A stretch of 64,000 bases of DNA from a virus (IMGVR_UViG_2841817361_000001:11215-75214), one strand, 5' to 3'. Shown: positions 1-64,000, counted from the first letter of the stretch. Numbers and translations: made by a program. Notes: generated by a model from the sequence alone, not told the origin.

Positions 1-60
1 AGTTCTGCTTGCGCAACTAACAAACAAAGAAAGAAATATTGTATATAATATTAACCGCAT
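1..60 (-). CDS. 5' part of a lipoprotein (candidate o-spanin), runs off the window
   Basis: Reads MRLILYTIFLSLFVSCASRT with lipobox FVSC; ATG overlaps the TGA of the upstream gene. Confidence 0.55.
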   Translation of the reverse strand, partial: MRLILYTIFLSLFVSCASRT

Positions 61-470
61 CAGTTTAAGTATATTTTATTTTTATTTTCATCAAACTTAT
101 ATATCCTAATTCTATAATCTGATTTATTAAATATTCTACCTATCCATTTTCGTGGAATTTCTTCCCAGTAAATTATTTCATTATCTTTATTTAATGCATT
201 AATAGGATTAACTTTTATTAACTCTACATTTTTATTTTCTTGAATCTTTGGATGTATTTTCTTACCCAGTAACTTTTGTATAGCTTCTTTAAGAATAGCT
301 GTTTTATTGGACTCTTTAGTAAGCTCATAACTAAGATTCTCATTTATTTTCTTTTCCTGTTGGATTTTTTCAACAGTTTCTTTAACGTCTTCTGGTAGCC
401 CTGTAGTATCTATTTGATTAATGTTTGCAAAGGCTAAACATCCTATTAATAATGCAATTAATGTCTTCAT
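60..470 (-). CDS. Exported or membrane-anchored protein of the lysis region
   Basis: N-terminal hydrophobic signal MKTLIALLIGCLAFA followed by a coiled-coil-like segment. Confidence 0.45.
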   Translation of the reverse strand: MKTLIALLIGCLAFANINQIDTTGLPEDVKETVEKIQQEKKINENLSYELTKESNKTAILKEAIQKLLGKKIHPKIQENKNVELIKVNPINALNKDNEIIYWEEIPRKWIGRIFNKSDYRIRIYKFDENKNKIYLN

Positions 471-472
471 GG

Positions 473-883
473 TTATTGTCTTTGTAAATTTGCTGTATAT
501 TGCTCAAGATCTTTATTAAATTGTTTTTGAATTAGTAATGCTTTTCGCTTTTCATCATTTGTACTGGCAAGACTTTTACTTATGTTTTCAAATAATTTTC
601 TATATTTTTCAATTTCTTCCGTACAATCTTTATTTTGAGCTTTTTCAAGCTTTTTTGTAAGTTCATTCTTCTCTTTATTTAATTGATTAATCTGCCAATT
701 TTTATTGGAAAACATCTCTTTATCTTTAGTATTAGCTTGATATTCTCCCCTCATTCTTTGCCATTCACCATAGTATGCCCCAGAAATAATTAAGAAACTT
801 ACAAACACGAATTTACCATATGGTTTCATCCAAAAGACTCTAATCCATTCAAGTGAAGATTTTATTATATTTACTACAGGCAT
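473..883 (-). CDS. Single-TM coiled-coil protein (i-spanin or holin-like candidate)
   Basis: TM segment FVFVSFLIISGAYY then K/E-rich coiled coil; lies downstream of tail genes. Confidence 0.45.
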   Translation of the reverse strand: MPVVNIIKSSLEWIRVFWMKPYGKFVFVSFLIISGAYYGEWQRMRGEYQANTKDKEMFSNKNWQINQLNKEKNELTKKLEKAQNKDCTEEIEKYRKLFENISKSLASTNDEKRKALLIQKQFNKDLEQYTANLQRQ

Positions 884-904
884 TATATTTATATTATCTG
901 CTTA

Positions 905-1093
905 TTATTCTGGTCTGTTTTTATCTTTCCAAGCAATTTCTCTATATGGTATTAATTCTGGACGTTTATCAATATATTCCCAATCTGCTTTTATCATAGG
1001 ATTTAAACCTCTTTTTATTACGTATTGTTCATTTTCTAGTATTGTTAAAATTATATTCTTACTTGATGTTTCTATTGAAATATATTTAATCAT
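905..1093 (-). CDS. Hypothetical protein
   Basis: ATG ORF tightly packed after the tailspike gene. Confidence 0.5.
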   Translation of the reverse strand: MIKYISIETSSKNIILTILENEQYVIKRGLNPMIKADWEYIDKRPELIPYREIAWKDKNRPE

Positions 1094-1095
1094 TA

Positions 1096-3996
1096 TTATT
1101 GCGTTTTAAAGTTTAACCAAAATGTTTTGTCACTACCTGCTGTACTTGATCTTACGTAAGCTGATGTTGAGTTAGTATAAATAATGAATGTTAGTTCATT
1201 AATTGTAATAACACCACCATACTCTGGAGTAAATGGTAGCGTTATTCCAGAATTAACATTCGCTTCATTGAATGTTAGAGTACCTGCCAAAGCTATCTGC
1301 TTACCAATTGTACTATATGAAGCTTTTGAATAAGTAATAGCTCCATTATTAGGAATTACCCAATCTCCACTTGACTCTTTTAAAAACTCTTGCCATATAG
1401 GAGATGAAGAGGTACCAGTATTAATTTCAGCAGTATTACTAGTAGTATTATAATATATAAATCCTTTTGGTGCAGCATCTGGTCTAGTAAATAAACTCCC
1501 ATGTCTAGGGTTATATATCCATTCAGGGACTCTTATATCAGAATCTACAAGAAATTTCACACTATGTATTACTAATGTTTTTCCTGATTGTACAGATTCT
1601 GGATACACATAAAGTGTACCTCCGCCTGAGTCATCTTTACCTGTAATAGGTATATATAAATAATTTCTATTAAGATCTGGCGCATTCTGACTTAACGGGT
1701 ATACTCTATTAACACCTCTTGTATATGGTGTCCTATCTGTATCTAGGGCATACAATTTAAAACCTGCATCTCTAGTTACTCCACTAACTCCAGTGAGTGA
1801 ATACTCTACTACTATAAAACCTCTGTTATTAATACCATGAAAACTAGCATAATCATCTTGTCTAACAGTAATTTGAAAAGCACAGCCAAATTTACCATTA
1901 TCAGTATCTATAGCTACAGTAGATGAATCTCTATCACAATCAAACCATTCTTTAGGTATTGTATACCCTGTACCAGATGGTTGTGTTGCAACATATGCAG
2001 TTATTTCATCTATTGTCATTAAACTATTAAGTGGTACATAGAATAAATTTTGACCTGCTGTTCTTGAAGCTTTTGCTGGAGAGAAATATTCTAACACATT
2101 TTTATACTGTTTTGAAACTACAGAATCTACATTTACTTGATTTGGATATATATCATACTTATTATCAACTCCTTTATCAACCATATACTTGAATCCATCA
2201 ATCATTACTGAATTCAATCTAGAAAATTTACCTAGATAATATGCTACATTAGATCTAGGTGGGCTGACATAATTTAAATCCCATGTTATACCTAATCTAA
2301 ATCCTCCACATCTAATAGCCTGAAATATCCTTTGATCATTACCTTGTCTAGCATCTATTTGAATTATAACACCATTCCAATCATGTTCAGAAACATCATA
2401 ATCTGTAAATATAGAAATATAAGAACCTGTCTTATTTGCAATAGATCCTTTAAAAACACTTTGATTAAACCATCCTCCATCCCTGGTTATTATTTCAACA
2501 CCTCTCCAACCTAACATATCTCCAAGATATACCTGAGGATTTATGATTCTACCAGAATTCCATCCTTCATATACTTCAAATCGATAAGATATATTATATT
2601 CGCAATAAGAACTACCTATATCAACCCAAATGTTATTTCCATTCTTTTGATAATATCTTTTATTAGTGAAATCATTATAGTAATCCAGAGGATTACCAAT
2701 ACTATTACTAGGAATACCATCACCGCTTAAATCTCTTGTATCAGGAATCCAATTATAGTCTTGTGTTCCGCCAACCGTTATTAAATCAATATTATTATTA
2801 GTAGCCATATCTAAAATTCTATAGCCAGTACCTTTCATATATATACCAATGGTATATTTTGACATTATTAGTGATAAAGTTCCTCTACCTGAAATTCTAG
2901 CAGCTACAGAAGAAATATTTATAGCTTGCTTAGTGGCATCAGTATGGATATATTGATTTGGTTGTAAAGTTAGAATCGGTTTATTAATTATTTGAGGACT
3001 ACCTAATAAAGATGTTTCAGGATCTTGTGTTACAATAATATTTCCATCTCCATTCATAAAAGCAAATATTACAGTTTTATCACAAAGCTCTAAATGCATT
3101 TTATCCTTTATAAAAACTGTATTATTAATTCTATAACATCCTGCCTGTAATGAAACTTTTCCTTTAGATAACAAAGAAAAATCCAATGCTTTATTTATAG
3201 CTTCCGAACTATCAATTAATTCATTTACTTTTGATGGAGGTTTCGAAGCTATTGGTGTTATAGCATCATTTTCAATAGGGTTTAACATTTCACTTTTTGC
3301 TCCAAACCATTCTGAATATACATTGTCATTAATAAAATATCCATCAAATGATAAATTAGAATAAAATATTTTATTTAAGGGAGCATCAATAACTGTTTTA
3401 TTACCTATAATAATTCCATTAGAAAGTGTACCTCCTATAAATTTTAATGTTACATTGTCAGGTATATTAATTGTTTCTCCATTTAAATCATAATCATATC
3501 TTATTTCATGAATAGTATTAGGTTTTATCATTGAAGATGTTAATATATTTACACCTTCATTAATATTTTTCCTAAGAATTGAATTACCTAAACCACTAAA
3601 ATTGTTTGGATTATAAGTTCTATCTTTAAGTTTAATTACATTTATACCACTCTCACTTACAGATGTTAAATCTTCATAGTCTGGATTATTATTACCTGCA
3701 CTACCAACAAAGTTCTTTACTTGTTCATTTAATTTATTTAAACCTATAGATTCATCATCTAATCCTCCAGCTTTTACATCTGATAACATACCGTCTAGAA
3801 TATTCCCTTGTCTAGCTGATAATATTCTTTTAGGATCTGTACTTTCTAATGAATCTTCTATTTTTACATTTTCATCAACAATTTGAAATTCAAGATCTTC
3901 ATATTTTATATTTTTTACACAACCATCTTGATTCAACATAAGTTGATCTTTAGGTAATAAATTTGAAATTGTATCTGTATCTTTTATACTTCCCAT
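1096..3996 (-). CDS. Tailspike / receptor-binding protein, probable beta-helix depolymerase
   Basis: YDYDLNGETINIPDNVTLKFIGG, EWFGAK and DSSEAINKALD...GCYRI segments typical of pectate-lyase-3-like tailspike heads. Confidence 0.7.
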   Translation of the reverse strand: MGSIKDTDTISNLLPKDQLMLNQDGCVKNIKYEDLEFQIVDENVKIEDSLESTDPKRILSARQGNILDGMLSDVKAGGLDDESIGLNKLNEQVKNFVGSAGNNNPDYEDLTSVSESGINVIKLKDRTYNPNNFSGLGNSILRKNINEGVNILTSSMIKPNTIHEIRYDYDLNGETINIPDNVTLKFIGGTLSNGIIIGNKTVIDAPLNKIFYSNLSFDGYFINDNVYSEWFGAKSEMLNPIENDAITPIASKPPSKVNELIDSSEAINKALDFSLLSKGKVSLQAGCYRINNTVFIKDKMHLELCDKTVIFAFMNGDGNIIVTQDPETSLLGSPQIINKPILTLQPNQYIHTDATKQAINISSVAARISGRGTLSLIMSKYTIGIYMKGTGYRILDMATNNNIDLITVGGTQDYNWIPDTRDLSGDGIPSNSIGNPLDYYNDFTNKRYYQKNGNNIWVDIGSSYCEYNISYRFEVYEGWNSGRIINPQVYLGDMLGWRGVEIITRDGGWFNQSVFKGSIANKTGSYISIFTDYDVSEHDWNGVIIQIDARQGNDQRIFQAIRCGGFRLGITWDLNYVSPPRSNVAYYLGKFSRLNSVMIDGFKYMVDKGVDNKYDIYPNQVNVDSVVSKQYKNVLEYFSPAKASRTAGQNLFYVPLNSLMTIDEITAYVATQPSGTGYTIPKEWFDCDRDSSTVAIDTDNGKFGCAFQITVRQDDYASFHGINNRGFIVVEYSLTGVSGVTRDAGFKLYALDTDRTPYTRGVNRVYPLSQNAPDLNRNYLYIPITGKDDSGGGTLYVYPESVQSGKTLVIHSVKFLVDSDIRVPEWIYNPRHGSLFTRPDAAPKGFIYYNTTSNTAEINTGTSSSPIWQEFLKESSGDWVIPNNGAITYSKASYSTIGKQIALAGTLTFNEANVNSGITLPFTPEYGGVITINELTFIIYTNSTSAYVRSSTAGSDKTFWLNFKTQ

Positions 3997-4008
3997 TTTT
4001 TATATCTA

Positions 4009-5886
4009 TTATGATGCTGATTTAAATACCTGCCATGAATTGTTTATAAAATAAATACTATATCTACCTCTTATAGTTAAATTTATTGATGTACTTGTAG
4101 ATGAATCAAATGTTATATTCTTTGTTGAATTTAAAGTAACTGTGTTACCATCTAGTTTTAACAATGTTATCTCCATACTATAAATAGATTCAGTTAAACT
4201 AGGCAGTACTAATGTAGTATTTGCATTACTATGTGTTATTAAGCCTGTATTAGGTTGAATAGTTACAGTTCCTGATGATGTTACATTAATGCCTGAATGA
4301 TATATAGAAGTTACTAGAAGTTTATCTATATATCCTCCATACATTTTAGAATCTAAATCTGTTTTTCCTTCGATATTTTCTCCTGCAATACCAACAAACT
4401 TATCTCTAAATCCGCCTGGATTACCACCAGATTTATTATAATAACCAGAAATAGCTGCATTACCGGTTTGTACACTTCCAATATCGCCACCTAGATACTT
4501 TGTTGCAAAACCAATGTCAAATGCAGAAGAAAGTATACCATTAGTTCCAATTCCAGCAGAAGAAATAATAGTGTTTGATGAAGTTCTTCCTGTTACATTT
4601 ATAAATGCACCATTAACATATTCAGTACTTCCAGAATTCAATGACGTCAATCGTATTGCTGGACTTACTAAATCACCTGAATAAAATGACAATGAATTAT
4701 CAGACTCATTTATTTCTAATCTTGTTCCTGAGTCATTTGTTCTAAGGTTTCTAACTCCTAGGTTTTCAATATATGCTGTTTCTGCTAAAAATAATCCTGT
4801 CGCTACAAAATCATAAGTTCTATCTGCAAGTTTCCAATATTGTTCATTAGTTGGCAAAGTGCCAATAGGAATATTACCGGATGTTTCTTTGCTTACATAC
4901 CATACTCCACTATACTTTACAGCTTCAACTCTTTTAGAAGTACCAATATATTGTGCAGTACTAGTCCAGTTTCCTCTTGATGCTAAATATAAATCTGATA
5001 CAGGACCAGGATCTCCCTTTTCTCCTTTTATTTTATTAATATTCCATTCTCCCCAATTACCATTTGATAGTTTTCGTATTGCCATCCATATAGAATCTTC
5101 TCGTCCTTCATTATACCAATTTTCAGGATTTAAAGTTGGGCTTCCTGGATTATTAACCACTGATGAAAATTCAAAGTCTATATCGGGTGTATCAGATGCT
5201 AATCTTGGAGTTGTCCAAAATTGTTGCTGTGGAGACTGCCCATTTAGAGTAAATATTCTAGTACTCATATAAATAGGGTTTGTTCCTGATGGAATTCCAT
5301 CTGACCATCCTGATGTTGATGGTATTGGAGTATTCCAATTTCCTCCTGTTGGAGTTGATGGTATTATAGTACTTCTTATAAACGCAATTGATTTAAATGA
5401 AGGATTCCCATTTGTACCATTCATACCATCAATTCCAGCTTTCACTTTAGATAGTACATATGTGCTGTTTAATGGACTATTACCATCTTTATTAGCAGTA
5501 ATATCAACTCTTGCAGCATCTTGATTTAAACTATTTACATCAATATCACCAGTATTTGAATCTATACTTCCTACACAGTTAATAAATGAAGCATTATATG
5601 TCCATCCATTATCTATATTTGAACCTAAATAAACTGTGGCTTTTGTTGATGGTATTTCTCCAGTTATTTCACCAGTGTTTTTTGCTGGTAATAATGCAAA
5701 TTCTTTACTTAACTTTACTGTGTAATTATTAGATTCTTTGCTTTTAACTTTTCTTTTAACACCATTATCATCAGTAATAAAAACTTCACAAGAATCATTA
5801 TCAAATGGTACAATGTATTGAGAACTAGGTTTAGTAGCCTCATTCTCATTACGGATTATCTCAACATTTTTAAATTGTTTCATCAA
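4009..5886 (-). CDS. Tail fibre protein
   Basis: Collagen-like GxxG stubs (GIDGMNGTNG, GEKGDPGP), W-rich PSTPTGG...GWSDGIP repeats, RGNW...VKYSGVWY module. Confidence 0.7.
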   Translation of the reverse strand: MMKQFKNVEIIRNENEATKPSSQYIVPFDNDSCEVFITDDNGVKRKVKSKESNNYTVKLSKEFALLPAKNTGEITGEIPSTKATVYLGSNIDNGWTYNASFINCVGSIDSNTGDIDVNSLNQDAARVDITANKDGNSPLNSTYVLSKVKAGIDGMNGTNGNPSFKSIAFIRSTIIPSTPTGGNWNTPIPSTSGWSDGIPSGTNPIYMSTRIFTLNGQSPQQQFWTTPRLASDTPDIDFEFSSVVNNPGSPTLNPENWYNEGREDSIWMAIRKLSNGNWGEWNINKIKGEKGDPGPVSDLYLASRGNWTSTAQYIGTSKRVEAVKYSGVWYVSKETSGNIPIGTLPTNEQYWKLADRTYDFVATGLFLAETAYIENLGVRNLRTNDSGTRLEINESDNSLSFYSGDLVSPAIRLTSLNSGSTEYVNGAFINVTGRTSSNTIISSAGIGTNGILSSAFDIGFATKYLGGDIGSVQTGNAAISGYYNKSGGNPGGFRDKFVGIAGENIEGKTDLDSKMYGGYIDKLLVTSIYHSGINVTSSGTVTIQPNTGLITHSNANTTLVLPSLTESIYSMEITLLKLDGNTVTLNSTKNITFDSSTSTSINLTIRGRYSIYFINNSWQVFKSAS

Positions 5887-5902
5887 ATTTGTTTATCAGT
5901 TT

Positions 5903-6109
5903 TTATTCTGTCACTATATTTTCGGGAGTAAAACTTCCAATGCCTTCAAATGAATTTTCAATTACTTCACCAAGATCAATATCTCCAAATACAACATCTT
6001 TCAATAGATCTATTTTTGTTATTCTTCTTTGACATCCATCTATTAGAATGACAATCTCATCATTCATATCCATTTCAGAAACTTGTTCAGCAGTTGATAC
6101 ACTTCCCAT
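5903..6109 (-). CDS. Small protein resembling the tailspike N-terminal anchor
   Basis: MGSVSTAEQVSEM...DGCQRRITKIDL aligns with MGSIKDTDTISNL...DGCVKNIKYEDL of 1096..3996. Confidence 0.6.
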   Translation of the reverse strand: MGSVSTAEQVSEMDMNDEIVILIDGCQRRITKIDLLKDVVFGDIDLGEVIENSFEGIGSFTPENIVTE

Positions 6110-6121
6110 TTCTAGTATTAT

Positions 6122-6167
6122 TTTACCTAAAAATAATTATGCAGATAAATGAAATAGAGTTTGCTAA
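6122..6167 (-). promoter_or_regulatory. Putative late promoter for the tail fibre-lysis operon
   Basis: TTAGCAAACTC-N21-TATTTTTA on the minus strand; same spacing as three other copies. Confidence 0.55.
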
Positions 6168-6531
6168 GCCCTTACCGTTTTCTGTAAAGTTCACTTTAGC
6201 ACTTAAATTAACCAGGCAAAAATTCTATAAGGGGAGAACTTTAGAATCAGTTTTAATGGATTTAATTACTGACAGCAAGCCATCTGATGAAGAAATACAG
6301 ATACTTAATAGAGTTTTCAGATTTGGCCATAGTGGAAACCAAAAACAACAAAATATTAGAAGTTTTTTTGTTGAAGTATTCAATGACGAAGATTATTTAG
6401 TTGATGTAATTAATAAAAAAGCTACATATAAAGCTTTTATCCCTTCTAAAACAGATAATGATTTAGTATCAAATACTCTTAATTCAATATTCAACGAAAC
6501 ATTTAGCAAACTCGGTATTAATGGTGTGTAG
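6139..6531 (+). CDS. Hypothetical protein (ATG at 6139 preferred over track start 6094)
   Basis: Open frame between the divergent tail and terminase operons; overlaps both putative late promoters. Confidence 0.5.
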   Translation: MQINEIEFAKPLPFSVKFTLALKLTRQKFYKGRTLESVLMDLITDSKPSDEEIQILNRVFRFGHSGNQKQQNIRSFFVEVFNDEDYLVDVINKKATYKAFIPSKTDNDLVSNTLNSIFNETFSKLGINGV

Positions 6532-6542
6532 GGCTATATTAG
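6503..6542 (+). promoter_or_regulatory. Putative late promoter for the terminase-portal operon
   Basis: TTAGCAAACTC-N21-TATATTAG just upstream of ATG 6549. Confidence 0.55.
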
Positions 6543-6548
6543 TCGTAC

Positions 6549-7118
6549 ATGGCAAAAAGACAATCTTTTACAGAACAAGCTAAAAGTGAAATGCCCTCTT
6601 TTATTAAGAAGGCAATAGATGACTTGTTGGATGTAATGGACAGCAATATTGTTTATCCTAAAAACAAGAATGGACAGGTTTTAGAAAATAAACTCCTAAC
6701 TATTGTCAAAGCTAGGGAGGATGTTTACAATGAACTATGTGGATTAATGGATCTAATCAGTATTGATCAATCTTCTGACTCAAAATACAAATCAAAAATT
6801 ATAAAGGGTTTAAAAACAACTTGGCATGAATTAACAAGAATTACATGTAGGAGTATTGGTGGTGAAAGTTCTGTTGACTTTACTAATTATACCCAATATG
6901 ATGATCCTGAAGAAGATTTAGAATGTTATGGTTCACGTCAGTTAACATCTGATGATAATCTTTCATCAATTGCAAAATCAAAAGGGCTTTCAGCTAGAGT
7001 TGCAACTAAAATAATCGAACGAATAGAATTACTAGAAGATAAGGAATCAGTACAAAGGCAAAAGATTGAAAATAAGAAAATAGGAGGAATACCAGAACGT
7101 TTTGCAAAAGTTAGATAA
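6549..7118 (+). CDS. Probable terminase small subunit
   Basis: Helical 189-aa protein overlapping the large terminase start; positional inference only. Confidence 0.45.
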   Translation: MAKRQSFTEQAKSEMPSFIKKAIDDLLDVMDSNIVYPKNKNGQVLENKLLTIVKAREDVYNELCGLMDLISIDQSSDSKYKSKIIKGLKTTWHELTRITCRSIGGESSVDFTNYTQYDDPEEDLECYGSRQLTSDDNLSSIAKSKGLSARVATKIIERIELLEDKESVQRQKIENKKIGGIPERFAKVR

Positions 7119-9339
7119 ATCATATAGAAAAAGTATACATCGCATTGTCCATAACTATATTCCTGATAATGTTATTAAAAAAAGGAATAAAGAAAAGTCA
7201 TGGGATTATGGCTACCATCCTATTGAAGATATGGTTGTCATTTCTAAAGATGGTACTATAGGACAAGTTATTGAAATTAATGATTTACTAATTGCATTAC
7301 CTTCACAATATATCAATATTAGGAATGAACTTGTTAAAGCACAAAACCAAAAATGGGAACGATATGAAGTGCCTACTGATTTAAAAGATTTTGACACTTT
7401 ATATAATGAAGATAGTGCATCTTATGAACAAGCATTAGAAGATATTTATAATATCCATGAAGACTTTATTATTAATGATTACAAAAGAATTAGTGATGGT
7501 GATTGGATTTATATAGATGGTGAAGCTGTATACATACCAGGAGGTTATTACTTCTTCTTACAACATTATTTGTTGGTATCAGAAAAATATCCAGACTACA
7601 GAGAACCTCAAAGAGATTATTTTATATGGTTAGAAGCTTGTTATGCAGACAATAGATGTTTGGGAAGTCTTTTCTTGAAATCAAGACGTTTTTCTTTTTC
7701 TACTTCTGCTGGTAGTGAATTGTTAAGAGATGCTATTATTACTGTAAATGGATTTTATCCAATTGTATCTAAAAAGGATGATGATGCAAGTACATTATTT
7801 TCTCAGCACATTGTTAGACCTTTAATAAAACTCCCAAAACATTTACAGCCAAAGAGAAGTGGCGAGGCTAATCCTAAGAAGGAATTATATTTTGGCACTG
7901 TTCAAAGAAAAATGACTGTTAATAATAAAGGGGTTAATAGTGATACTGGTCTTAATACAAAGATTAAACCTTATGCAACTACCGTTGATGCTTATGATGG
8001 TACACAGGTTACAAAATCTATCAATGATGAAATAGGTAAAATGAAAGGTAATCTTGATATTAATGAATATTGGGATCAAGCTCATAAAATGTGCCATATT
8101 ATTGGTAGTAGAGTTGTTGGAAAAGCAATATGTGGTTCAACAGCTAACCCACCTAATAAAGGTGGAAAGAACTATGAAATATTCTATAACAATTCTAAAT
8201 TATCAACTAGAGATAAAACTGGAAAAACTTTAACTGGTCTTTATGCAATATTTATTGCTGCTGATTATTCTTTAATGGGATTCTTTGATGAATATGGTTA
8301 TGTTATATATCATGACCCAAAGGAACCAATAAAAAATGAATTAGGTGAAATAGTAGCAATTGGATCAAAAACATACTTAGACGCACAAGAAAACTCGTGT
8401 GGCGATGATATACAAAAACTAAATTCACAAAAACGTAATAACCCACGAGTTGATACTGATGCTTTTCTGGATGAAGATGCTTCTTCTATGTATGGAACAC
8501 CAGGGGTTATAGATAGAATTCATGTCATAAGAGACTTTAAAAAAACAGAAGCGTATAAAGAACAATATTTCAACTTTAATTTAGTTTGGAGAAATGGTAT
8601 TAAAGATACAGAGGTTGATATTGTTAGATGTGATGAAGGGAGATTTACAGCATGTTGGCTTCCTCCGGTTAGTGAACGCAACAAGTTTAAATTAGTAAAT
8701 GGGAGAAAAGAACCAGTCAATAGTCATTATGGTTCGTGGTCTTGTGACCCCTATCAAGTTTCAAAGGTTGTTTTTGGTAAAGGTTCAAAACAGGCTTTGG
8801 GGTTATTAACTAAAGAAGGAAATGAAGGTGTTCCAGACAATACATTAGCTGTTTATTATAACTACCGTCCAGAAAGTGTTGACACTGCTGAAGAAGATGT
8901 GATAAAAGCAATTGTATTTTTCAGTATTCCAATTCTAGTAGAAATAAATAAAGATTCTTTAGTAAAGAAATTATATGACAGAGGATATAGAGGTTATTCA
9001 CTAGAAAATCCATTAAAGAAAAGAAGCGAGTTATCCGATACTGAAAAAAAATATGGTGGTATTCATGCTGTTGAGAAGAATATAAAAGAAATGGAAACTT
9101 TTCTTGAAACATATTTAGTCAATAATCTTACTATTGATATAGATGAAAAGGATCTTAAAATTGGAATATTAGAGGTTCTTGAAAGCCTTACAACTTATTC
9201 TACTGATACTCGTAAAAAACATGATATAGTTGCCATGCTTCAAATGGCTGTAATAGCTAACTCTAAGCTTAATAAAAAGAAGGAAATACCTAAGCAAACT
9301 CATTATGAAGACATCTATGGTTATTTTAAAGTAGGTTAA
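7102..9339 (+). CDS. terL: Terminase large subunit
   Basis: Walker A-like LKSRRFSFS, Walker B SINDEIGK, coupling motif GSTAN, nuclease-domain SCDPY, LVEINK and HDIV. Confidence 0.88.
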   Translation: MQKLDKSYRKSIHRIVHNYIPDNVIKKRNKEKSWDYGYHPIEDMVVISKDGTIGQVIEINDLLIALPSQYINIRNELVKAQNQKWERYEVPTDLKDFDTLYNEDSASYEQALEDIYNIHEDFIINDYKRISDGDWIYIDGEAVYIPGGYYFFLQHYLLVSEKYPDYREPQRDYFIWLEACYADNRCLGSLFLKSRRFSFSTSAGSELLRDAIITVNGFYPIVSKKDDDASTLFSQHIVRPLIKLPKHLQPKRSGEANPKKELYFGTVQRKMTVNNKGVNSDTGLNTKIKPYATTVDAYDGTQVTKSINDEIGKMKGNLDINEYWDQAHKMCHIIGSRVVGKAICGSTANPPNKGGKNYEIFYNNSKLSTRDKTGKTLTGLYAIFIAADYSLMGFFDEYGYVIYHDPKEPIKNELGEIVAIGSKTYLDAQENSCGDDIQKLNSQKRNNPRVDTDAFLDEDASSMYGTPGVIDRIHVIRDFKKTEAYKEQYFNFNLVWRNGIKDTEVDIVRCDEGRFTACWLPPVSERNKFKLVNGRKEPVNSHYGSWSCDPYQVSKVVFGKGSKQALGLLTKEGNEGVPDNTLAVYYNYRPESVDTAEEDVIKAIVFFSIPILVEINKDSLVKKLYDRGYRGYSLENPLKKRSELSDTEKKYGGIHAVEKNIKEMETFLETYLVNNLTIDIDEKDLKIGILEVLESLTTYSTDTRKKHDIVAMLQMAVIANSKLNKKKEIPKQTHYEDIYGYFKVG

Positions 9340-9344
9340 AAGTC

Positions 9345-11687
9345 ATGAATAATACACAACATTCATTTATAAATAATTTTCCACCAGAGTTTGTTCCTAA
9401 TTCTGAGAAAAAAACTATTGAATATGGGAGGAAATATGCTATGGCTATGTGGCAAGAATGGACAGCTACTTATAGTTCCAGAGCTTTAAATTTTGAAAAG
9501 CTACGTAAATATGCTAATGGTAAACAGGATTTAGAAGATTGTAAGAAGAGATTATATTCAATGGAATTTGTAAATCAAGATATGCTAAATGTTGATTTTG
9601 ATAAAAGAATTCCTATTCTTCCTAGACAGTTAAGAAAAGCATATAATGGTATTAATATGGACGAGTTTTCGATTAATGTGTTTGCTCTTGATCCTACAGC
9701 CTTAGAAGAAAAACAAAATAGAAAAAAAGAAAAAGAAAAATTATTATATGCTAAAGATTTTATTAATGATCTTACTCAATTAACTGGACAAGAAATTGTT
9801 CCACAAGAAGCTATTCCACAAAGCCAAGAGCAGATAGACCTTGAAGAAGAAACAGCAGAACCATTAAAAATTGAACAATCTGAACAATTAGGAATAAAGG
9901 CTGTATTAATGGATAACAACTTCAGTAATATCCAAGAACAGTTAAAAAAGGATTTATTGATTGTTGACCTTGGTGTTGTTTCCGTATATACAGATAAAAA
10001 CACAGGTATCAAAATAAATTATGAAAAACCAGAATCATATATTTATGAACCTGGATGTTTAGCTGACTTATCGAAATCAAATTATCACGGAGTAAGAAAG
10101 AGTATTACGGTTAGAGAATTAAGAAGAATAGCATTAAATAACGGGATTGAATTAGACGATGATACAGTTAACAAAATATGTAAAACCGATAAAATTCATG
10201 ATGATAGGTATGTAGATGTTTTGTTCTTTTCTTTTAAAACTTCACATAATGATATTTTCAAGAAAAAGATAAACCGTAAAACTAGAAAAGTTTCGTTTAT
10301 TGAAAGAGAGAATTATGATCCAAAACAACCATCAGATATTTCACAAAAAATAACTCAAAGCTATGATGTTTGGTATGAAGGTGTTGTTACATTAGATTCT
10401 ACATATACAGTAATAAAATATAACTTAATTGAAAATTTACCTGAATATAAAGGTGAGATTCTATCTCCATTTATTGGCTGTTCTCCAAGATTAGGAAATT
10501 CAATTGTTGAAGAATGTATTGGTTTTATTGATGAAATACAAGCATTAGATTTTAAACGTCAGCATCTAGAATATGAACTTAGGGGTAATATTACAGAAAT
10601 CGATTCAGACACAATTGCAGACATATCGCTTGGTGAACAGCCATTAAAACCAAAAGAAGTATTAGCATTATATTTTACCCGGGGACTATCTTTTAGAAAA
10701 ACTAGAGATAAAGATGGTGAAGATTTAAATTATAGTACAACTGCGATTCGGGAACAGCCATCAGCAATACCATATGCGTTAAGAGAAACTGTAGATCAGC
10801 TAACTCTACAAATAAATTTCTTAAAAGAACAGTTTGGATTTGCTGCAAATGATGAAACAAAACCAGCAGACCAAACATTACTAGATGGTGAACCTTATCG
10901 TTTATCTGATAATTTATCAATGAAAGATATTGTAGACTCAAACTTTAAATTAAGTCTAGATGTTTGTAGAACTGTAAGTGCAAGATTAAATGATATATTT
11001 AAATACTCAGATATTAAAAATAAGTATATCAATATGATTGGAAATGATGATATTGATACCATAGAAAAATACAAAAAGAATAGATCTTCTCATTACTTTG
11101 GTTTAGACATGGATTATATACCTACTAGGAAAGAAAGAATGCAGTTAATTACTGATTTGAATTTCTATGTACAACAAGGTATGTTAGATCCAATAGACGC
11201 ACAAGAATTACGCTGGACTAAGGATATTAAATTAGCATACAAAATTGCTAGACTACGTATTAATGAAAGACAGAAAAAAGCACAACAGTTTGAAATGGAT
11301 AAACAGTCACAAGCTACTAATGGAAATGTTGAAGCTTCTAGGATTTCTAATGAGGAGAAACGCAAAACTTTACAACTTGAACATGATTTAGCACTTGTAA
11401 GAGATAGATTGAAATTTGAAGACCAGGCTAAACTTACAGAGATTGATGGTAATTATAAACTAGAAATCGCAAATATTGGAGCCGAAAACAAAATAAACCT
11501 AGATAAATTCAGAAAACAAATTGAAGTAAATTTAACTGAATATAAAAAAGATAGAGATGCTGAATTAAATAAATATAAACAAGATACTTCCTTTAAGAAT
11601 CAAGCTGACTTAATAAAACTAAGACGTGGAGAAATTCAAGATGTAGGAAATAATCAGTTCCAAGAAGTCAACCTAAATAACAATTAA
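9345..11687 (+). CDS. Portal protein
   Basis: 780 aa directly after TerL, LRKYANGKQ motif, long C-terminal coiled-coil barrel as in podovirus portals. Confidence 0.8.
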   Translation: MNNTQHSFINNFPPEFVPNSEKKTIEYGRKYAMAMWQEWTATYSSRALNFEKLRKYANGKQDLEDCKKRLYSMEFVNQDMLNVDFDKRIPILPRQLRKAYNGINMDEFSINVFALDPTALEEKQNRKKEKEKLLYAKDFINDLTQLTGQEIVPQEAIPQSQEQIDLEEETAEPLKIEQSEQLGIKAVLMDNNFSNIQEQLKKDLLIVDLGVVSVYTDKNTGIKINYEKPESYIYEPGCLADLSKSNYHGVRKSITVRELRRIALNNGIELDDDTVNKICKTDKIHDDRYVDVLFFSFKTSHNDIFKKKINRKTRKVSFIERENYDPKQPSDISQKITQSYDVWYEGVVTLDSTYTVIKYNLIENLPEYKGEILSPFIGCSPRLGNSIVEECIGFIDEIQALDFKRQHLEYELRGNITEIDSDTIADISLGEQPLKPKEVLALYFTRGLSFRKTRDKDGEDLNYSTTAIREQPSAIPYALRETVDQLTLQINFLKEQFGFAANDETKPADQTLLDGEPYRLSDNLSMKDIVDSNFKLSLDVCRTVSARLNDIFKYSDIKNKYINMIGNDDIDTIEKYKKNRSSHYFGLDMDYIPTRKERMQLITDLNFYVQQGMLDPIDAQELRWTKDIKLAYKIARLRINERQKKAQQFEMDKQSQATNGNVEASRISNEEKRKTLQLEHDLALVRDRLKFEDQAKLTEIDGNYKLEIANIGAENKINLDKFRKQIEVNLTEYKKDRDAELNKYKQDTSFKNQADLIKLRRGEIQDVGNNQFQEVNLNNN

Positions 11688-11699
11688 TAAAACATTACC

Positions 11700-11816
11700 A
11701 TGAAAAAAGTATTAAACCTAAAAGTATTAAGAGATATTCCTAAAAATATTAAAATGGATATACAACAAAATGTTCGAAATAAAGTTAAAAGTTGTAAAAC
11801 TTGTAATAAAAGATGA
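11700..11816 (+). CDS. 38-aa basic peptide ending in CxxC
   Basis: MKKVLNLKVLRD...KSCKTCNKR between portal and terminator. Confidence 0.45.
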   Translation: MKKVLNLKVLRDIPKNIKMDIQQNVRNKVKSCKTCNKR

Positions 11817-11857
11817 TAACTAAGATTCAATTTTTATTGAATATTTAGGATTATGGG

Positions 11858-11886
11858 GTGTGGGCAGAAATGTCCGCACTTTTTTT
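11858..11886 (+). terminator. Intrinsic terminator of the terminase-portal operon
   Basis: GTGTGGGCA-GAAA-TGTCCGCAC followed by T7. Confidence 0.8.
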
Positions 11887-11933
11887 AAACGTTAAATTCC
11901 GTTATAAACTGTTACTGTTATCCGTATTTGTTT

Positions 11934-11941
11934 TACATTTG
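11934..11941 (+). promoter_or_regulatory. Host-type -7 box for HEPN-like module A
   Basis: TACATTTG about 20 bp upstream of ATG 11961. Confidence 0.6.
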
Positions 11942-11960
11942 TACTATAAAAGTTAACAAA

Positions 11961-12425
11961 ATGTCAACTACCATTTCTAAAAATCTTCAAAACTATCTTA
12001 AAAAGATAGAAAGTCAATCTAGTAAAGTTCCTGTAGATGGGTACTTTCATATTGATCATGTCATAGATGCTTTTAGTAAAGGTGAACAATATGGAGTAGA
12101 AAAAGCACTAGAGGAATTTAAAGAAAATTTCGTTAGAGCAACTACTCAAATGTTCTTGTATGGTAATGATTTTATAAAAAATTTAACTGAAAAAGGATAT
12201 TCTGTTTCTGACTATTATATAAATCCATTTGATTTTAAATTCATGGTAACTACTCCGGTAGAAAATACTTTTAATGAAGATTTTATTTATGCCTTTTACG
12301 AAACATCTTGTTTCTATGAAGAAAAATTCAAATCTGAATTTAATATTTCTATGAGAATTCTATTTATTCAAGATGTTGAATTAAATGAGTCTGAACTAAA
12401 GATTAATGGATTTATAAACTTATAG
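11961..12425 (+). CDS. Partner protein of HEPN-like module A (putative antitoxin)
   Basis: Homologous to 24025..24519 (DGYFHIDHVIDAFSKGEQYG vs DNYFHIDVVTEAFVAGEKHG); start moved from 11928 to the ATG after the promoter box. Confidence 0.65.
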   Translation: MSTTISKNLQNYLKKIESQSSKVPVDGYFHIDHVIDAFSKGEQYGVEKALEEFKENFVRATTQMFLYGNDFIKNLTEKGYSVSDYYINPFDFKFMVTTPVENTFNEDFIYAFYETSCFYEEKFKSEFNISMRILFIQDVELNESELKINGFINL

Positions 12426-12426
12426 A

Positions 12427-12804
12427 ATGCCTGATCATAAGGCTCATGCTGAGCATAATGAAAATCTTTCTAACTCTTTATATACTGATGGTAATTTTCT
12501 TGATTGGGCAAATACTATTGCATTTTATTCTGCTTTGCACTTTGTAAGTTGTAAAATATTACCTAATACATATAATGGTATAACTTGTACTTCTATAGCA
12601 GAAGCTGCTTCAGCTCTTAAAATAAAAGGCAAACATGAAGTAACACATGCAATGGTTTCAATTATATTACCTTCAATTAGTACCGAGTATAAATTCCTTA
12701 TGGATGCTAGTTTTACTGCAAGATATTACAATTATAATGTAAATCCACATCATGCTAAAATGTGTCAGAAAATGTTGAATAAAATAAAATCTGCATGTAG
12801 TTAG
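12427..12804 (+). CDS. HEPN-like protein, module A
   Basis: All-helical 125 aa, DWANTIAFYSALH and C-terminal FTARY motif; homologous to 23630..24010. Confidence 0.65.
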   Translation: MPDHKAHAEHNENLSNSLYTDGNFLDWANTIAFYSALHFVSCKILPNTYNGITCTSIAEAASALKIKGKHEVTHAMVSIILPSISTEYKFLMDASFTARYYNYNVNPHHAKMCQKMLNKIKSACS

Positions 12805-12806
12805 AT

Positions 12807-12853
12807 AAAAAAATGGCAGCAATTTAATAATAATAACTGCCTTTCGTTTTTTA
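12807..12853. terminator. Possible bidirectional terminator between convergent genes
   Basis: GGCAG...CTGCC stem flanked by A- and T-rich tracts; weak stem. Confidence 0.4.
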
Positions 12854-12854
12854 T

Positions 12855-15800
12855 TTAATTACCTTCTACTTCATTTTTATATTTAATGTACTCTGCTTTT
12901 ACGTTCTTAGTAAGTACTTTCTGAGTTTTTAACTGTAGTTTAAATTTAGTTTGTTGTTCAGGTGTCATGCCTTCTAAGTATGAGTATATTAATATAGCTT
13001 TATTCTTATTATTATTTGCGCCATATTTAACATCAAACACCATCGGCTCAATTCCCTCCTTATCCATTAATGATTTTATTCTTTTAGCCATCATCTTTCG
13101 CTCTTCTGGATCTTTTGTTTCTTTTGCTATTTCTATTTTAATATTATTTATATTTTTCATTATTAATTCTTTAGAGCCATATTTATCATATATATTTTTA
13201 GCGGAACTTTTAATCTTAGCTATCTGTATTTCATTTTGTTTCAATTCATCTTCAATTAATGCCTTTTTATTAAGTTGAACATTGAAATCTGTAGTTTCAT
13301 TAATTAATCTTTTTATAGCTTGTTCATATACATTTTTAACCTTTTCCTTAGCACTGACATCTGTTGCAATTGCATCTGCTCCTCCATATAATATACCAAC
13401 TAATGGATTGGTACTTGGAGAAGTAACAAAAGACTCTACAAATGCTTTCATTCTTACAGGGCTACCATCTAGTGTTTTACCAAGTTTTTTATAAAATTCT
13501 TCAACATTCTTCATACTTTCTCCCTCATAAGTTCTTGGTACTTTACCTATATCAAAAGATAAAGGTTGTTCTCTAAAGAAATCATATCCAGTGGAATTCT
13601 GAAAAATTGCTTTATCTAAAGGAACTGTTGATCTTATTTCTTTTAATGCATTACCATACCCTTGTATACTTGTAGGATTCTTTAAAACTGATGTAAAATG
13701 TAAAGGATCTACTTTTTCACTAAATGCATGTATAGTATTATCTAATATTTTGTCTGTACCTCTCTTTTTATATCCATTTTTACCCCTCAAATAATCTTCA
13801 TATAAACCTTCCATAGCTGTAGTTAATGGGGTTAAAAATTCAGTTTTAGCTACTTTAAGAACTTTCCATTGTTTTGATTCTTTACTCCATCCTATAGGAA
13901 TATTCCAGTAATTTTGTTTTTGTGAAGGCGATATTCCATCAAGAAAATCAATATAAGACTTTTCTACAGTTTCTTTATCTTTTTCAGGCGGTCTAAATGC
14001 TGCAATTAATAATTGAGCCAATGATGCCATAAATGCTACACTTCCAGCCCCCGCTTGTAGTAACCTAACGGTTGTTGCAATAGGTCTTTTATTTATAGTT
14101 TGTAATGCCACTCTAGTACCTTGCGTTGCTGCATTAAGATAAGGAATAGCAGCTTCTCCAGCTTTTGTAAATGTACCTCCTTGATTAAAATCTAATAACC
14201 CTCTTGAAGAAGACACGGCTCTATAATACATATTATCCTTTACTTCTTTAGATAGTTCTTCAACTGATTTATAAGTTGTATTATTTAACTTATTATATTC
14301 TTTCAGTTGGTTTTGGAGGGATCTATCAAAAACAGCTACTCTAAACATAGTTTCACTATAATTAGCCATAAATTTTAATCTTGCGACACTAAAAATGGTT
14401 TCAAGTATACTTTTTATTTTGTGACTTATTTGTTTGCCAATAAAATAAGATATAGTATTTGTTAATGATGTTAAATCTTTAATTTCACCTTGTTGATTAA
14501 GCCACTCCATTCCACCTCCGTATTGAATATACTTACTCAGGAGATTATCCTTATCTGTATTATTATGTTTGTAAATTTCACCAATAGCTTTAATAGAGTC
14601 TTTAGTCAATTTAGCAGCAGATGTAAGTAAGAATGAATTATACTCTTCTGAGAATAATAATGCATGCCCAAAGTCTCTTGGAGTATTTGTAATAAAGAAA
14701 AATGGATTGTTTCCTGTTGCAAATGATTTAATTATTTTACTACCAGATACCCAGCCTATTATATTAGCAGTTTTAGAATTTATTAATTTATCCATAGTGT
14801 CATGCCACATTTTATGAAATTCTTCTTTCATGAATACCTGGTGACGAACACCATTCTCATAATAGTAAGCAATTTTATATCCTTCTGGTGTTGTAGATTC
14901 ATATTTAGGCTTACCACTTTCAGTAAATCCTATGATTCTATTTTCTTTAATATTACTTTGTAATTGTTTAAAATATTTAAAGAATTTCTTATCACCTTCA
15001 GGAATATTATCCGGATTAATAGATTCAAATTTTGCCTTAGCATCAGGGTAATACTTTGTGAAGAAGGTTCTATTTACTTCATTCATTCCTATAGCTTTAT
15101 ATCGGCTAGTTAATGCTGACTGAATTAACCATTTAGAATCCATTAACATATCAGATGCATCACCTTCTGATAAACCTATAATTTGCTCTTTAGATAAATT
15201 GCCATTTTCATTTCTAAACATGGTTCTATCTGATGACATTAATTCTCCATCTGCATCTAAAATATAACGTAGGAATTTTCTGGGTTGGTAGTCTACATCT
15301 TTTAATTCTTCATATACTTCATTACTTATAAGCCCGCTTTCACGCATGTCAGATAATAGACTTTTAAATGCATCGAAATAAGTATTAGCCCTTTTAGCTA
15401 GCTTTGAGAATGTATCTTCTCCAATTTCAGACTTATATGCATCCAAGGCTTTTTGTGCTGTACTAGCATCTTGATACCCGGGATGATCTACAACAGGTAA
15501 TCCCTTTTCTTCACGATTTTTATCTATTGCAATAAATCTTTTTGCAGATATTATTTTATCTAATAACTCAAGCTCTGAAACATTTAATCCTTCATATACT
15601 TTTTCATCTACTTTTTTAAACTCTTCTTTAGCTTTTGTTGAGGTTCCAGAATAAGCTATCATCCGGTCAACTACTGGAGATGCTCCTATATTTTCTAATA
15701 TTCGTTTTGGAATAAATTGCCTATCAGCAGACTTAGTCATAAAACTTTCAAACTTTTTCTTTCTCCAAGCATTTATTTTTTCATTTCTGAGTAATACATT

Positions 15801-18800
15801 ACCATTTTCATCTTTAAACCTTTTCGTTAAAACTTCTTTCGAAGACTTATAAGAATCATCCAGCTTTTTTCTAGCTTCTTCAGGAGATATAGTTTTATTA
15901 GCTAATCTATTATAAGTTGATTCTGCCATTCGTTGTTCATCAATAGAATTAAAAGAATCTTTAATTTCCTGTAATGATTTACCAGAGTTAAATTGTTGTT
16001 CTACATTTTGGCTTACTTCATTATATTTATCAGTCGTTCTCTCTATTTGAGTTTTATTTCGTTCTTCTGCTTTCGTATTAATTTTATTAAATAATTCTGT
16101 AAACTTGTTGAAGTTTGAAATTGAATTACGGGTGCTTAGAATTCCAGTTGCAGCTTTTAGTAAACGCGAAACTTCAGTTGGAGTTATCTTCCCACTAATC
16201 ATATTTTGATTAAGGAAAATTACAGTATTATCATATGCTTCTTTAGCTTGTCTTTTTCTTTCTGCGACCTTTTCTCTATATGATTTATTAGATTTCCTTA
16301 ATTCTTCAATTTTATTTTTATAATTCTCATGTATCTTCTCAATTTTATTGAAGGCAATTTCTTTTTCTTTTTTAGAAGTTTGTTCTTTTGCTTTTTCAAC
16401 AGAAGTTTTTTTCTTATTAATCTGATCTTCACGATGAAGAATAACTTGCTCTTGCATAAGTTTTGTTATTCCTTCACTGTCAATTAAAGCTTTCTGTTTA
16501 TCAGATAAACTTTTATAAAATGCAGACTCTTTAAATTTAGCTAACCCAGCCTCAATACCATTTGTTTCAGTTTCATTTAATACCTCTTGAATAGTTGATA
16601 CTGGCATAAGTTTTTTTATCATAAATCTTACACCAGAATATGCTTGAAGATTAATTGAATCATCAGCATCCTTTAATCTATTTATATGGTCATCTATAGA
16701 CTTCTGTAATTGAAACTCTTGTTTTAATTCTGTATTGTTTTTAACACCAAACAATCCTTTGATATAATCTACAATTCTTGTTAATAAGGATTTTGGCTCA
16801 GGATTATTCAAAGTATCTAAATAGCTATCAACTTCTGATTTGAAGTTGTCATTAGCTATGTATTCAGCTATGAATTCATATGTATTAGAATAACCATATG
16901 CATTTGTTTTATTAGGATTCTTTAATGCTTCTTCATAAGCTGAGCGAGCTTCATTTCTAAATGTAAGTTCTTGTTCATTTAATTGTGATGAATCTATTTT
17001 ATCTGCCAGGTAATAAGAAGTAAAAACATGTGCTAACTCATGTTGTAAAACTTTAGTTTTAGGAGTATTATTAGAATCATTTACCCATTCTTGAAGATAA
17101 ATTGAGTTTCCATTAGCTTCACCTTCTCCATTCTCAACTAATGATTTTGTAATATTATCTAAAAGTTCTTGTCTAATATATGACTCTTCATAAGTACCAT
17201 TATCAATCAATATTTGATAATCTTTCATTAAGTCATTTACATAATTATTTATCTGGCTTTTAGATTTATCAAATAGATTATCATTAATGATGTATATTTT
17301 AGTTCCAAACTTTCTTGCAAGATTTGCTATATCATCTGAAACTTTATATCCTTTTGCTATTAATTCATCTATACTAGTAGTATTATCTCCAAAGAAATTT
17401 GATAACTCAACATCATCCTTTATTTTTAGTTTATTGGTATTATCGTTTCTAATTGAGAAATTAGTTCCTGCTGAACTTGAGTAATTTGATTCTGGAGTTA
17501 AAGATTTATTTCCTGAAATATCACCTAAAACTTTATTTGAGAAATTATTTAAAGATATATTTGGATTTAAATTACCAATACCTAATACTTCACCTATCTT
17601 ATTGAAAAAAGCTTTAAACCATTGAACAAACTCAGCCATTTTACCCCTAGCTTGACGTTCTTGATATTGCCATTCTCCATAGTTACCTATATGGGTATTT
17701 AATGCTTCATTCCATAATTCATTATCAGATAAGTTATTATAATTACCTTCAGACTTTAATCTATTGAATATTTCTTTTCCGGTTTTAGTTTGTTTTAATA
17801 GTTCAACACCTTTTTTAAATCTACTTGGCATTAGTTGCTCCCATAAGTGGGAAAACTCATGTATTGGAGTATTAGCATTTAGATATTCAGGATTAATATA
17901 AATAGTACCATCTGGTAACTTTGCTCCATAAATAGTACCATTATTATTTCTCATAAATTTAACTGGAGCATATTGCCCTTCTCCCTGATCAATCCATGCT
18001 AAATCAGATGCGTTAACTTTTTTAGAATAAACCTTACCCTCTCCAGAATATGATTCTGCATTCATTCTTGAAGGAGTTACAAATATACCTTCTTTAATTG
18101 GATAACTTGAATATACTGTTACTTCACCAGAATCTAATACATTTTGCATATCTTCAACAGTAAAATCAGGATACATTTCTCCATCCTGAAAAGCTTCTTT
18201 GAAAGCCTCATCTGCTGTTAATATATCATTTGTAGTTCTAATCCATGTATTATAGTCATTTGGTGCAGGGTTTTTCTTATTAATTAACTCAAGTTGTTTT
18301 TCTTTTCTTGCATTATCATTTATTAAAAATTTAGCATCAAAATTTATATTTAATCCTAAAGATTTGGATTTATTTAAAAACTCATTCCAATCAGTAGTTA
18401 TACTTAAATTCTTAAATGCTTTTGAAAATGGTTTTTTAAGTTTTTCAATTAATGAATCAAATGCTTCTTGAGATATAGGAATAAAGTTTTCTGATGATCT
18501 TTGTAATTGAATTGGATTACCTGATTCATCTTTTAAGTTCTGAACTAATGGAGATCCTGTGAAATATGTTTTACCATCATCACCTTTAATAGTTAATCTA
18601 CCTTTATTTTCTGATTCAACAACTCCACTTCTAGTATCACCAAATTGATTGAATGATACTCTTTTGCCTACATAATTAGTGGATGCTGTACTTTCTGTAA
18701 CCGGAACATCTGTTTTAATTTTAGGTTGTTTAGATAAACTAAAACCTCTCTGTTTCTGGTTTATAAACTTGTCTACTTCACTTTGATCAGAAAAATCAAA

Positions 18801-21800
18801 TTCACTGTCTCCATTTCTATCTTCTATTAAATTTCCATTATTATCAGTTACAGTTACTCTAAAGCCGTTATCACCATCTGGTAATCTAATTTCTTTAGTT
18901 GTAGCTATTACATTTTCTGATAATCTAGTTTGATTTGGATTTAGCTCATTTGATACGGATGTTTCTTGTGAACGCAAATCATTCGGATTTACTTCAACTT
19001 GGTTAGTACTTCCTGGTAATTCATTGGCTTGTACTGTTTCACTTTTTGAAGTTTGTTGTTCCTGATTGATATCAGGTGCAGATTGAACTCTTTCATTAGA
19101 GTTAGTACTACTTCTCGTTTGGTCATTAAATATTTTGTTTACTCTAGATAATAAATCATCAAAATTTACTTCTTCGGAAACGTTGGAAGTTTGGGCATTT
19201 TCATTTTGCCTAATGGTTTCAATGGGTGAATTTGTAGATTCGACAGATGTGTTTTCATTGAAAGAAGACTGTTGTTCCGGTTGTTGTGTATTTTGTCGAA
19301 TATCGTTTTGTTGGTTACCTTGTTTTTCATTTGTTTCTCTTTGTTTATTAAGTATTAAGTCAATATTGTTTTGAATATTATTTAAATATTCTGAATCAAT
19401 ATTAGGCTTGTTAGTATTCAAACCTAACATTGATTTTATATTATTCCATATTTTCTGAAGTAAATTATTACTTTCAGTATTCGAAGATTCATTTGAAATA
19501 GTACCTACCCATTCTCTAAATTTATTATTAGACATGAATTCAGCAACAAATTCATATTGATTTGATAATCCATATAAACTAGTCCCTTTAGGATTAACTT
19601 TATTACCAGATTTTTTTAATTGATTTAATTTTTTTATTTCTGAATATAAATTATCATGAGCTGCCATTTCTTCTTCAGTATAATTCTGTGGATTGATACG
19701 CATATCTTCCATAGTTAATACTGTTGCAGCATGAACAGTTTCATGGTATAATACATCTTTTCCAAAGAATTTAGCAAGCTTATTAATGTCTACTCTTCCA
19801 GTATCATAATTTAAAATTTGATCATTATTATCTCTCTCTACTACAGAATAGTTTTGACCTGCAACTAATGCAGACTTCATTACTCTTGATAATATACTTT
19901 CTCCCTTGTCTCCCATTAACCACTTTTCATTAATTCTAAAGTTTTCTGGAAGAGCCTGTATTACTTTTTCTTCAACTCCTGCTTTTTGAAGTTTTTCAAT
20001 TAATGATTTATCCTTAATTAAATAAGATGGACTTGAGTTACTTCCTGTTGGTTCTGGTCTTGTAAACGAATCTTGGCTTGATTCAGTATTTGTTTTTTCT
20101 TGTCCTTGTGTTCCTTCTGGTGTTTGTTCTGGTGATGTGGTACTTTCATTATTAGGAGTTTCATTTAATATTTGTTCAACTTGTGATTCTAGTGATGAAA
20201 TTTCAGATTCAATTCTAGGTTTGAATGCAGCATCTGCTTGATTCAAATCAGTACGTTTCGTTTCTAATTGTTGAAGTACCTTAATTGCATTATCTAAAGA
20301 ATCAGTAGAATAATTCTGTGAATCTGGAATCTTATTTAAATATTTTTTCCTCGTTAATACCTCATTCTTAACTTCATCCAATGTATTTGAATAACTGTCA
20401 AAACTAGAATCATTTGACATTACATTTAACATGTTATCTGCCCCATCAAAACGAGATAATTCTGTAAGTAATTGGCTTCTATTATAATTAGATAAATTAA
20501 TTTCATTATTACCTAATTTAATATTTCTAGAACCTGAACCTCCCATTAAAGATGCTATTGCTGAAGGCGCAATTGTACCAATAACTACATCTTTATATCC
20601 TTCACCATCTGTTAATTTAAAATCTGATCCAGAAATAATATTAGTAACATAATTGGTCATGTCACCAACAACTTGCTGAATTAATTCTTCTTTAGTTTCT
20701 CCAACTACATTATCTCCTATTTTTGAAAACAACGATTTTGCATTAGCTAAAATTCGTTCCCCATTACTAGTACTTAATGAAGAAAGTAGTTGTTTGTATT
20801 CATTATTAAACCCGGAAAGAAATTTACTGTCTGGATTAATTCTTTGAATTAATGATTGTATAAATGAATTTACAGTAGCATATACTGTTTTGCCTGCTGT
20901 GGATGAAATTCCTGAGTCTTCAGCACTTTTGTAACTGTCATTATACATTTGAACAAACCATCCTGATACTGATTTGTTTTCAACTGAATTAGCACTTTGA
21001 GCATATCTTGCAAAATTTCTAGCTTGTTTTGCAATTTCACTTTCTGCACCAAAAGCTTGAGTTGTTTTTGAAGCAAGGCTTATTGCATTATTAGTTATTG
21101 TATTATTTATTAATCCACCAACTTCATTTGTTATTAAGATATCTCCAGCCATCTTACCTGTTAAGAAAGCCATACCTGAAGGATTATATTCTGAATCTTT
21201 TCCAGTTTCTTTTAAACCGGATATATTACTAACAGGTTTATAAATTCCATTTTCAATCTGGAATAATTTACCATTTCTTTCTTCAAAAACTCTACCTGAA
21301 TTATCACTATATTTTGTAACATTTGTTCTTAATGGTGATATCTCAATATTACCAAGCTTTAAAGGTTCATTTAATTGATCAACTGAATCTTTTACATCTT
21401 GACTAAAGGGTGTAGTAAGTATTCTTAAAATACCTGAACTAGCATCCATTGCTGATTGACCTAATCCTAATACTACTTGGCCTAAAATATTCTGTGTTCT
21501 TGCAATACCATCACCACTTAATACTCTTGCTTGGAAATCTTGTGCTTCGGAGTCTTCTTTATTTACTCTTGTAAATATTTTATTTACATCAGATGTAATA
21601 CTATCATTTTGTTGTACATTTTTTATATTATTCTGAATACTATTCTGAACAGTATTTATTTGATTTACATACTGATTTACTAAATTAAAATCACCAGTTT
21701 CTGCTGCTGACTGAACATTATATTTTAGATTAGATATATTATTTTGTTTAGCTTCAATATCTAATAATTCTTTCTGATTAGTCCAGTTAGAAAATGCATT

Positions 21801-23198
21801 CCAAATATTCTTTCTATTTCTCTGTCCATTTGTATTATTTCTAATACTCTGATCTGTTCTAGTGTACAACTGGCCTTCTTCACTATCTAAAAATTCCCCA
21901 AATAGTTTTTTAAGATCATAGTTCTTTTCAACTTCTAAATAGAATTTATTCTCTGCAACATCATCTGGCATGATTTCATTATCTGAACCAAATCTATTAC
22001 TAAAGTCATCAAAGGCGGTTTGCTTTTGATTATCCATCATCGAAGACAATACACTTTGAGCTTTATCTAAATAAAATTCATCTGGCTTATTATAACGTCT
22101 ACTTACCATATCATAAACTTGTTGGTAAGTTGCATTTGGATAAGATCCTAATTCTTGTTGTGTTTCAAGCGTAATTTGAAGTTCTTTTCTTCCTTCTGGT
22201 GTTTGAAGATAATTTGATCTATCTTCTTCTGTTACCAGATATCCGTATTTATCAAATAGTGAATTTGTGTATTTTTCAAGATCAGTTAATTCCGGTTTAT
22301 CAGGTGATAACTTTTGTTTAGCAGCTTCATAGTTATTTCCTTCAACATATTTTTCAGATTCTTTAGTGAAATATTCTGCACCATTATTAGTTATTTCAAA
22401 AGCAGGCAAACCATTTTCTAAAGTAGCTCTAGTACCATCTTTGAGATATGAGGGTTTTATGTATCCTTCCGATTCTAGATCTTTTGCATATGATTCTGGA
22501 TCATTAATATTAGCTCCCGTAAAATCCTGATAAGAATAATCTAAAAGTTCTCCAGGTTTATATTGTCTTGGAGATAAATAACTTTTTGGTAATTGAGTAA
22601 AATCTACCTTTGATTCATCAGGCAAATAAATATTTGGAACCGTAACACCACTATTAAAAGTAGTTGTATTATTACTTGGATTATCATTTGGGAAACTAAT
22701 TGTACCTACTTTATTTATAGCATTACCATTTTCATCCAAAAGAAGATTGTCCATATTACCTTTATAGGCTAATGGATTCTGGGTATTTATAGGTAAATTA
22801 GTTGTAAACGGAGTGCCATTATTTCCAGACGTTAAAGCTAATTCTGAATTTGAATTTACCAAGTTGGAAACTCCATTCTGTTGATCTAATTGATTCTGAT
22901 TTAGGTCTAACTGTGAATCTATTGGAGCACTTAATGTTTCTTGTTGTGTATTTTGCCCTATTGAAATAGGATTTATATTTTCTCCGTTGTTGGATGTTGA
23001 TAAGCCTTGTGAGCTTAATAATCCTGGATTTGTATCTTCTTTTTTTTTTAATGATCCATCTGAATTAATTACTCCAAACACATAATTCATAAAGTCAACA
23101 TCGCCTAATTGATTTTTAGCATCAATAAATTCATTGTAAGTAACATTATTTCCAGCAGCATTATAAAGGTTGAAAAGTTCTTGTAAATCCTTATCCAT
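12855..23198 (-). CDS. Giant polyvalent (ejected) protein with three zincin-like HExxH domains, an ART-like segment and an LPD38-like C-terminus
   Basis: HETVH, HEFSH and HELAH motifs each followed by a distal Glu helix; GIFVTPSRMNAESY...KVYSKKV segment; LDFNQGG...IPYLNAATQG; follows two smaller ejection genes; probable start MDKDLQELF at 23198 (track start 23228). Confidence 0.75.
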   Translation of the reverse strand: MDKDLQELFNLYNAAGNNVTYNEFIDAKNQLGDVDFMNYVFGVINSDGSLKKKEDTNPGLLSSQGLSTSNNGENINPISIGQNTQQETLSAPIDSQLDLNQNQLDQQNGVSNLVNSNSELALTSGNNGTPFTTNLPINTQNPLAYKGNMDNLLLDENGNAINKVGTISFPNDNPSNNTTTFNSGVTVPNIYLPDESKVDFTQLPKSYLSPRQYKPGELLDYSYQDFTGANINDPESYAKDLESEGYIKPSYLKDGTRATLENGLPAFEITNNGAEYFTKESEKYVEGNNYEAAKQKLSPDKPELTDLEKYTNSLFDKYGYLVTEEDRSNYLQTPEGRKELQITLETQQELGSYPNATYQQVYDMVSRRYNKPDEFYLDKAQSVLSSMMDNQKQTAFDDFSNRFGSDNEIMPDDVAENKFYLEVEKNYDLKKLFGEFLDSEEGQLYTRTDQSIRNNTNGQRNRKNIWNAFSNWTNQKELLDIEAKQNNISNLKYNVQSAAETGDFNLVNQYVNQINTVQNSIQNNIKNVQQNDSITSDVNKIFTRVNKEDSEAQDFQARVLSGDGIARTQNILGQVVLGLGQSAMDASSGILRILTTPFSQDVKDSVDQLNEPLKLGNIEISPLRTNVTKYSDNSGRVFEERNGKLFQIENGIYKPVSNISGLKETGKDSEYNPSGMAFLTGKMAGDILITNEVGGLINNTITNNAISLASKTTQAFGAESEIAKQARNFARYAQSANSVENKSVSGWFVQMYNDSYKSAEDSGISSTAGKTVYATVNSFIQSLIQRINPDSKFLSGFNNEYKQLLSSLSTSNGERILANAKSLFSKIGDNVVGETKEELIQQVVGDMTNYVTNIISGSDFKLTDGEGYKDVVIGTIAPSAIASLMGGSGSRNIKLGNNEINLSNYNRSQLLTELSRFDGADNMLNVMSNDSSFDSYSNTLDEVKNEVLTRKKYLNKIPDSQNYSTDSLDNAIKVLQQLETKRTDLNQADAAFKPRIESEISSLESQVEQILNETPNNESTTSPEQTPEGTQGQEKTNTESSQDSFTRPEPTGSNSSPSYLIKDKSLIEKLQKAGVEEKVIQALPENFRINEKWLMGDKGESILSRVMKSALVAGQNYSVVERDNNDQILNYDTGRVDINKLAKFFGKDVLYHETVHAATVLTMEDMRINPQNYTEEEMAAHDNLYSEIKKLNQLKKSGNKVNPKGTSLYGLSNQYEFVAEFMSNNKFREWVGTISNESSNTESNNLLQKIWNNIKSMLGLNTNKPNIDSEYLNNIQNNIDLILNKQRETNEKQGNQQNDIRQNTQQPEQQSSFNENTSVESTNSPIETIRQNENAQTSNVSEEVNFDDLLSRVNKIFNDQTRSSTNSNERVQSAPDINQEQQTSKSETVQANELPGSTNQVEVNPNDLRSQETSVSNELNPNQTRLSENVIATTKEIRLPDGDNGFRVTVTDNNGNLIEDRNGDSEFDFSDQSEVDKFINQKQRGFSLSKQPKIKTDVPVTESTASTNYVGKRVSFNQFGDTRSGVVESENKGRLTIKGDDGKTYFTGSPLVQNLKDESGNPIQLQRSSENFIPISQEAFDSLIEKLKKPFSKAFKNLSITTDWNEFLNKSKSLGLNINFDAKFLINDNARKEKQLELINKKNPAPNDYNTWIRTTNDILTADEAFKEAFQDGEMYPDFTVEDMQNVLDSGEVTVYSSYPIKEGIFVTPSRMNAESYSGEGKVYSKKVNASDLAWIDQGEGQYAPVKFMRNNNGTIYGAKLPDGTIYINPEYLNANTPIHEFSHLWEQLMPSRFKKGVELLKQTKTGKEIFNRLKSEGNYNNLSDNELWNEALNTHIGNYGEWQYQERQARGKMAEFVQWFKAFFNKIGEVLGIGNLNPNISLNNFSNKVLGDISGNKSLTPESNYSSSAGTNFSIRNDNTNKLKIKDDVELSNFFGDNTTSIDELIAKGYKVSDDIANLARKFGTKIYIINDNLFDKSKSQINNYVNDLMKDYQILIDNGTYEESYIRQELLDNITKSLVENGEGEANGNSIYLQEWVNDSNNTPKTKVLQHELAHVFTSYYLADKIDSSQLNEQELTFRNEARSAYEEALKNPNKTNAYGYSNTYEFIAEYIANDNFKSEVDSYLDTLNNPEPKSLLTRIVDYIKGLFGVKNNTELKQEFQLQKSIDDHINRLKDADDSINLQAYSGVRFMIKKLMPVSTIQEVLNETETNGIEAGLAKFKESAFYKSLSDKQKALIDSEGITKLMQEQVILHREDQINKKKTSVEKAKEQTSKKEKEIAFNKIEKIHENYKNKIEELRKSNKSYREKVAERKRQAKEAYDNTVIFLNQNMISGKITPTEVSRLLKAATGILSTRNSISNFNKFTELFNKINTKAEERNKTQIERTTDKYNEVSQNVEQQFNSGKSLQEIKDSFNSIDEQRMAESTYNRLANKTISPEEARKKLDDSYKSSKEVLTKRFKDENGNVLLRNEKINAWRKKKFESFMTKSADRQFIPKRILENIGASPVVDRMIAYSGTSTKAKEEFKKVDEKVYEGLNVSELELLDKIISAKRFIAIDKNREEKGLPVVDHPGYQDASTAQKALDAYKSEIGEDTFSKLAKRANTYFDAFKSLLSDMRESGLISNEVYEELKDVDYQPRKFLRYILDADGELMSSDRTMFRNENGNLSKEQIIGLSEGDASDMLMDSKWLIQSALTSRYKAIGMNEVNRTFFTKYYPDAKAKFESINPDNIPEGDKKFFKYFKQLQSNIKENRIIGFTESGKPKYESTTPEGYKIAYYYENGVRHQVFMKEEFHKMWHDTMDKLINSKTANIIGWVSGSKIIKSFATGNNPFFFITNTPRDFGHALLFSEEYNSFLLTSAAKLTKDSIKAIGEIYKHNNTDKDNLLSKYIQYGGGMEWLNQQGEIKDLTSLTNTISYFIGKQISHKIKSILETIFSVARLKFMANYSETMFRVAVFDRSLQNQLKEYNKLNNTTYKSVEELSKEVKDNMYYRAVSSSRGLLDFNQGGTFTKAGEAAIPYLNAATQGTRVALQTINKRPIATTVRLLQAGAGSVAFMASLAQLLIAAFRPPEKDKETVEKSYIDFLDGISPSQKQNYWNIPIGWSKESKQWKVLKVAKTEFLTPLTTAMEGLYEDYLRGKNGYKKRGTDKILDNTIHAFSEKVDPLHFTSVLKNPTSIQGYGNALKEIRSTVPLDKAIFQNSTGYDFFREQPLSFDIGKVPRTYEGESMKNVEEFYKKLGKTLDGSPVRMKAFVESFVTSPSTNPLVGILYGGADAIATDVSAKEKVKNVYEQAIKRLINETTDFNVQLNKKALIEDELKQNEIQIAKIKSSAKNIYDKYGSKELIMKNINNIKIEIAKETKDPEERKMMAKRIKSLMDKEGIEPMVFDVKYGANNNKNKAILIYSYLEGMTPEQQTKFKLQLKTQKVLTKNVKAEYIKYKNEVEGN

Positions 23199-23216
23199 TG
23201 TATTATTAATATAATA

Positions 23217-23256
23217 CCAAGATAACATCCAGATATACTTTTGGTGGTATTGCTAC
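23217..23256 (-). promoter_or_regulatory. Putative late promoter for the giant gene
   Basis: GTAGCAATACC-N21-TATCTTGG, same spacing as the other copies, directly after a terminator. Confidence 0.5.
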
Positions 23257-23259
23257 AAT

Positions 23260-23282
23260 AAAAAAGCTCCAATTAAGGAGCT
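23260..23282 (-). terminator. Intrinsic terminator closing HEPN-like module B
   Basis: Minus strand AGCTCC-TTAATT-GGAGCT followed by a T run. Confidence 0.7.
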
Positions 23283-23307
23283 GTTATTTATTACTATTTT
23301 TATAAGA

Positions 23308-23637
23308 CTAAATATTATTATTTGAGTTCGTTAATATTTTACCCAATTCAATAATATTATTATGCATTGTTAACTTTAATAAATTATCATCTTTTATTAT
23401 AATTTTATTTTTTGTGATATGTTTATCTATATAATTGGATATTTTACCAGTTAATCTTATAAGTTCTTTAAATAATTTATCAAATTCATCTTTATGATAT
23501 TTATTCAAGTTTAAATCATTTTCAATAGTTTCAGAAATGACTATAAATTTATGAATAAATATATTTAATTCCTTATTTATTTCTTGATATTTAAAACTAT
23601 CAAACTGATGGTTAGATTCTATAGTATTATTATTCAT
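23308..23637 (-). CDS. Hypothetical helical protein, third gene of module B
   Basis: Overlaps the HEPN-like gene end by 8 bp; extremely AT-rich. Confidence 0.45.
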   Translation of the reverse strand: MNNNTIESNHQFDSFKYQEINKELNIFIHKFIVISETIENDLNLNKYHKDEFDKLFKELIRLTGKISNYIDKHITKNKIIIKDDNLLKLTMHNNIIELGKILTNSNNNI

Positions 23638-24010
23638 AACAGCATTCTTTTATATTTGATAAATATCTTAGTGCTTGATTAGCCTCTGCTTCTGTAATAT
23701 TATAATCTTCATACCTTGAGAATCTTGACTTATCTTCTAACCATTTATATTTACTCAAAATTGATGGAAATTTTTGTCCTACAAGTCTTCTTCTTGCTGT
23801 ATGCCTAGAAATTATGCTTTGAGCATTCATATAATCTCTTAATGAATTACAAGTTTTATCAAGAAACGTAATTGGAAAGGCTTTATCCTCTATATAATGA
23901 ATAACTGAATAAAATGATATAGTAATTGACCAATCAAAATATATCCCTTCATCCTTTAATTTATTTGATAAAATTTCATTCCTATCCCCATGAGGTTTAC
24001 CACAAGACAT
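23630..24010 (-). CDS. HEPN-like protein, module B
   Basis: DWSITISFYSVIH, SRH and SRFSRYEDY...EAEANQA pattern. Confidence 0.68.
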   Translation of the reverse strand: MSCGKPHGDRNEILSNKLKDEGIYFDWSITISFYSVIHYIEDKAFPITFLDKTCNSLRDYMNAQSIISRHTARRRLVGQKFPSILSKYKWLEDKSRFSRYEDYNITEAEANQALRYLSNIKECCYE

Positions 24011-24024
24011 AATAAAGATAAGAA

Positions 24025-24519
24025 TTATTTAATTTCATGTATGAATACATAACCATCAGAATAGATTTTATCAATCTTAATATTATCAATGCCAATGAAA
24101 CCTATTTCAAATAAATTGTCATATAAATCATTAAAATTATTTTCAAGCATAGTTGCTTCTGAATAAGCTATATCCACAAAATCATCATTTAATAATAATG
24201 AATTATCAACACCTATAATTGACTTAAATTGTATTGGATTAATGAAAAACTTATGAACTTTATAATTCATTTTCATCAATTTATTAACCAAGTTTTGGGT
24301 AAACAAAAAAGTATTAACACTTTGATTTTTAAACTCTTCTGTGAATGTTTTTATAAACTCTTCTTTTCCATGTTTCTCACCAGCAACAAAAGCTTCCGTT
24401 ACAACATCAATATGGAAGTAATTATCCTTAGGTTTAATATGTTTTAATTCATCATTAACTGTTGATAAAAATAAATCAACTGCTGAAGAACCGTATCTAA
24501 CTTCTTTTATACTTGACAT
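24025..24519 (-). CDS. Partner protein of HEPN-like module B (putative antitoxin)
   Basis: Homologous along its length to 11961..12425 (e.g. FFINPIQFK vs YYINPFDFK). Confidence 0.65.
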   Translation of the reverse strand: MSSIKEVRYGSSAVDLFLSTVNDELKHIKPKDNYFHIDVVTEAFVAGEKHGKEEFIKTFTEEFKNQSVNTFLFTQNLVNKLMKMNYKVHKFFINPIQFKSIIGVDNSLLLNDDFVDIAYSEATMLENNFNDLYDNLFEIGFIGIDNIKIDKIYSDGYVFIHEIK

Positions 24520-24560
24520 GATACTTGGTTGATTTGAATTGTTTTGTTGTTTTTAGGAAA

Positions 24561-24568
24561 CAAAGTTA
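24561..24568 (-). promoter_or_regulatory. Host-type -7 box for module B
   Basis: TAACTTTG on the minus strand about 40 bp upstream of ATG 24519. Confidence 0.55.
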
Positions 24569-24675
24569 AACAAATTTCGTTCCGAAACAATAAACACACC
24601 AACATTTTGAGTTTCATTTTGTTTTTATATTTTGAAAATCAAATATAATTCAATACAACGACAAAACTTGACGCA

Positions 24676-26187
24676 TTAAAATATATCTGCATCATCCCCT
24701 AGATCTTTAGATTTAAATGATATTTTAGTATTCTTATATATTGAATTGTTTTTATTTATACTAGTTGGTTGTTTAATTAATTCTCTATCTGAATTTGTTA
24801 ATGTAGCCTTAACAGAAATTGGATTGTAACCCAGCCCCCTAACATAATTATTAAATTCAGTTTCAGATATCCTACTATAAACAGATTTGCCATCATCGGA
24901 CGGAGCACCTAAATACCAAGCATTTACTTGATTCCCTTTTTTATTAACATATGTCGATAATCCAAATGTATTATTACTAGCTGGCATACCTTTTACCTTT
25001 GGGAGAGTGGTCGTACTCATATTTTGTCTTCTTGTACCAATTACATTACCATCATTATCTTGTACTTGAACTATACTACTGGTATTTGATGGCATAATAC
25101 TAACATTAGCTCCTGAGCTACCATTACCTCCTCCTCTACTACCACCATTTGCTAACCTCATTATTCTTTCTTGAATCTGAAGCCCTGCGTTTACTAATCT
25201 CTGATTATCTATTGCTAATTGTGTATCAGTTTTTGTTCTTTTTACACTTTCTAATTCTTTAGCACCAGATTCCATTATATCTACCCCAATTTTTATTGCT
25301 TTGTCTAAATCTTCTGAATTAGCAATATCACGTTTATAAGTTCTAAAAAATAATTGGTTATAGTTTTTTGGAATTGCATTAATATTAAAATCTTCTGATG
25401 ATGAATAACCTATAGATGATTTTAAATAATTTATAGCTCTATCTTTATCAAACGCTATAGTTTCATATGATGTTATTCCATCAGAATTTCTTTTTTCTTG
25501 AGTAATTATAGATTTTCCAGCTTTATTTAAACTTGTAATTAATCCCTTATCACCATCTAATAAATTGTTTTCTAATCCAGATGTCAATAAATTCTTAGCT
25601 TCACTAAGTTTCATTATTACAGCTTGATCTCCCATTTTTGAATCTGGTGATCCTGCAAACGCAACTGCTATATCTCCATCCTTATCTCTAATCAATTGAA
25701 CATTTGATGTTGCCAAAGATTGCATTAAACCAACTCTATTATCTCCTTCAAAATAATCTCCACTATTAAGCCTTTCAACATTCTTTCTAAAAGCTTCCTG
25801 GTCTTCTTTAGAAGTCATAAATGTTCCTAACATCTTAACATCATTACTAAACTTTTGAGCCTTTTGTAATTCTGCTACTCTTTGTTCATATGGTATTGAA
25901 TAATCTAAGGCTCTTGATTTAGCAGTAGAAACCATATCTATCCCTTGTCCAACAAAATCATTATAAGCATTCTGAAATGGTGCAACTGTCTGTAAAGGAT
26001 CTAACTTAATATCCTTATACATATCATATAGGTTCTTGCCTTGCTCTTGTTGCATCTTTAGTTTTGCAGCTTTCTGAGCCTCACCTCTTTGAATCATATA
26101 ATTAATAGATTGAGAAACTAAATCCCCAACTTTTAATTCTGTTGGCCTTAAAGGCTGATAAGCAATAAATGTTCCTTGTCCTGCCAT
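24676..26187 (-). CDS. Internal virion / ejection protein (medium)
   Basis: Helical 503 aa with a Gly-rich linker, between the small ejection gene and the giant gene. Confidence 0.55.
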   Translation of the reverse strand: MAGQGTFIAYQPLRPTELKVGDLVSQSINYMIQRGEAQKAAKLKMQQEQGKNLYDMYKDIKLDPLQTVAPFQNAYNDFVGQGIDMVSTAKSRALDYSIPYEQRVAELQKAQKFSNDVKMLGTFMTSKEDQEAFRKNVERLNSGDYFEGDNRVGLMQSLATSNVQLIRDKDGDIAVAFAGSPDSKMGDQAVIMKLSEAKNLLTSGLENNLLDGDKGLITSLNKAGKSIITQEKRNSDGITSYETIAFDKDRAINYLKSSIGYSSSEDFNINAIPKNYNQLFFRTYKRDIANSEDLDKAIKIGVDIMESGAKELESVKRTKTDTQLAIDNQRLVNAGLQIQERIMRLANGGSRGGGNGSSGANVSIMPSNTSSIVQVQDNDGNVIGTRRQNMSTTTLPKVKGMPASNNTFGLSTYVNKKGNQVNAWYLGAPSDDGKSVYSRISETEFNNYVRGLGYNPISVKATLTNSDRELIKQPTSINKNNSIYKNTKISFKSKDLGDDADIF

Positions 26188-26191
26188 TTAT

Positions 26192-26959
26192 TTATAATAT
26201 CTGTGGAGTATTAAACTTTACTTTTTGCCTTAATGCATTGTAGTCTATAGGCTGCATAGGGTTGAAATAAAATCCATTATTAAATATTGGAGAGTTAAAC
26301 AATGAATTATTATTTAATGAACTTGTCATATTTGACTGTATTTCTGGTGTTATAGCTGGAGTAATGGTAGGCGTTTGTATACCAATTTGATGCCCTGATA
26401 TAGGAGTTAAACTTGGTGATGAATTATTACCAGAGTCACCACTAAACACTCCACTTGCTGCTGCATTAGCAAGTCCTAATCCTGATTGAACCATAGTATT
26501 AATACCACTAGTTCTTTCCTGTCTTGCATTATTTAGCTCATTACCTAATCCTAATAAATCATCGCGTTCACGCTGTTCTTGCATCTGTTGAACCATAGCG
26601 TTCCCTTGAGCTTTCATATTCTGGTTTTGGATATATTGCTGATCAAGATTGGCTGCTATTTGTTGTTCTGCTGCAACTTGTTGTGCCATTAAATTTGGTA
26701 ATCCTCCAACTAATCCTCTACTTCCACCCATTGAAAGAAAATTAGCATTTGTTGCCATTGACCTTGCTAAATCTTCTCGCTGAAGATCTGCACCCATTGT
26801 TGAAACCTGTAATGTATTAAATTGATTTTGTAATGTTTGTCTTTGGTAATTATCTATTTGTTCCCGGATTCTTTTAGCCTGTCTGCCCGCTCCAATACTT
26901 TGTGCTAATCCGGAACCTATTCCTACTACCCCTCCGACTACGGCTGCTGCTGCTGGCAT
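26192..26959 (-). CDS. Internal virion / ejection protein (small, pilot-like)
   Basis: G/A-rich hydrophobic N-terminus MPAAAAVVGGVVGIGSGLA followed by Q-rich helices. Confidence 0.65.
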   Translation of the reverse strand: MPAAAAVVGGVVGIGSGLAQSIGAGRQAKRIREQIDNYQRQTLQNQFNTLQVSTMGADLQREDLARSMATNANFLSMGGSRGLVGGLPNLMAQQVAAEQQIAANLDQQYIQNQNMKAQGNAMVQQMQEQRERDDLLGLGNELNNARQERTSGINTMVQSGLGLANAAASGVFSGDSGNNSSPSLTPISGHQIGIQTPTITPAITPEIQSNMTSSLNNNSLFNSPIFNNGFYFNPMQPIDYNALRQKVKFNTPQIL

Positions 26960-26962
26960 ATG

Positions 26963-27367
26963 TTATATGAATTTGGTTATTAGTTCTGATACTTTATCTG
27001 AGGTTTCGGTATATCCTAAATTCTTGAAATCATTTATCAATAACTTATTATCAGTCCATGTAATAACATGGGTAAAACCTAATCCTCTACTATACGAAGA
27101 TAAATCAGCAATGAATTTTTCTCTTGTTTGCTTAGGTAACTTATTCTTATAATTTGGATTCCGGGTAATAAAACCTATCATCGCCATTTTAGAATTACTA
27201 CACCATACAAATCCCATATATATTCCTTCTTTTGTAAACGCATGTTGAAGTACTAAGCCAGTATCAGGATACATACCTTCATCTAACTTATTTAGTTTCC
27301 ACTGTTCTAACCAATTATTTACAACCGGAATATCAACAGATTCAATTTCTCTTAGTTCTAATTCCAT
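26963..27367 (-). CDS. GNAT-like protein between nozzle and ejection genes
   Basis: Size, position and FKNLGY C-terminal motif resemble the GNAT-fold gene of podovirus morphogenesis clusters. Confidence 0.45.
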   Translation of the reverse strand: MELELREIESVDIPVVNNWLEQWKLNKLDEGMYPDTGLVLQHAFTKEGIYMGFVWCSNSKMAMIGFITRNPNYKNKLPKQTREKFIADLSSYSRGLGFTHVITWTDNKLLINDFKNLGYTETSDKVSELITKFI

Positions 27368-30300
27368 TATAAATATGATTTTTTGACTTCAGTAGTTGTT
27401 GATGCTATATAAACATATTCATTAGAAGTTTTTGAAAGTTCAACTTCTAACCATTTTCCTCTCATAGGACTTCCATTAGGATTATATTCCAAAGTTCTTT
27501 GTGGGGTTGTAAACGCAAATTGCCCAATAATAAATCCAGTATTATTTGATACTGTTATAGTATTGCCATTTATATTTGTTATTGCCGAACTTATATTGCC
27601 TTCTATATTTAAATCATCACCAACATTAATCCCATCGGGCATATAATTAAAAGTAACTTCATTACCATTTACATGTGATATTTCTCCAACTCCTTTTGCG
27701 TTATTGATGCCAATTGTATCTCGGTATATTTCAGTGTAATAAAAGCTTTCTTTGTATTTATAATTCGATTCAGGTACAGTGGATTCAGTAAGATTTGTTT
27801 TAAATGAAGTATTCCACGGAACATTAGATTGTAATGAATGTGCTTGATAAATAATATCTGTATTCATTTCAATATTTACATAGTATTTTAATTTACCAGT
27901 TTTAGTTCCCTGGTTTGCGAATATACTGTAGTCATTACCTTTTTCAGCTTCATATAAAACACCTTTATAAGATTGGAATAACTTACCATTTGTTCCATGT
28001 AAATAATCGAAATTATAAGTCATAATATGACTAAAACCTTTATAATTCTGATTAAAACTATAAGTTAATTTGTTATCAAAACCTAAAACATATTCATCAT
28101 GAGCCTCATCATAAGTACCAATGAATGTTGAGCTTGATTTTAATAAATCTATAGTTTCTTTAAACACTCCACAATTCTGTCCGTTCACTTCAACTATTTG
28201 ATTCCCGGATAATGCTAAAATTCTGGTTTTATTTTTATCTGTAAAATATAAAATATTACTATTAACTGCTATTGATTCAGGATTATAAGAAATTCCATAA
28301 TCATAATCTAATTCAATTATATCTCCAAGTACATCATTTGTTGTAGCCAAACTTTCATTTCCACGTAGATCAAGAATAACAGATTTACCAAATAATACTC
28401 TAAATATTTTATTCGGATTGAATACAACTAAATCTGAATCAGTAGAAATAATTCTCTGTCCTTCTCCATATTTTATGGGTAAAGTTTTCCAATTGGCTAA
28501 TGTTGAATTGAAAACTGGTAAATTATTTATTCCTAATTCATAATTGAAAATTCCTCCATATGAAATATCATTTTTCCGGTGGATTTCTTTATAACCTCTT
28601 AACAATACTGAATTTGGATGAAAACTATTTTCTAGTTTTTTTCCATTGAATTGATCTTTAATTTTATAAGATTCTATTCCATTACCCCAACAATAACCAT
28701 TATAAAATTCAATATCAAATGTTGGCATTCCTGCTTCTATTCTATCAGGAATAATATTACCGTCTTCAACTTTATAAGTTTTGTAAGTTGGATAATATAT
28801 ATTGTTTAATTCTTCTTTATTTTTAGTTCTAAAGCTAATAGGGATAATACCTCTTTGTAGCTTCACTTCAGATCTAACTTTAACTTCTGCATATTCAGGG
28901 GGAACTGCTGTCGAATTTACAGCCCAATTATACATTCTTGGGATCTGTTCTTTTACATAATCCGGAAATAAACTATTTGTAAATAATGAGACCTCATTTA
29001 ATGTATTATTACCATAAACAGTTAAATATGGACTCTTTAAGTTATCTATAAGTAACTCATAAATGCTTGGATATTCTTTCGTTGCAAATATTTGTTCTGA
29101 TACATTTATAGAACCATATTCATCACCAGTTCTACCATAATGAAAGTTAATACTAAAACTAAATAGGTCACCTTCTTTAATTACTCCATAATCACTTTTT
29201 AAAAAGTCGGCTCTGTTATTTGTGGAATTATAAATTATACTTCCTATTTGTCCCGAATAAAAGCTAGTAGCATCATATCGTTTAGGATTTGTACTTTGTT
29301 GCACTGCATCTATTGTCCTCCAACCACTTTCACTTATAATAGGAATGTCTTCTCCATTCTTAGTAATGGTAAAACTATCATCAACTTCAATAACAGCATA
29401 TACTCCATCTCTAATAACCCCATCTTTTATACCATATTGTTGAACTTCTGAAACCTTATATTCTTTGTAAACGGAACTGTCTGTACGAATAATAACATCA
29501 TCTTTTCTGATTCTGTTAATATTATCACCTGTAATACTTAGAAAAATTTTATTCCCTACTTTCCGTGCATAAGTAATATAAATGTTTTCATAGTTTAGCT
29601 TTTGAGATAAAACTGCGAACTTTGCTTTCGTTGCCCAACTAGGAGCATCAGAAACCATTTTTACAAATAAACTATTTATGGTATTCTTATCTTCAAAACC
29701 TATTGTAGCTTCAGATACATTTTCGTTTTGTGGAAGTAATATTGAGGTTCTTTCATTGTAATCATTATAGAAAATAACTCCAATTTTATACTTAAATAAC
29801 GAAACAACGGTATTGTTTTTAATACTTGATGAATATGGAGTATTTTTAACTCCTACATAAAAATAAACATCAATATCATCACCATTAATACCTTTTAAAT
29901 CTCTGTCTTCTTTGTAATTGTAATATACTAATCTGTTTCCAACTAATTCCTGAGATTTAGGAAATCTTGGCATATTTGAATATAAATATTTAGTCTCTTC
30001 ATCAGTCAAAACTTCATAGTTAGAAGAATAACTATAATCAACGAATATTTCTGAATCATCATTAATACTAGCTTTTTTCTTATTAACATTGTAAATTCTA
30101 TAAGCTGTATTACTTAATTGTTCCCTGGCATAAACTTCTACATCAGTAACATTATGACCTCCTGAATTAATGGATAACTGAAGCTTATTAAATTTGTTAA
30201 CCATAGCTTTATTTAGCCTATCTTCATCAACTTCAAAAGCACCATCAGTTTCAAATGAGCAATCAGAATAAAAAGATAATGGTGTATAATCTCCATCTTT

Positions 30301-30918
30301 GTATTTATATCTGTAAGCAAACGCAACAAATCGGTCTTTATCAACGTCACTTACGGTATTACTATTTTTACTCTTATTTTTTATTATAGGAGCATCATAT
30401 GGAGGTTTCTTGATTAAGGTAATATCATCAATCGTAAAACCATTATAATAATCTTCTAATCGGCTTAAATTTATTACTCTTGGGTATTCCCAAACTTCAT
30501 TACTAAAAATGAGTAAATCGCCAATTTGATTAATGCTTAATAAGAATTTTAAAGGGAAAATTTCAGCTCCTTCTTTCCAACGAATTAGATCAAATCTTAG
30601 AACTTGAGTATCTTCAATAATTAATCTACTGTTACCTGAAATAATATCATATTCAATAATCTTACTCAATCCGGTTTTAGCAGCTAAGAAATAAAATAAT
30701 TTATCATTAAAGCCTTTATAAGATCCTATTAAAACCATTTCTTCATTAGAAAAATCACTAATTTTCAAAGATGATTTTATTGACTTAAAAGCTCCGTTAT
30801 CTCCTTCGCCTGATAAACGCAAATTCTCGGCTCTTACATAGCCTTTGTTATCAGTAAAAGTAGGATGAATATCACTATCCATCCTACCTTGTGTAAAAAT
30901 ATTTTGTATTGTTGGCAT
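27367..30918 (-). CDS. Tail nozzle / muzzle (stabilisation) protein
   Basis: N-terminal FTQGRMDSD...YVRAENLR, FAYRYKYKDG, GNRLVYYNY, YGISYNPES and C-terminal GSPMRGKW motifs. Confidence 0.75.
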   Translation of the reverse strand: MPTIQNIFTQGRMDSDIHPTFTDNKGYVRAENLRLSGEGDNGAFKSIKSSLKISDFSNEEMVLIGSYKGFNDKLFYFLAAKTGLSKIIEYDIISGNSRLIIEDTQVLRFDLIRWKEGAEIFPLKFLLSINQIGDLLIFSNEVWEYPRVINLSRLEDYYNGFTIDDITLIKKPPYDAPIIKNKSKNSNTVSDVDKDRFVAFAYRYKYKDGDYTPLSFYSDCSFETDGAFEVDEDRLNKAMVNKFNKLQLSINSGGHNVTDVEVYAREQLSNTAYRIYNVNKKKASINDDSEIFVDYSYSSNYEVLTDEETKYLYSNMPRFPKSQELVGNRLVYYNYKEDRDLKGINGDDIDVYFYVGVKNTPYSSSIKNNTVVSLFKYKIGVIFYNDYNERTSILLPQNENVSEATIGFEDKNTINSLFVKMVSDAPSWATKAKFAVLSQKLNYENIYITYARKVGNKIFLSITGDNINRIRKDDVIIRTDSSVYKEYKVSEVQQYGIKDGVIRDGVYAVIEVDDSFTITKNGEDIPIISESGWRTIDAVQQSTNPKRYDATSFYSGQIGSIIYNSTNNRADFLKSDYGVIKEGDLFSFSINFHYGRTGDEYGSINVSEQIFATKEYPSIYELLIDNLKSPYLTVYGNNTLNEVSLFTNSLFPDYVKEQIPRMYNWAVNSTAVPPEYAEVKVRSEVKLQRGIIPISFRTKNKEELNNIYYPTYKTYKVEDGNIIPDRIEAGMPTFDIEFYNGYCWGNGIESYKIKDQFNGKKLENSFHPNSVLLRGYKEIHRKNDISYGGIFNYELGINNLPVFNSTLANWKTLPIKYGEGQRIISTDSDLVVFNPNKIFRVLFGKSVILDLRGNESLATTNDVLGDIIELDYDYGISYNPESIAVNSNILYFTDKNKTRILALSGNQIVEVNGQNCGVFKETIDLLKSSSTFIGTYDEAHDEYVLGFDNKLTYSFNQNYKGFSHIMTYNFDYLHGTNGKLFQSYKGVLYEAEKGNDYSIFANQGTKTGKLKYYVNIEMNTDIIYQAHSLQSNVPWNTSFKTNLTESTVPESNYKYKESFYYTEIYRDTIGINNAKGVGEISHVNGNEVTFNYMPDGINVGDDLNIEGNISSAITNINGNTITVSNNTGFIIGQFAFTTPQRTLEYNPNGSPMRGKWLEVELSKTSNEYVYIASTTTEVKKSYL

Positions 30919-31709
30919 TATCGTGATTTCATTAGAAGTATAGAATCAATATCTGCCATTGATAGCCCGTTTTGGCTTTTGCTTAAAACATTCCTAGCAC
31001 TTTTGAATTCCTTCTTAAATGCTTGAGAAATATTTAAAGTGTCTTGACCTCCTTCTAGTAATTTATATTTTGTGAAATAAACCAACGCGTCTTCATATTC
31101 ATCCGGAATATTAATAGCACATTCATCAATATCATTGATTTTATTGCTTACATATTCAATTATCACATTTTGCTCTTCAAGATCAGAACTAAATTCAAAG
31201 TATTCATCTCTAATTGAAATCGAACTATTAGAATATTTAACTAAATCATCTAATAAAGATCTTAATGGTTCTGGTACATATTTACCTTTACCACAACAAA
31301 CTTCACATGATGTATCATTTACTTTATTATCAACGGAATTACAACTAATACATTCCTGGTATAAATCTGTTCCATCACAATCTGTTAAAATTGATCCGTC
31401 ACAATCTATAAGGAAATTGAATATAGTTTCTGGTAATGTTGAATCTTTAGCTAATTCAATAGTTTTACCATCACAATTAATAATATAAGCACGTATGAAT
31501 CTTAGATAATCTTGTGGTTTAAATAATTTACAAGAAGATGGTACTGTACCATTCATCCCTACTATATTCCTACCAAATGTCAGATTTAATTTCTTAAGTG
31601 CTTCTTTAAAGTACTTAGTCATCATGAATCTAGTCTTGACTCTAAATAAGCTATCTGGAGTTTGTGATTCTAATTCAAGTTCGTCAATTAAATCTTTCAG
31701 TGTAGGCAT
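30918..31709 (-). CDS. Tail ring / adaptor protein
   Basis: PQDYLRF and IPDEYEDALVYF motifs, upstream of the nozzle gene. Confidence 0.55.
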   Translation of the reverse strand: MPTLKDLIDELELESQTPDSLFRVKTRFMMTKYFKEALKKLNLTFGRNIVGMNGTVPSSCKLFKPQDYLRFIRAYIINCDGKTIELAKDSTLPETIFNFLIDCDGSILTDCDGTDLYQECISCNSVDNKVNDTSCEVCCGKGKYVPEPLRSLLDDLVKYSNSSISIRDEYFEFSSDLEEQNVIIEYVSNKINDIDECAINIPDEYEDALVYFTKYKLLEGGQDTLNISQAFKKEFKSARNVLSKSQNGLSMADIDSILLMKSR

Positions 31710-31711
31710 AG

Positions 31712-31894
31712 TTATTTTTTCTTTTTATCCATCCAGTTATGATAATCTGCATGTGTTACTTCTCTTTTCCGATCTTCATAACTATTAATATTTCCATTTT
31801 CTTTGTTTGCTTGTTTAAACAATGCTTCTCTTTCTTCTGAAAGTAAATAGTTACCGAATTCTACTAAATCTTTTCTATTAAAATAAACTACCAT
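31712..31894 (-). CDS. Small hypothetical protein next to the tRNA
   Basis: MVVYFNRKDLVEFGNYLLS...VTHADYHNW; ATG 31894 preferred over track start 31912. Confidence 0.6.
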   Translation of the reverse strand: MVVYFNRKDLVEFGNYLLSEEREALFKQANKENGNINSYEDRKREVTHADYHNWMDKKKK

Positions 31895-31957
31895 TATTCT
31901 TGAATTTTTCAATGGTTTGTTCCTACTCTATAAGCTTTTCGGATTCCGCTTTATTTG

Positions 31958-32028
31958 CACGCCTGAAAAGATTCGAACTCTTACTAAATGGTTTGGAATC
32001 ATTTGTGCTACCATTACACTACAGACGC
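31958..32028 (-). tRNA. tRNA-Trp(CCA), CCA end not encoded
   Basis: Acceptor GCGTCTG/CAGGCGT, D arm GTGT/GCAC, anticodon loop TTCCAAA, T loop TTCGAAT, discriminator G; A31-C39 mismatch. Confidence 0.85.
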
Positions 32029-32029
32029 A

Positions 32030-32713
32030 TTATTGATTATTATACATTTCTTCTTGTTTCAATCCATTAGCATAAGCTTCAACTTCTTGCTCTCTTACAT
32101 TCAATCCGGACATTGATAATACTTCGGTAAGTAAATGTGTGAACAATGATTCTGGAATATCAATATCCTGGAAATCTGAGGCAGAAGGATTAAACATTTC
32201 AATGCCTTGAACAATATGAAATGTATATTTTGGTGTTTTAGTTTTTCGAATATAATCTAACTCTACATTCGTTTTATTAGAGGATATTCTAATCTCATTA
32301 TTATTTAGTGTGAATACAGGTAAACATTGACTTGGTCGCATTCTTTTAGTCCTACTCAAACTATTGAATGTTTTAAGCTCTACCTTTTCATACTCATTAT
32401 CATTATCGAAAACAGACTCAACATATAAAACATCTGGTGGTAATTGTGCCTTACCACCATTGATGTTTATTTCTTTACTGGTTACATAGAATTCTATTAA
32501 TTGTTTTTGTGTAAACGCATCGTTTCCGTAATTGTTAGCCAACTGCATTCGCATTTCTCTGTAACTTGTTTTCTTAAATACAGAGAATAATTCTGATATA
32601 ACTTTTAACTGAGCATTACCAACAATGCTGTTAAACTCCAACACAGTTATTTTACCTCGTTGGTCTTTGTTTAACAAAACATTTATTAGAGTATATAACC
32701 GATCTATGTACAT
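32030..32713 (-). CDS. Tail ring / head-tail connector protein
   Basis: LLNKDQRGKIT..EFN, LPPDVLY and DYIRKTKTPK motifs typical of Bacteroidota podovirus ring proteins. Confidence 0.6.
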   Translation of the reverse strand: MYIDRLYTLINVLLNKDQRGKITVLEFNSIVGNAQLKVISELFSVFKKTSYREMRMQLANNYGNDAFTQKQLIEFYVTSKEININGGKAQLPPDVLYVESVFDNDNEYEKVELKTFNSLSRTKRMRPSQCLPVFTLNNNEIRISSNKTNVELDYIRKTKTPKYTFHIVQGIEMFNPSASDFQDIDIPESLFTHLLTEVLSMSGLNVREQEVEAYANGLKQEEMYNNQ

Positions 32714-33453
32714 TACTTTTCAGCTTTATCCGTAACTGCTGCTTTTTTAGTAGTTACTTTTTCAATAGTATCTTCACGCATCTGTTCAGCTAGAACTGTA
32801 GCTACTTTTTTACCTTCAGTCGTTTTTAAGAAGTCTACCATTTCTTCAACAGGAGTTTTACCTCTCGGAATTGATGTGATCAACTCATTATTAGATTTCC
32901 ATCTAACTTCTGAACCAGCTACATCTTGAGTAATAATTTCTTTTGCAAACGCAACTGTTACAAAAAGACGTTCCTTATTTTCAGATTCATCCAACATCTT
33001 GTTGATTTTATCTGGATCTTCTTGTACTTCATTTACAATATTCAATCTTAATACAGGAATACCTTGTTGTAAAGCTGAGAAGCCAAATAACTCAATACCT
33101 AAAGCTCTAAGATTTACTTCATCAAGCTTAAACACTTTATCAAGTACTTGGCTTGCATTTTCTACTGCTTCAAGATGTGCTACAGCATTAGCTTCAGGAT
33201 CATAAATTTTAATTAAATCACCAAATCTAGGATGGCCTTCAAGCCACTTTTGTTCAACAGGATTACTGAATGACATGATTTGAGAATTCACATAAATTCT
33301 TTGTCCTTTAGCTTCAGAATCTTGTTTCTTATATTCAAGTTCAGCATCATCCTCTACAAGTCTGATCTTCACTCTATCTTTATTTACGTAGACTGGATTT
33401 AAATGTGCTTTCCAATATTCACTATCGAAAATGTATGTTTTAGTTTCTGACAT
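32713..33453 (-). CDS. Morphogenesis-cluster protein
   Basis: Directly after the capsid terminator; WLEGHP and FLKTTEG motifs. Confidence 0.5.
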   Translation of the reverse strand: MSETKTYIFDSEYWKAHLNPVYVNKDRVKIRLVEDDAELEYKKQDSEAKGQRIYVNSQIMSFSNPVEQKWLEGHPRFGDLIKIYDPEANAVAHLEAVENASQVLDKVFKLDEVNLRALGIELFGFSALQQGIPVLRLNIVNEVQEDPDKINKMLDESENKERLFVTVAFAKEIITQDVAGSEVRWKSNNELITSIPRGKTPVEEMVDFLKTTEGKKVATVLAEQMREDTIEKVTTKKAAVTDKAEK

Positions 33454-33470
33454 ATTTAGGTTATGTGTTT

Positions 33471-33500
33471 AAAATCAAGTAGGGATTTCTCCCCACTTGA
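33471..33500 (-). terminator. Intrinsic terminator after the major capsid gene
   Basis: Minus strand TCAAGTGGGGA-GAAA-TCCCTACTTGA-TTTT. Confidence 0.75.
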
Positions 33501-33518
33501 CTATATTTAAAATGATTA

Positions 33519-34889
33519 TTAGTTAATACCTACGATGAATTTTTCTGGGAAGAAGATTACTGGTGCAAACTTGTTCACATATTCAATTTTGAACTTGTCA
33601 CAATTTGCAATTCCATTATCAACTCTTAGGTTTTTATAAACTTTTCTTTCGTTTCCGAACCATGCAACGTTAGCATAACCAACTTCAAATGATTGACCTC
33701 CTACAGTTCTTTTTAATTTACCCATTGGAGTAATTAAGAAGTTGTATTTTTTAGCAAGGTTTAGTGAAGCATGTTTACCTGTAAATGCATTCCATTTAGT
33801 AAAAATCAACTTAACTCCATTTACATCAATTCCTTTGTATCCTAGATACATAAGATCATTTTGATGATTTACAAACGGGTCCCACTGATAATTAGTTCTT
33901 GGAAGCAAATCCATTAATGCAGTATATTGTTCCGGAGTACAGTGAAGTGCTGCTTCATACACTCCTTCTTTTTCAAGTAAAGCTGCTATATCAGATAAAT
34001 CAGAGATTGCACTGATTTTACCCTGGAATTTAGTTGCTCTGTTATCTAAGATTTGGAAGATACCCATAGTTCCTCTTGGTGAACCTTTTGCTGTTGCCTG
34101 AGCTGCTGTAAGTCTTCTTGCAAAAGCAAGTGCATTATCAGTCATATCAGATAGTTCAGTCATCTTTCTATCAAGATTAGTATCTAACCAATATTCACCA
34201 TCTTTGGTTTTATATGGTTCATAAGATCCACCTCCAGTTGCAATGACTTCTTCATCACACCATTCAAGGCAAACACCTGTTTTAAAGAAAGACTGTTCTC
34301 TTGCTGGAGAGTAATCTTTATACCCAATACATGGTGGACATTCACAATGATCTAAATTGTAACCTGTGAAAATAATTTCAAGATCAGCTGAAGCAATATC
34401 CCAGTCAGTATCTGTATCAACTCTATCGGCTGTAATTACTGTACTGTCAGCATTAATTGCTGTAATCTTACCGTAGTTCATTTTACCAGTTGCATCAATA
34501 GCCGTGAATTCCATTCCTACTTCAACAATGAACTGTAATTTAGTAGGTCTACTAGAATCAAAGTCATACGGATCAGAAGGTATTTTAGTAGCATCAATAG
34601 TAAAATCCTTATCTGTTCTTTTTACTACTCTTCCGGTTATTGATAAAGGAATATTAGTTCCTTCTGATTCATTATATCTGAACTGATCACTTGCTACAGT
34701 GATTTCATTTCCTTGTGCTAATAAGAAACCTAAGTAGGTATTTTTAGCGATTTCTGGCAACACTACTTCACCAATATATTCTGGTGCTGTAGCTGCTGCA
34801 ATTTCCATAGAAGACACTAGAGGTTTTCTTCCTCCTGTACTCTTCTGTAAAAGATACTGTTTATCTACTGTTGGATTTACGATTGGCAT
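33519..34889 (-). CDS. Major capsid protein
   Basis: 456 aa after the scaffold-like gene and followed by a terminator; RGTMGIFQIL motif. Confidence 0.7.
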   Translation of the reverse strand: MPIVNPTVDKQYLLQKSTGGRKPLVSSMEIAAATAPEYIGEVVLPEIAKNTYLGFLLAQGNEITVASDQFRYNESEGTNIPLSITGRVVKRTDKDFTIDATKIPSDPYDFDSSRPTKLQFIVEVGMEFTAIDATGKMNYGKITAINADSTVITADRVDTDTDWDIASADLEIIFTGYNLDHCECPPCIGYKDYSPAREQSFFKTGVCLEWCDEEVIATGGGSYEPYKTKDGEYWLDTNLDRKMTELSDMTDNALAFARRLTAAQATAKGSPRGTMGIFQILDNRATKFQGKISAISDLSDIAALLEKEGVYEAALHCTPEQYTALMDLLPRTNYQWDPFVNHQNDLMYLGYKGIDVNGVKLIFTKWNAFTGKHASLNLAKKYNFLITPMGKLKRTVGGQSFEVGYANVAWFGNERKVYKNLRVDNGIANCDKFKIEYVNKFAPVIFFPEKFIVGIN

Positions 34890-34919
34890 TTCTAATTTGT
34901 GTTTTTGGTTTTTAGTTTT

Positions 34920-36008
34920 CTATTTTAGTATCGACTTATGAGCGCCATGTCGTAGACCTTCAAGTTCTTCTCTTGGGTTTGAATTTTGAGTAGTAACCTC
35001 ACGATTATTGAATGAAATATTTCTTTCTGATTTATCACGTCGTTCCATTCCTTCAGCAACTCCTTGTTCATAAATGAAATCAAATACTTGTTGCTTAAAC
35101 TGTTGGCTTCTCCATGCTGCAAAGTCTTCATATAATGATTTTGCATTTGTTACTTGAGTATAGTCAGCATTGAAATAGTCTTTAACTGTTTCGCTAATAT
35201 TCTCTACAAATGGTCTTATACTTGACTTAACTTCATCTTCCATCGTGAAGAAAACTGTCTTACCTCCGAAATTCAACGGAATATCAGACACTTCTTTTTC
35301 TACTTTATAAATTTCATTGAGATAGTTTGCACGAACTTCTTGTGCATATGCTTGTTGTTGTTTAACCAAATCATCATTTGATAAATTATTATCTGGTTGT
35401 GTATTTGATTCAAACGATAATTCTGAATTAACTTTTTCAGTATGAAAAGCTTTTGCTTTAGCTAATAGTTCCTCACGTTTAGCCTGCTTCTCTAAGTTTC
35501 GTTCATTAATCTGATCAATGTCTTTCTGCGAAACTCCTCCAAAGTCATCATCAAAATCTTCATCAGACATTTCAGGGACTTGTTCCAAAGTCATCCTCTT
35601 CATTTCCAATTCGATTCCAGCCTTTTGTTTTCCTTCTTTTTCAGAAAGATATTGGCGAATTAAATCGTCTTCAGGAATTGTATTAATGTCTTTTGTAAGT
35701 TCGTAAAAGTCGTTAACGTTTTTAGACGGGTTTTTTTTAAGAAAATTATTAATCTTTGCAACTTCTTCAGAAGCAAATACATCTTCGTTTTTTGACCCGT
35801 TTCTGTTATCGACAGTAGCAATATTAACTTGAGAGTCTACTTCTTGTGTAGAATTATTTTGAGGAGCTACCTCATTGTCTACATTTGAAGGCTCAATATT
35901 TTGTTCAACTGTTTGTTCTGTTTGATTATCAACTGAAGTGACTTGCGAATCAACATCTGAATGCTGGTTTGCTTGTTCTTGCAATAATGTTTTTAATCGT
36001 TCACTCAT
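34920..36008 (-). CDS. Scaffold-like acidic protein
   Basis: Low-complexity acidic N-terminus, helical body, YEQG...NI C-terminal motif; first gene of the head operon. Confidence 0.6.
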   Translation of the reverse strand: MSERLKTLLQEQANQHSDVDSQVTSVDNQTEQTVEQNIEPSNVDNEVAPQNNSTQEVDSQVNIATVDNRNGSKNEDVFASEEVAKINNFLKKNPSKNVNDFYELTKDINTIPEDDLIRQYLSEKEGKQKAGIELEMKRMTLEQVPEMSDEDFDDDFGGVSQKDIDQINERNLEKQAKREELLAKAKAFHTEKVNSELSFESNTQPDNNLSNDDLVKQQQAYAQEVRANYLNEIYKVEKEVSDIPLNFGGKTVFFTMEDEVKSSIRPFVENISETVKDYFNADYTQVTNAKSLYEDFAAWRSQQFKQQVFDFIYEQGVAEGMERRDKSERNISFNNREVTTQNSNPREELEGLRHGAHKSILK

Positions 36009-36024
36009 AATTTAGGTTTATGGA

Positions 36025-36070
36025 TTTACCCCAAAATACAAGCACACATTCCCTAAAGTGGATTTGCTAA
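36025..36070 (-). promoter_or_regulatory. Putative late promoter for the head-tail operon
   Basis: TTAGCAAATCC-N21-TATTTTGG on the minus strand. Confidence 0.55.
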
Positions 36071-36235
36071 AATGATTTACATGAGCCTACATGTTTTTAC
36101 TTTAAATGTTAATATTTACGTTAAATGCAATTTTTTATTTTGATATTAATTTTATTTTATTTATTTTTTCTAATATGAACTATATACTCGTATATCTAAA
36201 GATATACTCGTACCTACTGCGTACGTTTCTCTACC

Positions 36236-36295
36236 GCAATATTTCCCCATTTTATTTCGCTCGCTCCGCTCACTCATAAAATAGAAAAATATTGC
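36236..36295. repeat. 20-bp imperfect inverted repeat around a (CGCT)n-like loop
   Basis: GCAATATTTCCCCATTTTAT / ATAAAATAGAAAAATATTGC, 17 of 20 paired. Confidence 0.7.
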
Positions 36296-36563
36296 TCGTT
36301 CGATCAAAAAACAAAAAGCTTATTTAGAATAATTACTATTGATTTTCAAATATTTATGAAAACTGGTAAATAAATATTAATTATGGAACTTTTTGTGAAA
36401 AACGCAAAAACAACATTCAAAGTCCCTATCGACGGAATTTACCATTTTGTAAAATGCAATCCGCTACTTTATAAAAAACAATGAAGACGTGACTAAATAA
36501 CGTTTAATGTAATTTAATTTGCTTTTTGTGTATTTTAAATTTGCTTTTAAAGTAATTACGTTG

Positions 36564-36571
36564 TAAATTTG
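36564..36571 (+). promoter_or_regulatory. Host-type -7 box for the rightward operon
   Basis: TAAATTTG with an upstream TTTG near 36541. Confidence 0.55.
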
Positions 36572-36591
36572 TGTATATAAAACGATGAAAT

Positions 36592-37047
36592 TTGGCAACA
36601 CACGAAGAAATAGAAAAAATACTTTATGAACCTGTAAGAGAAATGACTTTTGGTTCTTATTCAGAAATGCGCAAAGCAGGATGGAATAAAAAAGAATTAG
36701 TCTCTTTCATCAAGAATGTAATGTCAGCATTTGAAGAAGCAGTTTTAGAAGGGCACTCAATTTCTTTTAAAGAATATGCAGTAATTGAAAGGCGACCAAA
36801 ATATGCAGGAGGATATAGAATTGGAAACTGGTTTAAGAAAGATACTTACAAACTAGGATTGTATGCAACCAAAGTACAAAAGGTTAGAAAAGAAATGAGA
36901 AAGCTATTTGAACGTGATATGCAAGCCGGAATTCAGCCAGACAATATGCCATTATACATTGCCAAATGGAAAGAAAGAGAAGCTCTTAGAAAACTAGAAA
37001 AAGAAAAATTGGAAAATGATGATTCCAAGAAAGAAGAAGATCTGTAA
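36592..37047 (+). CDS. HU/IHF-like DNA-binding protein (divergent)
   Basis: KKELVSFIKNVMSAFEEAVLEGHSISFKEYAVIERR resembles the HU helix2-beta1-beta2 pattern. Confidence 0.45.
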   Translation: MATHEEIEKILYEPVREMTFGSYSEMRKAGWNKKELVSFIKNVMSAFEEAVLEGHSISFKEYAVIERRPKYAGGYRIGNWFKKDTYKLGLYATKVQKVRKEMRKLFERDMQAGIQPDNMPLYIAKWKEREALRKLEKEKLENDDSKKEEDL

Positions 37048-37402
37048 AAGTTGTGAAACTGAAAAATATCTTTTTGGAAAAGGATTATGTAAACCGTGTT
37101 ACTTACGTTTAAATAACAAGCCGATAAATAAAATATCCCAAAAACACAAAGAACTATTGAGTGAGTACACGGTTATACGCAAAGAGTTTTTAGAAAGCTG
37201 TAATTATATATGTAAACCTAATCTAGAAAACTGCACAAGAAAAGCAACCGAAGTACATCACATGAAAGGAAAAGTTTCTAAAGAACTTTTTTTAAATCCA
37301 AAATACTTTCTTCCAACTTGTTCATCATGTCATAAATATATAGAGGAACATCCAGAATTTGCTTATGAAAATGGATTCTCAATTAAAAGAAACATAAAAT
37401 AA
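37016..37402 (+). CDS. HNH-like zinc-binding endonuclease
   Basis: CxxC pairs, ATEVHHMKGK and PTCSSCHKYIE. Confidence 0.65.
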   Translation: MMIPRKKKICKSCETEKYLFGKGLCKPCYLRLNNKPINKISQKHKELLSEYTVIRKEFLESCNYICKPNLENCTRKATEVHHMKGKVSKELFLNPKYFLPTCSSCHKYIEEHPEFAYENGFSIKRNIK

Positions 37403-37403
37403 A

Positions 37404-37477
37404 GGTTATTTAACTCAGTTGGTAAGAGTGCTGTTCTCATAAAACAGAAGTCATAGGTTCGAATCCTATAATAGCCA
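37404..37477 (+). tRNA. tRNA with CAT anticodon (elongator Met, or Ile2 if lysidine-modified)
   Basis: Acceptor GGTTATT/AATAGCC, anticodon arm CTGTT-CTCATAA-AACAG, T loop TTCGAAT. Confidence 0.88.
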
Positions 37478-37486
37478 CATAAATTA

Positions 37487-37591
37487 ACCACCACACGTAT
37501 AGTTGTTTAGTTATAAGCCAGTCTTACAAAGTTGTTTTCATAGTTTTTTCATATTTATTATTTGGTTTTTAAAGTGTGGTGGTATTTTTTA
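37487..37591 (+). ncRNA. Candidate antisense small RNA
   Basis: 10-bp closing stem ACCACCACAC/GTGTGGTGGT plus T run; loop complementary to 48527-48543 and 48546-48557. Confidence 0.45.
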
Positions 37592-37740
37592 ATAATCAAT
37601 AATCCATTATTATTCTCTTCGTGCAAGAGTGAGTTAATTTAAAAACAATATAGGGTGCTAAATGCTGCACAAGGGTGAACTTACCATATGTCACATCCTA
37701 TTTACCAAGCTGATAATAATGGATTTTAAAATAACACCTT

Positions 37741-38034
37741 ATGAAAAAAGTAGTAGAAATTATTACAGCATATTATCGCCTACTTATCTTAAAACTGTTT
37801 GGTGGAATAACTGTAGAAGAAAAATTAGAACAACAAAGAAGACTTGATATTTGTGAAGAATGCCTTTTAAGAAGCAAAAATTGGTGTGATAGCAAAAAGA
37901 CAATTGTCATGATTGATGAAGAAAAGTCAAAAAATAATATTAGACATCTGAAAAATATAACTGGATGTGGATGTTACTTACCTGCAAAAGCTTTAGTAGA
38001 ATCAAAAGAAGAATGTCCGTTAAATAAATGGTAA
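37741..38034 (+). CDS. Cys-rich zinc-binding phage protein
   Basis: RLDICEEC...GCGCYLPAK...ECPLNKW. Confidence 0.65.
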   Translation: MKKVVEIITAYYRLLILKLFGGITVEEKLEQQRRLDICEECLLRSKNWCDSKKTIVMIDEEKSKNNIRHLKNITGCGCYLPAKALVESKEECPLNKW

Positions 38035-38035
38035 T

Positions 38036-38554
38036 ATGAACTTTGTAGAAAATGTATATCAATATTTATTCTATGCCCCAGAAGAAATAAAATTCAACTG
38101 GTATCAAGATGATGTACTTTACTTTAATGGCTTCAAATTCCATGATGATAAAGTTGAATATATGAATATTTACACTTTTGATACAAAGGACTATTATAAC
38201 CCTGAGTACTTAGATGTAACCTTTGCGTTCACAAAGTATAAGAAAAAAGTAAACCCATACCACTTAACCCATATCATTAATGATTGCTTAAAAAAGTATC
38301 ATAGAGAATCTGAATTTACCGAAAACCACACCCCAATCCTGAAAAACTTCAATGAACAATTCAAACCAAAACGTCATTACCAAATCAATAAACACAGAGG
38401 AAGACACCTCAAGTTTATTACAAGCGACAGGGATTTCATTCACAGATGGTGGAATAATATACTTTGTAGAGCCATTGAAGAAAGATTGTATTCTTCGCCC
38501 TTTATCGGACATTTTAATGAAAGACCTAATTCTATGTTCTTTCCATTTTCGTAA
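38036..38554 (+). CDS. Hypothetical protein
   Basis: ATG ORF packed in the operon; a further frame continues to 38702. Confidence 0.55.
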   Translation: MNFVENVYQYLFYAPEEIKFNWYQDDVLYFNGFKFHDDKVEYMNIYTFDTKDYYNPEYLDVTFAFTKYKKKVNPYHLTHIINDCLKKYHRESEFTENHTPILKNFNEQFKPKRHYQINKHRGRHLKFITSDRDFIHRWWNNILCRAIEERLYSSPFIGHFNERPNSMFFPFS

Positions 38555-38691
38555 AGGCGAAACTCAAATAAAGTTTAAGACTAATGATTTCGCAACAAGA
38601 ACATATAAAGATCTTATTGATCATAATATCAACAATGAACAGTTACAAAATAACATTTATAAACCAGGAGAATTTATAGCAGAAATTTACC

Positions 38692-39336
38692 ATGAATTCT
38701 AACTTCAGTCGTAAGATATGGTGGAAAATACAACGACATAATAACGGAATTGAAAAAAAGAAATTTGAAGTTGTTAATAAAAATGGTGTTAAGAAATACA
38801 ATTTTCTTATTGGTGAAAGCGAACAAGTTAAAAACATCATTAATGAAAGACTTAACGAACTTGGATGGACGTTTCCTTACTTTCAAAGTCAGATGTATAA
38901 AAAATATCGGACACTAAAAAAAGATAGTGAAAGGTATTTAAAAGGAGAAATATCAATACCATTATTTGAATTCTTTAATATGATGAAAGTTTTAAACATA
39001 GAAATTTCCCTAAAACCAAAAGATAACTTATTCACTTCATCCTATGAAAGGGGTATAGTTATTATTAACCGGAACTACTTTCCACGCTTTTATTTATCAT
39101 TTCCATTAAAAAAAGTAACAGAATTCCATATACACTTTCAAGATAATTTAGAAGATAATATAAAAAACAAATCGCTTGAATATTACACTGTAATGCATGA
39201 AGCTATACGCTGGTATTTCACTGGCAAAAAGAATGTATACAAGCCTATGGAACTTAAAAGAGAATTTATGAAACAATATTTCAAGAATGATCAAAATATA
39301 TTATTTGATACAAAAGAAATTGACAGAACAAAATAA
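38692..39336 (+). CDS. Hypothetical basic protein, possible HTH
   Basis: SERYLKGEISIPLFEFFNMMKVLNI resembles the end of an XRE fold. Confidence 0.45.
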   Translation: MNSNFSRKIWWKIQRHNNGIEKKKFEVVNKNGVKKYNFLIGESEQVKNIINERLNELGWTFPYFQSQMYKKYRTLKKDSERYLKGEISIPLFEFFNMMKVLNIEISLKPKDNLFTSSYERGIVIINRNYFPRFYLSFPLKKVTEFHIHFQDNLEDNIKNKSLEYYTVMHEAIRWYFTGKKNVYKPMELKREFMKQYFKNDQNILFDTKEIDRTK

Positions 39337-39347
39337 AATATTACAAA

Positions 39348-39803
39348 ATGAAACAACTAAAGATTGAAATTCCAGAAGGATTTAAAGTAGATGAATTTAA
39401 TCCAGAATCAGGTATTATTAAATTCAAACCTATACCACAGAACATTAAGGATAGAATTAAAACACTGGATGATGTTTATAACTATCATGACATAGATAAA
39501 GATGAATTTAATAGAAGTTTCAAATCATGTACAGAAGATGAAATTGCATACAAACACTTGAAATTAATAACATCAGCTCTAAATGAAGGCTGGGAGCCAG
39601 ATTGGGGGAATGGACAATGGGATAAGTGGTTCAACTGGTTCAATATGCCATCGAAAAATGGCCGGTTCTCGTTCGACGGCTCCTATGGTCGGAGCTCGTG
39701 TTCGGCTTGCGCTGCCCGCCTTTGCTTTAAATCAAAAGACCTTGCTGAGTATGCTGCAAAGCAATTTTTAGAGGTATATGAGAAATATATGGTTATTAAG
39801 TAA
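39348..39803 (+). CDS. DGR target protein 1 (remote)
   Basis: Contains VR1; shares the ALNEGWxPDW...ARLCFK domain with 51601 and 52098. Confidence 0.9.
   Translation: MKQLKIEIPEGFKVDEFNPESGIIKFKPIPQNIKDRIKTLDDVYNYHDIDKDEFNRSFKSCTEDEIAYKHLKLITSALNEGWEPDWGNGQWDKWFNWFNMPSKNGRFSFDGSYGRSSCSACAARLCFKSKDLAEYAAKQFLEVYEKYMVIK
39660..39724 (+). repeat. DGR variable repeat VR1
   Basis: Differs from TR 52511-52575 only at TR adenines (18 of 21 substituted). Confidence 0.95.
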
Positions 39804-39815
39804 AATCTTAGTTTT

Positions 39816-40040
39816 ATGAAGCATGTATTATACATAGTGATTTGTTTAGCAGGAATAATTTCATTAATAAATTTTTTGGAATCAAAATCTAATAAAGTAA
39901 AAAGTGCAAAACTTCAATGTGAATTAGGAATGAATCTATACAAACTAGAAATAACTAAATATAAAGGAAATTTTAAAAAGTCAGATTCAGCATATAATTC
40001 AGATATAGATAGAATACTAAATGATATTTATAAAAAATAA
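39816..40040 (+). CDS. Small membrane-anchored protein
   Basis: N-terminal hydrophobic helix. Confidence 0.5.
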   Translation: MKHVLYIVICLAGIISLINFLESKSNKVKSAKLQCELGMNLYKLEITKYKGNFKKSDSAYNSDIDRILNDIYKK

Positions 40041-40442
40041 ATGAATCCAATAGTAACATTTGACTTCGACAAGACTTTATCCAGAACAGATGTTCAACAA
40101 TACGCTAAACAACTTATTAAAAGAAATATAATAGTTTGGGTTGTTACAGCTAGATATGATGAACTCCATAAACATAGATGGATCATTAATCCATGCAATG
40201 AAGATCTACATAAAGTTATTGAAGAAGTTGGAATACCAAGACATCAAGTTAGGTTCCAATGTATGACACCAAAGTCAGATTACTTAAAACATACAAAAGT
40301 ACTTTGGCACTTAGATGATAATGAAGATGAACTATACAGTATTAAAATTAATAGTGATGTAAATCCGATTGATGTTAATTTTTCAACTTGGAAAGAAGAG
40401 TGCGAAGCTTTATTGGAAAAATATTTAAAACAAATCAAATAA
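40041..40442 (+). CDS. HAD-superfamily protein
   Basis: TFDFDKTL motif I, VVTAR motif II, K, HLDD motif IV. Confidence 0.75.
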   Translation: MNPIVTFDFDKTLSRTDVQQYAKQLIKRNIIVWVVTARYDELHKHRWIINPCNEDLHKVIEEVGIPRHQVRFQCMTPKSDYLKHTKVLWHLDDNEDELYSIKINSDVNPIDVNFSTWKEECEALLEKYLKQIK

Positions 40443-40699
40443 TTATGCAAAGACTGCTAACATTTATCTACGGAATATTTTGGCTTATCATAGGTTCTAT
40501 TTTATGTCCGTCAAAAAAAGAATTACTAGAGAATTTTAATGTATATGTAGTTATATATTTAATATTAACCTTGTATTCTTTTATTAAAGGCTTTAAAAAA
40601 ATGGATAAAGCAACTGAATGATATTACTACTAGTTGGGTTCACAGTTCTAATGATAACACTAGGATACTTAAAGCACAAATACAGAAAATACTAATTAA

Positions 40700-41146
40700 A
40701 TGTTTGATAAAAGTTCGCATTTTTATACAAACATATACCAATGAAATGGTGATGTTAATGTAAAAGAATACAAGGCTCCAACAGATGAAAGTATCAGAAT
40801 ACTTAATGAATTTGAGAAAAAATCTGAGGAGAATATTGTAAATAAAATTAATGTTAAAATATCAACTATTGATACAGTTCATATTGGATTCTCACATGAT
40901 CCATGTCTTTATGGAATAAACCATTTTGTCAAGTTTAATTTAAATGGAGAAGAACACAAACTTAAATATAATGTTGAATATGAAGAATATGATAACAATA
41001 AATGCTTTGGAATTCCATTTAATATAGCTGAACATCTAATTGAATATATGTCAAGAGCAATTGCAAAAGAAGTATTACTTAAAGGATATCCTAATGAAGT
41101 AATAAAGTCATATGAAAAACATTTAAACAGACAAGGAAATTATTAA
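40700..41146 (+). pseudogene. Phage gene interrupted by an in-frame TGA at codon 15
   Basis: MFDKSSHFYTNIYQ*NGDVNVKEYKAPTDESIRILNEF... open to TAA at 41144; missed by the ORF track. Confidence 0.7.
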
Positions 41147-41148
41147 CC

Positions 41149-41544
41149 ATGAGAATAATTGTAGCAGGATCAAGAGAATTTAACGACTACGAATTTCTTA
41201 AAAGTAAGTTAGATGAAATTGTAGCAGATGAAAATAATGTAGAGATAGTTTGTGGAATGTCAAAAGGTGCAGATTTATTAGGTAAACAATATGGAGAAGA
41301 AAGAAACTTTTGCGTTCACGAATATCCTGCTGAATGGAATAACATAGAAGACAAACATCCAGGAGAAATTAAATCTAATAAAAATGGTAGATACTGGATA
41401 AGGGCTGGAATAGTTAGAAATGAAACTATGGCACAGAATGCAGATATGTTAGTAGCATTTAGAGTTAACAAATCTTCTGGAACTTCCAACTTGATTGAAT
41501 TAGCTAAAAAGTATAAACTGAAAACAATTGTAATAGATATTTAA
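41149..41544 (+). CDS. SLOG-family (YspA/DUF2493-like) protein
   Basis: RIIVAGSREF, IVCGMSKGAD, AGIVRNETMA, SSGT motifs. Confidence 0.8.
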   Translation: MRIIVAGSREFNDYEFLKSKLDEIVADENNVEIVCGMSKGADLLGKQYGEERNFCVHEYPAEWNNIEDKHPGEIKSNKNGRYWIRAGIVRNETMAQNADMLVAFRVNKSSGTSNLIELAKKYKLKTIVIDI

Positions 41545-41547
41545 TAA

Positions 41548-41991
41548 ATGAAAATATTAGCCTTAGACATTGCTACTACAACAGGATATTCATCATCATC
41601 AGGAGAATCAGGAACTTTTAATTGCTCTTTCAAAAAAGGAGAATCAGGATCTATAAGATTACTCCGATTCAGAAATAAAGTTACTGAACTATTAGACTTA
41701 ATAAAACCAGACATTGTTGCCTATGAAAGATCAGCCGGAAGAAATACCCACTCAATTAAAACACAATCTGAAATGATTGGAGTATTAACTTTAATGCTGG
41801 AAGATAGAAATATTCATTATGCTTCTTACTCCCCTTCTGAGGTTAAGAAATTTTTTACAGGTAAAGGAAATGCCTCCAAAGAATATATGATTAAAACGGC
41901 TAAAAAAAAGTATCCTGAAATTGAGATAATAGATGACAATCATTCAGATGCATTGGCAATTTTAGAACTAGCTCAGTCTGATTTGTTGTAG
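41548..41991 (+). CDS. RuvC-like Holliday junction resolvase
   Basis: ILALDIAT, VAYE, VKKFFTGKGNASK, DNHSDALAI. Confidence 0.85.
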   Translation: MKILALDIATTTGYSSSSGESGTFNCSFKKGESGSIRLLRFRNKVTELLDLIKPDIVAYERSAGRNTHSIKTQSEMIGVLTLMLEDRNIHYASYSPSEVKKFFTGKGNASKEYMIKTAKKKYPEIEIIDDNHSDALAILELAQSDLL

Positions 41992-42047
41992 CGAACCATC
42001 AGTTGCGTTCACCAACCATATCTTAGTAACACACAAAAGCCCATGAT

Positions 42048-42401
42048 ATGGTAATTGAAAAAGGCATTATTATCCCAGCCTTCCTATTAGAAGAAGAGTT
42101 TGAACTAGATAATATCAATGAAGAAGAAGATGAATTTGAAGATGATATTGAAAAGCTAGTTAAAAACTCACTAAATGAAAAACCGGAAGAAAAAATTCCA
42201 TTCTTTCAATCAGAATTAATAAACATTCTTTTCTACGATATTTCAAATATAACTCCAGCTTCAGATAAATACTATGGTGATAATTGCAGCATTATTTTAT
42301 CTGGTGGAAAAGAATACTTCACAAACTTACCAATAGAAAGTATTCAAAATAAAATATATAACCTAAAACGAGAAGAAAACCTTTTATATATATCTAATTG
42401 A
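42048..42401 (+). CDS. Acidic hypothetical protein
   Basis: ATG ORF with a D/E-rich tract. Confidence 0.55.
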   Translation: MVIEKGIIIPAFLLEEEFELDNINEEEDEFEDDIEKLVKNSLNEKPEEKIPFFQSELINILFYDISNITPASDKYYGDNCSIILSGGKEYFTNLPIESIQNKIYNLKREENLLYISN

Positions 42402-42402
42402 A

Positions 42403-42706
42403 ATGAATAAATTCCTATTACTGCTTATACCTATTCTACTAATAAGTTGCAATGAACAACCTTTTACAGGCTATTGTGTTGGTAAGAAAAAAAACTGAAG
42501 GTCATCTAAGTGATCAAGAGGGAAGAATTATAAAATATGCTGTAATTGTCCCTCATGTACCAATGATTAGAAAGTCAAAACCAACTTGGGTTAAAACATC
42601 TTATCAAGTAGCAATTGCAAACTATGATACACATAAAATAAAGAATGTAGATTCAATTACCTTCTTTAGAATGAAACTTGGTGAAAAGTATACTTTTAAA
42701 AACTAA
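42403..42706 (+). pseudogene. Lipoprotein gene frameshifted at an A8 run
   Basis: MNKFLLLLIPILLISC... stops at 42496; removing one A from 42487-42494 joins it to the frame ending at 42706. Confidence 0.65.
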
Positions 42707-42709
42707 ACT

Positions 42710-42919
42710 ATGACAGATAAAAAAGCAAAGGAAATTGGGTTCACTCATAAAGGCAGAATGTATGGTGTACCAATTTATTTTTTCAATAATGGAGATTATC
42801 ACATACATTCTAAAAACTTTTTATGGAGTATTTATTTAGATATGCTAATATTCTTAGACATAAAAGTATTCAAAATAAATGACTCATTTGAGATTGATTA
42901 TGTACATAAATTAGATTAA
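42710..42919 (+). CDS. Hypothetical protein
   Basis: ATG ORF, GFTHKGRMYGVPIY motif. Confidence 0.6.
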   Translation: MTDKKAKEIGFTHKGRMYGVPIYFFNNGDYHIHSKNFLWSIYLDMLIFLDIKVFKINDSFEIDYVHKLD

Positions 42920-42943
42920 TAATTCCCGTTTACAAAATAAGAT

Positions 42944-43414
42944 ATGTCAGACAGATTTAAATACATACAAGATTATGCAGCTAATAATCCAAGACTATGT
43001 TATAGTGCATTAGAATTTTTACTAGGAGACTATATTGGACAAGGCTGTTCAAGAACCGTTTTCAAGTATGCTTTAGATCCTAAATATGTTGTTAAAATAG
43101 CAAAATCCGGAAGTTTTGATAATATACTTGAATATGAAATCTGGTGTAACATTAGATATACTGATCATAAAAAATATTTTGCCCCATGCTCATGGATTAG
43201 TGATGATGGAGTTATAATGCTTCAAAGAAAAACAAAACCTATCTATACACTTCCTGAAACTCTACCTTCATATTTCAGTGATATAAAACCAGATAACTTT
43301 GGAATGATTGGTAAACAAATAGTTGCACATGATTACGCTTTCAGTTTAGACCGATTTATAGCACTAACTAATTTAAATAAAACCAGAAAAGTAAAATCAA
43401 TATATTCAAAATGA
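42944..43414 (+). CDS. Minimal protein-kinase-like fold protein
   Basis: IGQGCSRTVF Gly loop, VVKIA lysine, E helix, DIKPDNFG catalytic loop, HDY. Confidence 0.7.
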   Translation: MSDRFKYIQDYAANNPRLCYSALEFLLGDYIGQGCSRTVFKYALDPKYVVKIAKSGSFDNILEYEIWCNIRYTDHKKYFAPCSWISDDGVIMLQRKTKPIYTLPETLPSYFSDIKPDNFGMIGKQIVAHDYAFSLDRFIALTNLNKTRKVKSIYSK

Positions 43415-43620
43415 AACACCTCCTATCAATACCAAAAGAATTCAAACAAATGCATATCGATAAATTCAAACAATACTTGGATGAAGGTTATGAAATTATC
43501 GAAGAAACACAAGTAAATGATTTCAAGTGCTACGTGTTTGAAAAGAAATTTGAATCTGTTGTTGACCAACTAAAAAATGAAATGATGTCAAAACGAATTT
43601 TATCAAGATTCGTTTACTAA
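43411..43620 (+). CDS. Hypothetical protein
   Basis: ATGA overlap with the kinase-like gene. Confidence 0.55.
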   Translation: MKHLLSIPKEFKQMHIDKFKQYLDEGYEIIEETQVNDFKCYVFEKKFESVVDQLKNEMMSKRILSRFVY

Positions 43621-43811
43621 TCAAAATTTACAGAAGTATAAGGTTACACCAGCAAATGAAAAAGATTTAAAAGTTAGCCCTTTTATATTTGATGAGATTG
43701 GTCAATATCCATATAACCAAACACAACTTACTCCAAGAACTTATACAGATTCAGAATTAGCACTTAGTGTATCAGTTGAAATGTTCCAGTTAATAAAAGA
43801 TAGAATAGCAA

Positions 43812-44186
43812 ATGGAAAATAACTTAGAAAACAAATCAATGTTTTTCGCTCAATACTATGGGCAAAATGTAAAAAGAAGTTATTTACCTGAGCAAACTTC
43901 ATTACAGGTAATTGACAGAGAAGTTTTTTGGATAGGACATTTAATAATAAATGGATACTTTAGAACTAAATATGAAGAAGCTTTAAAAAATCTAACAAAC
44001 TTTGATGAAGATTACTTCAACGATGAAAACAGAATAAAACTTTATGTATTACTTTCATCATTACAGAACAAAGAAATAATGTCACATCTCCAAGACATCT
44101 ATACCATAAGCCAACAAATACCACCTTCAGAATATCAAGTTATTGAAATGATAAATGAACTACTAGATCAAGGTGTTGAATTTTAG
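43812..44186 (+). CDS. Hypothetical protein
   Basis: ATG ORF, last gene before a long non-coding stretch. Confidence 0.55.
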   Translation: MENNLENKSMFFAQYYGQNVKRSYLPEQTSLQVIDREVFWIGHLIINGYFRTKYEEALKNLTNFDEDYFNDENRIKLYVLLSSLQNKEIMSHLQDIYTISQQIPPSEYQVIEMINELLDQGVEF

Positions 44187-45478
44187 GCTTAAATAAGATG
44201 ATTAAATCAATTTAAAAGTGAAATCCATATAAATTGTCACAATAATTATTTTGATTGATTTATAACGCCTTAAAATTATTAGAAGATGAAAGTAACAATC
44301 ATTAGTCTTTTTATATTGAAAATTAACGAATGATAGAGTTGAATGTCCAGTATATTTTGAGAGGGGGAGAAAAAAAATTGAGATAAAACATGAAAAAAAA
44401 CAACCCGGCACCTTGTAAATAGGCAAATGATTTTCTGATTTCAAACTCGATTTTATACAGATCATAATACTATTGGATAAGTAATTCAATTAAACATATT
44501 GCCATACAAAAGGATGTCTAAATCATTCTTAACAAAAGGTTGGAATATGTAGGTAGTAATGGGTATATAAAAATATTTTTCTGGTAAAAATTAGTTGCGT
44601 CTTCTTTATGGAGACGGTACACTAAATATAATCGCTAAGGGTATATAAATTATTTAATTAATAATACAGCCTCGGGAAAACAAAGACATAGTTAAATATA
44701 ATTATAGGTTTACATAAATAATTAATACCATATACCGTATAATATTGAATATTCAATATTTAATATTTCAGGAATCAATAATGCGTTTACTTTAATTTGA
44801 AATAGTATTATATATTATTCAATAAACACGCCTATAAAATATCAATAATAACATGGTTACATTACATTTCTTGATAACTGCATGTATTTTATCGAACACT
44901 CTATTGCATTATTCGCAAAAGCTAACGGAAAAGTATTAGTTCAAAAACTATAATAAATACTATATTTTTAGAATATTTACTAGATTAAATAGAATGTAAG
45001 GTTAAATAAGTGTTATATATATAATATAGTGAATAAACGGCTTAAATTCAGGTTTAAATGATTAATGTAATATAGTAAGATTGAAAATAAATATTATTGC
45101 TTGTATAGTGGTTAAATAAGCTTATAGTGTTAATTAGTATGTGTTATGATGATTAAGTACTCTAATAATATTATTTATTGACGTTATTTGTTATTGTGTT
45201 TTAATTATTATACTGGTTTATGCCCTTCGGGCTTTCTTAACTCTTTCTACTTATATATTACTCTTATTCTCTTAGTGTGGTTTCCCTCTGTTAGTAAACG
45301 CAAAAGATTCTAATTTACTATTAATAAAAAATCCCTAACATTTAAGCTGGGGATTTCTTTTGGTATTTACTTACAACTTATTATATTTACTTTAGGTTAT
45401 CCTAATTGTGTCAACGGTGAAATGAAGAAGCACCGAAAATGACACGGTGATGGTTGTCATTATTAAACTTGTAACATC

Positions 45479-45580
45479 ATGGCGGCAAAACCTAAAAACA
45501 AGTTCGTTAAAGTAAATAAACCAACCAAGGATGGTAGAACTTACTTTTTCAGAAGTAAACCTAAAAGCTGTAATAAGTAA
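45479..45580 (+). CDS. 33-aa basic peptide
   Basis: MAAKPKNKFVKVNKPTKDGRTYFFRSKPKSCNK followed by hairpin CAACCAGGAG..TTCTGGTTG and a T run. Confidence 0.45.
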   Translation: MAAKPKNKFVKVNKPTKDGRTYFFRSKPKSCNK

Positions 45581-45752
45581 TTAGGCTGCAACCAGGAGTT
45601 AATTCTTCTGGTTGTTTTTGTTATATACAAATATAGTGTATTTAGTATTATAGTTTTGTCTGCTGGTGTTGGCTTTTATTTGTAAACGCAAATTCTTCTA
45701 TTTGGCACATCATTTGAAAAATAATTATATATTTACTACTTAAATCAAAATC

Positions 45753-46163
45753 ATGAAATATTATAAACATTTACTCATTCTTTCATTTGTATTTTTTGCG
45801 TTTACTACCTTATTTTCTTGCAGTAGTAATAGAGATGATAATAATAATGTAAACAATAGATCTGTTGACATAGTTACATACACTGAGTTACCAGATAAAC
45901 CCTATTTACTTTTAGGTAAAGATTTTTCTATTGAAACAAAAGGAAAATGGGAGAAAAAAGGCATTCTTTTAGGCAATAATGTAGACCCATTTAACTTACA
46001 GGTCCGTTATCCTAATGGTAATTTAAATGCTGATTATGTTATTATATTAGAGATGTACGAAAATGGTAAACAGATTTATAGAATTGGCGGAAAAGGAAAA
46101 ATAGATCTAGAATTAAAAGAAGGTAATATTAGTCTTAAGTCTAATTATATTTTACCAAAATAG
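45753..46163 (+). CDS. Lipoprotein (moron)
   Basis: Signal peptide with lipobox LFSC followed by SSNRDDNNN. Confidence 0.75.
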   Translation: MKYYKHLLILSFVFFAFTTLFSCSSNRDDNNNVNNRSVDIVTYTELPDKPYLLLGKDFSIETKGKWEKKGILLGNNVDPFNLQVRYPNGNLNADYVIILEMYENGKQIYRIGGKGKIDLELKEGNISLKSNYILPK

Positions 46164-46180
46164 ATTAACACTATTAAACC

Positions 46181-46519
46181 CTATTCTTTTTCTTCCTTGA
46201 TATCATCTATCTGATTTTTAATGTTCTCATTTTCATATTCTAAATCATCTATTCTATCAGAATTGTCATCATATTTATAATTAGGTATGTTAGGTTGAGT
46301 ATTATTATCCTCTAAATCTAAAATTTTATTTTCCAACTCTTCAACACGATCATTTAGATCATCCACTTGATCATTTAGTTGAATAGTATTTTTTATTAGC
46401 TTCTTAATAATATCTTCATCTCTAATATGTTTCTTTGGAAATATTAATTTTGTTGATCCATAATAAGCAAATGAAATATAAGCTATAAAAACTAATGATA
46501 TAAAAATACTCTTTTTCAT
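46181..46519 (-). CDS. TM-anchored coiled-coil protein
   Basis: Hydrophobic N-terminus and heptad repeats. Confidence 0.6.
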   Translation of the reverse strand: MKKSIFISLVFIAYISFAYYGSTKLIFPKKHIRDEDIIKKLIKNTIQLNDQVDDLNDRVEELENKILDLEDNNTQPNIPNYKYDDNSDRIDDLEYENENIKNQIDDIKEEKE

Positions 46520-46722
46520 CTTCTTGGAGCTCTTCTAGTATAAGGTTGAACATAAGTTCCATTTTTTCTATAATACCCTTTAACATGAACTGTTCCAGAA
46601 CTATATCCACTAGAATACCCAGAACTAGGATAACTTGAATTATAATATACATCATTATTATAGCTGCCACATGAAGCAAAAACAATAAATACGATAAAAA
46701 GTAAAAGTTTTTTCATAAACAT
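46516..46722 (-). CDS. Small lipoprotein with HVKGYYRKNGTYVQPY motif
   Basis: Lipobox FASC, S/Y-rich linker, basic beta-hairpin motif. Confidence 0.7.
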   Translation of the reverse strand: MFMKKLLLFIVFIVFASCGSYNNDVYYNSSYPSSGYSSGYSSGTVHVKGYYRKNGTYVQPYTRRAPRR

Positions 46723-47276
46723 TATTTTACATAATCTTTAGCAAGATAATTTAAAAATTCCCTAAACTCTTTAAATGTGCTTTGTTTTTTAAACATTTCT
46801 GTTATCCTTTTTTCAGAATACAAAGTATTATTTACTAAAAAATTCATTAAATCGTCAAAAGCTACAAACTTGTAATTTTCTTTTGTAATATATATTTTGT
46901 TTTCCTCTATATCATCTAATAATAATTTATAATAACGTGAAAGATTTTCTTCATATTCATTCATAGTATTTTCAATTTTTCCACACCATATTATACGTTT
47001 ACTTTCTTCTTCAATCCTTGGAATCATTTCTATATTACTCTCAATAGCTTTAAGTTCAATTTTATTATTATCATTTATGAAATTCTTCCTATAGATCCAC
47101 TTATTAGATAAATTAATAGTATTAATAGAATTGACTTTTGCTTCAATTTTTCTAGTTTCCTGCTTAAGGATATTTAATCTTGAATATAAAGTTTCCATTT
47201 TTTTTGTCCCCTCCAATGTTTGACTATATAATATTGAATTAAACAATAAAAAAACTACCTTAATAAGCTTGATCAT
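46722..47276 (-). CDS. Exported hypothetical protein
   Basis: Signal peptide ending LYS-Q. Confidence 0.55.
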   Translation of the reverse strand: MIKLIKVVFLLFNSILYSQTLEGTKKMETLYSRLNILKQETRKIEAKVNSINTINLSNKWIYRKNFINDNNKIELKAIESNIEMIPRIEEESKRIIWCGKIENTMNEYEENLSRYYKLLLDDIEENKIYITKENYKFVAFDDLMNFLVNNTLYSEKRITEMFKKQSTFKEFREFLNYLAKDYVK

Positions 47277-47375
47277 AAAATTTATTTTAGCTAAAATTAA
47301 CTTTTAACTCCTTATGTAATTTAAAATTTAACATACTTTAACATTAATATATGTTGTACAAATAAAAAACATACG

Positions 47376-47575
47376 TAAATTTGTCATGTTCACATCATCG
47401 CTATAGGTATTTATGCTTATAGCACCAAAATTTAAAGTATAAAAATATTAAGCCTCGGAGGTGTCGTATAGTCGTAAGGCTATACACTTCAATGCGTAAG
47501 CGATGATGTGAACAGCACCCACCCGGGGCGTTTTATGTTTAAATAATTTTAAATTTAAATATTATGTTCACATCA
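47376..47575 (+). promoter_or_regulatory. Promoter plus structured C4/CI-like antisense leader
   Basis: TAAATTTG box; 47499-47514 is complementary to 47387-47402 (16/16) and to the start-codon region 47565-47575 (11/11); GNRA hairpins. Confidence 0.65.
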
Positions 47576-48220
47576 AATTCAAGCACAGACAGTGCGCAAT
47601 TAAAAGACAATGCAACGAATAACAGTAGTTCATTGCAATTCACAAAAGATCAGTATGATGTTTTTTCTAAGATTCTTTATGATACTATATCATTGAAAAG
47701 GATTAGTAAACTGATTGCTATTGACCCTATAAACGGGATCGATACTATTTCACTGCTTTTAAATGTTAAAATAGGATCTAAATTACATCAAAAATTTAAT
47801 GACGCTTTAACTAATCATTACTTTCAGGTAACAGATTATGCCGTTGCAACTATTATTTGCGAGATAGAAAGTTTATTTATAAACGCAAAATCTCCAAAAA
47901 TACCACCTACTAAATTTACAAATCCAGTAAAAAGAAAAATTCCCATAATAACTAGGAAGAAAATTAAACCTAAAAAGGAAGCAGTTAAACCCGTAATAGA
48001 AATAAATCACGAATTAATTACAGCTTCCGGTATTGCCGAACTATTAAATATATCTAAAGCTTCAGTTTACAAATATTATAGAGATAAATTAAAAGTAATT
48101 GCTGTAAGTAATGATAGCAGAACTTTATTTTTCAGTAAAAAAGATGTTTTAAAGCTTCATAAGGAAAGAAAAACTAAAAAGCCTATAAATATCAGCTTAA
48201 ATAAAAATTACTACTTCTAA
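47564..48220 (+). CDS. Protein with a C-terminal excisionase/MerR-like HTH (antirepressor or Xis-like regulator)
   Basis: LITASGIAELLNISKASVYKY...LFFSKKDV. Confidence 0.65.
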   Translation: MFTSNSSTDSAQLKDNATNNSSSLQFTKDQYDVFSKILYDTISLKRISKLIAIDPINGIDTISLLLNVKIGSKLHQKFNDALTNHYFQVTDYAVATIICEIESLFINAKSPKIPPTKFTNPVKRKIPIITRKKIKPKKEAVKPVIEINHELITASGIAELLNISKASVYKYYRDKLKVIAVSNDSRTLFFSKKDVLKLHKERKTKKPINISLNKNYYF

Positions 48221-48545
48221 CCTATTATTTAAATAAGCTTATTACATAACAACTACTAAGAGTTTTCCAAAACGGAGGCTCTTTTTTTTTGCTTTACAAG
48301 TAAATAAAATTACTTTTTACAACAATAAACAAACGTTAAAAGTTAAATTTTGATTATTGATTTTCAATTACTTACATAATTCATATACTTTTTATGTAAT
48401 TTATATTTGCATTTAATGTAATTAATTGTATACATTTGTAACAGATAAGAGAAGACGAAACAAACATTACTTTAAAATTTAAGATTTGAACCAACCTGAG
48501 CAAGTTGTTAAAAGGCTTTCTTTAAGATAACTAAACAATTATAAA

Positions 48546-48782
48546 ATGAAAACAACTACCCTAACAGAAGAACAAAAAGCAGATATAGTAACAATTACTT
48601 TTTTATCTATTGGAGTAATACTATTAATATCCTTCTTTGCTTTTATCATTCCTAATATAACATTAGATCAACAGGTTGAAGATTATAAACGCAATATGCA
48701 GCAAAAGGAAATTAAAGAAGCTCATGACTTTCATGAAAAAATGATGCTTGAAGAAAATAAAAAATACATTTCAAATCATTGA
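48546..48782 (+). CDS. Single-TM protein, first gene of an early operon
   Basis: TM helix; TACATTTG box near 48431. Confidence 0.6.
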   Translation: MKTTTLTEEQKADIVTITFLSIGVILLISFFAFIIPNITLDQQVEDYKRNMQQKEIKEAHDFHEKMMLEENKKYISNH

Positions 48783-48881
48783 TTTATTAACTCGACTAAG
48801 CGAGTATAAAAAGGTTTCAAGCTTAGAGCGTTGATAGGGATAAAAACCTATCAGGTAACAACAACTAAAAAATATTACAAA

Positions 48882-49340
48882 ATGAAAACTAACAAATACA
48901 CATACTTAAAAGTAATTCAACAGAATTTAAGTGGTAAATGGAAGGATATAGAAGAAGTGGAAGCGAATAGTATATATATTCCTAAATGCGGAGAAAGTAT
49001 TTTTAAAACGCTTCTTTCTGGTTATAAATTATTGGGAGTAAGCACTAAAACAATTAACAGAAGGGTTATAAACGAAAAAACTTCATTAAGACAAAATTTT
49101 AAAGACTGTGATGATTTTGCAAACTATGTTTTAGATAGTGTTTTAGATTATGGTGAAATCATTAGTAATGAATTTAATCAATTAACTGGATTAAATATAA
49201 AAGTTGGTTCAGACATTAATACAATTGAATCATTGCCTTGTCTGGGGATAAATTACATTGAATTAGGTTCTGTAAAATCTATGCTTTATGATCTGTATTA
49301 CTTCTTAATCAAAGAAAATAAAATAAACACACTTAACTAA
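48882..49340 (+). CDS. Hypothetical protein
   Basis: ATG 48882 (MKTNKYTYLKVIQQ) preferred over TTG 48831. Confidence 0.55.
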   Translation: MKTNKYTYLKVIQQNLSGKWKDIEEVEANSIYIPKCGESIFKTLLSGYKLLGVSTKTINRRVINEKTSLRQNFKDCDDFANYVLDSVLDYGEIISNEFNQLTGLNIKVGSDINTIESLPCLGINYIELGSVKSMLYDLYYFLIKENKINTLN

Positions 49341-49352
49341 AAATCACAAATA

Positions 49353-49682
49353 ATGAAACCATTTGAATACAAAAATAAATATGGATCTTTAAAATTAATA
49401 CCTGTTAGCGATCTAATGAAAGTAAGCAACATTAAAGGGGTCGATATTGATAAAAAATACAAATTTGATATAAATACAGCTGAAAAAGTTGCTTTAATAA
49501 CTGAAAATTATGACACTCAAATGTCATTCGGATTTCCTATTACAAACCAAGCTTATATAATTAAACATGAATCTTCTTCAACTGGTTATATATGTGAATT
49601 ATCAGATCTAAATTTTAATAAGGAAGTAAACGCAACGAACGAAATTTTACAAAGAAATAAATATAGTTCCATTCTAATTTAA
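49353..49682 (+). CDS. Hypothetical protein
   Basis: ATG ORF in operon. Confidence 0.55.
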   Translation: MKPFEYKNKYGSLKLIPVSDLMKVSNIKGVDIDKKYKFDINTAEKVALITENYDTQMSFGFPITNQAYIIKHESSSTGYICELSDLNFNKEVNATNEILQRNKYSSILI

Positions 49683-49694
49683 ATAAAACAAATC

Positions 49695-49886
49695 ATGTTT
49701 GAAGAAAAAATAATTGCATGCACAACGTATGTAACAGGTATTGCCTTGCTTTTTAATCCGGCTCCTGAGCTTAAATATATAGGAGGAATTATTACAGTTA
49801 CTTTAATGGTTGTAGGTATTCCAGTAGTGTATGAACTAGCTAAAACCTTTGTTAGTAAACGCAAAAGATTAAAAAATGCAAAATAA
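49695..49886 (+). CDS. Two-TM small protein
   Basis: Two hydrophobic helices and a basic tail. Confidence 0.55.
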   Translation: MFEEKIIACTTYVTGIALLFNPAPELKYIGGIITVTLMVVGIPVVYELAKTFVSKRKRLKNAK

Positions 49887-49961
49887 TATTTCACTAATAG
49901 CATATTACAACGGAGATATTGACAAAATGATACAAATATTAATTCATTTGAAATAAAAAAT

Positions 49962-50246
49962 ATGAATATCAATGGAACAAAAGAAATTATAATTGATGAA
50001 AGTTCAATATTCAAACCAACATCAGGATATGTTAGTGTTAAATTAACCAACTTAGAAGGCTGGCCAGTTGCTACAGTTTATGGAGAAAATTTTGAAACAT
50101 TAAAGGCAAACGCAGTTTTATTCTCCAAAGCTCCGGAAATGCTTGAAATTTTAAGTAGAGTATTAGATTGTCAAGCACAGGCTCATACTCTTCCTTCATG
50201 GCTAAATGAGGAAATAGAAAACCTAATAAAAGAAGCAACAGAATGA
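49962..50246 (+). CDS. Hypothetical phage protein
   Basis: ANAVLFSKAPEMLEIL...LIKEATE, a common early phage protein motif. Confidence 0.65.
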   Translation: MNINGTKEIIIDESSIFKPTSGYVSVKLTNLEGWPVATVYGENFETLKANAVLFSKAPEMLEILSRVLDCQAQAHTLPSWLNEEIENLIKEATE

Positions 50247-50556
50247 AAATATTTTTACTCCTGTCAATTTTTGCAGTATTAGCAATAATATCACTTTTCA
50301 TAGTTAAGCCTTACAATTTAATAATAAGAATGTTAAATAAATAATATCCCAATGAACACCATTTTAAAAATATTCAGAAAGAAAATACAGGAAGAAATAC
50401 AACCCTGTGGAGTAATTCAAATCGGAAAATATCCGGAAAATTACAATGATCTAGGCACAAAATTCATGTCTCATCAAAGAAACATTCGTGCAAGGGCATA
50501 GGTAAAAAAATAACAAGTAAAAAAAACAAAGCTCCCCGAAGGAAGCTTATTACAAA

Positions 50557-51594
50557 ATGAAAACAACCATTTATGGAAGTCTTCAAAACAACTATAACAA
50601 AGATATGAATTATTTAGAATTAAAACAAGACACTACCCTTTCTCATAATTCAGAAATGCAATATTTCAATTCATTTTTCCAGGACCTTTTAAAAGGGTTA
50701 CAGAGTGGTAAATATATTACAGACAAGGGGACTAAATATTCTCTCACGACAATAAGACATTATAAAAATGCTTATGACTGGTTTGTTTTTTGGGAAGCTC
50801 ACATTGGTATTCAATTACAAATGAATGAGGTAATATATAATACTGTTGAAATGTTTAAAACGTTTCTTAGCAATTATCATCTTACATTAAATAGTGTATC
50901 AGTTATTATCTCTAAAATTAAATCTGTGCTAAACTTTGCTTTTAAGTCGGGCAAGCATTTTTGGAATGGTACAGGAATAAAGATAGTGAAGGAAAAAAAT
51001 CCAAAAACGTATTTAACAATTGAAGAATTAAAGCAAATGCGTTCATGTAAATTTTTAACTGCTGCTGAAGAAATGGTTTTAGACAATTTTACAATTCAGT
51101 TTTATATTGGTCAAAGGTATGAAACAACACAAAGATTCTTAAAGCAACCTTTTGCATTCACAAGACAACATGGAGAATTCTCATATATAGAAATTGAAGC
51201 ATATAAAACAGGAAATGTATCATATATTCCATTAGGTGAAATTGTAAAGGGTATTATCCAAAAATATAATGGTTTAGTTCCTGTATATTCCAGAACTTAC
51301 ATTAATCGCATAATTAAAGTAGTTGCGTTTAAAGCAGGATTAATTCAATTAATTGCAACTCGTGAAACACGTAATCAAAAAGTTGTTAGAGAATTTATTC
51401 CAAAGTATTCTCTTATATCTACACACACTGCAAGAAGGTCCTTAGTATCAAATCTTAAACAATTAAATTTTTCAAATCAATCAATAATGGGAATTACATC
51501 TCATGGTACAGAAGTACAATTAAATGACTATAACAGATCACAAGTAGAAAAAATAAAATCAATATTAGGTCACGAATTTTTTAACAAAATATAA
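50557..51594 (+). CDS. Tyrosine recombinase (second integrase-like gene)
   Basis: SAM-like N domain; GQRY, K, HTARRS, TSH and catalytic Y in NDYNR. Confidence 0.85.
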   Translation: MKTTIYGSLQNNYNKDMNYLELKQDTTLSHNSEMQYFNSFFQDLLKGLQSGKYITDKGTKYSLTTIRHYKNAYDWFVFWEAHIGIQLQMNEVIYNTVEMFKTFLSNYHLTLNSVSVIISKIKSVLNFAFKSGKHFWNGTGIKIVKEKNPKTYLTIEELKQMRSCKFLTAAEEMVLDNFTIQFYIGQRYETTQRFLKQPFAFTRQHGEFSYIEIEAYKTGNVSYIPLGEIVKGIIQKYNGLVPVYSRTYINRIIKVVAFKAGLIQLIATRETRNQKVVREFIPKYSLISTHTARRSLVSNLKQLNFSNQSIMGITSHGTEVQLNDYNRSQVEKIKSILGHEFFNKI

Positions 51595-51600
51595 AATCTC

Positions 51601-52086
51601 ATGAAGAATTTAGAAATCACTCAAGAAGCAGCCGTAAAAGCATACTCTGAAGCTTCAAAAAATGGAAAACTATTACTAGAAAATCTTTTCGGAAAAAAGG
51701 TATTTCTTGTAGATATTAAAGAAAGAATAAAATCTATTGAAGACGCAATTAATGAACTTGGAGAAAATGATGATGAAGTAATTGTATTAAGAGCCTTAGA
51801 AGTAGCAGGTATTAATAATCATATTTTATATACTCAATGGCTAGTAGTTATTACCAAAGCTCTAAATGAAGGCTGGGAGCCAGATTGGGGGAATGGACAA
51901 TGGGATAAGTGGTTCAACTGGTTCAATATGCCATCGAAAAATGGCCGGTTCTCGTTCTTCGGCTCCTATTATCGGAGCTCGTTTTCGCTTTGCTCTGCCC
52001 GCCTTTGCTTTAAATCAAAAGAACTTGCTGAGCACGCTGCTAATCAATTCTTAGAGGTGTATGAGAAATCTTATACTAATCAATAA
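51601..52086 (+). CDS. DGR target protein 2
   Basis: Contains VR2; EAAVKAY...LLENLFGKKVF N-terminus. Confidence 0.9.
   Translation: MKNLEITQEAAVKAYSEASKNGKLLLENLFGKKVFLVDIKERIKSIEDAINELGENDDEVIVLRALEVAGINNHILYTQWLVVITKALNEGWEPDWGNGQWDKWFNWFNMPSKNGRFSFFGSYYRSSFSLCSARLCFKSKELAEHAANQFLEVYEKSYTNQ
51943..52007 (+). repeat. DGR variable repeat VR2
   Basis: Differs from TR only at adenines (18 of 21). Confidence 0.95.
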
Positions 52087-52097
52087 AACTAATTTAA

Positions 52098-52469
52098 ATG
52101 AATGTAACAGATAAAGTAAAAAGTTTTGAAGATGCGTGTCAATTATTAGGACTAAAACCTGATGTTCCAAAAGTATCATTATTACCAGAAAAATACCAAA
52201 AATCTATAGTAGCACATTATAAATTGATAATTATTACTGAAGCATTAAATGAAGGCTGGACAGCTGATTGGAGTAATTGGAATGAAAGAAAATATTATCC
52301 TTGGTTTGAAATGAGTGATTCTTCTGGCCGGTTCTCGTTCGGCAGCTCCGATTATCTGTGCTCGAATTCGGATTGCGCTGCCCGCCTTTGTTTAAAAACA
52401 CGGGATTTAGCAAATTACATAGGTGAATCGTTCATTGATTTATATAAAGATTATTTCATAATAGATTAA
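52098..52469 (+). CDS. DGR target protein 3
   Basis: Contains VR3; VKSFEDAC...ALNEGWTADW...KYYPWF. Confidence 0.9.
   Translation: MNVTDKVKSFEDACQLLGLKPDVPKVSLLPEKYQKSIVAHYKLIIITEALNEGWTADWSNWNERKYYPWFEMSDSSGRFSFGSSDYLCSNSDCAARLCLKTRDLANYIGESFIDLYKDYFIID
52326..52390 (+). repeat. DGR variable repeat VR3
   Basis: Differs from TR only at adenines (15 of 21); identity extends 8 nt further 5' (ATTCTTCT). Confidence 0.95.
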
Positions 52470-52474
52470 ATTCT

Positions 52475-52680
52475 TAAGGTTGTACAGTTTCATGTTGCTC
52501 TTATTCTTCTAGCCAGTTCTCGTTCAACAACTCCAATAATCAGAACTCGAATTCGAATTGCACTACCCACCTATGTTTTTAATATAAAAACTGTAAACCT
52601 TACCTCTTGGTAAAAAATAATTCACTTTCATAAAGGCGTTGGTAAGTATTACTGAAAACGACTTTTCTAAAGCAAAGATT
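52475..52680 (+). ncRNA. DGR template RNA region (TR core 52511-52575 plus flanking stem and spacer)
   Basis: Intergenic AAC/AAT-rich repeat AGC CAG TTC TCG TTC AAC AAC TCC AAT AAT CAG AAC TCG AAT TCG AAT TGC ACT ACC CAC CTA TG; RNA ends are inferred. Confidence 0.9.
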
Positions 52681-53643
52681 ATGAAAAGAATAAACAATTT
52701 ATTTGAAAAAATAATTTGCATTGACAATGTAAAACAAGCAGATATAAATGCTCAAAAAGGAAAAAGCAAACAATATGGTGTAAAACTACATAATAAAAAC
52801 AAAGAGTTAAACATTAGTGAATTACATAACTCACTTAAATTAAAACAGTACAAAACCTCGCAATATGATATTTTCACAATAACAGAACCTAAAGAAAGAG
52901 AAATATACAGACTTCCATATTTCCCAGATAGAATAATGCATCATGCTATTATGAATGTATTAGAACCATTATTTGTTTCAACTTTTACTAGTGATACTTA
53001 TAGTTGTATAAAAAAAAGAGGCATACATAAAGCTTCTTATAATTTAAGAAAATCTTTAAAGCGTAAAAATGAGACTATATATTGTCTAAAGTTGGATATA
53101 AAAAAGTTTTACCCAAATATTAATCACGAAATTTTAAAAAGTTTACTATTAAAGAAGTTTAAAGATAAAGATCTATTATGGCTTCTAAATGAAATAATTG
53201 ATAGTGCTCCAGGTTTACCAATTGGAAATTACTTAAGTCAGTATCTAGCAAACTTTTATCTAACATATTTTGATCATTGGGTAAAGGAAGAATTAAAAGT
53301 TAAGTACTATTTCAGATATGCAGATGATATAGTCATACTTAACACTTCAAAAGAAAACCTTCACATAATATTAAATCAAATTAAAGACTATTTAAGCATT
53401 AAATTAAAATTACTAGTAAAAGAAAATTGGCAAATATTTCCGGTAGAAAAAAGAGGTATTGACTTCGTTGGATATGTTCATTATCATAATCATGTTAAGC
53501 TTAGAAAATCAATAAAAAAGAAATTTGCAGCCATGATTAAAAGAAATCCTAATAAAGCTTCTATAGCATCATACTCTGGATGGACAAAACACTGTAACTC
53601 ACATAATCTTATGAAAAAACTTTTAAATAATGTTCCACTTTAG
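52681..53643 (+). CDS. DGR reverse transcriptase
   Basis: LKLDIKKFY, DGR-type GLPIGNYLSQ, RYADD, GIDFVGY; no maturase or endonuclease tail; ATG 52681 preferred over TTG 52639. Confidence 0.95.
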   Translation: MKRINNLFEKIICIDNVKQADINAQKGKSKQYGVKLHNKNKELNISELHNSLKLKQYKTSQYDIFTITEPKEREIYRLPYFPDRIMHHAIMNVLEPLFVSTFTSDTYSCIKKRGIHKASYNLRKSLKRKNETIYCLKLDIKKFYPNINHEILKSLLLKKFKDKDLLWLLNEIIDSAPGLPIGNYLSQYLANFYLTYFDHWVKEELKVKYYFRYADDIVILNTSKENLHIILNQIKDYLSIKLKLLVKENWQIFPVEKRGIDFVGYVHYHNHVKLRKSIKKKFAAMIKRNPNKASIASYSGWTKHCNSHNLMKKLLNNVPL

Positions 53644-53926
53644 TGATTTTAACATCAAACCTAAAGAAAACGCATTTACAGGAAAAAAAATAGACATTGA
53701 TGATATTTTAAATATTGAAATTATAATATATAAATATCAAATTAAAGACTCTACAAAAAAATCAAATACAAAATATCTCACTTTACAAATTGAGATAGAT
53801 AAAATTCAAAGAATTGTCTTCACAGGATCTAAAAATCTAATTGATTTAATAACTCAAGTACCAGAAGACAAATTTCCATTTTTCACTACTATCAAAAAGA
53901 ATGATCGTAGACTAGAATTCACTTAA
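53630..53926 (+). CDS. Putative DGR accessory protein (beta-rich, not Avd-like)
   Basis: Overlaps the RT stop by 14 bp; FTGKKIDIDDILN...VFTGS..L...FPFFTTI. Confidence 0.55.
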   Translation: MFHFSDFNIKPKENAFTGKKIDIDDILNIEIIIYKYQIKDSTKKSNTKYLTLQIEIDKIQRIVFTGSKNLIDLITQVPEDKFPFFTTIKKNDRRLEFT

Positions 53927-53942
53927 CAAATAAATTATTTAT

Positions 53943-54455
53943 ATGAAAAACATTTTAGTAGTAACACTATTAGTCGTTACAACTGCATTACATGCACAAT
54001 TTACAAAAGGAACAAAATTTATTGAAGTTGGATCTTCATCAAATGATTTAAGAGTTTCACCAACTGGACTTATGTTTTATGTTTCAGATGAAAAAGAAAA
54101 ATCTATTGTGATTGGGTTATCTGGAGGATATTTCATTTCGGATGGTTTAGCAATGAAATTAGGAACTGGATTCTCTTATTCAAAACTTAGAGATTTAAAT
54201 GCTCTAAAATCTTACGGTGTTTCAGGTGGAATTGAATATTATATATCAAATAAATTTCCAGTTGAAATTAGATACTCAGCTTCATTTAGAGATCAATATA
54301 AAGATTCTCATTTCTTAACACTTAAAGTAGGCTATGCAAAAGTATTTGATAAAAAGTTTGTTTTAAAACCTTTTGCGTTTATAGAAAAATCTTTAAACAA
54401 TTATTATGCAAATGGTGCTGGCTTAGGTGTTTCATTTTCCTACAATTTCAAGTAA
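53943..54455 (+). CDS. Small outer-membrane beta-barrel protein
   Basis: Signal peptide LHA-Q, amphipathic strands (GGYFISDGLA), terminal GVSFSYNF. Confidence 0.75.
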   Translation: MKNILVVTLLVVTTALHAQFTKGTKFIEVGSSSNDLRVSPTGLMFYVSDEKEKSIVIGLSGGYFISDGLAMKLGTGFSYSKLRDLNALKSYGVSGGIEYYISNKFPVEIRYSASFRDQYKDSHFLTLKVGYAKVFDKKFVLKPFAFIEKSLNNYYANGAGLGVSFSYNFK

Positions 54456-54529
54456 CACATTACAAATTAACAATTTTCCCCCGGCAGAGTCCTAGCAAAG
54501 CCGGGGTTTTAAAACAAAACAATCATATC

Positions 54530-56044
54530 ATGTTCAATAAAGATTTTTATCCAACACCAGAACCAGTTATTGCACAAATGACTTGGGATTTAGATTTAAA
54601 TAATAAAGTTGTTTTAGAGCCGAGTGCGGGCAAAGGTGATATTGTAGATTTTTGCCAAAATTCAGGCGCAAATGTTATTGCTTGTGAAATTAATTATGAT
54701 TTGAGAACTATTTTACAAGCAAAATGTAAGGTTATTTCTGATGACTTTTTAAAGGTTACCTCTGACATGGTTTCTCATGTTGATTATATCATCATGAACC
54801 CGCCTTTCTCTGCAGATGAAAAACATATTTTACATGCTTGGGAAGTTTGTCCCGATGGTTGTGAAATTATTGCATTATGTAATGCAGATACGGTCGGCAA
54901 CACATATACTAGAAGCAGAAATATCTTATCAAATATAATAACTAATTATGGCACTTATGAAAATATAGGCAATGTATTTTCTTCTGCTGAAAGGAAAACT
55001 AATGTTGAGATTGGACTTATTAGAATAACCAAGCCAGGTTCTAAATCTGATTTTTCTGAATATTTCTCTGATGAAGATGATGAGATTGAGAAACAAGAAA
55101 ATGGAATAATGTCCTATAATGCAATTAGAGAGGTAGTGCAGAGATATGTAAGTGCTGTAAAGCTATACGATGAAGTACTAGCTAATGCAGTAAAAATGAA
55201 TGCTGTGACATCTGGTATAGGCATTAGAGATCTGACTTTTGTATGTAGAGAAGGCGATGTTCCTACTAATAGGCAAGAGTTTGCTAAAAACTTGCAAAAA
55301 GCTTCTTGGCAATGGATTTTTTCTAAAATGGATATGGGAAAGTTTATAACCAGAGGTGTAAGAGATGATATTAATGCATTCATAGAGAAGCAAAAGTCAA
55401 TGAAATTTACCATGAAAAACATTTATAAAATGTTAGAAATTATAATTGGTACTACTTCTAATAGAATGGATAAGGCATTATTAGAGGTTTTTGATAAGCT
55501 TACTATGCATTATCATGAAAACAGATATAGCGTCGAAGGATGGAAGACAAATAGCCATTATTTGGTTAATCAAAAATTTATAAAGGGTAATATTTGTTGG
55601 CAAGATCAACGCTGGTACAAGGGGCAATCACAAATAGAAATTAGTTCATCTAATGATATAATAGAAGATCTTGCCAAAGCACTTTGCTTCATAACAGGAC
55701 GAGACTATGACTACATGCCATCCTTATACGCTCAAATAAAATATAATTATAAGCTTGTTAATTCTAATGGAGAAACCATTAAGGCTTTCTACAGAAAGGA
55801 TCTTGCGGAACAAGAGAAAGATATATTATCTCAAAAATCTATTTACTGTTCAATAGTTTATGAAGACACATATAATTATGGAGAATGGTTTGATTGGGGA
55901 TTCTTTGAATGTAAAGCTTTTAAAAAAGGTACAATGCATTTTAAATTTAAAGATCGCGACATCTGGGCAACATTCAACCAGCATATTGCAAGAATCAAAG
56001 GCTATCCACTTCCGGAAGCTTTAAAACCTACAAATAAAAAATAA
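54530..56044 (+). CDS. Amino-methyltransferase fused to a DUF4942-like domain
   Basis: DFYPTP, VLEPSAGKG, IMNPPF; C-terminal KAFKKGTMHFKF. Confidence 0.8.
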   Translation: MFNKDFYPTPEPVIAQMTWDLDLNNKVVLEPSAGKGDIVDFCQNSGANVIACEINYDLRTILQAKCKVISDDFLKVTSDMVSHVDYIIMNPPFSADEKHILHAWEVCPDGCEIIALCNADTVGNTYTRSRNILSNIITNYGTYENIGNVFSSAERKTNVEIGLIRITKPGSKSDFSEYFSDEDDEIEKQENGIMSYNAIREVVQRYVSAVKLYDEVLANAVKMNAVTSGIGIRDLTFVCREGDVPTNRQEFAKNLQKASWQWIFSKMDMGKFITRGVRDDINAFIEKQKSMKFTMKNIYKMLEIIIGTTSNRMDKALLEVFDKLTMHYHENRYSVEGWKTNSHYLVNQKFIKGNICWQDQRWYKGQSQIEISSSNDIIEDLAKALCFITGRDYDYMPSLYAQIKYNYKLVNSNGETIKAFYRKDLAEQEKDILSQKSIYCSIVYEDTYNYGEWFDWGFFECKAFKKGTMHFKFKDRDIWATFNQHIARIKGYPLPEALKPTNKK

Positions 56045-56085
56045 TCACCACCACGGTGTAAAGCCGGGGATATATCCAAAATATC

Positions 56086-56316
56086 ATGAAATACTTTGCA
56101 AAATTAGATTTATGTGTAGGACATCCGAATCAATATGGAGACTGTGAAAGTTGTCATAAGAAAGTTACTCATCATACTTATTCTCTGGTAATATATAAGG
56201 AGATAATTAATCCTATTACTGGTAAAAATAGCATGATTACAAAGAGCCATACATACGGACATGAGGAGTGTTTAAATGGAATCATACGTAAATACGGAGC
56301 AGAATTAATAAAATAA
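56086..56316 (+). CDS. Small Cys/His protein
   Basis: CESC...HEEC. Confidence 0.55.
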   Translation: MKYFAKLDLCVGHPNQYGDCESCHKKVTHHTYSLVIYKEIINPITGKNSMITKSHTYGHEECLNGIIRKYGAELIK

Positions 56317-56331
56317 TAAATAAACAGCAAT

Positions 56332-57096
56332 ATGGAAAAACAGATTATTCCGGTAATTGATACCGATTTTTTACAACAGAAAGCAAATGAATACGCAATG
56401 AAGGGTGCAGAAGATGCCTTAAGAGATTTCTATACTTCTTATAGTTCACCTTATAAAAAGGCTATTGAAGAAAATCTAAAGAACAAAGGTGTAGACGGTA
56501 GTTTTGACATTCCTGATATTATTGGAGTATTAAATGCAAAATTTTCTCAACAGGTTGACGAGATTGCAAATACTGCAATTGCAAAAACTTTTGTTCCAAT
56601 GGTTAAGAAATTTCTTACCAGAGAAGATGCTGAAATTAAATTCTCAGAAATATTACACAAGTTTATTGAAAGGACTGATTTCAAAGGTAACGACCAAAGT
56701 ATTGAAGACTATACGGTTGAAAAGATAACTAAGTATGATGAATCTCCATCACTAAGAGACACATTCTTTTCTTATCAAATTTCCAATGGTGAAATTGGTT
56801 ATGAATTGAGTTTTTATAGAAATAGGCACAATGATAAAGAAGAAATTACAATGAGTTCTCTTCCTTATTTGCTCGACAATTACGGAAAATACAGCCATAG
56901 ATATGAAACTCAGCAAAAAATGAAAATATCATTAGATGAAGGTGTAACTCTAGAACTTCCTTTTGTAAAAGGGATTTTAGATGATGATTTTACATCATTT
57001 ATTGCCCGGCTTGTAGTGGGAAATAATACCATTGTTTTTGATGTACAAGATTTTGATGAAGATATGTTCCCTAACAATCATTGCCATTGTGATTAA
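56332..57096 (+). CDS. Hypothetical protein
   Basis: 254-aa ATG ORF ending HCHCD. Confidence 0.65.
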   Translation: MEKQIIPVIDTDFLQQKANEYAMKGAEDALRDFYTSYSSPYKKAIEENLKNKGVDGSFDIPDIIGVLNAKFSQQVDEIANTAIAKTFVPMVKKFLTREDAEIKFSEILHKFIERTDFKGNDQSIEDYTVEKITKYDESPSLRDTFFSYQISNGEIGYELSFYRNRHNDKEEITMSSLPYLLDNYGKYSHRYETQQKMKISLDEGVTLELPFVKGILDDDFTSFIARLVVGNNTIVFDVQDFDEDMFPNNHCHCD

Positions 57097-57188
57097 TTAA
57101 TCTATTCCCCCTGTGTATGCAGGGGGGGAACATACAAAAAGAGAAATAAAATATGAAAAACGGCAAAATAATTATGTATGATAGCCCA

Positions 57189-57897
57189 GAAGCTGCATTA
57201 TTAAAAGCAAATGAATTGAACACAAAGCATAAAATATACACTGGTGTACTTTCAGTTGAAAAAGCATTTAACCTTTAAATATAAAGATTATGAATACACT
57301 TACACACCCACATTACACAGTTGCACCAGTAGTAGAAACTATTTTTATTGATGGTTTTAAATTTGAAATTTGCGAATTCAATACAGAGTCTGCAAGAAAA
57401 GAATTTGGGGTGAGTAAGGCTTCAAGATTTTTAATGATTGAGGGTAATTATTTTAATAATGAAACCCTTGAAAAAGGCGGTTTAATGATTGGTGATGAGA
57501 TTTGGTCTGCATACTGCAAAGACAGAAAATTTATCAATGACTTGATTTCAGATTTTGAAAAAAAATTAGAAGCAATCGAAAAATGGCAAGAACGTGCTTC
57601 AAGAATTAAAGAAGGTAGATACAATACGTTTCAGATTACTGTTGAAAAATTGAAATCTGATTTAAAAAGCAGATACGGTGTTCATTTAAAATAGATGTTC
57701 AGCAGAACTGAACAGATAAAAATATTGAACAAAATATTTAATAACAGCGGGGTAAAACCCGCTTTTTAAATAAATAGCTAATAAAAAGCAATTAAAAAGC
57801 AAATAAATTATTATATTTGTATAAGTTATGATCGAAGCAAAGACAATACAAAAGTATAAGACTAAAAGGCTGTGGAGATCTATAATGAACAATATAA
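57189..57897 (+). repeat. Direct repeat copy 1 (709 bp)
   Basis: Matches 61426-62137; the only difference seen is a T5 vs T8 run. Confidence 0.92.
57290..57694 (+). CDS. Hypothetical protein (duplicated)
   Basis: Identical to 61527..61934 apart from one Phe. Confidence 0.7.
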   Translation: MNTLTHPHYTVAPVVETIFIDGFKFEICEFNTESARKEFGVSKASRFLMIEGNYFNNETLEKGGLMIGDEIWSAYCKDRKFINDLISDFEKKLEAIEKWQERASRIKEGRYNTFQITVEKLKSDLKSRYGVHLK

Positions 57898-58292
57898 TTA
57901 TAAATAATTCGAACAAACAGAGACTGGCAAACAACGCCTACAATGAAATAAGTTTCATCGCTCAGTCTCTAATTCCAAAGATTGATACACTGAAGGAAAC
58001 CAATAAACCTAAACACCAGCTAAAGAAAGCGGTAAACGATCTGCTCTCGGAGCTGGAGAAAATAACAAAGGAACACTATTCTAATTTCTCAGATTACGGA
58101 ATAGTAGAATCGGATGAAGGCTGCAAACATGAAGCTTTGGATATCTACAATGTGACTGCTAAAGCTTATGACGAACTTCTTTCTCTTCCTGCAAATGAAA
58201 TTACCAGTCTTATGGCCCTGAATCGTAGGCTTAAAGATAGCGGAGTGGATTATAAACAAGTGTTAATAGATTACCAACCTATTTTAAAATAA
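57828..58292 (+). CDS. Hypothetical protein, chimeric at the repeat boundary
   Basis: First 23 aa shared with 62068..62376; preceded by a terminator hairpin (57746-57767) and a TATATTTG box. Confidence 0.55.
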   Translation: MIEAKTIQKYKTKRLWRSIMNNIIINNSNKQRLANNAYNEISFIAQSLIPKIDTLKETNKPKHQLKKAVNDLLSELEKITKEHYSNFSDYGIVESDEGCKHEALDIYNVTAKAYDELLSLPANEITSLMALNRRLKDSGVDYKQVLIDYQPILK

Positions 58293-58297
58293 TCATC

Positions 58298-58675
58298 ATG
58301 AATTATGGAGAATTACCAACAATAGTAAGGCAGTTAGATATTGAAGCAAAGGAAATGATGTTTTATCAATATTTGCCTATAAAATTAAAAGATCAAAAGG
58401 TATTTAATATTGAACCTAGATTGGGTGTGTTTGTTCCTTTTATCGTTCACTGTATGAGTGACTTTAAAAATAAATATGGAAGGTATCGTTTTCTTGATTC
58501 TTATATGTATTTGACTGTAAAAAGACAATATCAGAGTAAGTCAAAACTATTTAACCGTCCAGGTTACCATTCTGATGGATTTCTAACTGATGATATAAAT
58601 TATATATGGAGTGATAAAAAAGAAAAAGCTAAACAATTAATCAACAAAGTAAAAGACAATGGAGCTAGAATTTAA
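58298..58675 (+). CDS. Possibly truncated 2OG-Fe(II) oxygenase-like protein
   Basis: NRPGYHSDGF HxD motif, but the ORF ends before any distal His strand. Confidence 0.4.
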   Translation: MNYGELPTIVRQLDIEAKEMMFYQYLPIKLKDQKVFNIEPRLGVFVPFIVHCMSDFKNKYGRYRFLDSYMYLTVKRQYQSKSKLFNRPGYHSDGFLTDDINYIWSDKKEKAKQLINKVKDNGARI

Positions 58676-58892
58676 ATACTCAAAAGCATGGCAGCCTTAT
58701 TTAGGCTATGATAAGCAAGAGTATGATATAAAACTCAAAGACGGAAGAATATTTGAAAATTGCTACCCAAACGGAGGTTATTTTAACCCATTAGACCATG
58801 AAAAGATACATGAATGTGAAGTGGCAGAAATCAGATATAGTGTAAATGAAAAAATGTACATAAATCATAACGAAGTAGACAATGGAAAATAA
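58659..58892 (+). CDS. Hypothetical protein
   Basis: Overlapping ATG ORF. Confidence 0.55.
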   Translation: MELEFKYSKAWQPYLGYDKQEYDIKLKDGRIFENCYPNGGYFNPLDHEKIHECEVAEIRYSVNEKMYINHNEVDNGK

Positions 58893-59394
58893 ACTAATAC
58901 CGATGACAACTTTTGTCGCAGAACAATGGTTAAATAAACTAACAACTAAACAGCAACTGGATAACATATATAACTATTCCCTGTTCCTAAAGCAACAACT
59001 TGAAATAGGCTTTTTCATTCCTTGTGAGAATAATGTACCATTGGAAAAACCACTTAACTATGATATATGGGAGGAGCTAGAATATAATGACGGAAAAGGA
59101 AATGGAACGATTAGCTTTGAAGGACATAAAAAATATAAACAAGATAAATCCAGAGTGCTTTTTGAAGATGCTATTAAAATTGATAGATCGCCTTATAAAT
59201 GTACAAAAAGATTACTAATAGATTTAGCTGTAGATACTCCATTTAGAATTTATACAGAGTTACGTTATCCAGATGGAAATATTGAAAGAAATGAATTTCC
59301 AAATCCGAAGAAGCCTAATATGACTATTGAAGATTTGGTTGAATATAATTTAACCCTAACCGAAACCGCAATAAAAAGTATCTATGGAAGCTAA
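58882..59394 (+). CDS. Hypothetical protein
   Basis: Overlapping ATG ORF. Confidence 0.6.
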   Translation: MENKLIPMTTFVAEQWLNKLTTKQQLDNIYNYSLFLKQQLEIGFFIPCENNVPLEKPLNYDIWEELEYNDGKGNGTISFEGHKKYKQDKSRVLFEDAIKIDRSPYKCTKRLLIDLAVDTPFRIYTELRYPDGNIERNEFPNPKKPNMTIEDLVEYNLTLTETAIKSIYGS

Positions 59395-59614
59395 GAAAAT
59401 CAAAATGACATTTGGCATTCAGAAAAAGCATATTGAAAGGATTGAAGAAGTATCTGCCCAGTATGATAGTGCTAGAAGTGAAGAAAGTAAGCAAACTTTA
59501 GAAGATGGATGGATTCTTTACGAGAGAAGCTTTTGGGAAAGGCGGGGAGAAGAATTTGGATGGGAGGCTTTAGCTCTTGCTCTACGATACTTTAGATATA
59601 AAAATAGTAAGTAA
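59384..59614 (+). CDS. Hypothetical protein
   Basis: Overlapping ATG ORF. Confidence 0.55.
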   Translation: MEAKKIKMTFGIQKKHIERIEEVSAQYDSARSEESKQTLEDGWILYERSFWERRGEEFGWEALALALRYFRYKNSK

Positions 59615-60102
59615 TGGAAGGAAAAACTTTCACTCACGCTGATCTTGTAGAGATTGGTTATAAATGGACCCTAAACAAATGTGGATTTGCCTTTAAAGAA
59701 TTGACTTGTATAAATAACGAAATTGCAGATGTTATTGGTTTTAATTCAAATGGTTCATTCCTACTTGAGGCCAAAGTAAGCAGAGCTGATTTCCTAAAGG
59801 ATAAAAAGAAATCTTTTAGAGTTAATCCATGTGGCGGTATGGGGGATTGGAGATTTTTCATTGCTCCCAAAGGTTTAATAAAAGTAACTGAGCTACCTGA
59901 AATGTGGGGGTTAATAGAAGTTAATGAAAAAGGAAAGGCTATTAATACATTCAATCCTTTTGGTGGTGGCAATATTTATGGAATGTGGAAACGACACCAG
60001 AAGAATAGAGAAGCAGAATTAAATCTTATGTATTCTGCTCTTAGAAGGCTTCATTTGAGGGGGCGGATAGATGAAATATATGAACTACCAAAAACAAAAT
60101 AA
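59614..60102 (+). CDS. PD-(D/E)xK nuclease-like protein (MmcB-like)
   Basis: EIADVIGF...LLEAKVSRADFLKD...WGLIEV. Confidence 0.7.
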   Translation: MEGKTFTHADLVEIGYKWTLNKCGFAFKELTCINNEIADVIGFNSNGSFLLEAKVSRADFLKDKKKSFRVNPCGGMGDWRFFIAPKGLIKVTELPEMWGLIEVNEKGKAINTFNPFGGGNIYGMWKRHQKNREAELNLMYSALRRLHLRGRIDEIYELPKTK

Positions 60103-60103
60103 A

Positions 60104-60460
60104 ATGGAAGGAAAAGCAAAAGAGGAAATGTTAAAGTGGTTAAGCGCTAACTATCCATTAGGTTGGAAAGCAATGGAAATGGGAGGACTTAGACCATCAT
60201 TTCAAAATACACTTATAATCGATTGGCTGGATAGTGTTAATCTATTTATTGAAGTTTATACAACCTGGGAATCATACAATAAAGTAAAGCAATTCTCATT
60301 CAAGATTATTGATGAAAATGATAAAGTACTTTGTGATAAATGGCTTTCACCCTATTTCAATTCCCGCCAAGAAGCAACCGAAGCAGCAATTAAAAAGGCT
60401 GTGGAGATTTACAATTCAAAATACGGAAACCCACAAGAGAACCAAGAAGTCCAAATTTAA
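60104..60460 (+). CDS. Hypothetical protein
   Basis: ATG 60104; SRQEATEAAIKKAVEIYN motif. Confidence 0.6.
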   Translation: MEGKAKEEMLKWLSANYPLGWKAMEMGGLRPSFQNTLIIDWLDSVNLFIEVYTTWESYNKVKQFSFKIIDENDKVLCDKWLSPYFNSRQEATEAAIKKAVEIYNSKYGNPQENQEVQI

Positions 60461-60469
60461 TTTTACAAC

Positions 60470-60688
60470 ATGAAAGAATTTAAGCACGTATCTCAGAACG
60501 ACCAGATAGAAGCTTTTAAAGATGCTTTAGAGACAAATAGTATCGGAAAGCAAATATCAGAAAAATATGATATCAAATATATTCCTGGTACTTACTCATC
60601 ATCTTTAATTTTTACACCAAAAGAAGAAACCGAGGTTAATCCTATCGACTTTCTTTTGCTTGGGTATTATGTTGGCCGGGATTATTAA
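60470..60688 (+). CDS. Hypothetical protein
   Basis: ATG ORF before a terminator. Confidence 0.55.
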   Translation: MKEFKHVSQNDQIEAFKDALETNSIGKQISEKYDIKYIPGTYSSSLIFTPKEETEVNPIDFLLLGYYVGRDY

Positions 60689-60706
60689 GAATTATTTTAT
60701 CAGGAA

Positions 60707-60738
60707 ATAAAAGGGGCAATTTAGCCCCTTATTTTTTT
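60707..60738. terminator. Bidirectional terminator
   Basis: AAGGGGC-AATTTA-GCCCCTT with flanking A/T tracts; near copy at 62740-62767. Confidence 0.75.
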
Positions 60739-60925
60739 ACTCTAAAAACAACTCCAAACGCCCAGCAACTTTAATCACTGTTGCAATTTCAATTTCGGTG
60801 TTTTTAATGTATTGTTTAGCTTTTTTGGTAAAGCCATCCCTTCCTTTGAAGCCTTCTCCAACAATTCTTGCGATAATTTCTAGGATTGTGCTAAGCTGCA
60901 TGTATTCTTTGTCGGTTAGTAACAT
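60737..60925 (-). CDS. Small protein co-transcribed with the XRE gene
   Basis: Starts 3 bp after the XRE stop. Confidence 0.55.
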   Translation of the reverse strand: MLLTDKEYMQLSTILEIIARIVGEGFKGRDGFTKKAKQYIKNTEIEIATVIKVAGRLELFLE

Positions 60926-60928
60926 ATA

Positions 60929-61189
60929 TTATTTCTTTAAATATCCAATTATTATTTCTTTCCCGGATTCGTCTTTTGTGTACAACGGCACTTCTTGTTT
61001 CTCCTTTTTGGATCGAAACAGATCCTTTACTTCAACCTCTAAAGCATCAGCTATTCTGGTTAAAGTAGATAAATTCGGATTGTTTCCATTTAAAACATTA
61101 GTTACATAACTCCTGTTTACTTCCAATAATTCAGCAAGTTTAGCCTTGCTTATACTTTTTTCTTTTAATACTCTTTCTATATCTAACAT
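60929..61189 (-). CDS. XRE-family HTH regulator
   Basis: ISKAKLAELLEVNRSYVTNVLNG.NPNLSTLTRIADALEVEVKDLF; divergent TATATTTG (-) and TACATTTG (+) boxes in 61190-61359. Confidence 0.88.
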   Translation of the reverse strand: MLDIERVLKEKSISKAKLAELLEVNRSYVTNVLNGNNPNLSTLTRIADALEVEVKDLFRSKKEKQEVPLYTKDESGKEIIIGYLKK

Positions 61190-61359
61190 AATACAAGCTA
61201 TTTATATACTTATAATTTATTTACAAATATACGATATTATGCTAATGTTTATTTTAATTTAAACATTTAACAAAAATTTAACATTTAAGTTTGTTCATTT
61301 AAAAATAAACATTTTACATTTGTAGTATAATTTTAAATATACAATTAAAACAAAACGAT

Positions 61360-61515
61360 ATGACAACTTACATCATTTTAGAAAACGGCATCAAGACAAC
61401 TTCAAAAGTTTTAGCCCCTAATTCTGAAGCTGCATTATTAAAAGCAAATGAATTGAACACAAAGCATAAAATATACACTGGTGTACTTTCAGTTGAAAAA
61501 GCATTTAACCTTTAA
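61360..61515 (+). CDS. 51-aa hypothetical protein
   Basis: MTTYIILENG...AFNL; its 3' part is duplicated at 57189. Confidence 0.55.
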   Translation: MTTYIILENGIKTTSKVLAPNSEAALLKANELNTKHKIYTGVLSVEKAFNL

Positions 61516-62137
61516 ATATAAAGATTATGAATACACTTACACACCCACATTACACAGTTGCACCAGTAGTAGAAACTATTTTTATTGATGGTTTTAAATT
61601 TGAAATTTGCGAATTCAATACAGAGTCTGCAAGAAAAGAATTTGGGGTGAGTAAGGCTTCAAGATTTTTTTTAATGATTGAGGGTAATTATTTTAATAAT
61701 GAAACCCTTGAAAAAGGCGGTTTAATGATTGGTGATGAGATTTGGTCTGCATACTGCAAAGACAGAAAATTTATCAATGACTTGATTTCAGATTTTGAAA
61801 AAAAATTAGAAGCAATCGAAAAATGGCAAGAACGTGCTTCAAGAATTAAAGAAGGTAGATACAATACGTTTCAGATTACTGTTGAAAAATTGAAATCTGA
61901 TTTAAAAAGCAGATACGGTGTTCATTTAAAATAGATGTTCAGCAGAACTGAACAGATAAAAATATTGAACAAAATATTTAATAACAGCGGGGTAAAACCC
62001 GCTTTTTAAATAAATAGCTAATAAAAAGCAATTAAAAAGCAAATAAATTATTATATTTGTATAAGTTATGATCGAAGCAAAGACAATACAAAAGTATAAG
62101 ACTAAAAGGCTGTGGAGATCTATAATGAACAATATAA
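61426..62137 (+). repeat. Direct repeat copy 2 (712 bp)
   Basis: Matches 57189-57897. Confidence 0.92.
61527..61934 (+). CDS. Hypothetical protein (duplicated)
   Basis: See 57290..57694. Confidence 0.7.
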   Translation: MNTLTHPHYTVAPVVETIFIDGFKFEICEFNTESARKEFGVSKASRFFLMIEGNYFNNETLEKGGLMIGDEIWSAYCKDRKFINDLISDFEKKLEAIEKWQERASRIKEGRYNTFQITVEKLKSDLKSRYGVHLK

Positions 62138-62376
62138 AGAAAATGAGCAATAAAACAGCATTACATGAAATCCTATCCAAACTAAAAGAGCATGAACATC
62201 TATTTGGTAATATGTACCCTCAATTTGAATCATGGCTAAAAGAAGGAATAGAAAAGGAAAAGCAGCAGATTATGGACGCTTTCGAGAATGGAAAATATGG
62301 ATTTGGCACTTCAATGGAGATTTATTACGAAGCAATATACGGAAACCCGCAAGGAGATCAGGAAACAACAAAATAA
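62068..62376 (+). CDS. Hypothetical protein
   Basis: EKEKQQIMDAF motif; true start may be the internal MSNKTA. Confidence 0.55.
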   Translation: MIEAKTIQKYKTKRLWRSIMNNIKKMSNKTALHEILSKLKEHEHLFGNMYPQFESWLKEGIEKEKQQIMDAFENGKYGFGTSMEIYYEAIYGNPQGDQETTK

Positions 62377-62535
62377 ATTTCTCACATGAAAATATTCAAA
62401 AACCTATCACTTGAAGATAAGCTGGAACTGGGGCTTATAATCGTACTTTGCATCACTGGAATTGTCATGCTCGTCGCCTGGTGGGATGATATATTTAATA
62501 TTGGATAAATATACCTTTAACCGTATCTTCACGGA

Positions 62536-62739
62536 ATGGAACTCGAAGAAACTATTTGCTAAATTTTTAAGGCTAAGAAAATCAAAACCGGAGGTAACTG
62601 CGGAACCTATGCAGCACAAATGTGCTATGATTTGGATATTTCTTTTCAGGATGTAAAACCAATTCTGGAAAAACTGGAAACTGAAGGAAAAATATTTTAC
62701 CGTATTGGAGTTGCCGGAAGACTTATTTTCTGGAAATAA
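62536..62739 (+). pseudogene. Winged-helix-like gene with an in-frame TAA at codon 9
   Basis: MELEETIC*IFKAKK...MCYDLDISFQDVKPILEKLETEGKIFYRIG...WK*. Confidence 0.55.
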
Positions 62740-62767
62740 TAAAGGGGCAATTAAGCCCCTATTTTTA
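62740..62767. terminator. Bidirectional terminator at the integrase 3' end
   Basis: AGGGGC-AATTAA-GCCCCT with flanking A/T tracts. Confidence 0.75.
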
Positions 62768-62770
62768 TGT

Positions 62771-64000
62771 TTAAATTTTTCTACTGTGATTATTAACCTG
62801 GTTTTTATAAACATTCCTTTTCTCTGTAATATAAATATTAGTCATCATTGTAGAACTATGCCCAAATAAATGTCTTAATGCATCTTCAGACATTCCATCT
62901 TCTATTTTATGATTAGCACTTAGTTTTTTACCACTATAAAAAGTTCTATTAATACCTAATTCGTCTTTAATTAAGACTTTCCATAGATTAGATAATGTTT
63001 TTCTTTTAATAGCATATTTGTTAGGCTTAAATGTTCTATCTTTTGGAAGTTTCGCACCATAAGGCACTGGAGTTCCAAATAAATAATATTCATTATCATA
63101 CCGTTGAATTCCAATATTAATTAGTAAATCATACAGATAAGAATTCATTGGAACATATCTAATTTTTGTACGTGATTTATTGTTTTCAGGTACAATAATA
63201 ATAATTCGTTGTTCTAAATCTATATGCTTTAATTGTAAGTCAAGGATTTCACCAGGTCTTATTCCTGTATGATATTGAAAACAGAAGGCATTCCATAAAT
63301 TTGGATGATTTGCGATTAATTGATTTTTAATACGTTTAAATTCTTTTTCAGATGGAGGGTCATGAAGGGAGGATTGTTCTTGTTTTAATGTAGGAGCTTT
63401 CATCATAGGATTTATTTTAATCATTTCCATATCTACGCACTCCTGTAAAATAGTTTTTATATAACCTAAATTATTATTATAAGTTCTATTCCCCCATTTT
63501 CTTTTTTCTTTAACAATTTCTAAACATTGTCTAAAATGCATTTTTGAGGAATCTTTTAATTTTAATTCATCCCATTTTTTTTCTTTAATTTCTTCTACTA
63601 AAAAATCAACTGCACCTTTATAGTCTGATTGGCTTTTAGAGGAAAGTTTTTTTGATCTTTCAGATAATGCTTTATACAAGGCTTCAATTAATGAAATGTC
63701 TGATTCTTCAAAAACAGGAATAGAATTTTGTTTTTTAGACTTTTCAATTTCCTCAAAAATTTCATTAGGAATTAAGCCATTAGTTAAGTTATTTATTAGC
63801 TCTTTCTTTAACTTATTGGCTTCTTTTAATCTTAATTCAAAAGTATCATGTTCATTGATGCCTTGTGAATACCTTCGAATATATCTTTTACCTTCTATAG
63901 TAATTCGAAAATATACATACCATCTTTTAGGATTTTTAACTCCTTCTACTGGATAAGATACAATCTTAGGAGTTGTACAGTGAAGTTCTCTTTTTTTCAT
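62771..64000 (-). CDS. int: Prophage tyrosine integrase
   Basis: N-terminal arm-binding-like WYVYF domain; HTGIRPGEI, K, FYSGKK (degenerate HxxR box), LFGHSS..MT.IY. Confidence 0.9.
   Translation of the reverse strand: MKKRELHCTTPKIVSYPVEGVKNPKRWYVYFRITIEGKRYIRRYSQGINEHDTFELRLKEANKLKKELINNLTNGLIPNEIFEEIEKSKKQNSIPVFEESDISLIEALYKALSERSKKLSSKSQSDYKGAVDFLVEEIKEKKWDELKLKDSSKMHFRQCLEIVKEKRKWGNRTYNNNLGYIKTILQECVDMEMIKINPMMKAPTLKQEQSSLHDPPSEKEFKRIKNQLIANHPNLWNAFCFQYHTGIRPGEILDLQLKHIDLEQRIIIIVPENNKSRTKIRYVPMNSYLYDLLINIGIQRYDNEYYLFGTPVPYGAKLPKDRTFKPNKYAIKRKTLSNLWKVLIKDELGINRTFYSGKKLSANHKIEDGMSEDALRHLFGHSSTMMTNIYITEKRNVYKNQVNNHSRKI

What the first reader, a model, noticed from the sequence alone, without database searches (positions are those of the whole stretch)
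39348..53926. Three-target DGR diversifying small non-tail proteins, one target 13 kb from the RT
Seen: the 65-nt TR (52511-52575) matches VR1 (39660), VR2 (51943) and VR3 (52326) with every mismatch at a TR adenine (18, 18 and 15 of 21). The three VRs give different residues (FDGSYGRSSCSAC, FFGSYYRSSFSLC, FGSSDYLCSNSDC). The RT carries IGNYLSQ and YADD. Known: the Bordetella BPP-1 DGR and most characterised phage DGRs mutate a tail receptor-binding protein. Here I saw no VR in either tail gene. The targets are 123-161 aa, lack signal peptides, sit in the early region, have different N-termini, and the VR ends about 26 codons before the stop. Inference: a family of hypervariable intracellular binders, possibly for host takeover, anti-defence or phage exclusion, all fed by one template.
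Basis: partly seen in the sequence, partly recalled or inferred. Interest (0 to 1): 0.88.

Follow-up and report, generated by a model that had tools for sequence, protein, structure and literature searches.

The report
Active phage retroelement diversifying small non-tail proteins
A prophage, probably of Elizabethkingia, carries a working diversity-generating retroelement that rewrites a short loop in three small proteins encoded among its replication and early genes, not its tail genes, and the same protein family is a second, overlooked target in some crAss-like and Bacteroides phages.

Summary
TR 52511-52575 matches three VRs with 18, 18 and 15 mismatches, all at TR adenines. The RT has the DGR motif IGNYLSQ and YADD.

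The element has been active recently. Near-identical prophages differ only inside the VRs, at 26 of 26 TR-adenine positions.

Multi-target, non-adjacent and Avd-less DGRs are already in print, and the TR-RT spacer is the Rfam motif RT-17.

The more informative part is the target family, phrog_11581:
- It has no Pfam match and at least 5,124 clusters.
- It occurs across Bacteroidota phages and has no signal peptide.
- It sits in replication, recombination or early modules.
- In crAss-like cr56_1 and cr52_1 and in Bacteroides phage Versailles, one TR feeds both the tail protein and a distant member of this family.

A 2025 Nature paper already notes distal second VRs near counter-defence genes.

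A conserved basic 98-aa ORF follows the RT, and a covarying helix brackets the TR.

The fold and function of the targets remain untested because the structure tools were off. The intracellular-binder reading is plausible but unproven.

The parts
39348..39803 (+). Target 1 (151 aa, N-terminal type A '..LKIEIPEGF..'), phrog_11581; VR1 at 39660-39724
   Evidence: ORF; VR; phrog_11581 E 9.6e-17; VR1 differs at 8 TR-A positions in run X2
39575..39659 (+). 85-nt run identical to 51858-51942, directly upstream of VR1 and VR2; a recombination substrate between T1 and T2
   Evidence: related record L011 joins window 33349-39766 to 51859-56037
50557..51594 (+). Integrase-like gene immediately upstream of target 2 (neighbour, not shown to be part of the DGR)
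   Evidence: Phage_int_SAM_5 E 4.6e-07; phrog_1 integrase E 3.3e-11
51601..52086 (+). Target 2 (161 aa, helical-looking N-terminal type B '..LLENLFG..'), phrog_11581; VR2 at 51943-52007
   Evidence: cluster members identical outside residues 120-132; 11 VR-only differences in runs X6, X7, X13
52098..52469 (+). Target 3 (123 aa, short type C), phrog_11581; VR3 at 52326-52390
   Evidence: 7 VR-only differences in runs X6, X7, X13
52479..52598 (+). P1 helix (52479-52490 pairs with 52588-52598) that encloses the whole TR
   Evidence: RNAalifold on 30 loci; 8 of 10 P1 pairs show compensatory changes, 96.1% of cells paired; coordinates
52511..52575 (+). Template repeat. Adenines 52526-52562 vary in VRs. 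Adenines 52511, 52515, 52565, 52569 and 52573 show fixed differences in every VR seen (IMH*/IMH-like 3' end)
52596..52679 (+). TR-RT spacer RNA = Rfam RF03020 (RT-17); helices P2 52601-04/52609-12, P4 52633-39/52658-64, P3 52645-46/52652-53
   Evidence: 42.3 bits against gathering score 40.4, E 7.2e-07; covariation
52681..53643 (+). DGR reverse transcriptase (320 aa from ATG 52681; frame open from TTG 52639)
   Evidence: RVT_1 E 8.6e-20; phrog_1423 E 1.4e-118; IGNYLSQ and YADD; 63-72% nt identity to crAss-like phage RTs
53630..53926 (+). ORF98: conserved basic (pI 9.1) 98-aa protein overlapping the RT stop by 14 nt; candidate accessory factor of unknown fold
   Evidence: phrog_19665; homologue in 64 of the 70 RT-bearing loci, overlap of -14 nt in 31 of 64; no Pfam or PDB relative
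53943..54455 (+). 170-aa ORF; on my own reading it starts MKNILVVTLLVVTTALHAQ, which looks like a signal peptide (no predictor was run); neighbour
   Evidence: weak OMP_b-brl E 0.0081; conserved with the cassette only in L011
54530..56044 (+). DNA methyltransferase (DUF4942), neighbour; possible counter-restriction gene
   Evidence: DUF4942 E 8.2e-27; DNA methyltransferase PHROGs

Best explanation
This is an active diversity-generating retroelement of the Avd-less TR-RT type, in a podovirus-like prophage whose close relatives are in Elizabethkingia genomes.

Likely mechanism (inferred by analogy with BPP-1):
- The operon T2-T3-TR-spacer-RT-ORF98 is transcribed.
- The TR is held in a loop closed by helix P1 and is followed by the RT-17 spacer RNA.
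- The RT, possibly helped by the basic ORF98, copies the TR into cDNA and misreads adenines.
- The cDNA replaces the homologous 65-nt VR in any of the three paralogous targets, whether next to the cassette or 13 kb away.
- The 3' end of the TR carries fixed A-for-G/T differences from all VRs, which probably marks it as donor only.

Sixteen adenines (seven AAY codons, one CAG, one ACT) allow about 15^7 x 4 x 4, or roughly 3e9, protein variants per target. This figure is my own arithmetic.

The targets belong to a very large family with no Pfam match (phrog_11581). Its members are 120-200 aa, have no signal peptide and occur in Bacteroidota phages. The variable segment is homologous to the variable C-terminal end of the tail-protein DGR targets of crAss-like phages.

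The genes lie in replication, recombination or early modules. I therefore read the products as soluble, non-structural binding proteins made early, most likely acting in phage-host conflict (counter-defence or takeover) rather than as tail receptor-binding proteins.

Shown: the anatomy, recent activity, the RNA structure, the family's distribution and context, and dual targeting in known phages. Inferred: the reverse-transcription steps, the role of ORF98, the fold, and where and how the targets act.
For: DGR anatomy:
- A-only mismatches of 18, 18 and 15 of 21 TR adenines.
- RT with IGNYLSQ and YADD.
- RT-17 above its gathering score.
- 96.6% of cells paired against 34-43% when the partners are slid, and 17 of 22 pairs with compensatory changes.

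Recent activity:
- Three cluster members of T2 are identical outside residues 120-132 and differ at 7-9 VR residues.
- Contigs of X6, X7 and X13 over 48879-54000 differ at 18 places, all in VR2 or VR3. X2 differs at 8 places in VR1. All 26 lie at TR adenines.

The cassette is a conserved unit:
- RT in 70 of 80 viral loci and ORF98 in 64 of 80.
- A-only TR/VR pairs in 72 of 80 loci.

Non-structural context:
- In the window: HNH, RuvC-like, excisionase-like, integrase-like and methyltransferase genes.
- The most frequent upstream neighbour clusters are an ATPase (phrog_6891, 30 loci) and a DNA transposition protein (phrog_296, 26 loci).
- Copies with no RT nearby sit beside a methyltransferase, Ant, a DNA polymerase, SbcC, a transposase, a replication initiator and a DnaC loader.
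- In phage Versailles the family member lies between NinB and the replisome organiser.
- In cr56_1 it lies in a block of small ORFs.

Independence from virion type: the window's TerL is found in 1 of 50 cassette-bearing records, which range from 31 to 299 kb.

No hydrophobic N-terminus in 157 of 157 members.

VR-module homology: relatives from Bacteroidales hit positions 500-545 of 548 of phrog_5302 at E 1e-7 to 6e-4. phrog_5302 is the family of the crAss tail target.

A Nature 2025 paper notes distal second VRs near counter-defence genes (PMC12629997, passages read).
Against: - No direct evidence on where the proteins are located, when they are expressed, or what they bind.
- Gene position is only circumstantial. 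In 21 related loci a neck or tail-completion gene lies about 2 kb downstream on the other strand.
- The variable module is shared with tail proteins. In cr56_1, cr52_1 and Versailles the same TR feeds a tail protein. This fits a receptor-binding role just as well.
- The window's own three proteins do not hit phrog_5302.
- Profile comparisons with the Mtd family and the cr53_1 tail end are not significant (P 0.016 and 0.026).
- There are no Pfam C-type-lectin matches.
- The fold could not be predicted.
- ORF98 could be unrelated cargo. It is absent by sequence from crAss-like phages and from Versailles.
- X6, X7 and X13 carry one and the same VR variant, so they count as one comparison.
Confidence: 0.55

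Rival explanations
1. The small proteins are virion-associated receptor-binding or adhesion modules. Their N-terminal modules (types A, B, C) would dock on the tail or capsid. They would simply be encoded away from the structural genes, so the DGR would serve host-range or adhesion switching as in BPP-1.
For: The variable segment is homologous to the variable end of crAss tail-protein targets. One TR feeds both a tail protein and a small protein in cr56_1, cr52_1 and Versailles. Roux et al. assume that unannotated viral targets are unknown structural proteins (10.1101/2020.04.01.020958, passages read). The conserved pairing of one long and one short paralogue (51 of 79 loci in the AC, BC or oC order) would fit an assembly.
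Against: The genes consistently lie in replication, recombination or early modules on the early strand. The cassette occurs with unrelated packaging modules (TerL shared in 1 of 50 records). No fused forms with tail domains were found (weak evidence). The best 150 of 5,124 clusters are 121-353 aa, and the long ones are tandem doubles.
Confidence: 0.27
2. The cassette serves the lysogen. The diversified proteins would be sensors or blockers that recognise incoming phages or mobile elements (superinfection exclusion or defence), expressed from the prophage.
For: In this prophage the cassette lies near an integrase-like gene, a methyltransferase and a putative outer-membrane protein, in a moron-like position. 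Intracellular DGR targets in bacterial conflict systems are in print (PMC10907252, abstract seen in a search listing).
Against: There is no effector domain in or next to the targets. In Mu-like relatives the cassette follows the transposition genes on the early strand, which I would expect to be repressed in lysogens. The family also occurs in crAss-like phages, which I recall as mostly not temperate.
Confidence: 0.12
3. The DGR is an inactive relic and the VR differences are old.
For: No read-level heterogeneity could be examined, because all runs were kept as contigs.
Against: Prophages identical over 5.1 kb differ only at 18 TR-adenine positions in the VRs. Seven members of one 90% cluster all have different VRs. 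The RT and ORF98 are intact and the RNA structure is conserved.
Confidence: 0.03

Closest known systems
Bordetella phage BPP-1 DGR (mtd-avd-TR-brt)
   Same: TR/VR pair with adenine-specific mutagenesis, an RT with the GxxxSQ motif, the VR near the 3' end of the target, and a structured spacer RNA between TR and RT (RT-10 in BPP-1, RT-17 here; PMC5737381 passages).
   Different: There is no Avd. There are three targets instead of one. The targets are 123-161 aa and lie outside the structural module, whereas Mtd is a 381-aa tail protein. No significant profile similarity to the Mtd family was found. A different small basic ORF follows the RT.
DGRs of crAss-like phages (cr53_1, cr56_1, cr52_1, cr60_1) and Bacteroides phage Versailles
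   Same: Related RT (63-72% nt identity; 48% aa identity for Versailles). No Avd is annotated. The variable module is homologous. Members of the same small-protein family are also targets of the TR in cr56_1, cr52_1 and Versailles.
   Different: In those phages the primary target is an adjacent 413-853-aa tail protein next to the lysis genes, and the small protein is a distant second target. Here no tail target exists, the small proteins sit next to the TR, and ORF98 is present.
Gut Bacteroidota prophages with a second distal VR (PMC12629997, Nature 2025)
   Same: A second VR far from the RT cassette, near counter-defence genes such as a DNA methyltransferase (passages read). Phages of that collection hold family members (BT-TP2, BI-TP1, PV4-TP1).
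   Different: That paper reports tail-targeting DGRs with an extra VR in four species. In the passages I read it does not name or characterise the target family. I could not see its Extended Data Fig. 3c or its supplementary tables. I assign the three phages to that paper from their names only.
Architecture A (accessory-less) and multi-target DGRs of Wu et al. 2018 (PMC5758913)
   Same: TR-RT core without avd (29% of 372 DGRs), more than one target (about 15%), and non-adjacent targets within the same prophage. The smallest targets consist of the variable domain alone (passages read).
   Different: The conserved ORF98 and the TR-bracketing helix are not among the accessory genes named there (Avd, HRDC, MSL, CH1). 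The supplementary tables, which may list members of this lineage, were closed.

Membership tests
Diversity-generating retroelement | Reverse transcriptase of the DGR clade with motif-4 signature [LIV]GxxxSQ and YxDD | tested here: met
   IGNYLSQ at 181-187 and YADD at 213-216, invariant or nearly so in 54 aligned RTs; RVT_1 and phrog_1423
Diversity-generating retroelement | TR/VR repeats whose mismatches fall at TR adenines | tested here: met
   51 of 51 mismatches at TR adenines over three VRs
Diversity-generating retroelement | VR in the 3' part of a protein-coding target, with variable adenines at codon positions 1 and 2 | tested here: met
   Each VR is in frame and ends 25-26 codons before the stop; 20 of 21 TR adenines are at codon positions 1 or 2
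Diversity-generating retroelement | Evidence of mutagenic homing (variation confined to VR positions that face TR adenines) | tested here: met
   26 of 26 between-run differences in the VRs lie at TR adenines, with none elsewhere in 48879-54000; cluster members differ only at VR residues. This is comparative evidence, not experimental.
Diversity-generating retroelement | Accessory variability determinant (Avd) | tested here: not met
   No PF05635 match at E <= 1 in the 75-kb record. This is not disqualifying, because 29% of curated DGRs lack accessory genes (PMC5758913 passages).
Diversity-generating retroelement | IMH at the 3' end of the VR and IMH* in the TR | tested here: inconclusive
   All VRs read GCC CGC CTT where the TR reads ACC CAC CTA, and these three adenines never vary. 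Related TRs keep the same adenines. The function was not tested, and no cruciform was found downstream of the VRs.
Rfam RF03020 (RT-17 RNA) | Covariance-model score at or above the gathering score | tested here: met
   42.3 bits against 40.4, full-length match of model positions 1-95
PHROG phrog_11581 (unknown function) | Significant profile match | tested here: met
   E 9.6e-17, 3.7e-24 and 1e-26 for the three targets
C-type-lectin-fold DGR variable proteins | Sequence match to Pfam families that cover such domains (FGE-sulfatase PF03781, Lcl_C/DUF1566 PF07603), or to the Mtd family | tested here: not met
   No Pfam hits. hhalign against 79 Mtd-type domains aligns only the variable segments, P 0.016. 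No relative among solved structures by sequence.
C-type-lectin-fold DGR variable proteins | The fold itself, with the VR forming an exposed surface | not testable with these tools
Indirect evidence: Bacteroidales relatives match the variable end of phrog_5302, whose crAss members are annotated as Mtd/sulfatase-like.
Phage tail receptor-binding protein | Encoded in the structural or tail module, or shown to be in the virion | tested here: not met
   The context is replication, recombination or early genes. Presence in the virion cannot be tested here.

The most novel reading that the evidence does not exclude
Bacteroidota phages use a DGR to keep a hypervariable repertoire of small intracellular binders. 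These binders would be built from the same variable module as the tail receptor-binding protein but made with the early and replication genes. They would let phage populations adapt quickly to variable host defence or takeover targets, as a phage counterpart of an antibody repertoire. In the lineage seen here the DGR has given up the tail target altogether and, together with a new accessory protein (ORF98), serves only this repertoire.
Probability: 0.3. Interest if true: 0.85.

Novelty: new variant of a known kind. Interest (0 to 1): 0.55.

Why it matters
Phage DGRs are usually read as host-range devices, and unannotated viral targets are assumed to be structural proteins.

This target family challenges that default for a large share of Bacteroidota phage DGRs:
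- It is very common: 5,124 clusters at 50% identity, and 245 IMG/VR stretches.
- It is consistently encoded among replication and early genes.
- It is sometimes the only target of the DGR.
- It is also an unremarked second target in some crAss-like phages.

If the proteins act inside the cell, this would be programmed hypervariation of a non-structural phage function.

The question is testable in cultured, non-pathogenic systems such as Bacteroides phage Versailles and the temperate gut phages. The conserved ORF98 and the TR-bracketing helix also bear on how Avd-less DGRs work.

Tried and rejected
Fold of the targets:
- The Atlas has no model and lists only unnamed look-alike clusters.
- Profile searches of the PDB found nothing below E 0.05.
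- Pfam found nothing for the window's targets or for ten relatives.
- FGE-sulfatase and Lcl_C profiles found nothing in the record.
- hhalign and BLASTP against the Mtd family and the cr53_1 tail end align variable segment to variable segment, but not significantly.

Fused forms: a word-based search for longer proteins found none (weak evidence).

ORF98:
- No Pfam or PDB relative.
- One weak phage hit.

RNA and DNA structure:
- Folding the TR region as a single sequence gave z = 0.41, which is not informative. Only the comparative analysis showed the structure.
- No inverted repeat of note lies downstream of the VRs.
- The sigma-70 promoter scan does not suit Bacteroidota and I do not use it. 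No + strand terminator-like site lies between T2 and ORF98, apart from one inside VR2.

Expression and read-level variation:
- No RNA holder was listed.
- All runs were kept as contigs, so heterogeneity within a sample could not be read.
- I first took the contig breaks at 51887-51995 for VR heterogeneity. I rejected that, because the 85-nt exact repeat shared by T1 and T2 explains them.

Other negative results:
- The small protein gp86 of cr60_1 showed no A-only match to its TR.
- tblastn of T2 against 50,697 phage records found nothing. Relatives appeared only when I queried with a Bacteroidales member.

Literature:
- No paper holds both 'diversity-generating retroelement' and 'Elizabethkingia'.
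- Searches found no description of this cassette or family.

Full report
**1.
An ungapped comparison shows TR 52511-52575 (65 nt, 21 adenines) against VR1 39660, VR2 51943 and VR3 52326. There are 18, 18 and 15 mismatches, every one at a TR adenine, and no other mismatch. Twenty of the 21 adenines are at codon positions 1 or 2. The TR reads SQFSFNNSNNQNSNSNCTTHLC in the target frame.

The three VRs lie in ORFs of 151, 161 and 123 aa that align with each other. The RT (ATG 52681 to 53643) matches RVT_1 and phrog_1423. It has IGNYLSQ and YADD at positions that are invariant or nearly so among 54 related RTs.

A degenerate VR pattern finds only these three VRs and the TR in the whole record. The record is a 75,214-bp IMG/VR provirus of which the window is bases 11215-75214.

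**2. What kind of phage and host.**
- The large terminase is 34% identical to those of Cellulophaga phages phi19:3, phi13:2, phi46:3 and phi18:3, and 32% to Flavobacterium 'elemo' phages.
- Portal and virion proteins are recognisable.
- Structural genes fill about 1-36 kb.
- A + strand block from 36.6 to 62 kb holds HNH, RuvC-like, excisionase-like, integrase-like and DNA methyltransferase genes. A tyrosine integrase ends the record.
- The closest relatives of the targets (82-94% identity) are named as Elizabethkingia anophelis, bruuniana and miricola proteins on chromosomal-size contigs. The host is therefore most likely an Elizabethkingia.

**3. The DGR has been active recently.**
- The 90%-identity cluster of T2 has seven members, all with different VRs. 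Three of them are identical to the window outside residues 120-132 and differ at 7-9 residues inside. T3 behaves the same way.
- Contigs of runs X6, X7 and X13 cover 48879-54000 and differ from the window at 18 places: 11 in VR2, 7 in VR3 and none elsewhere. Run X2 differs at 8 places in VR1 and has an identical VR3.
- All 26 places face TR adenines.
- X6, X7 and X13 carry one and the same variant, so they count as a single comparison.
- The adenines that vary are 52526-52562. Adenines 52511, 52515, 52565, 52569 and 52573 differ from the VRs in a fixed way. At the 3' end the VRs read GCC CGC CTT and the TR reads ACC CAC CTA. I read this as an IMH/IMH*-like donor-recipient distinction, but that is inference.
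- Contig breaks near 51887 are explained by an 85-nt exact repeat shared by T1 and T2, not by heterogeneity.

**4. The cassette is a conserved unit.**
- Of 442 pattern matches in IMG/VR, 245 encode a relative of the targets. I examined the best 80 loci.
- By tblastn, 70 of the 80 have the RT and 64 have a homologue of the 98-aa ORF that follows it. That ORF starts inside the end of the RT gene, by exactly 14 nt in 31 of 64 loci.
- My own scan found A-only TR/VR pairs in 72 of 80 loci. Seven had none and one had only a doubtful short-range match.
- The usual gene order is one long paralogue followed by one short one. L005 and L037 have three adjacent targets.
- ORF98 is basic (pI 9.1, median 9.16) and has no Pfam or PDB relative.
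- No Avd profile match exists in the record.

**5. The RNA.**
- Rfam RT-17 (RF03020) matches 52596-52679 above its gathering score. This is the TR-RT spacer. According to Weinberg et al., RT-10 holds the same position in BPP-1, and they guessed that other RT motifs serve DGRs (PMC5737381, passages read).
- An alignment of 30 loci adds a 10-bp helix, 52479-52490 with 52588-52598, that encloses the whole TR.
- Over the four helices, 96.6% of cells pair, against 34-43% when the partners are slid. Seventeen of 22 pairs show compensatory changes, and none of 500 shuffles reaches the observed values.
- I found no description of the TR-bracketing helix in the papers I read. I did not search the literature for it specifically.

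**6. The 13-kb distance.**
T1 and T2 have unrelated 5' halves. They share an exact 85-nt run just upstream of the VR and 80-97% identity for about 90 nt after it.

The near-identical record behind L011 is colinear with window 33349-39766 and then with 51859-56037. It therefore lacks the 12.1 kb between the two targets and carries one hybrid, apparently frameshifted gene there.

The remote position of T1 is thus a rearrangement between paralogous targets, not a special design. Non-adjacent targets inside prophages are in print (PMC5758913). So is a target 17.5 kb from its TR in Faecalibacterium phage Toutatis (10.1101/2024.10.15.618418, passages read).

**7. The target family.**
- All three targets match phrog_11581 (unknown function) and no Pfam family.
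- A profile of 106 members finds 5,124 representative clusters at E <= 0.001 and 3,791 at E <= 1e-10. The best 150 are 121-353 aa, and the long ones contain two copies.
- Seventy-eight loci from species genomes carry it. By my reading of the record titles, 77 are Bacteroidota of all major orders and one is a MAG labelled Methylacidiphilales.
- None of 157 members has a hydrophobic N-terminus.
- Only 42 of the 78 genome loci have the RT within 2.5 kb.
- The copies with no RT nearby sit beside a DNA methyltransferase, anti-repressor Ant, a DNA polymerase, an SbcC-like nuclease, a transposase, a replication initiator and a DnaC-like loader.
- Among the 80 viral loci, the most frequent upstream neighbour clusters on the same strand are an ATPase (phrog_6891, 30 loci) and a DNA transposition protein (phrog_296, 26 loci). 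That is the early region of Mu-like phages. Neck and head genes lie downstream on the other strand.
- The window's terminase type occurs in only 1 of 50 cassette-bearing records. These range from 31 to 299 kb.

**8. The link to tail-protein targets.**
- Bacteroidales members of the family hit the last 45 positions of phrog_5302 ('tail protein') at E 1.2e-7 to 6e-4.
- phrog_5302 is the family of the crAss-like DGR tail target. Both the body and the variable end of cr53_1 gp71 match it.
- The window's own targets do not reach it.
- In known phages the family is itself a DGR target. In cr56_1 the TR matches the adjacent tail protein (20 of 20 mismatches at adenines over 84 nt) and the small gp09 about 55 kb away (18 of 18 over 67 nt). 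In cr52_1 the figures are 24 of 24 and 14 of 14. In Bacteroides phage Versailles they are 11 of 11 and 14 of 14 over 107-108 nt. In cr60_1 only the tail target matched.
- The Versailles small protein lies between NinB and a replisome organiser, although its record labels it 'tail protein'. cr56_1 gp09 lies in a block of small unannotated ORFs.
- The papers on crAss DGRs that I read mention only the tail or receptor-binding target (PMC11054128 passages; PMC7290462 abstract seen in a search listing).
[quoted passage not shown] This is the closest prior statement. I could not see its figure or tables.

**9. Interpretation.**
The DGR and its recent activity are well supported. The fold of the targets is open. 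There is indirect evidence that the variable segment is the same module as in Mtd/sulfatase-like tail targets, but no direct test was possible.

Gene context, the lack of export signals and independence from virion type favour soluble non-structural proteins made with the early and replication genes. The shared module and shared TR with tail proteins keep a virion-associated role alive. My odds are about 0.55 non-structural binders, 0.27 virion-associated, 0.12 lysogen-serving sensors and 0.03 relic.

**10. Novelty and score.**
Each headline feature of the finding is already known: multiple targets, a remote target, small targets and the absence of Avd. What I did not find in print (searches; supplements closed) is the following:
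- a DGR lineage that targets only this family of small proteins in early-region genes, with a conserved ORF98 and a TR-bracketing helix;
- the size, phylum-wide spread and context of the family;
- its role as a second target in crAss-like phages.

I rate it a new variant of a known kind, with interest 0.55.

Noticed in passing
window 12855-23228 (-): A single ORF of 3,457 aa in the structural block with no PHROG or Pfam match. It may be a giant virion or ejected protein of this podovirus-like phage.
   Followed up: partly
window 7102-11687 (+): The large terminase (phrog_6681) and portal (phrog_6547) are most like those of Cellulophaga phages phi19:3, phi13:2, phi46:3 and phi18:3 and Flavobacterium 'elemo' podoviruses, at 32-34% identity. 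An integrated relative of that lytic-looking group would be of interest in itself.
   Followed up: partly
window 39767-51858: The 12.1 kb between targets 1 and 2 holds RuvC-like, excisionase-like and integrase-like genes. It is absent from the near-identical record behind L011, where the two targets are merged into one apparently frameshifted gene.
   Followed up: partly
window 48542-48879: A 336-bp stretch is skipped in contigs of three runs (X6, X7, X13). This is an indel relative to the window, over the ORF at 48546-48782.
   Followed up: no
window 31957-32028 (-) and 37404-37478 (+): Two phage-borne tRNA genes, Trp(cca) and Met(cat).
   Followed up: no
window 50557-51594 (+) and 62771-64000 (-): There are two integrase-like genes. 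The one at the record's end has a Phage_integrase catalytic domain. The one just upstream of the DGR matches only the SAM-like N-terminal domain in Pfam.
   Followed up: no
L085 11-2572 (crAss-like phage cr53_1 gp71): The annotated tail-protein DGR target has one in-frame stop under table 11, shortly before its variable end. This is consistent with stop-codon recoding in that phage, which I did not test.
   Followed up: no
L247 5205-5271, L254 2735-2799, L246 5232-5338: Small phrog_11581 proteins of crAss-like cr56_1 and cr52_1 and of Bacteroides phage Versailles carry VRs that match the TR beside the tail-protein target, tens of kb away in the same genome. The records annotate them as hypothetical or 'tail protein'.
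   Followed up: yes
L080 (IMG/VR record of 299,351 bp with direct terminal repeats): A jumbo-sized viral record carries a family member, with no RT detected within the 6-kb flanks.
   Followed up: no
L250 8233-8661 (Bacteroides phage Versailles): A 142-aa ORF overlaps the end of the Versailles RT gene by 38 nt. It may be a positional counterpart of ORF98. tblastn of ORF98 against the phage collection did not hit this record.
   Followed up: no
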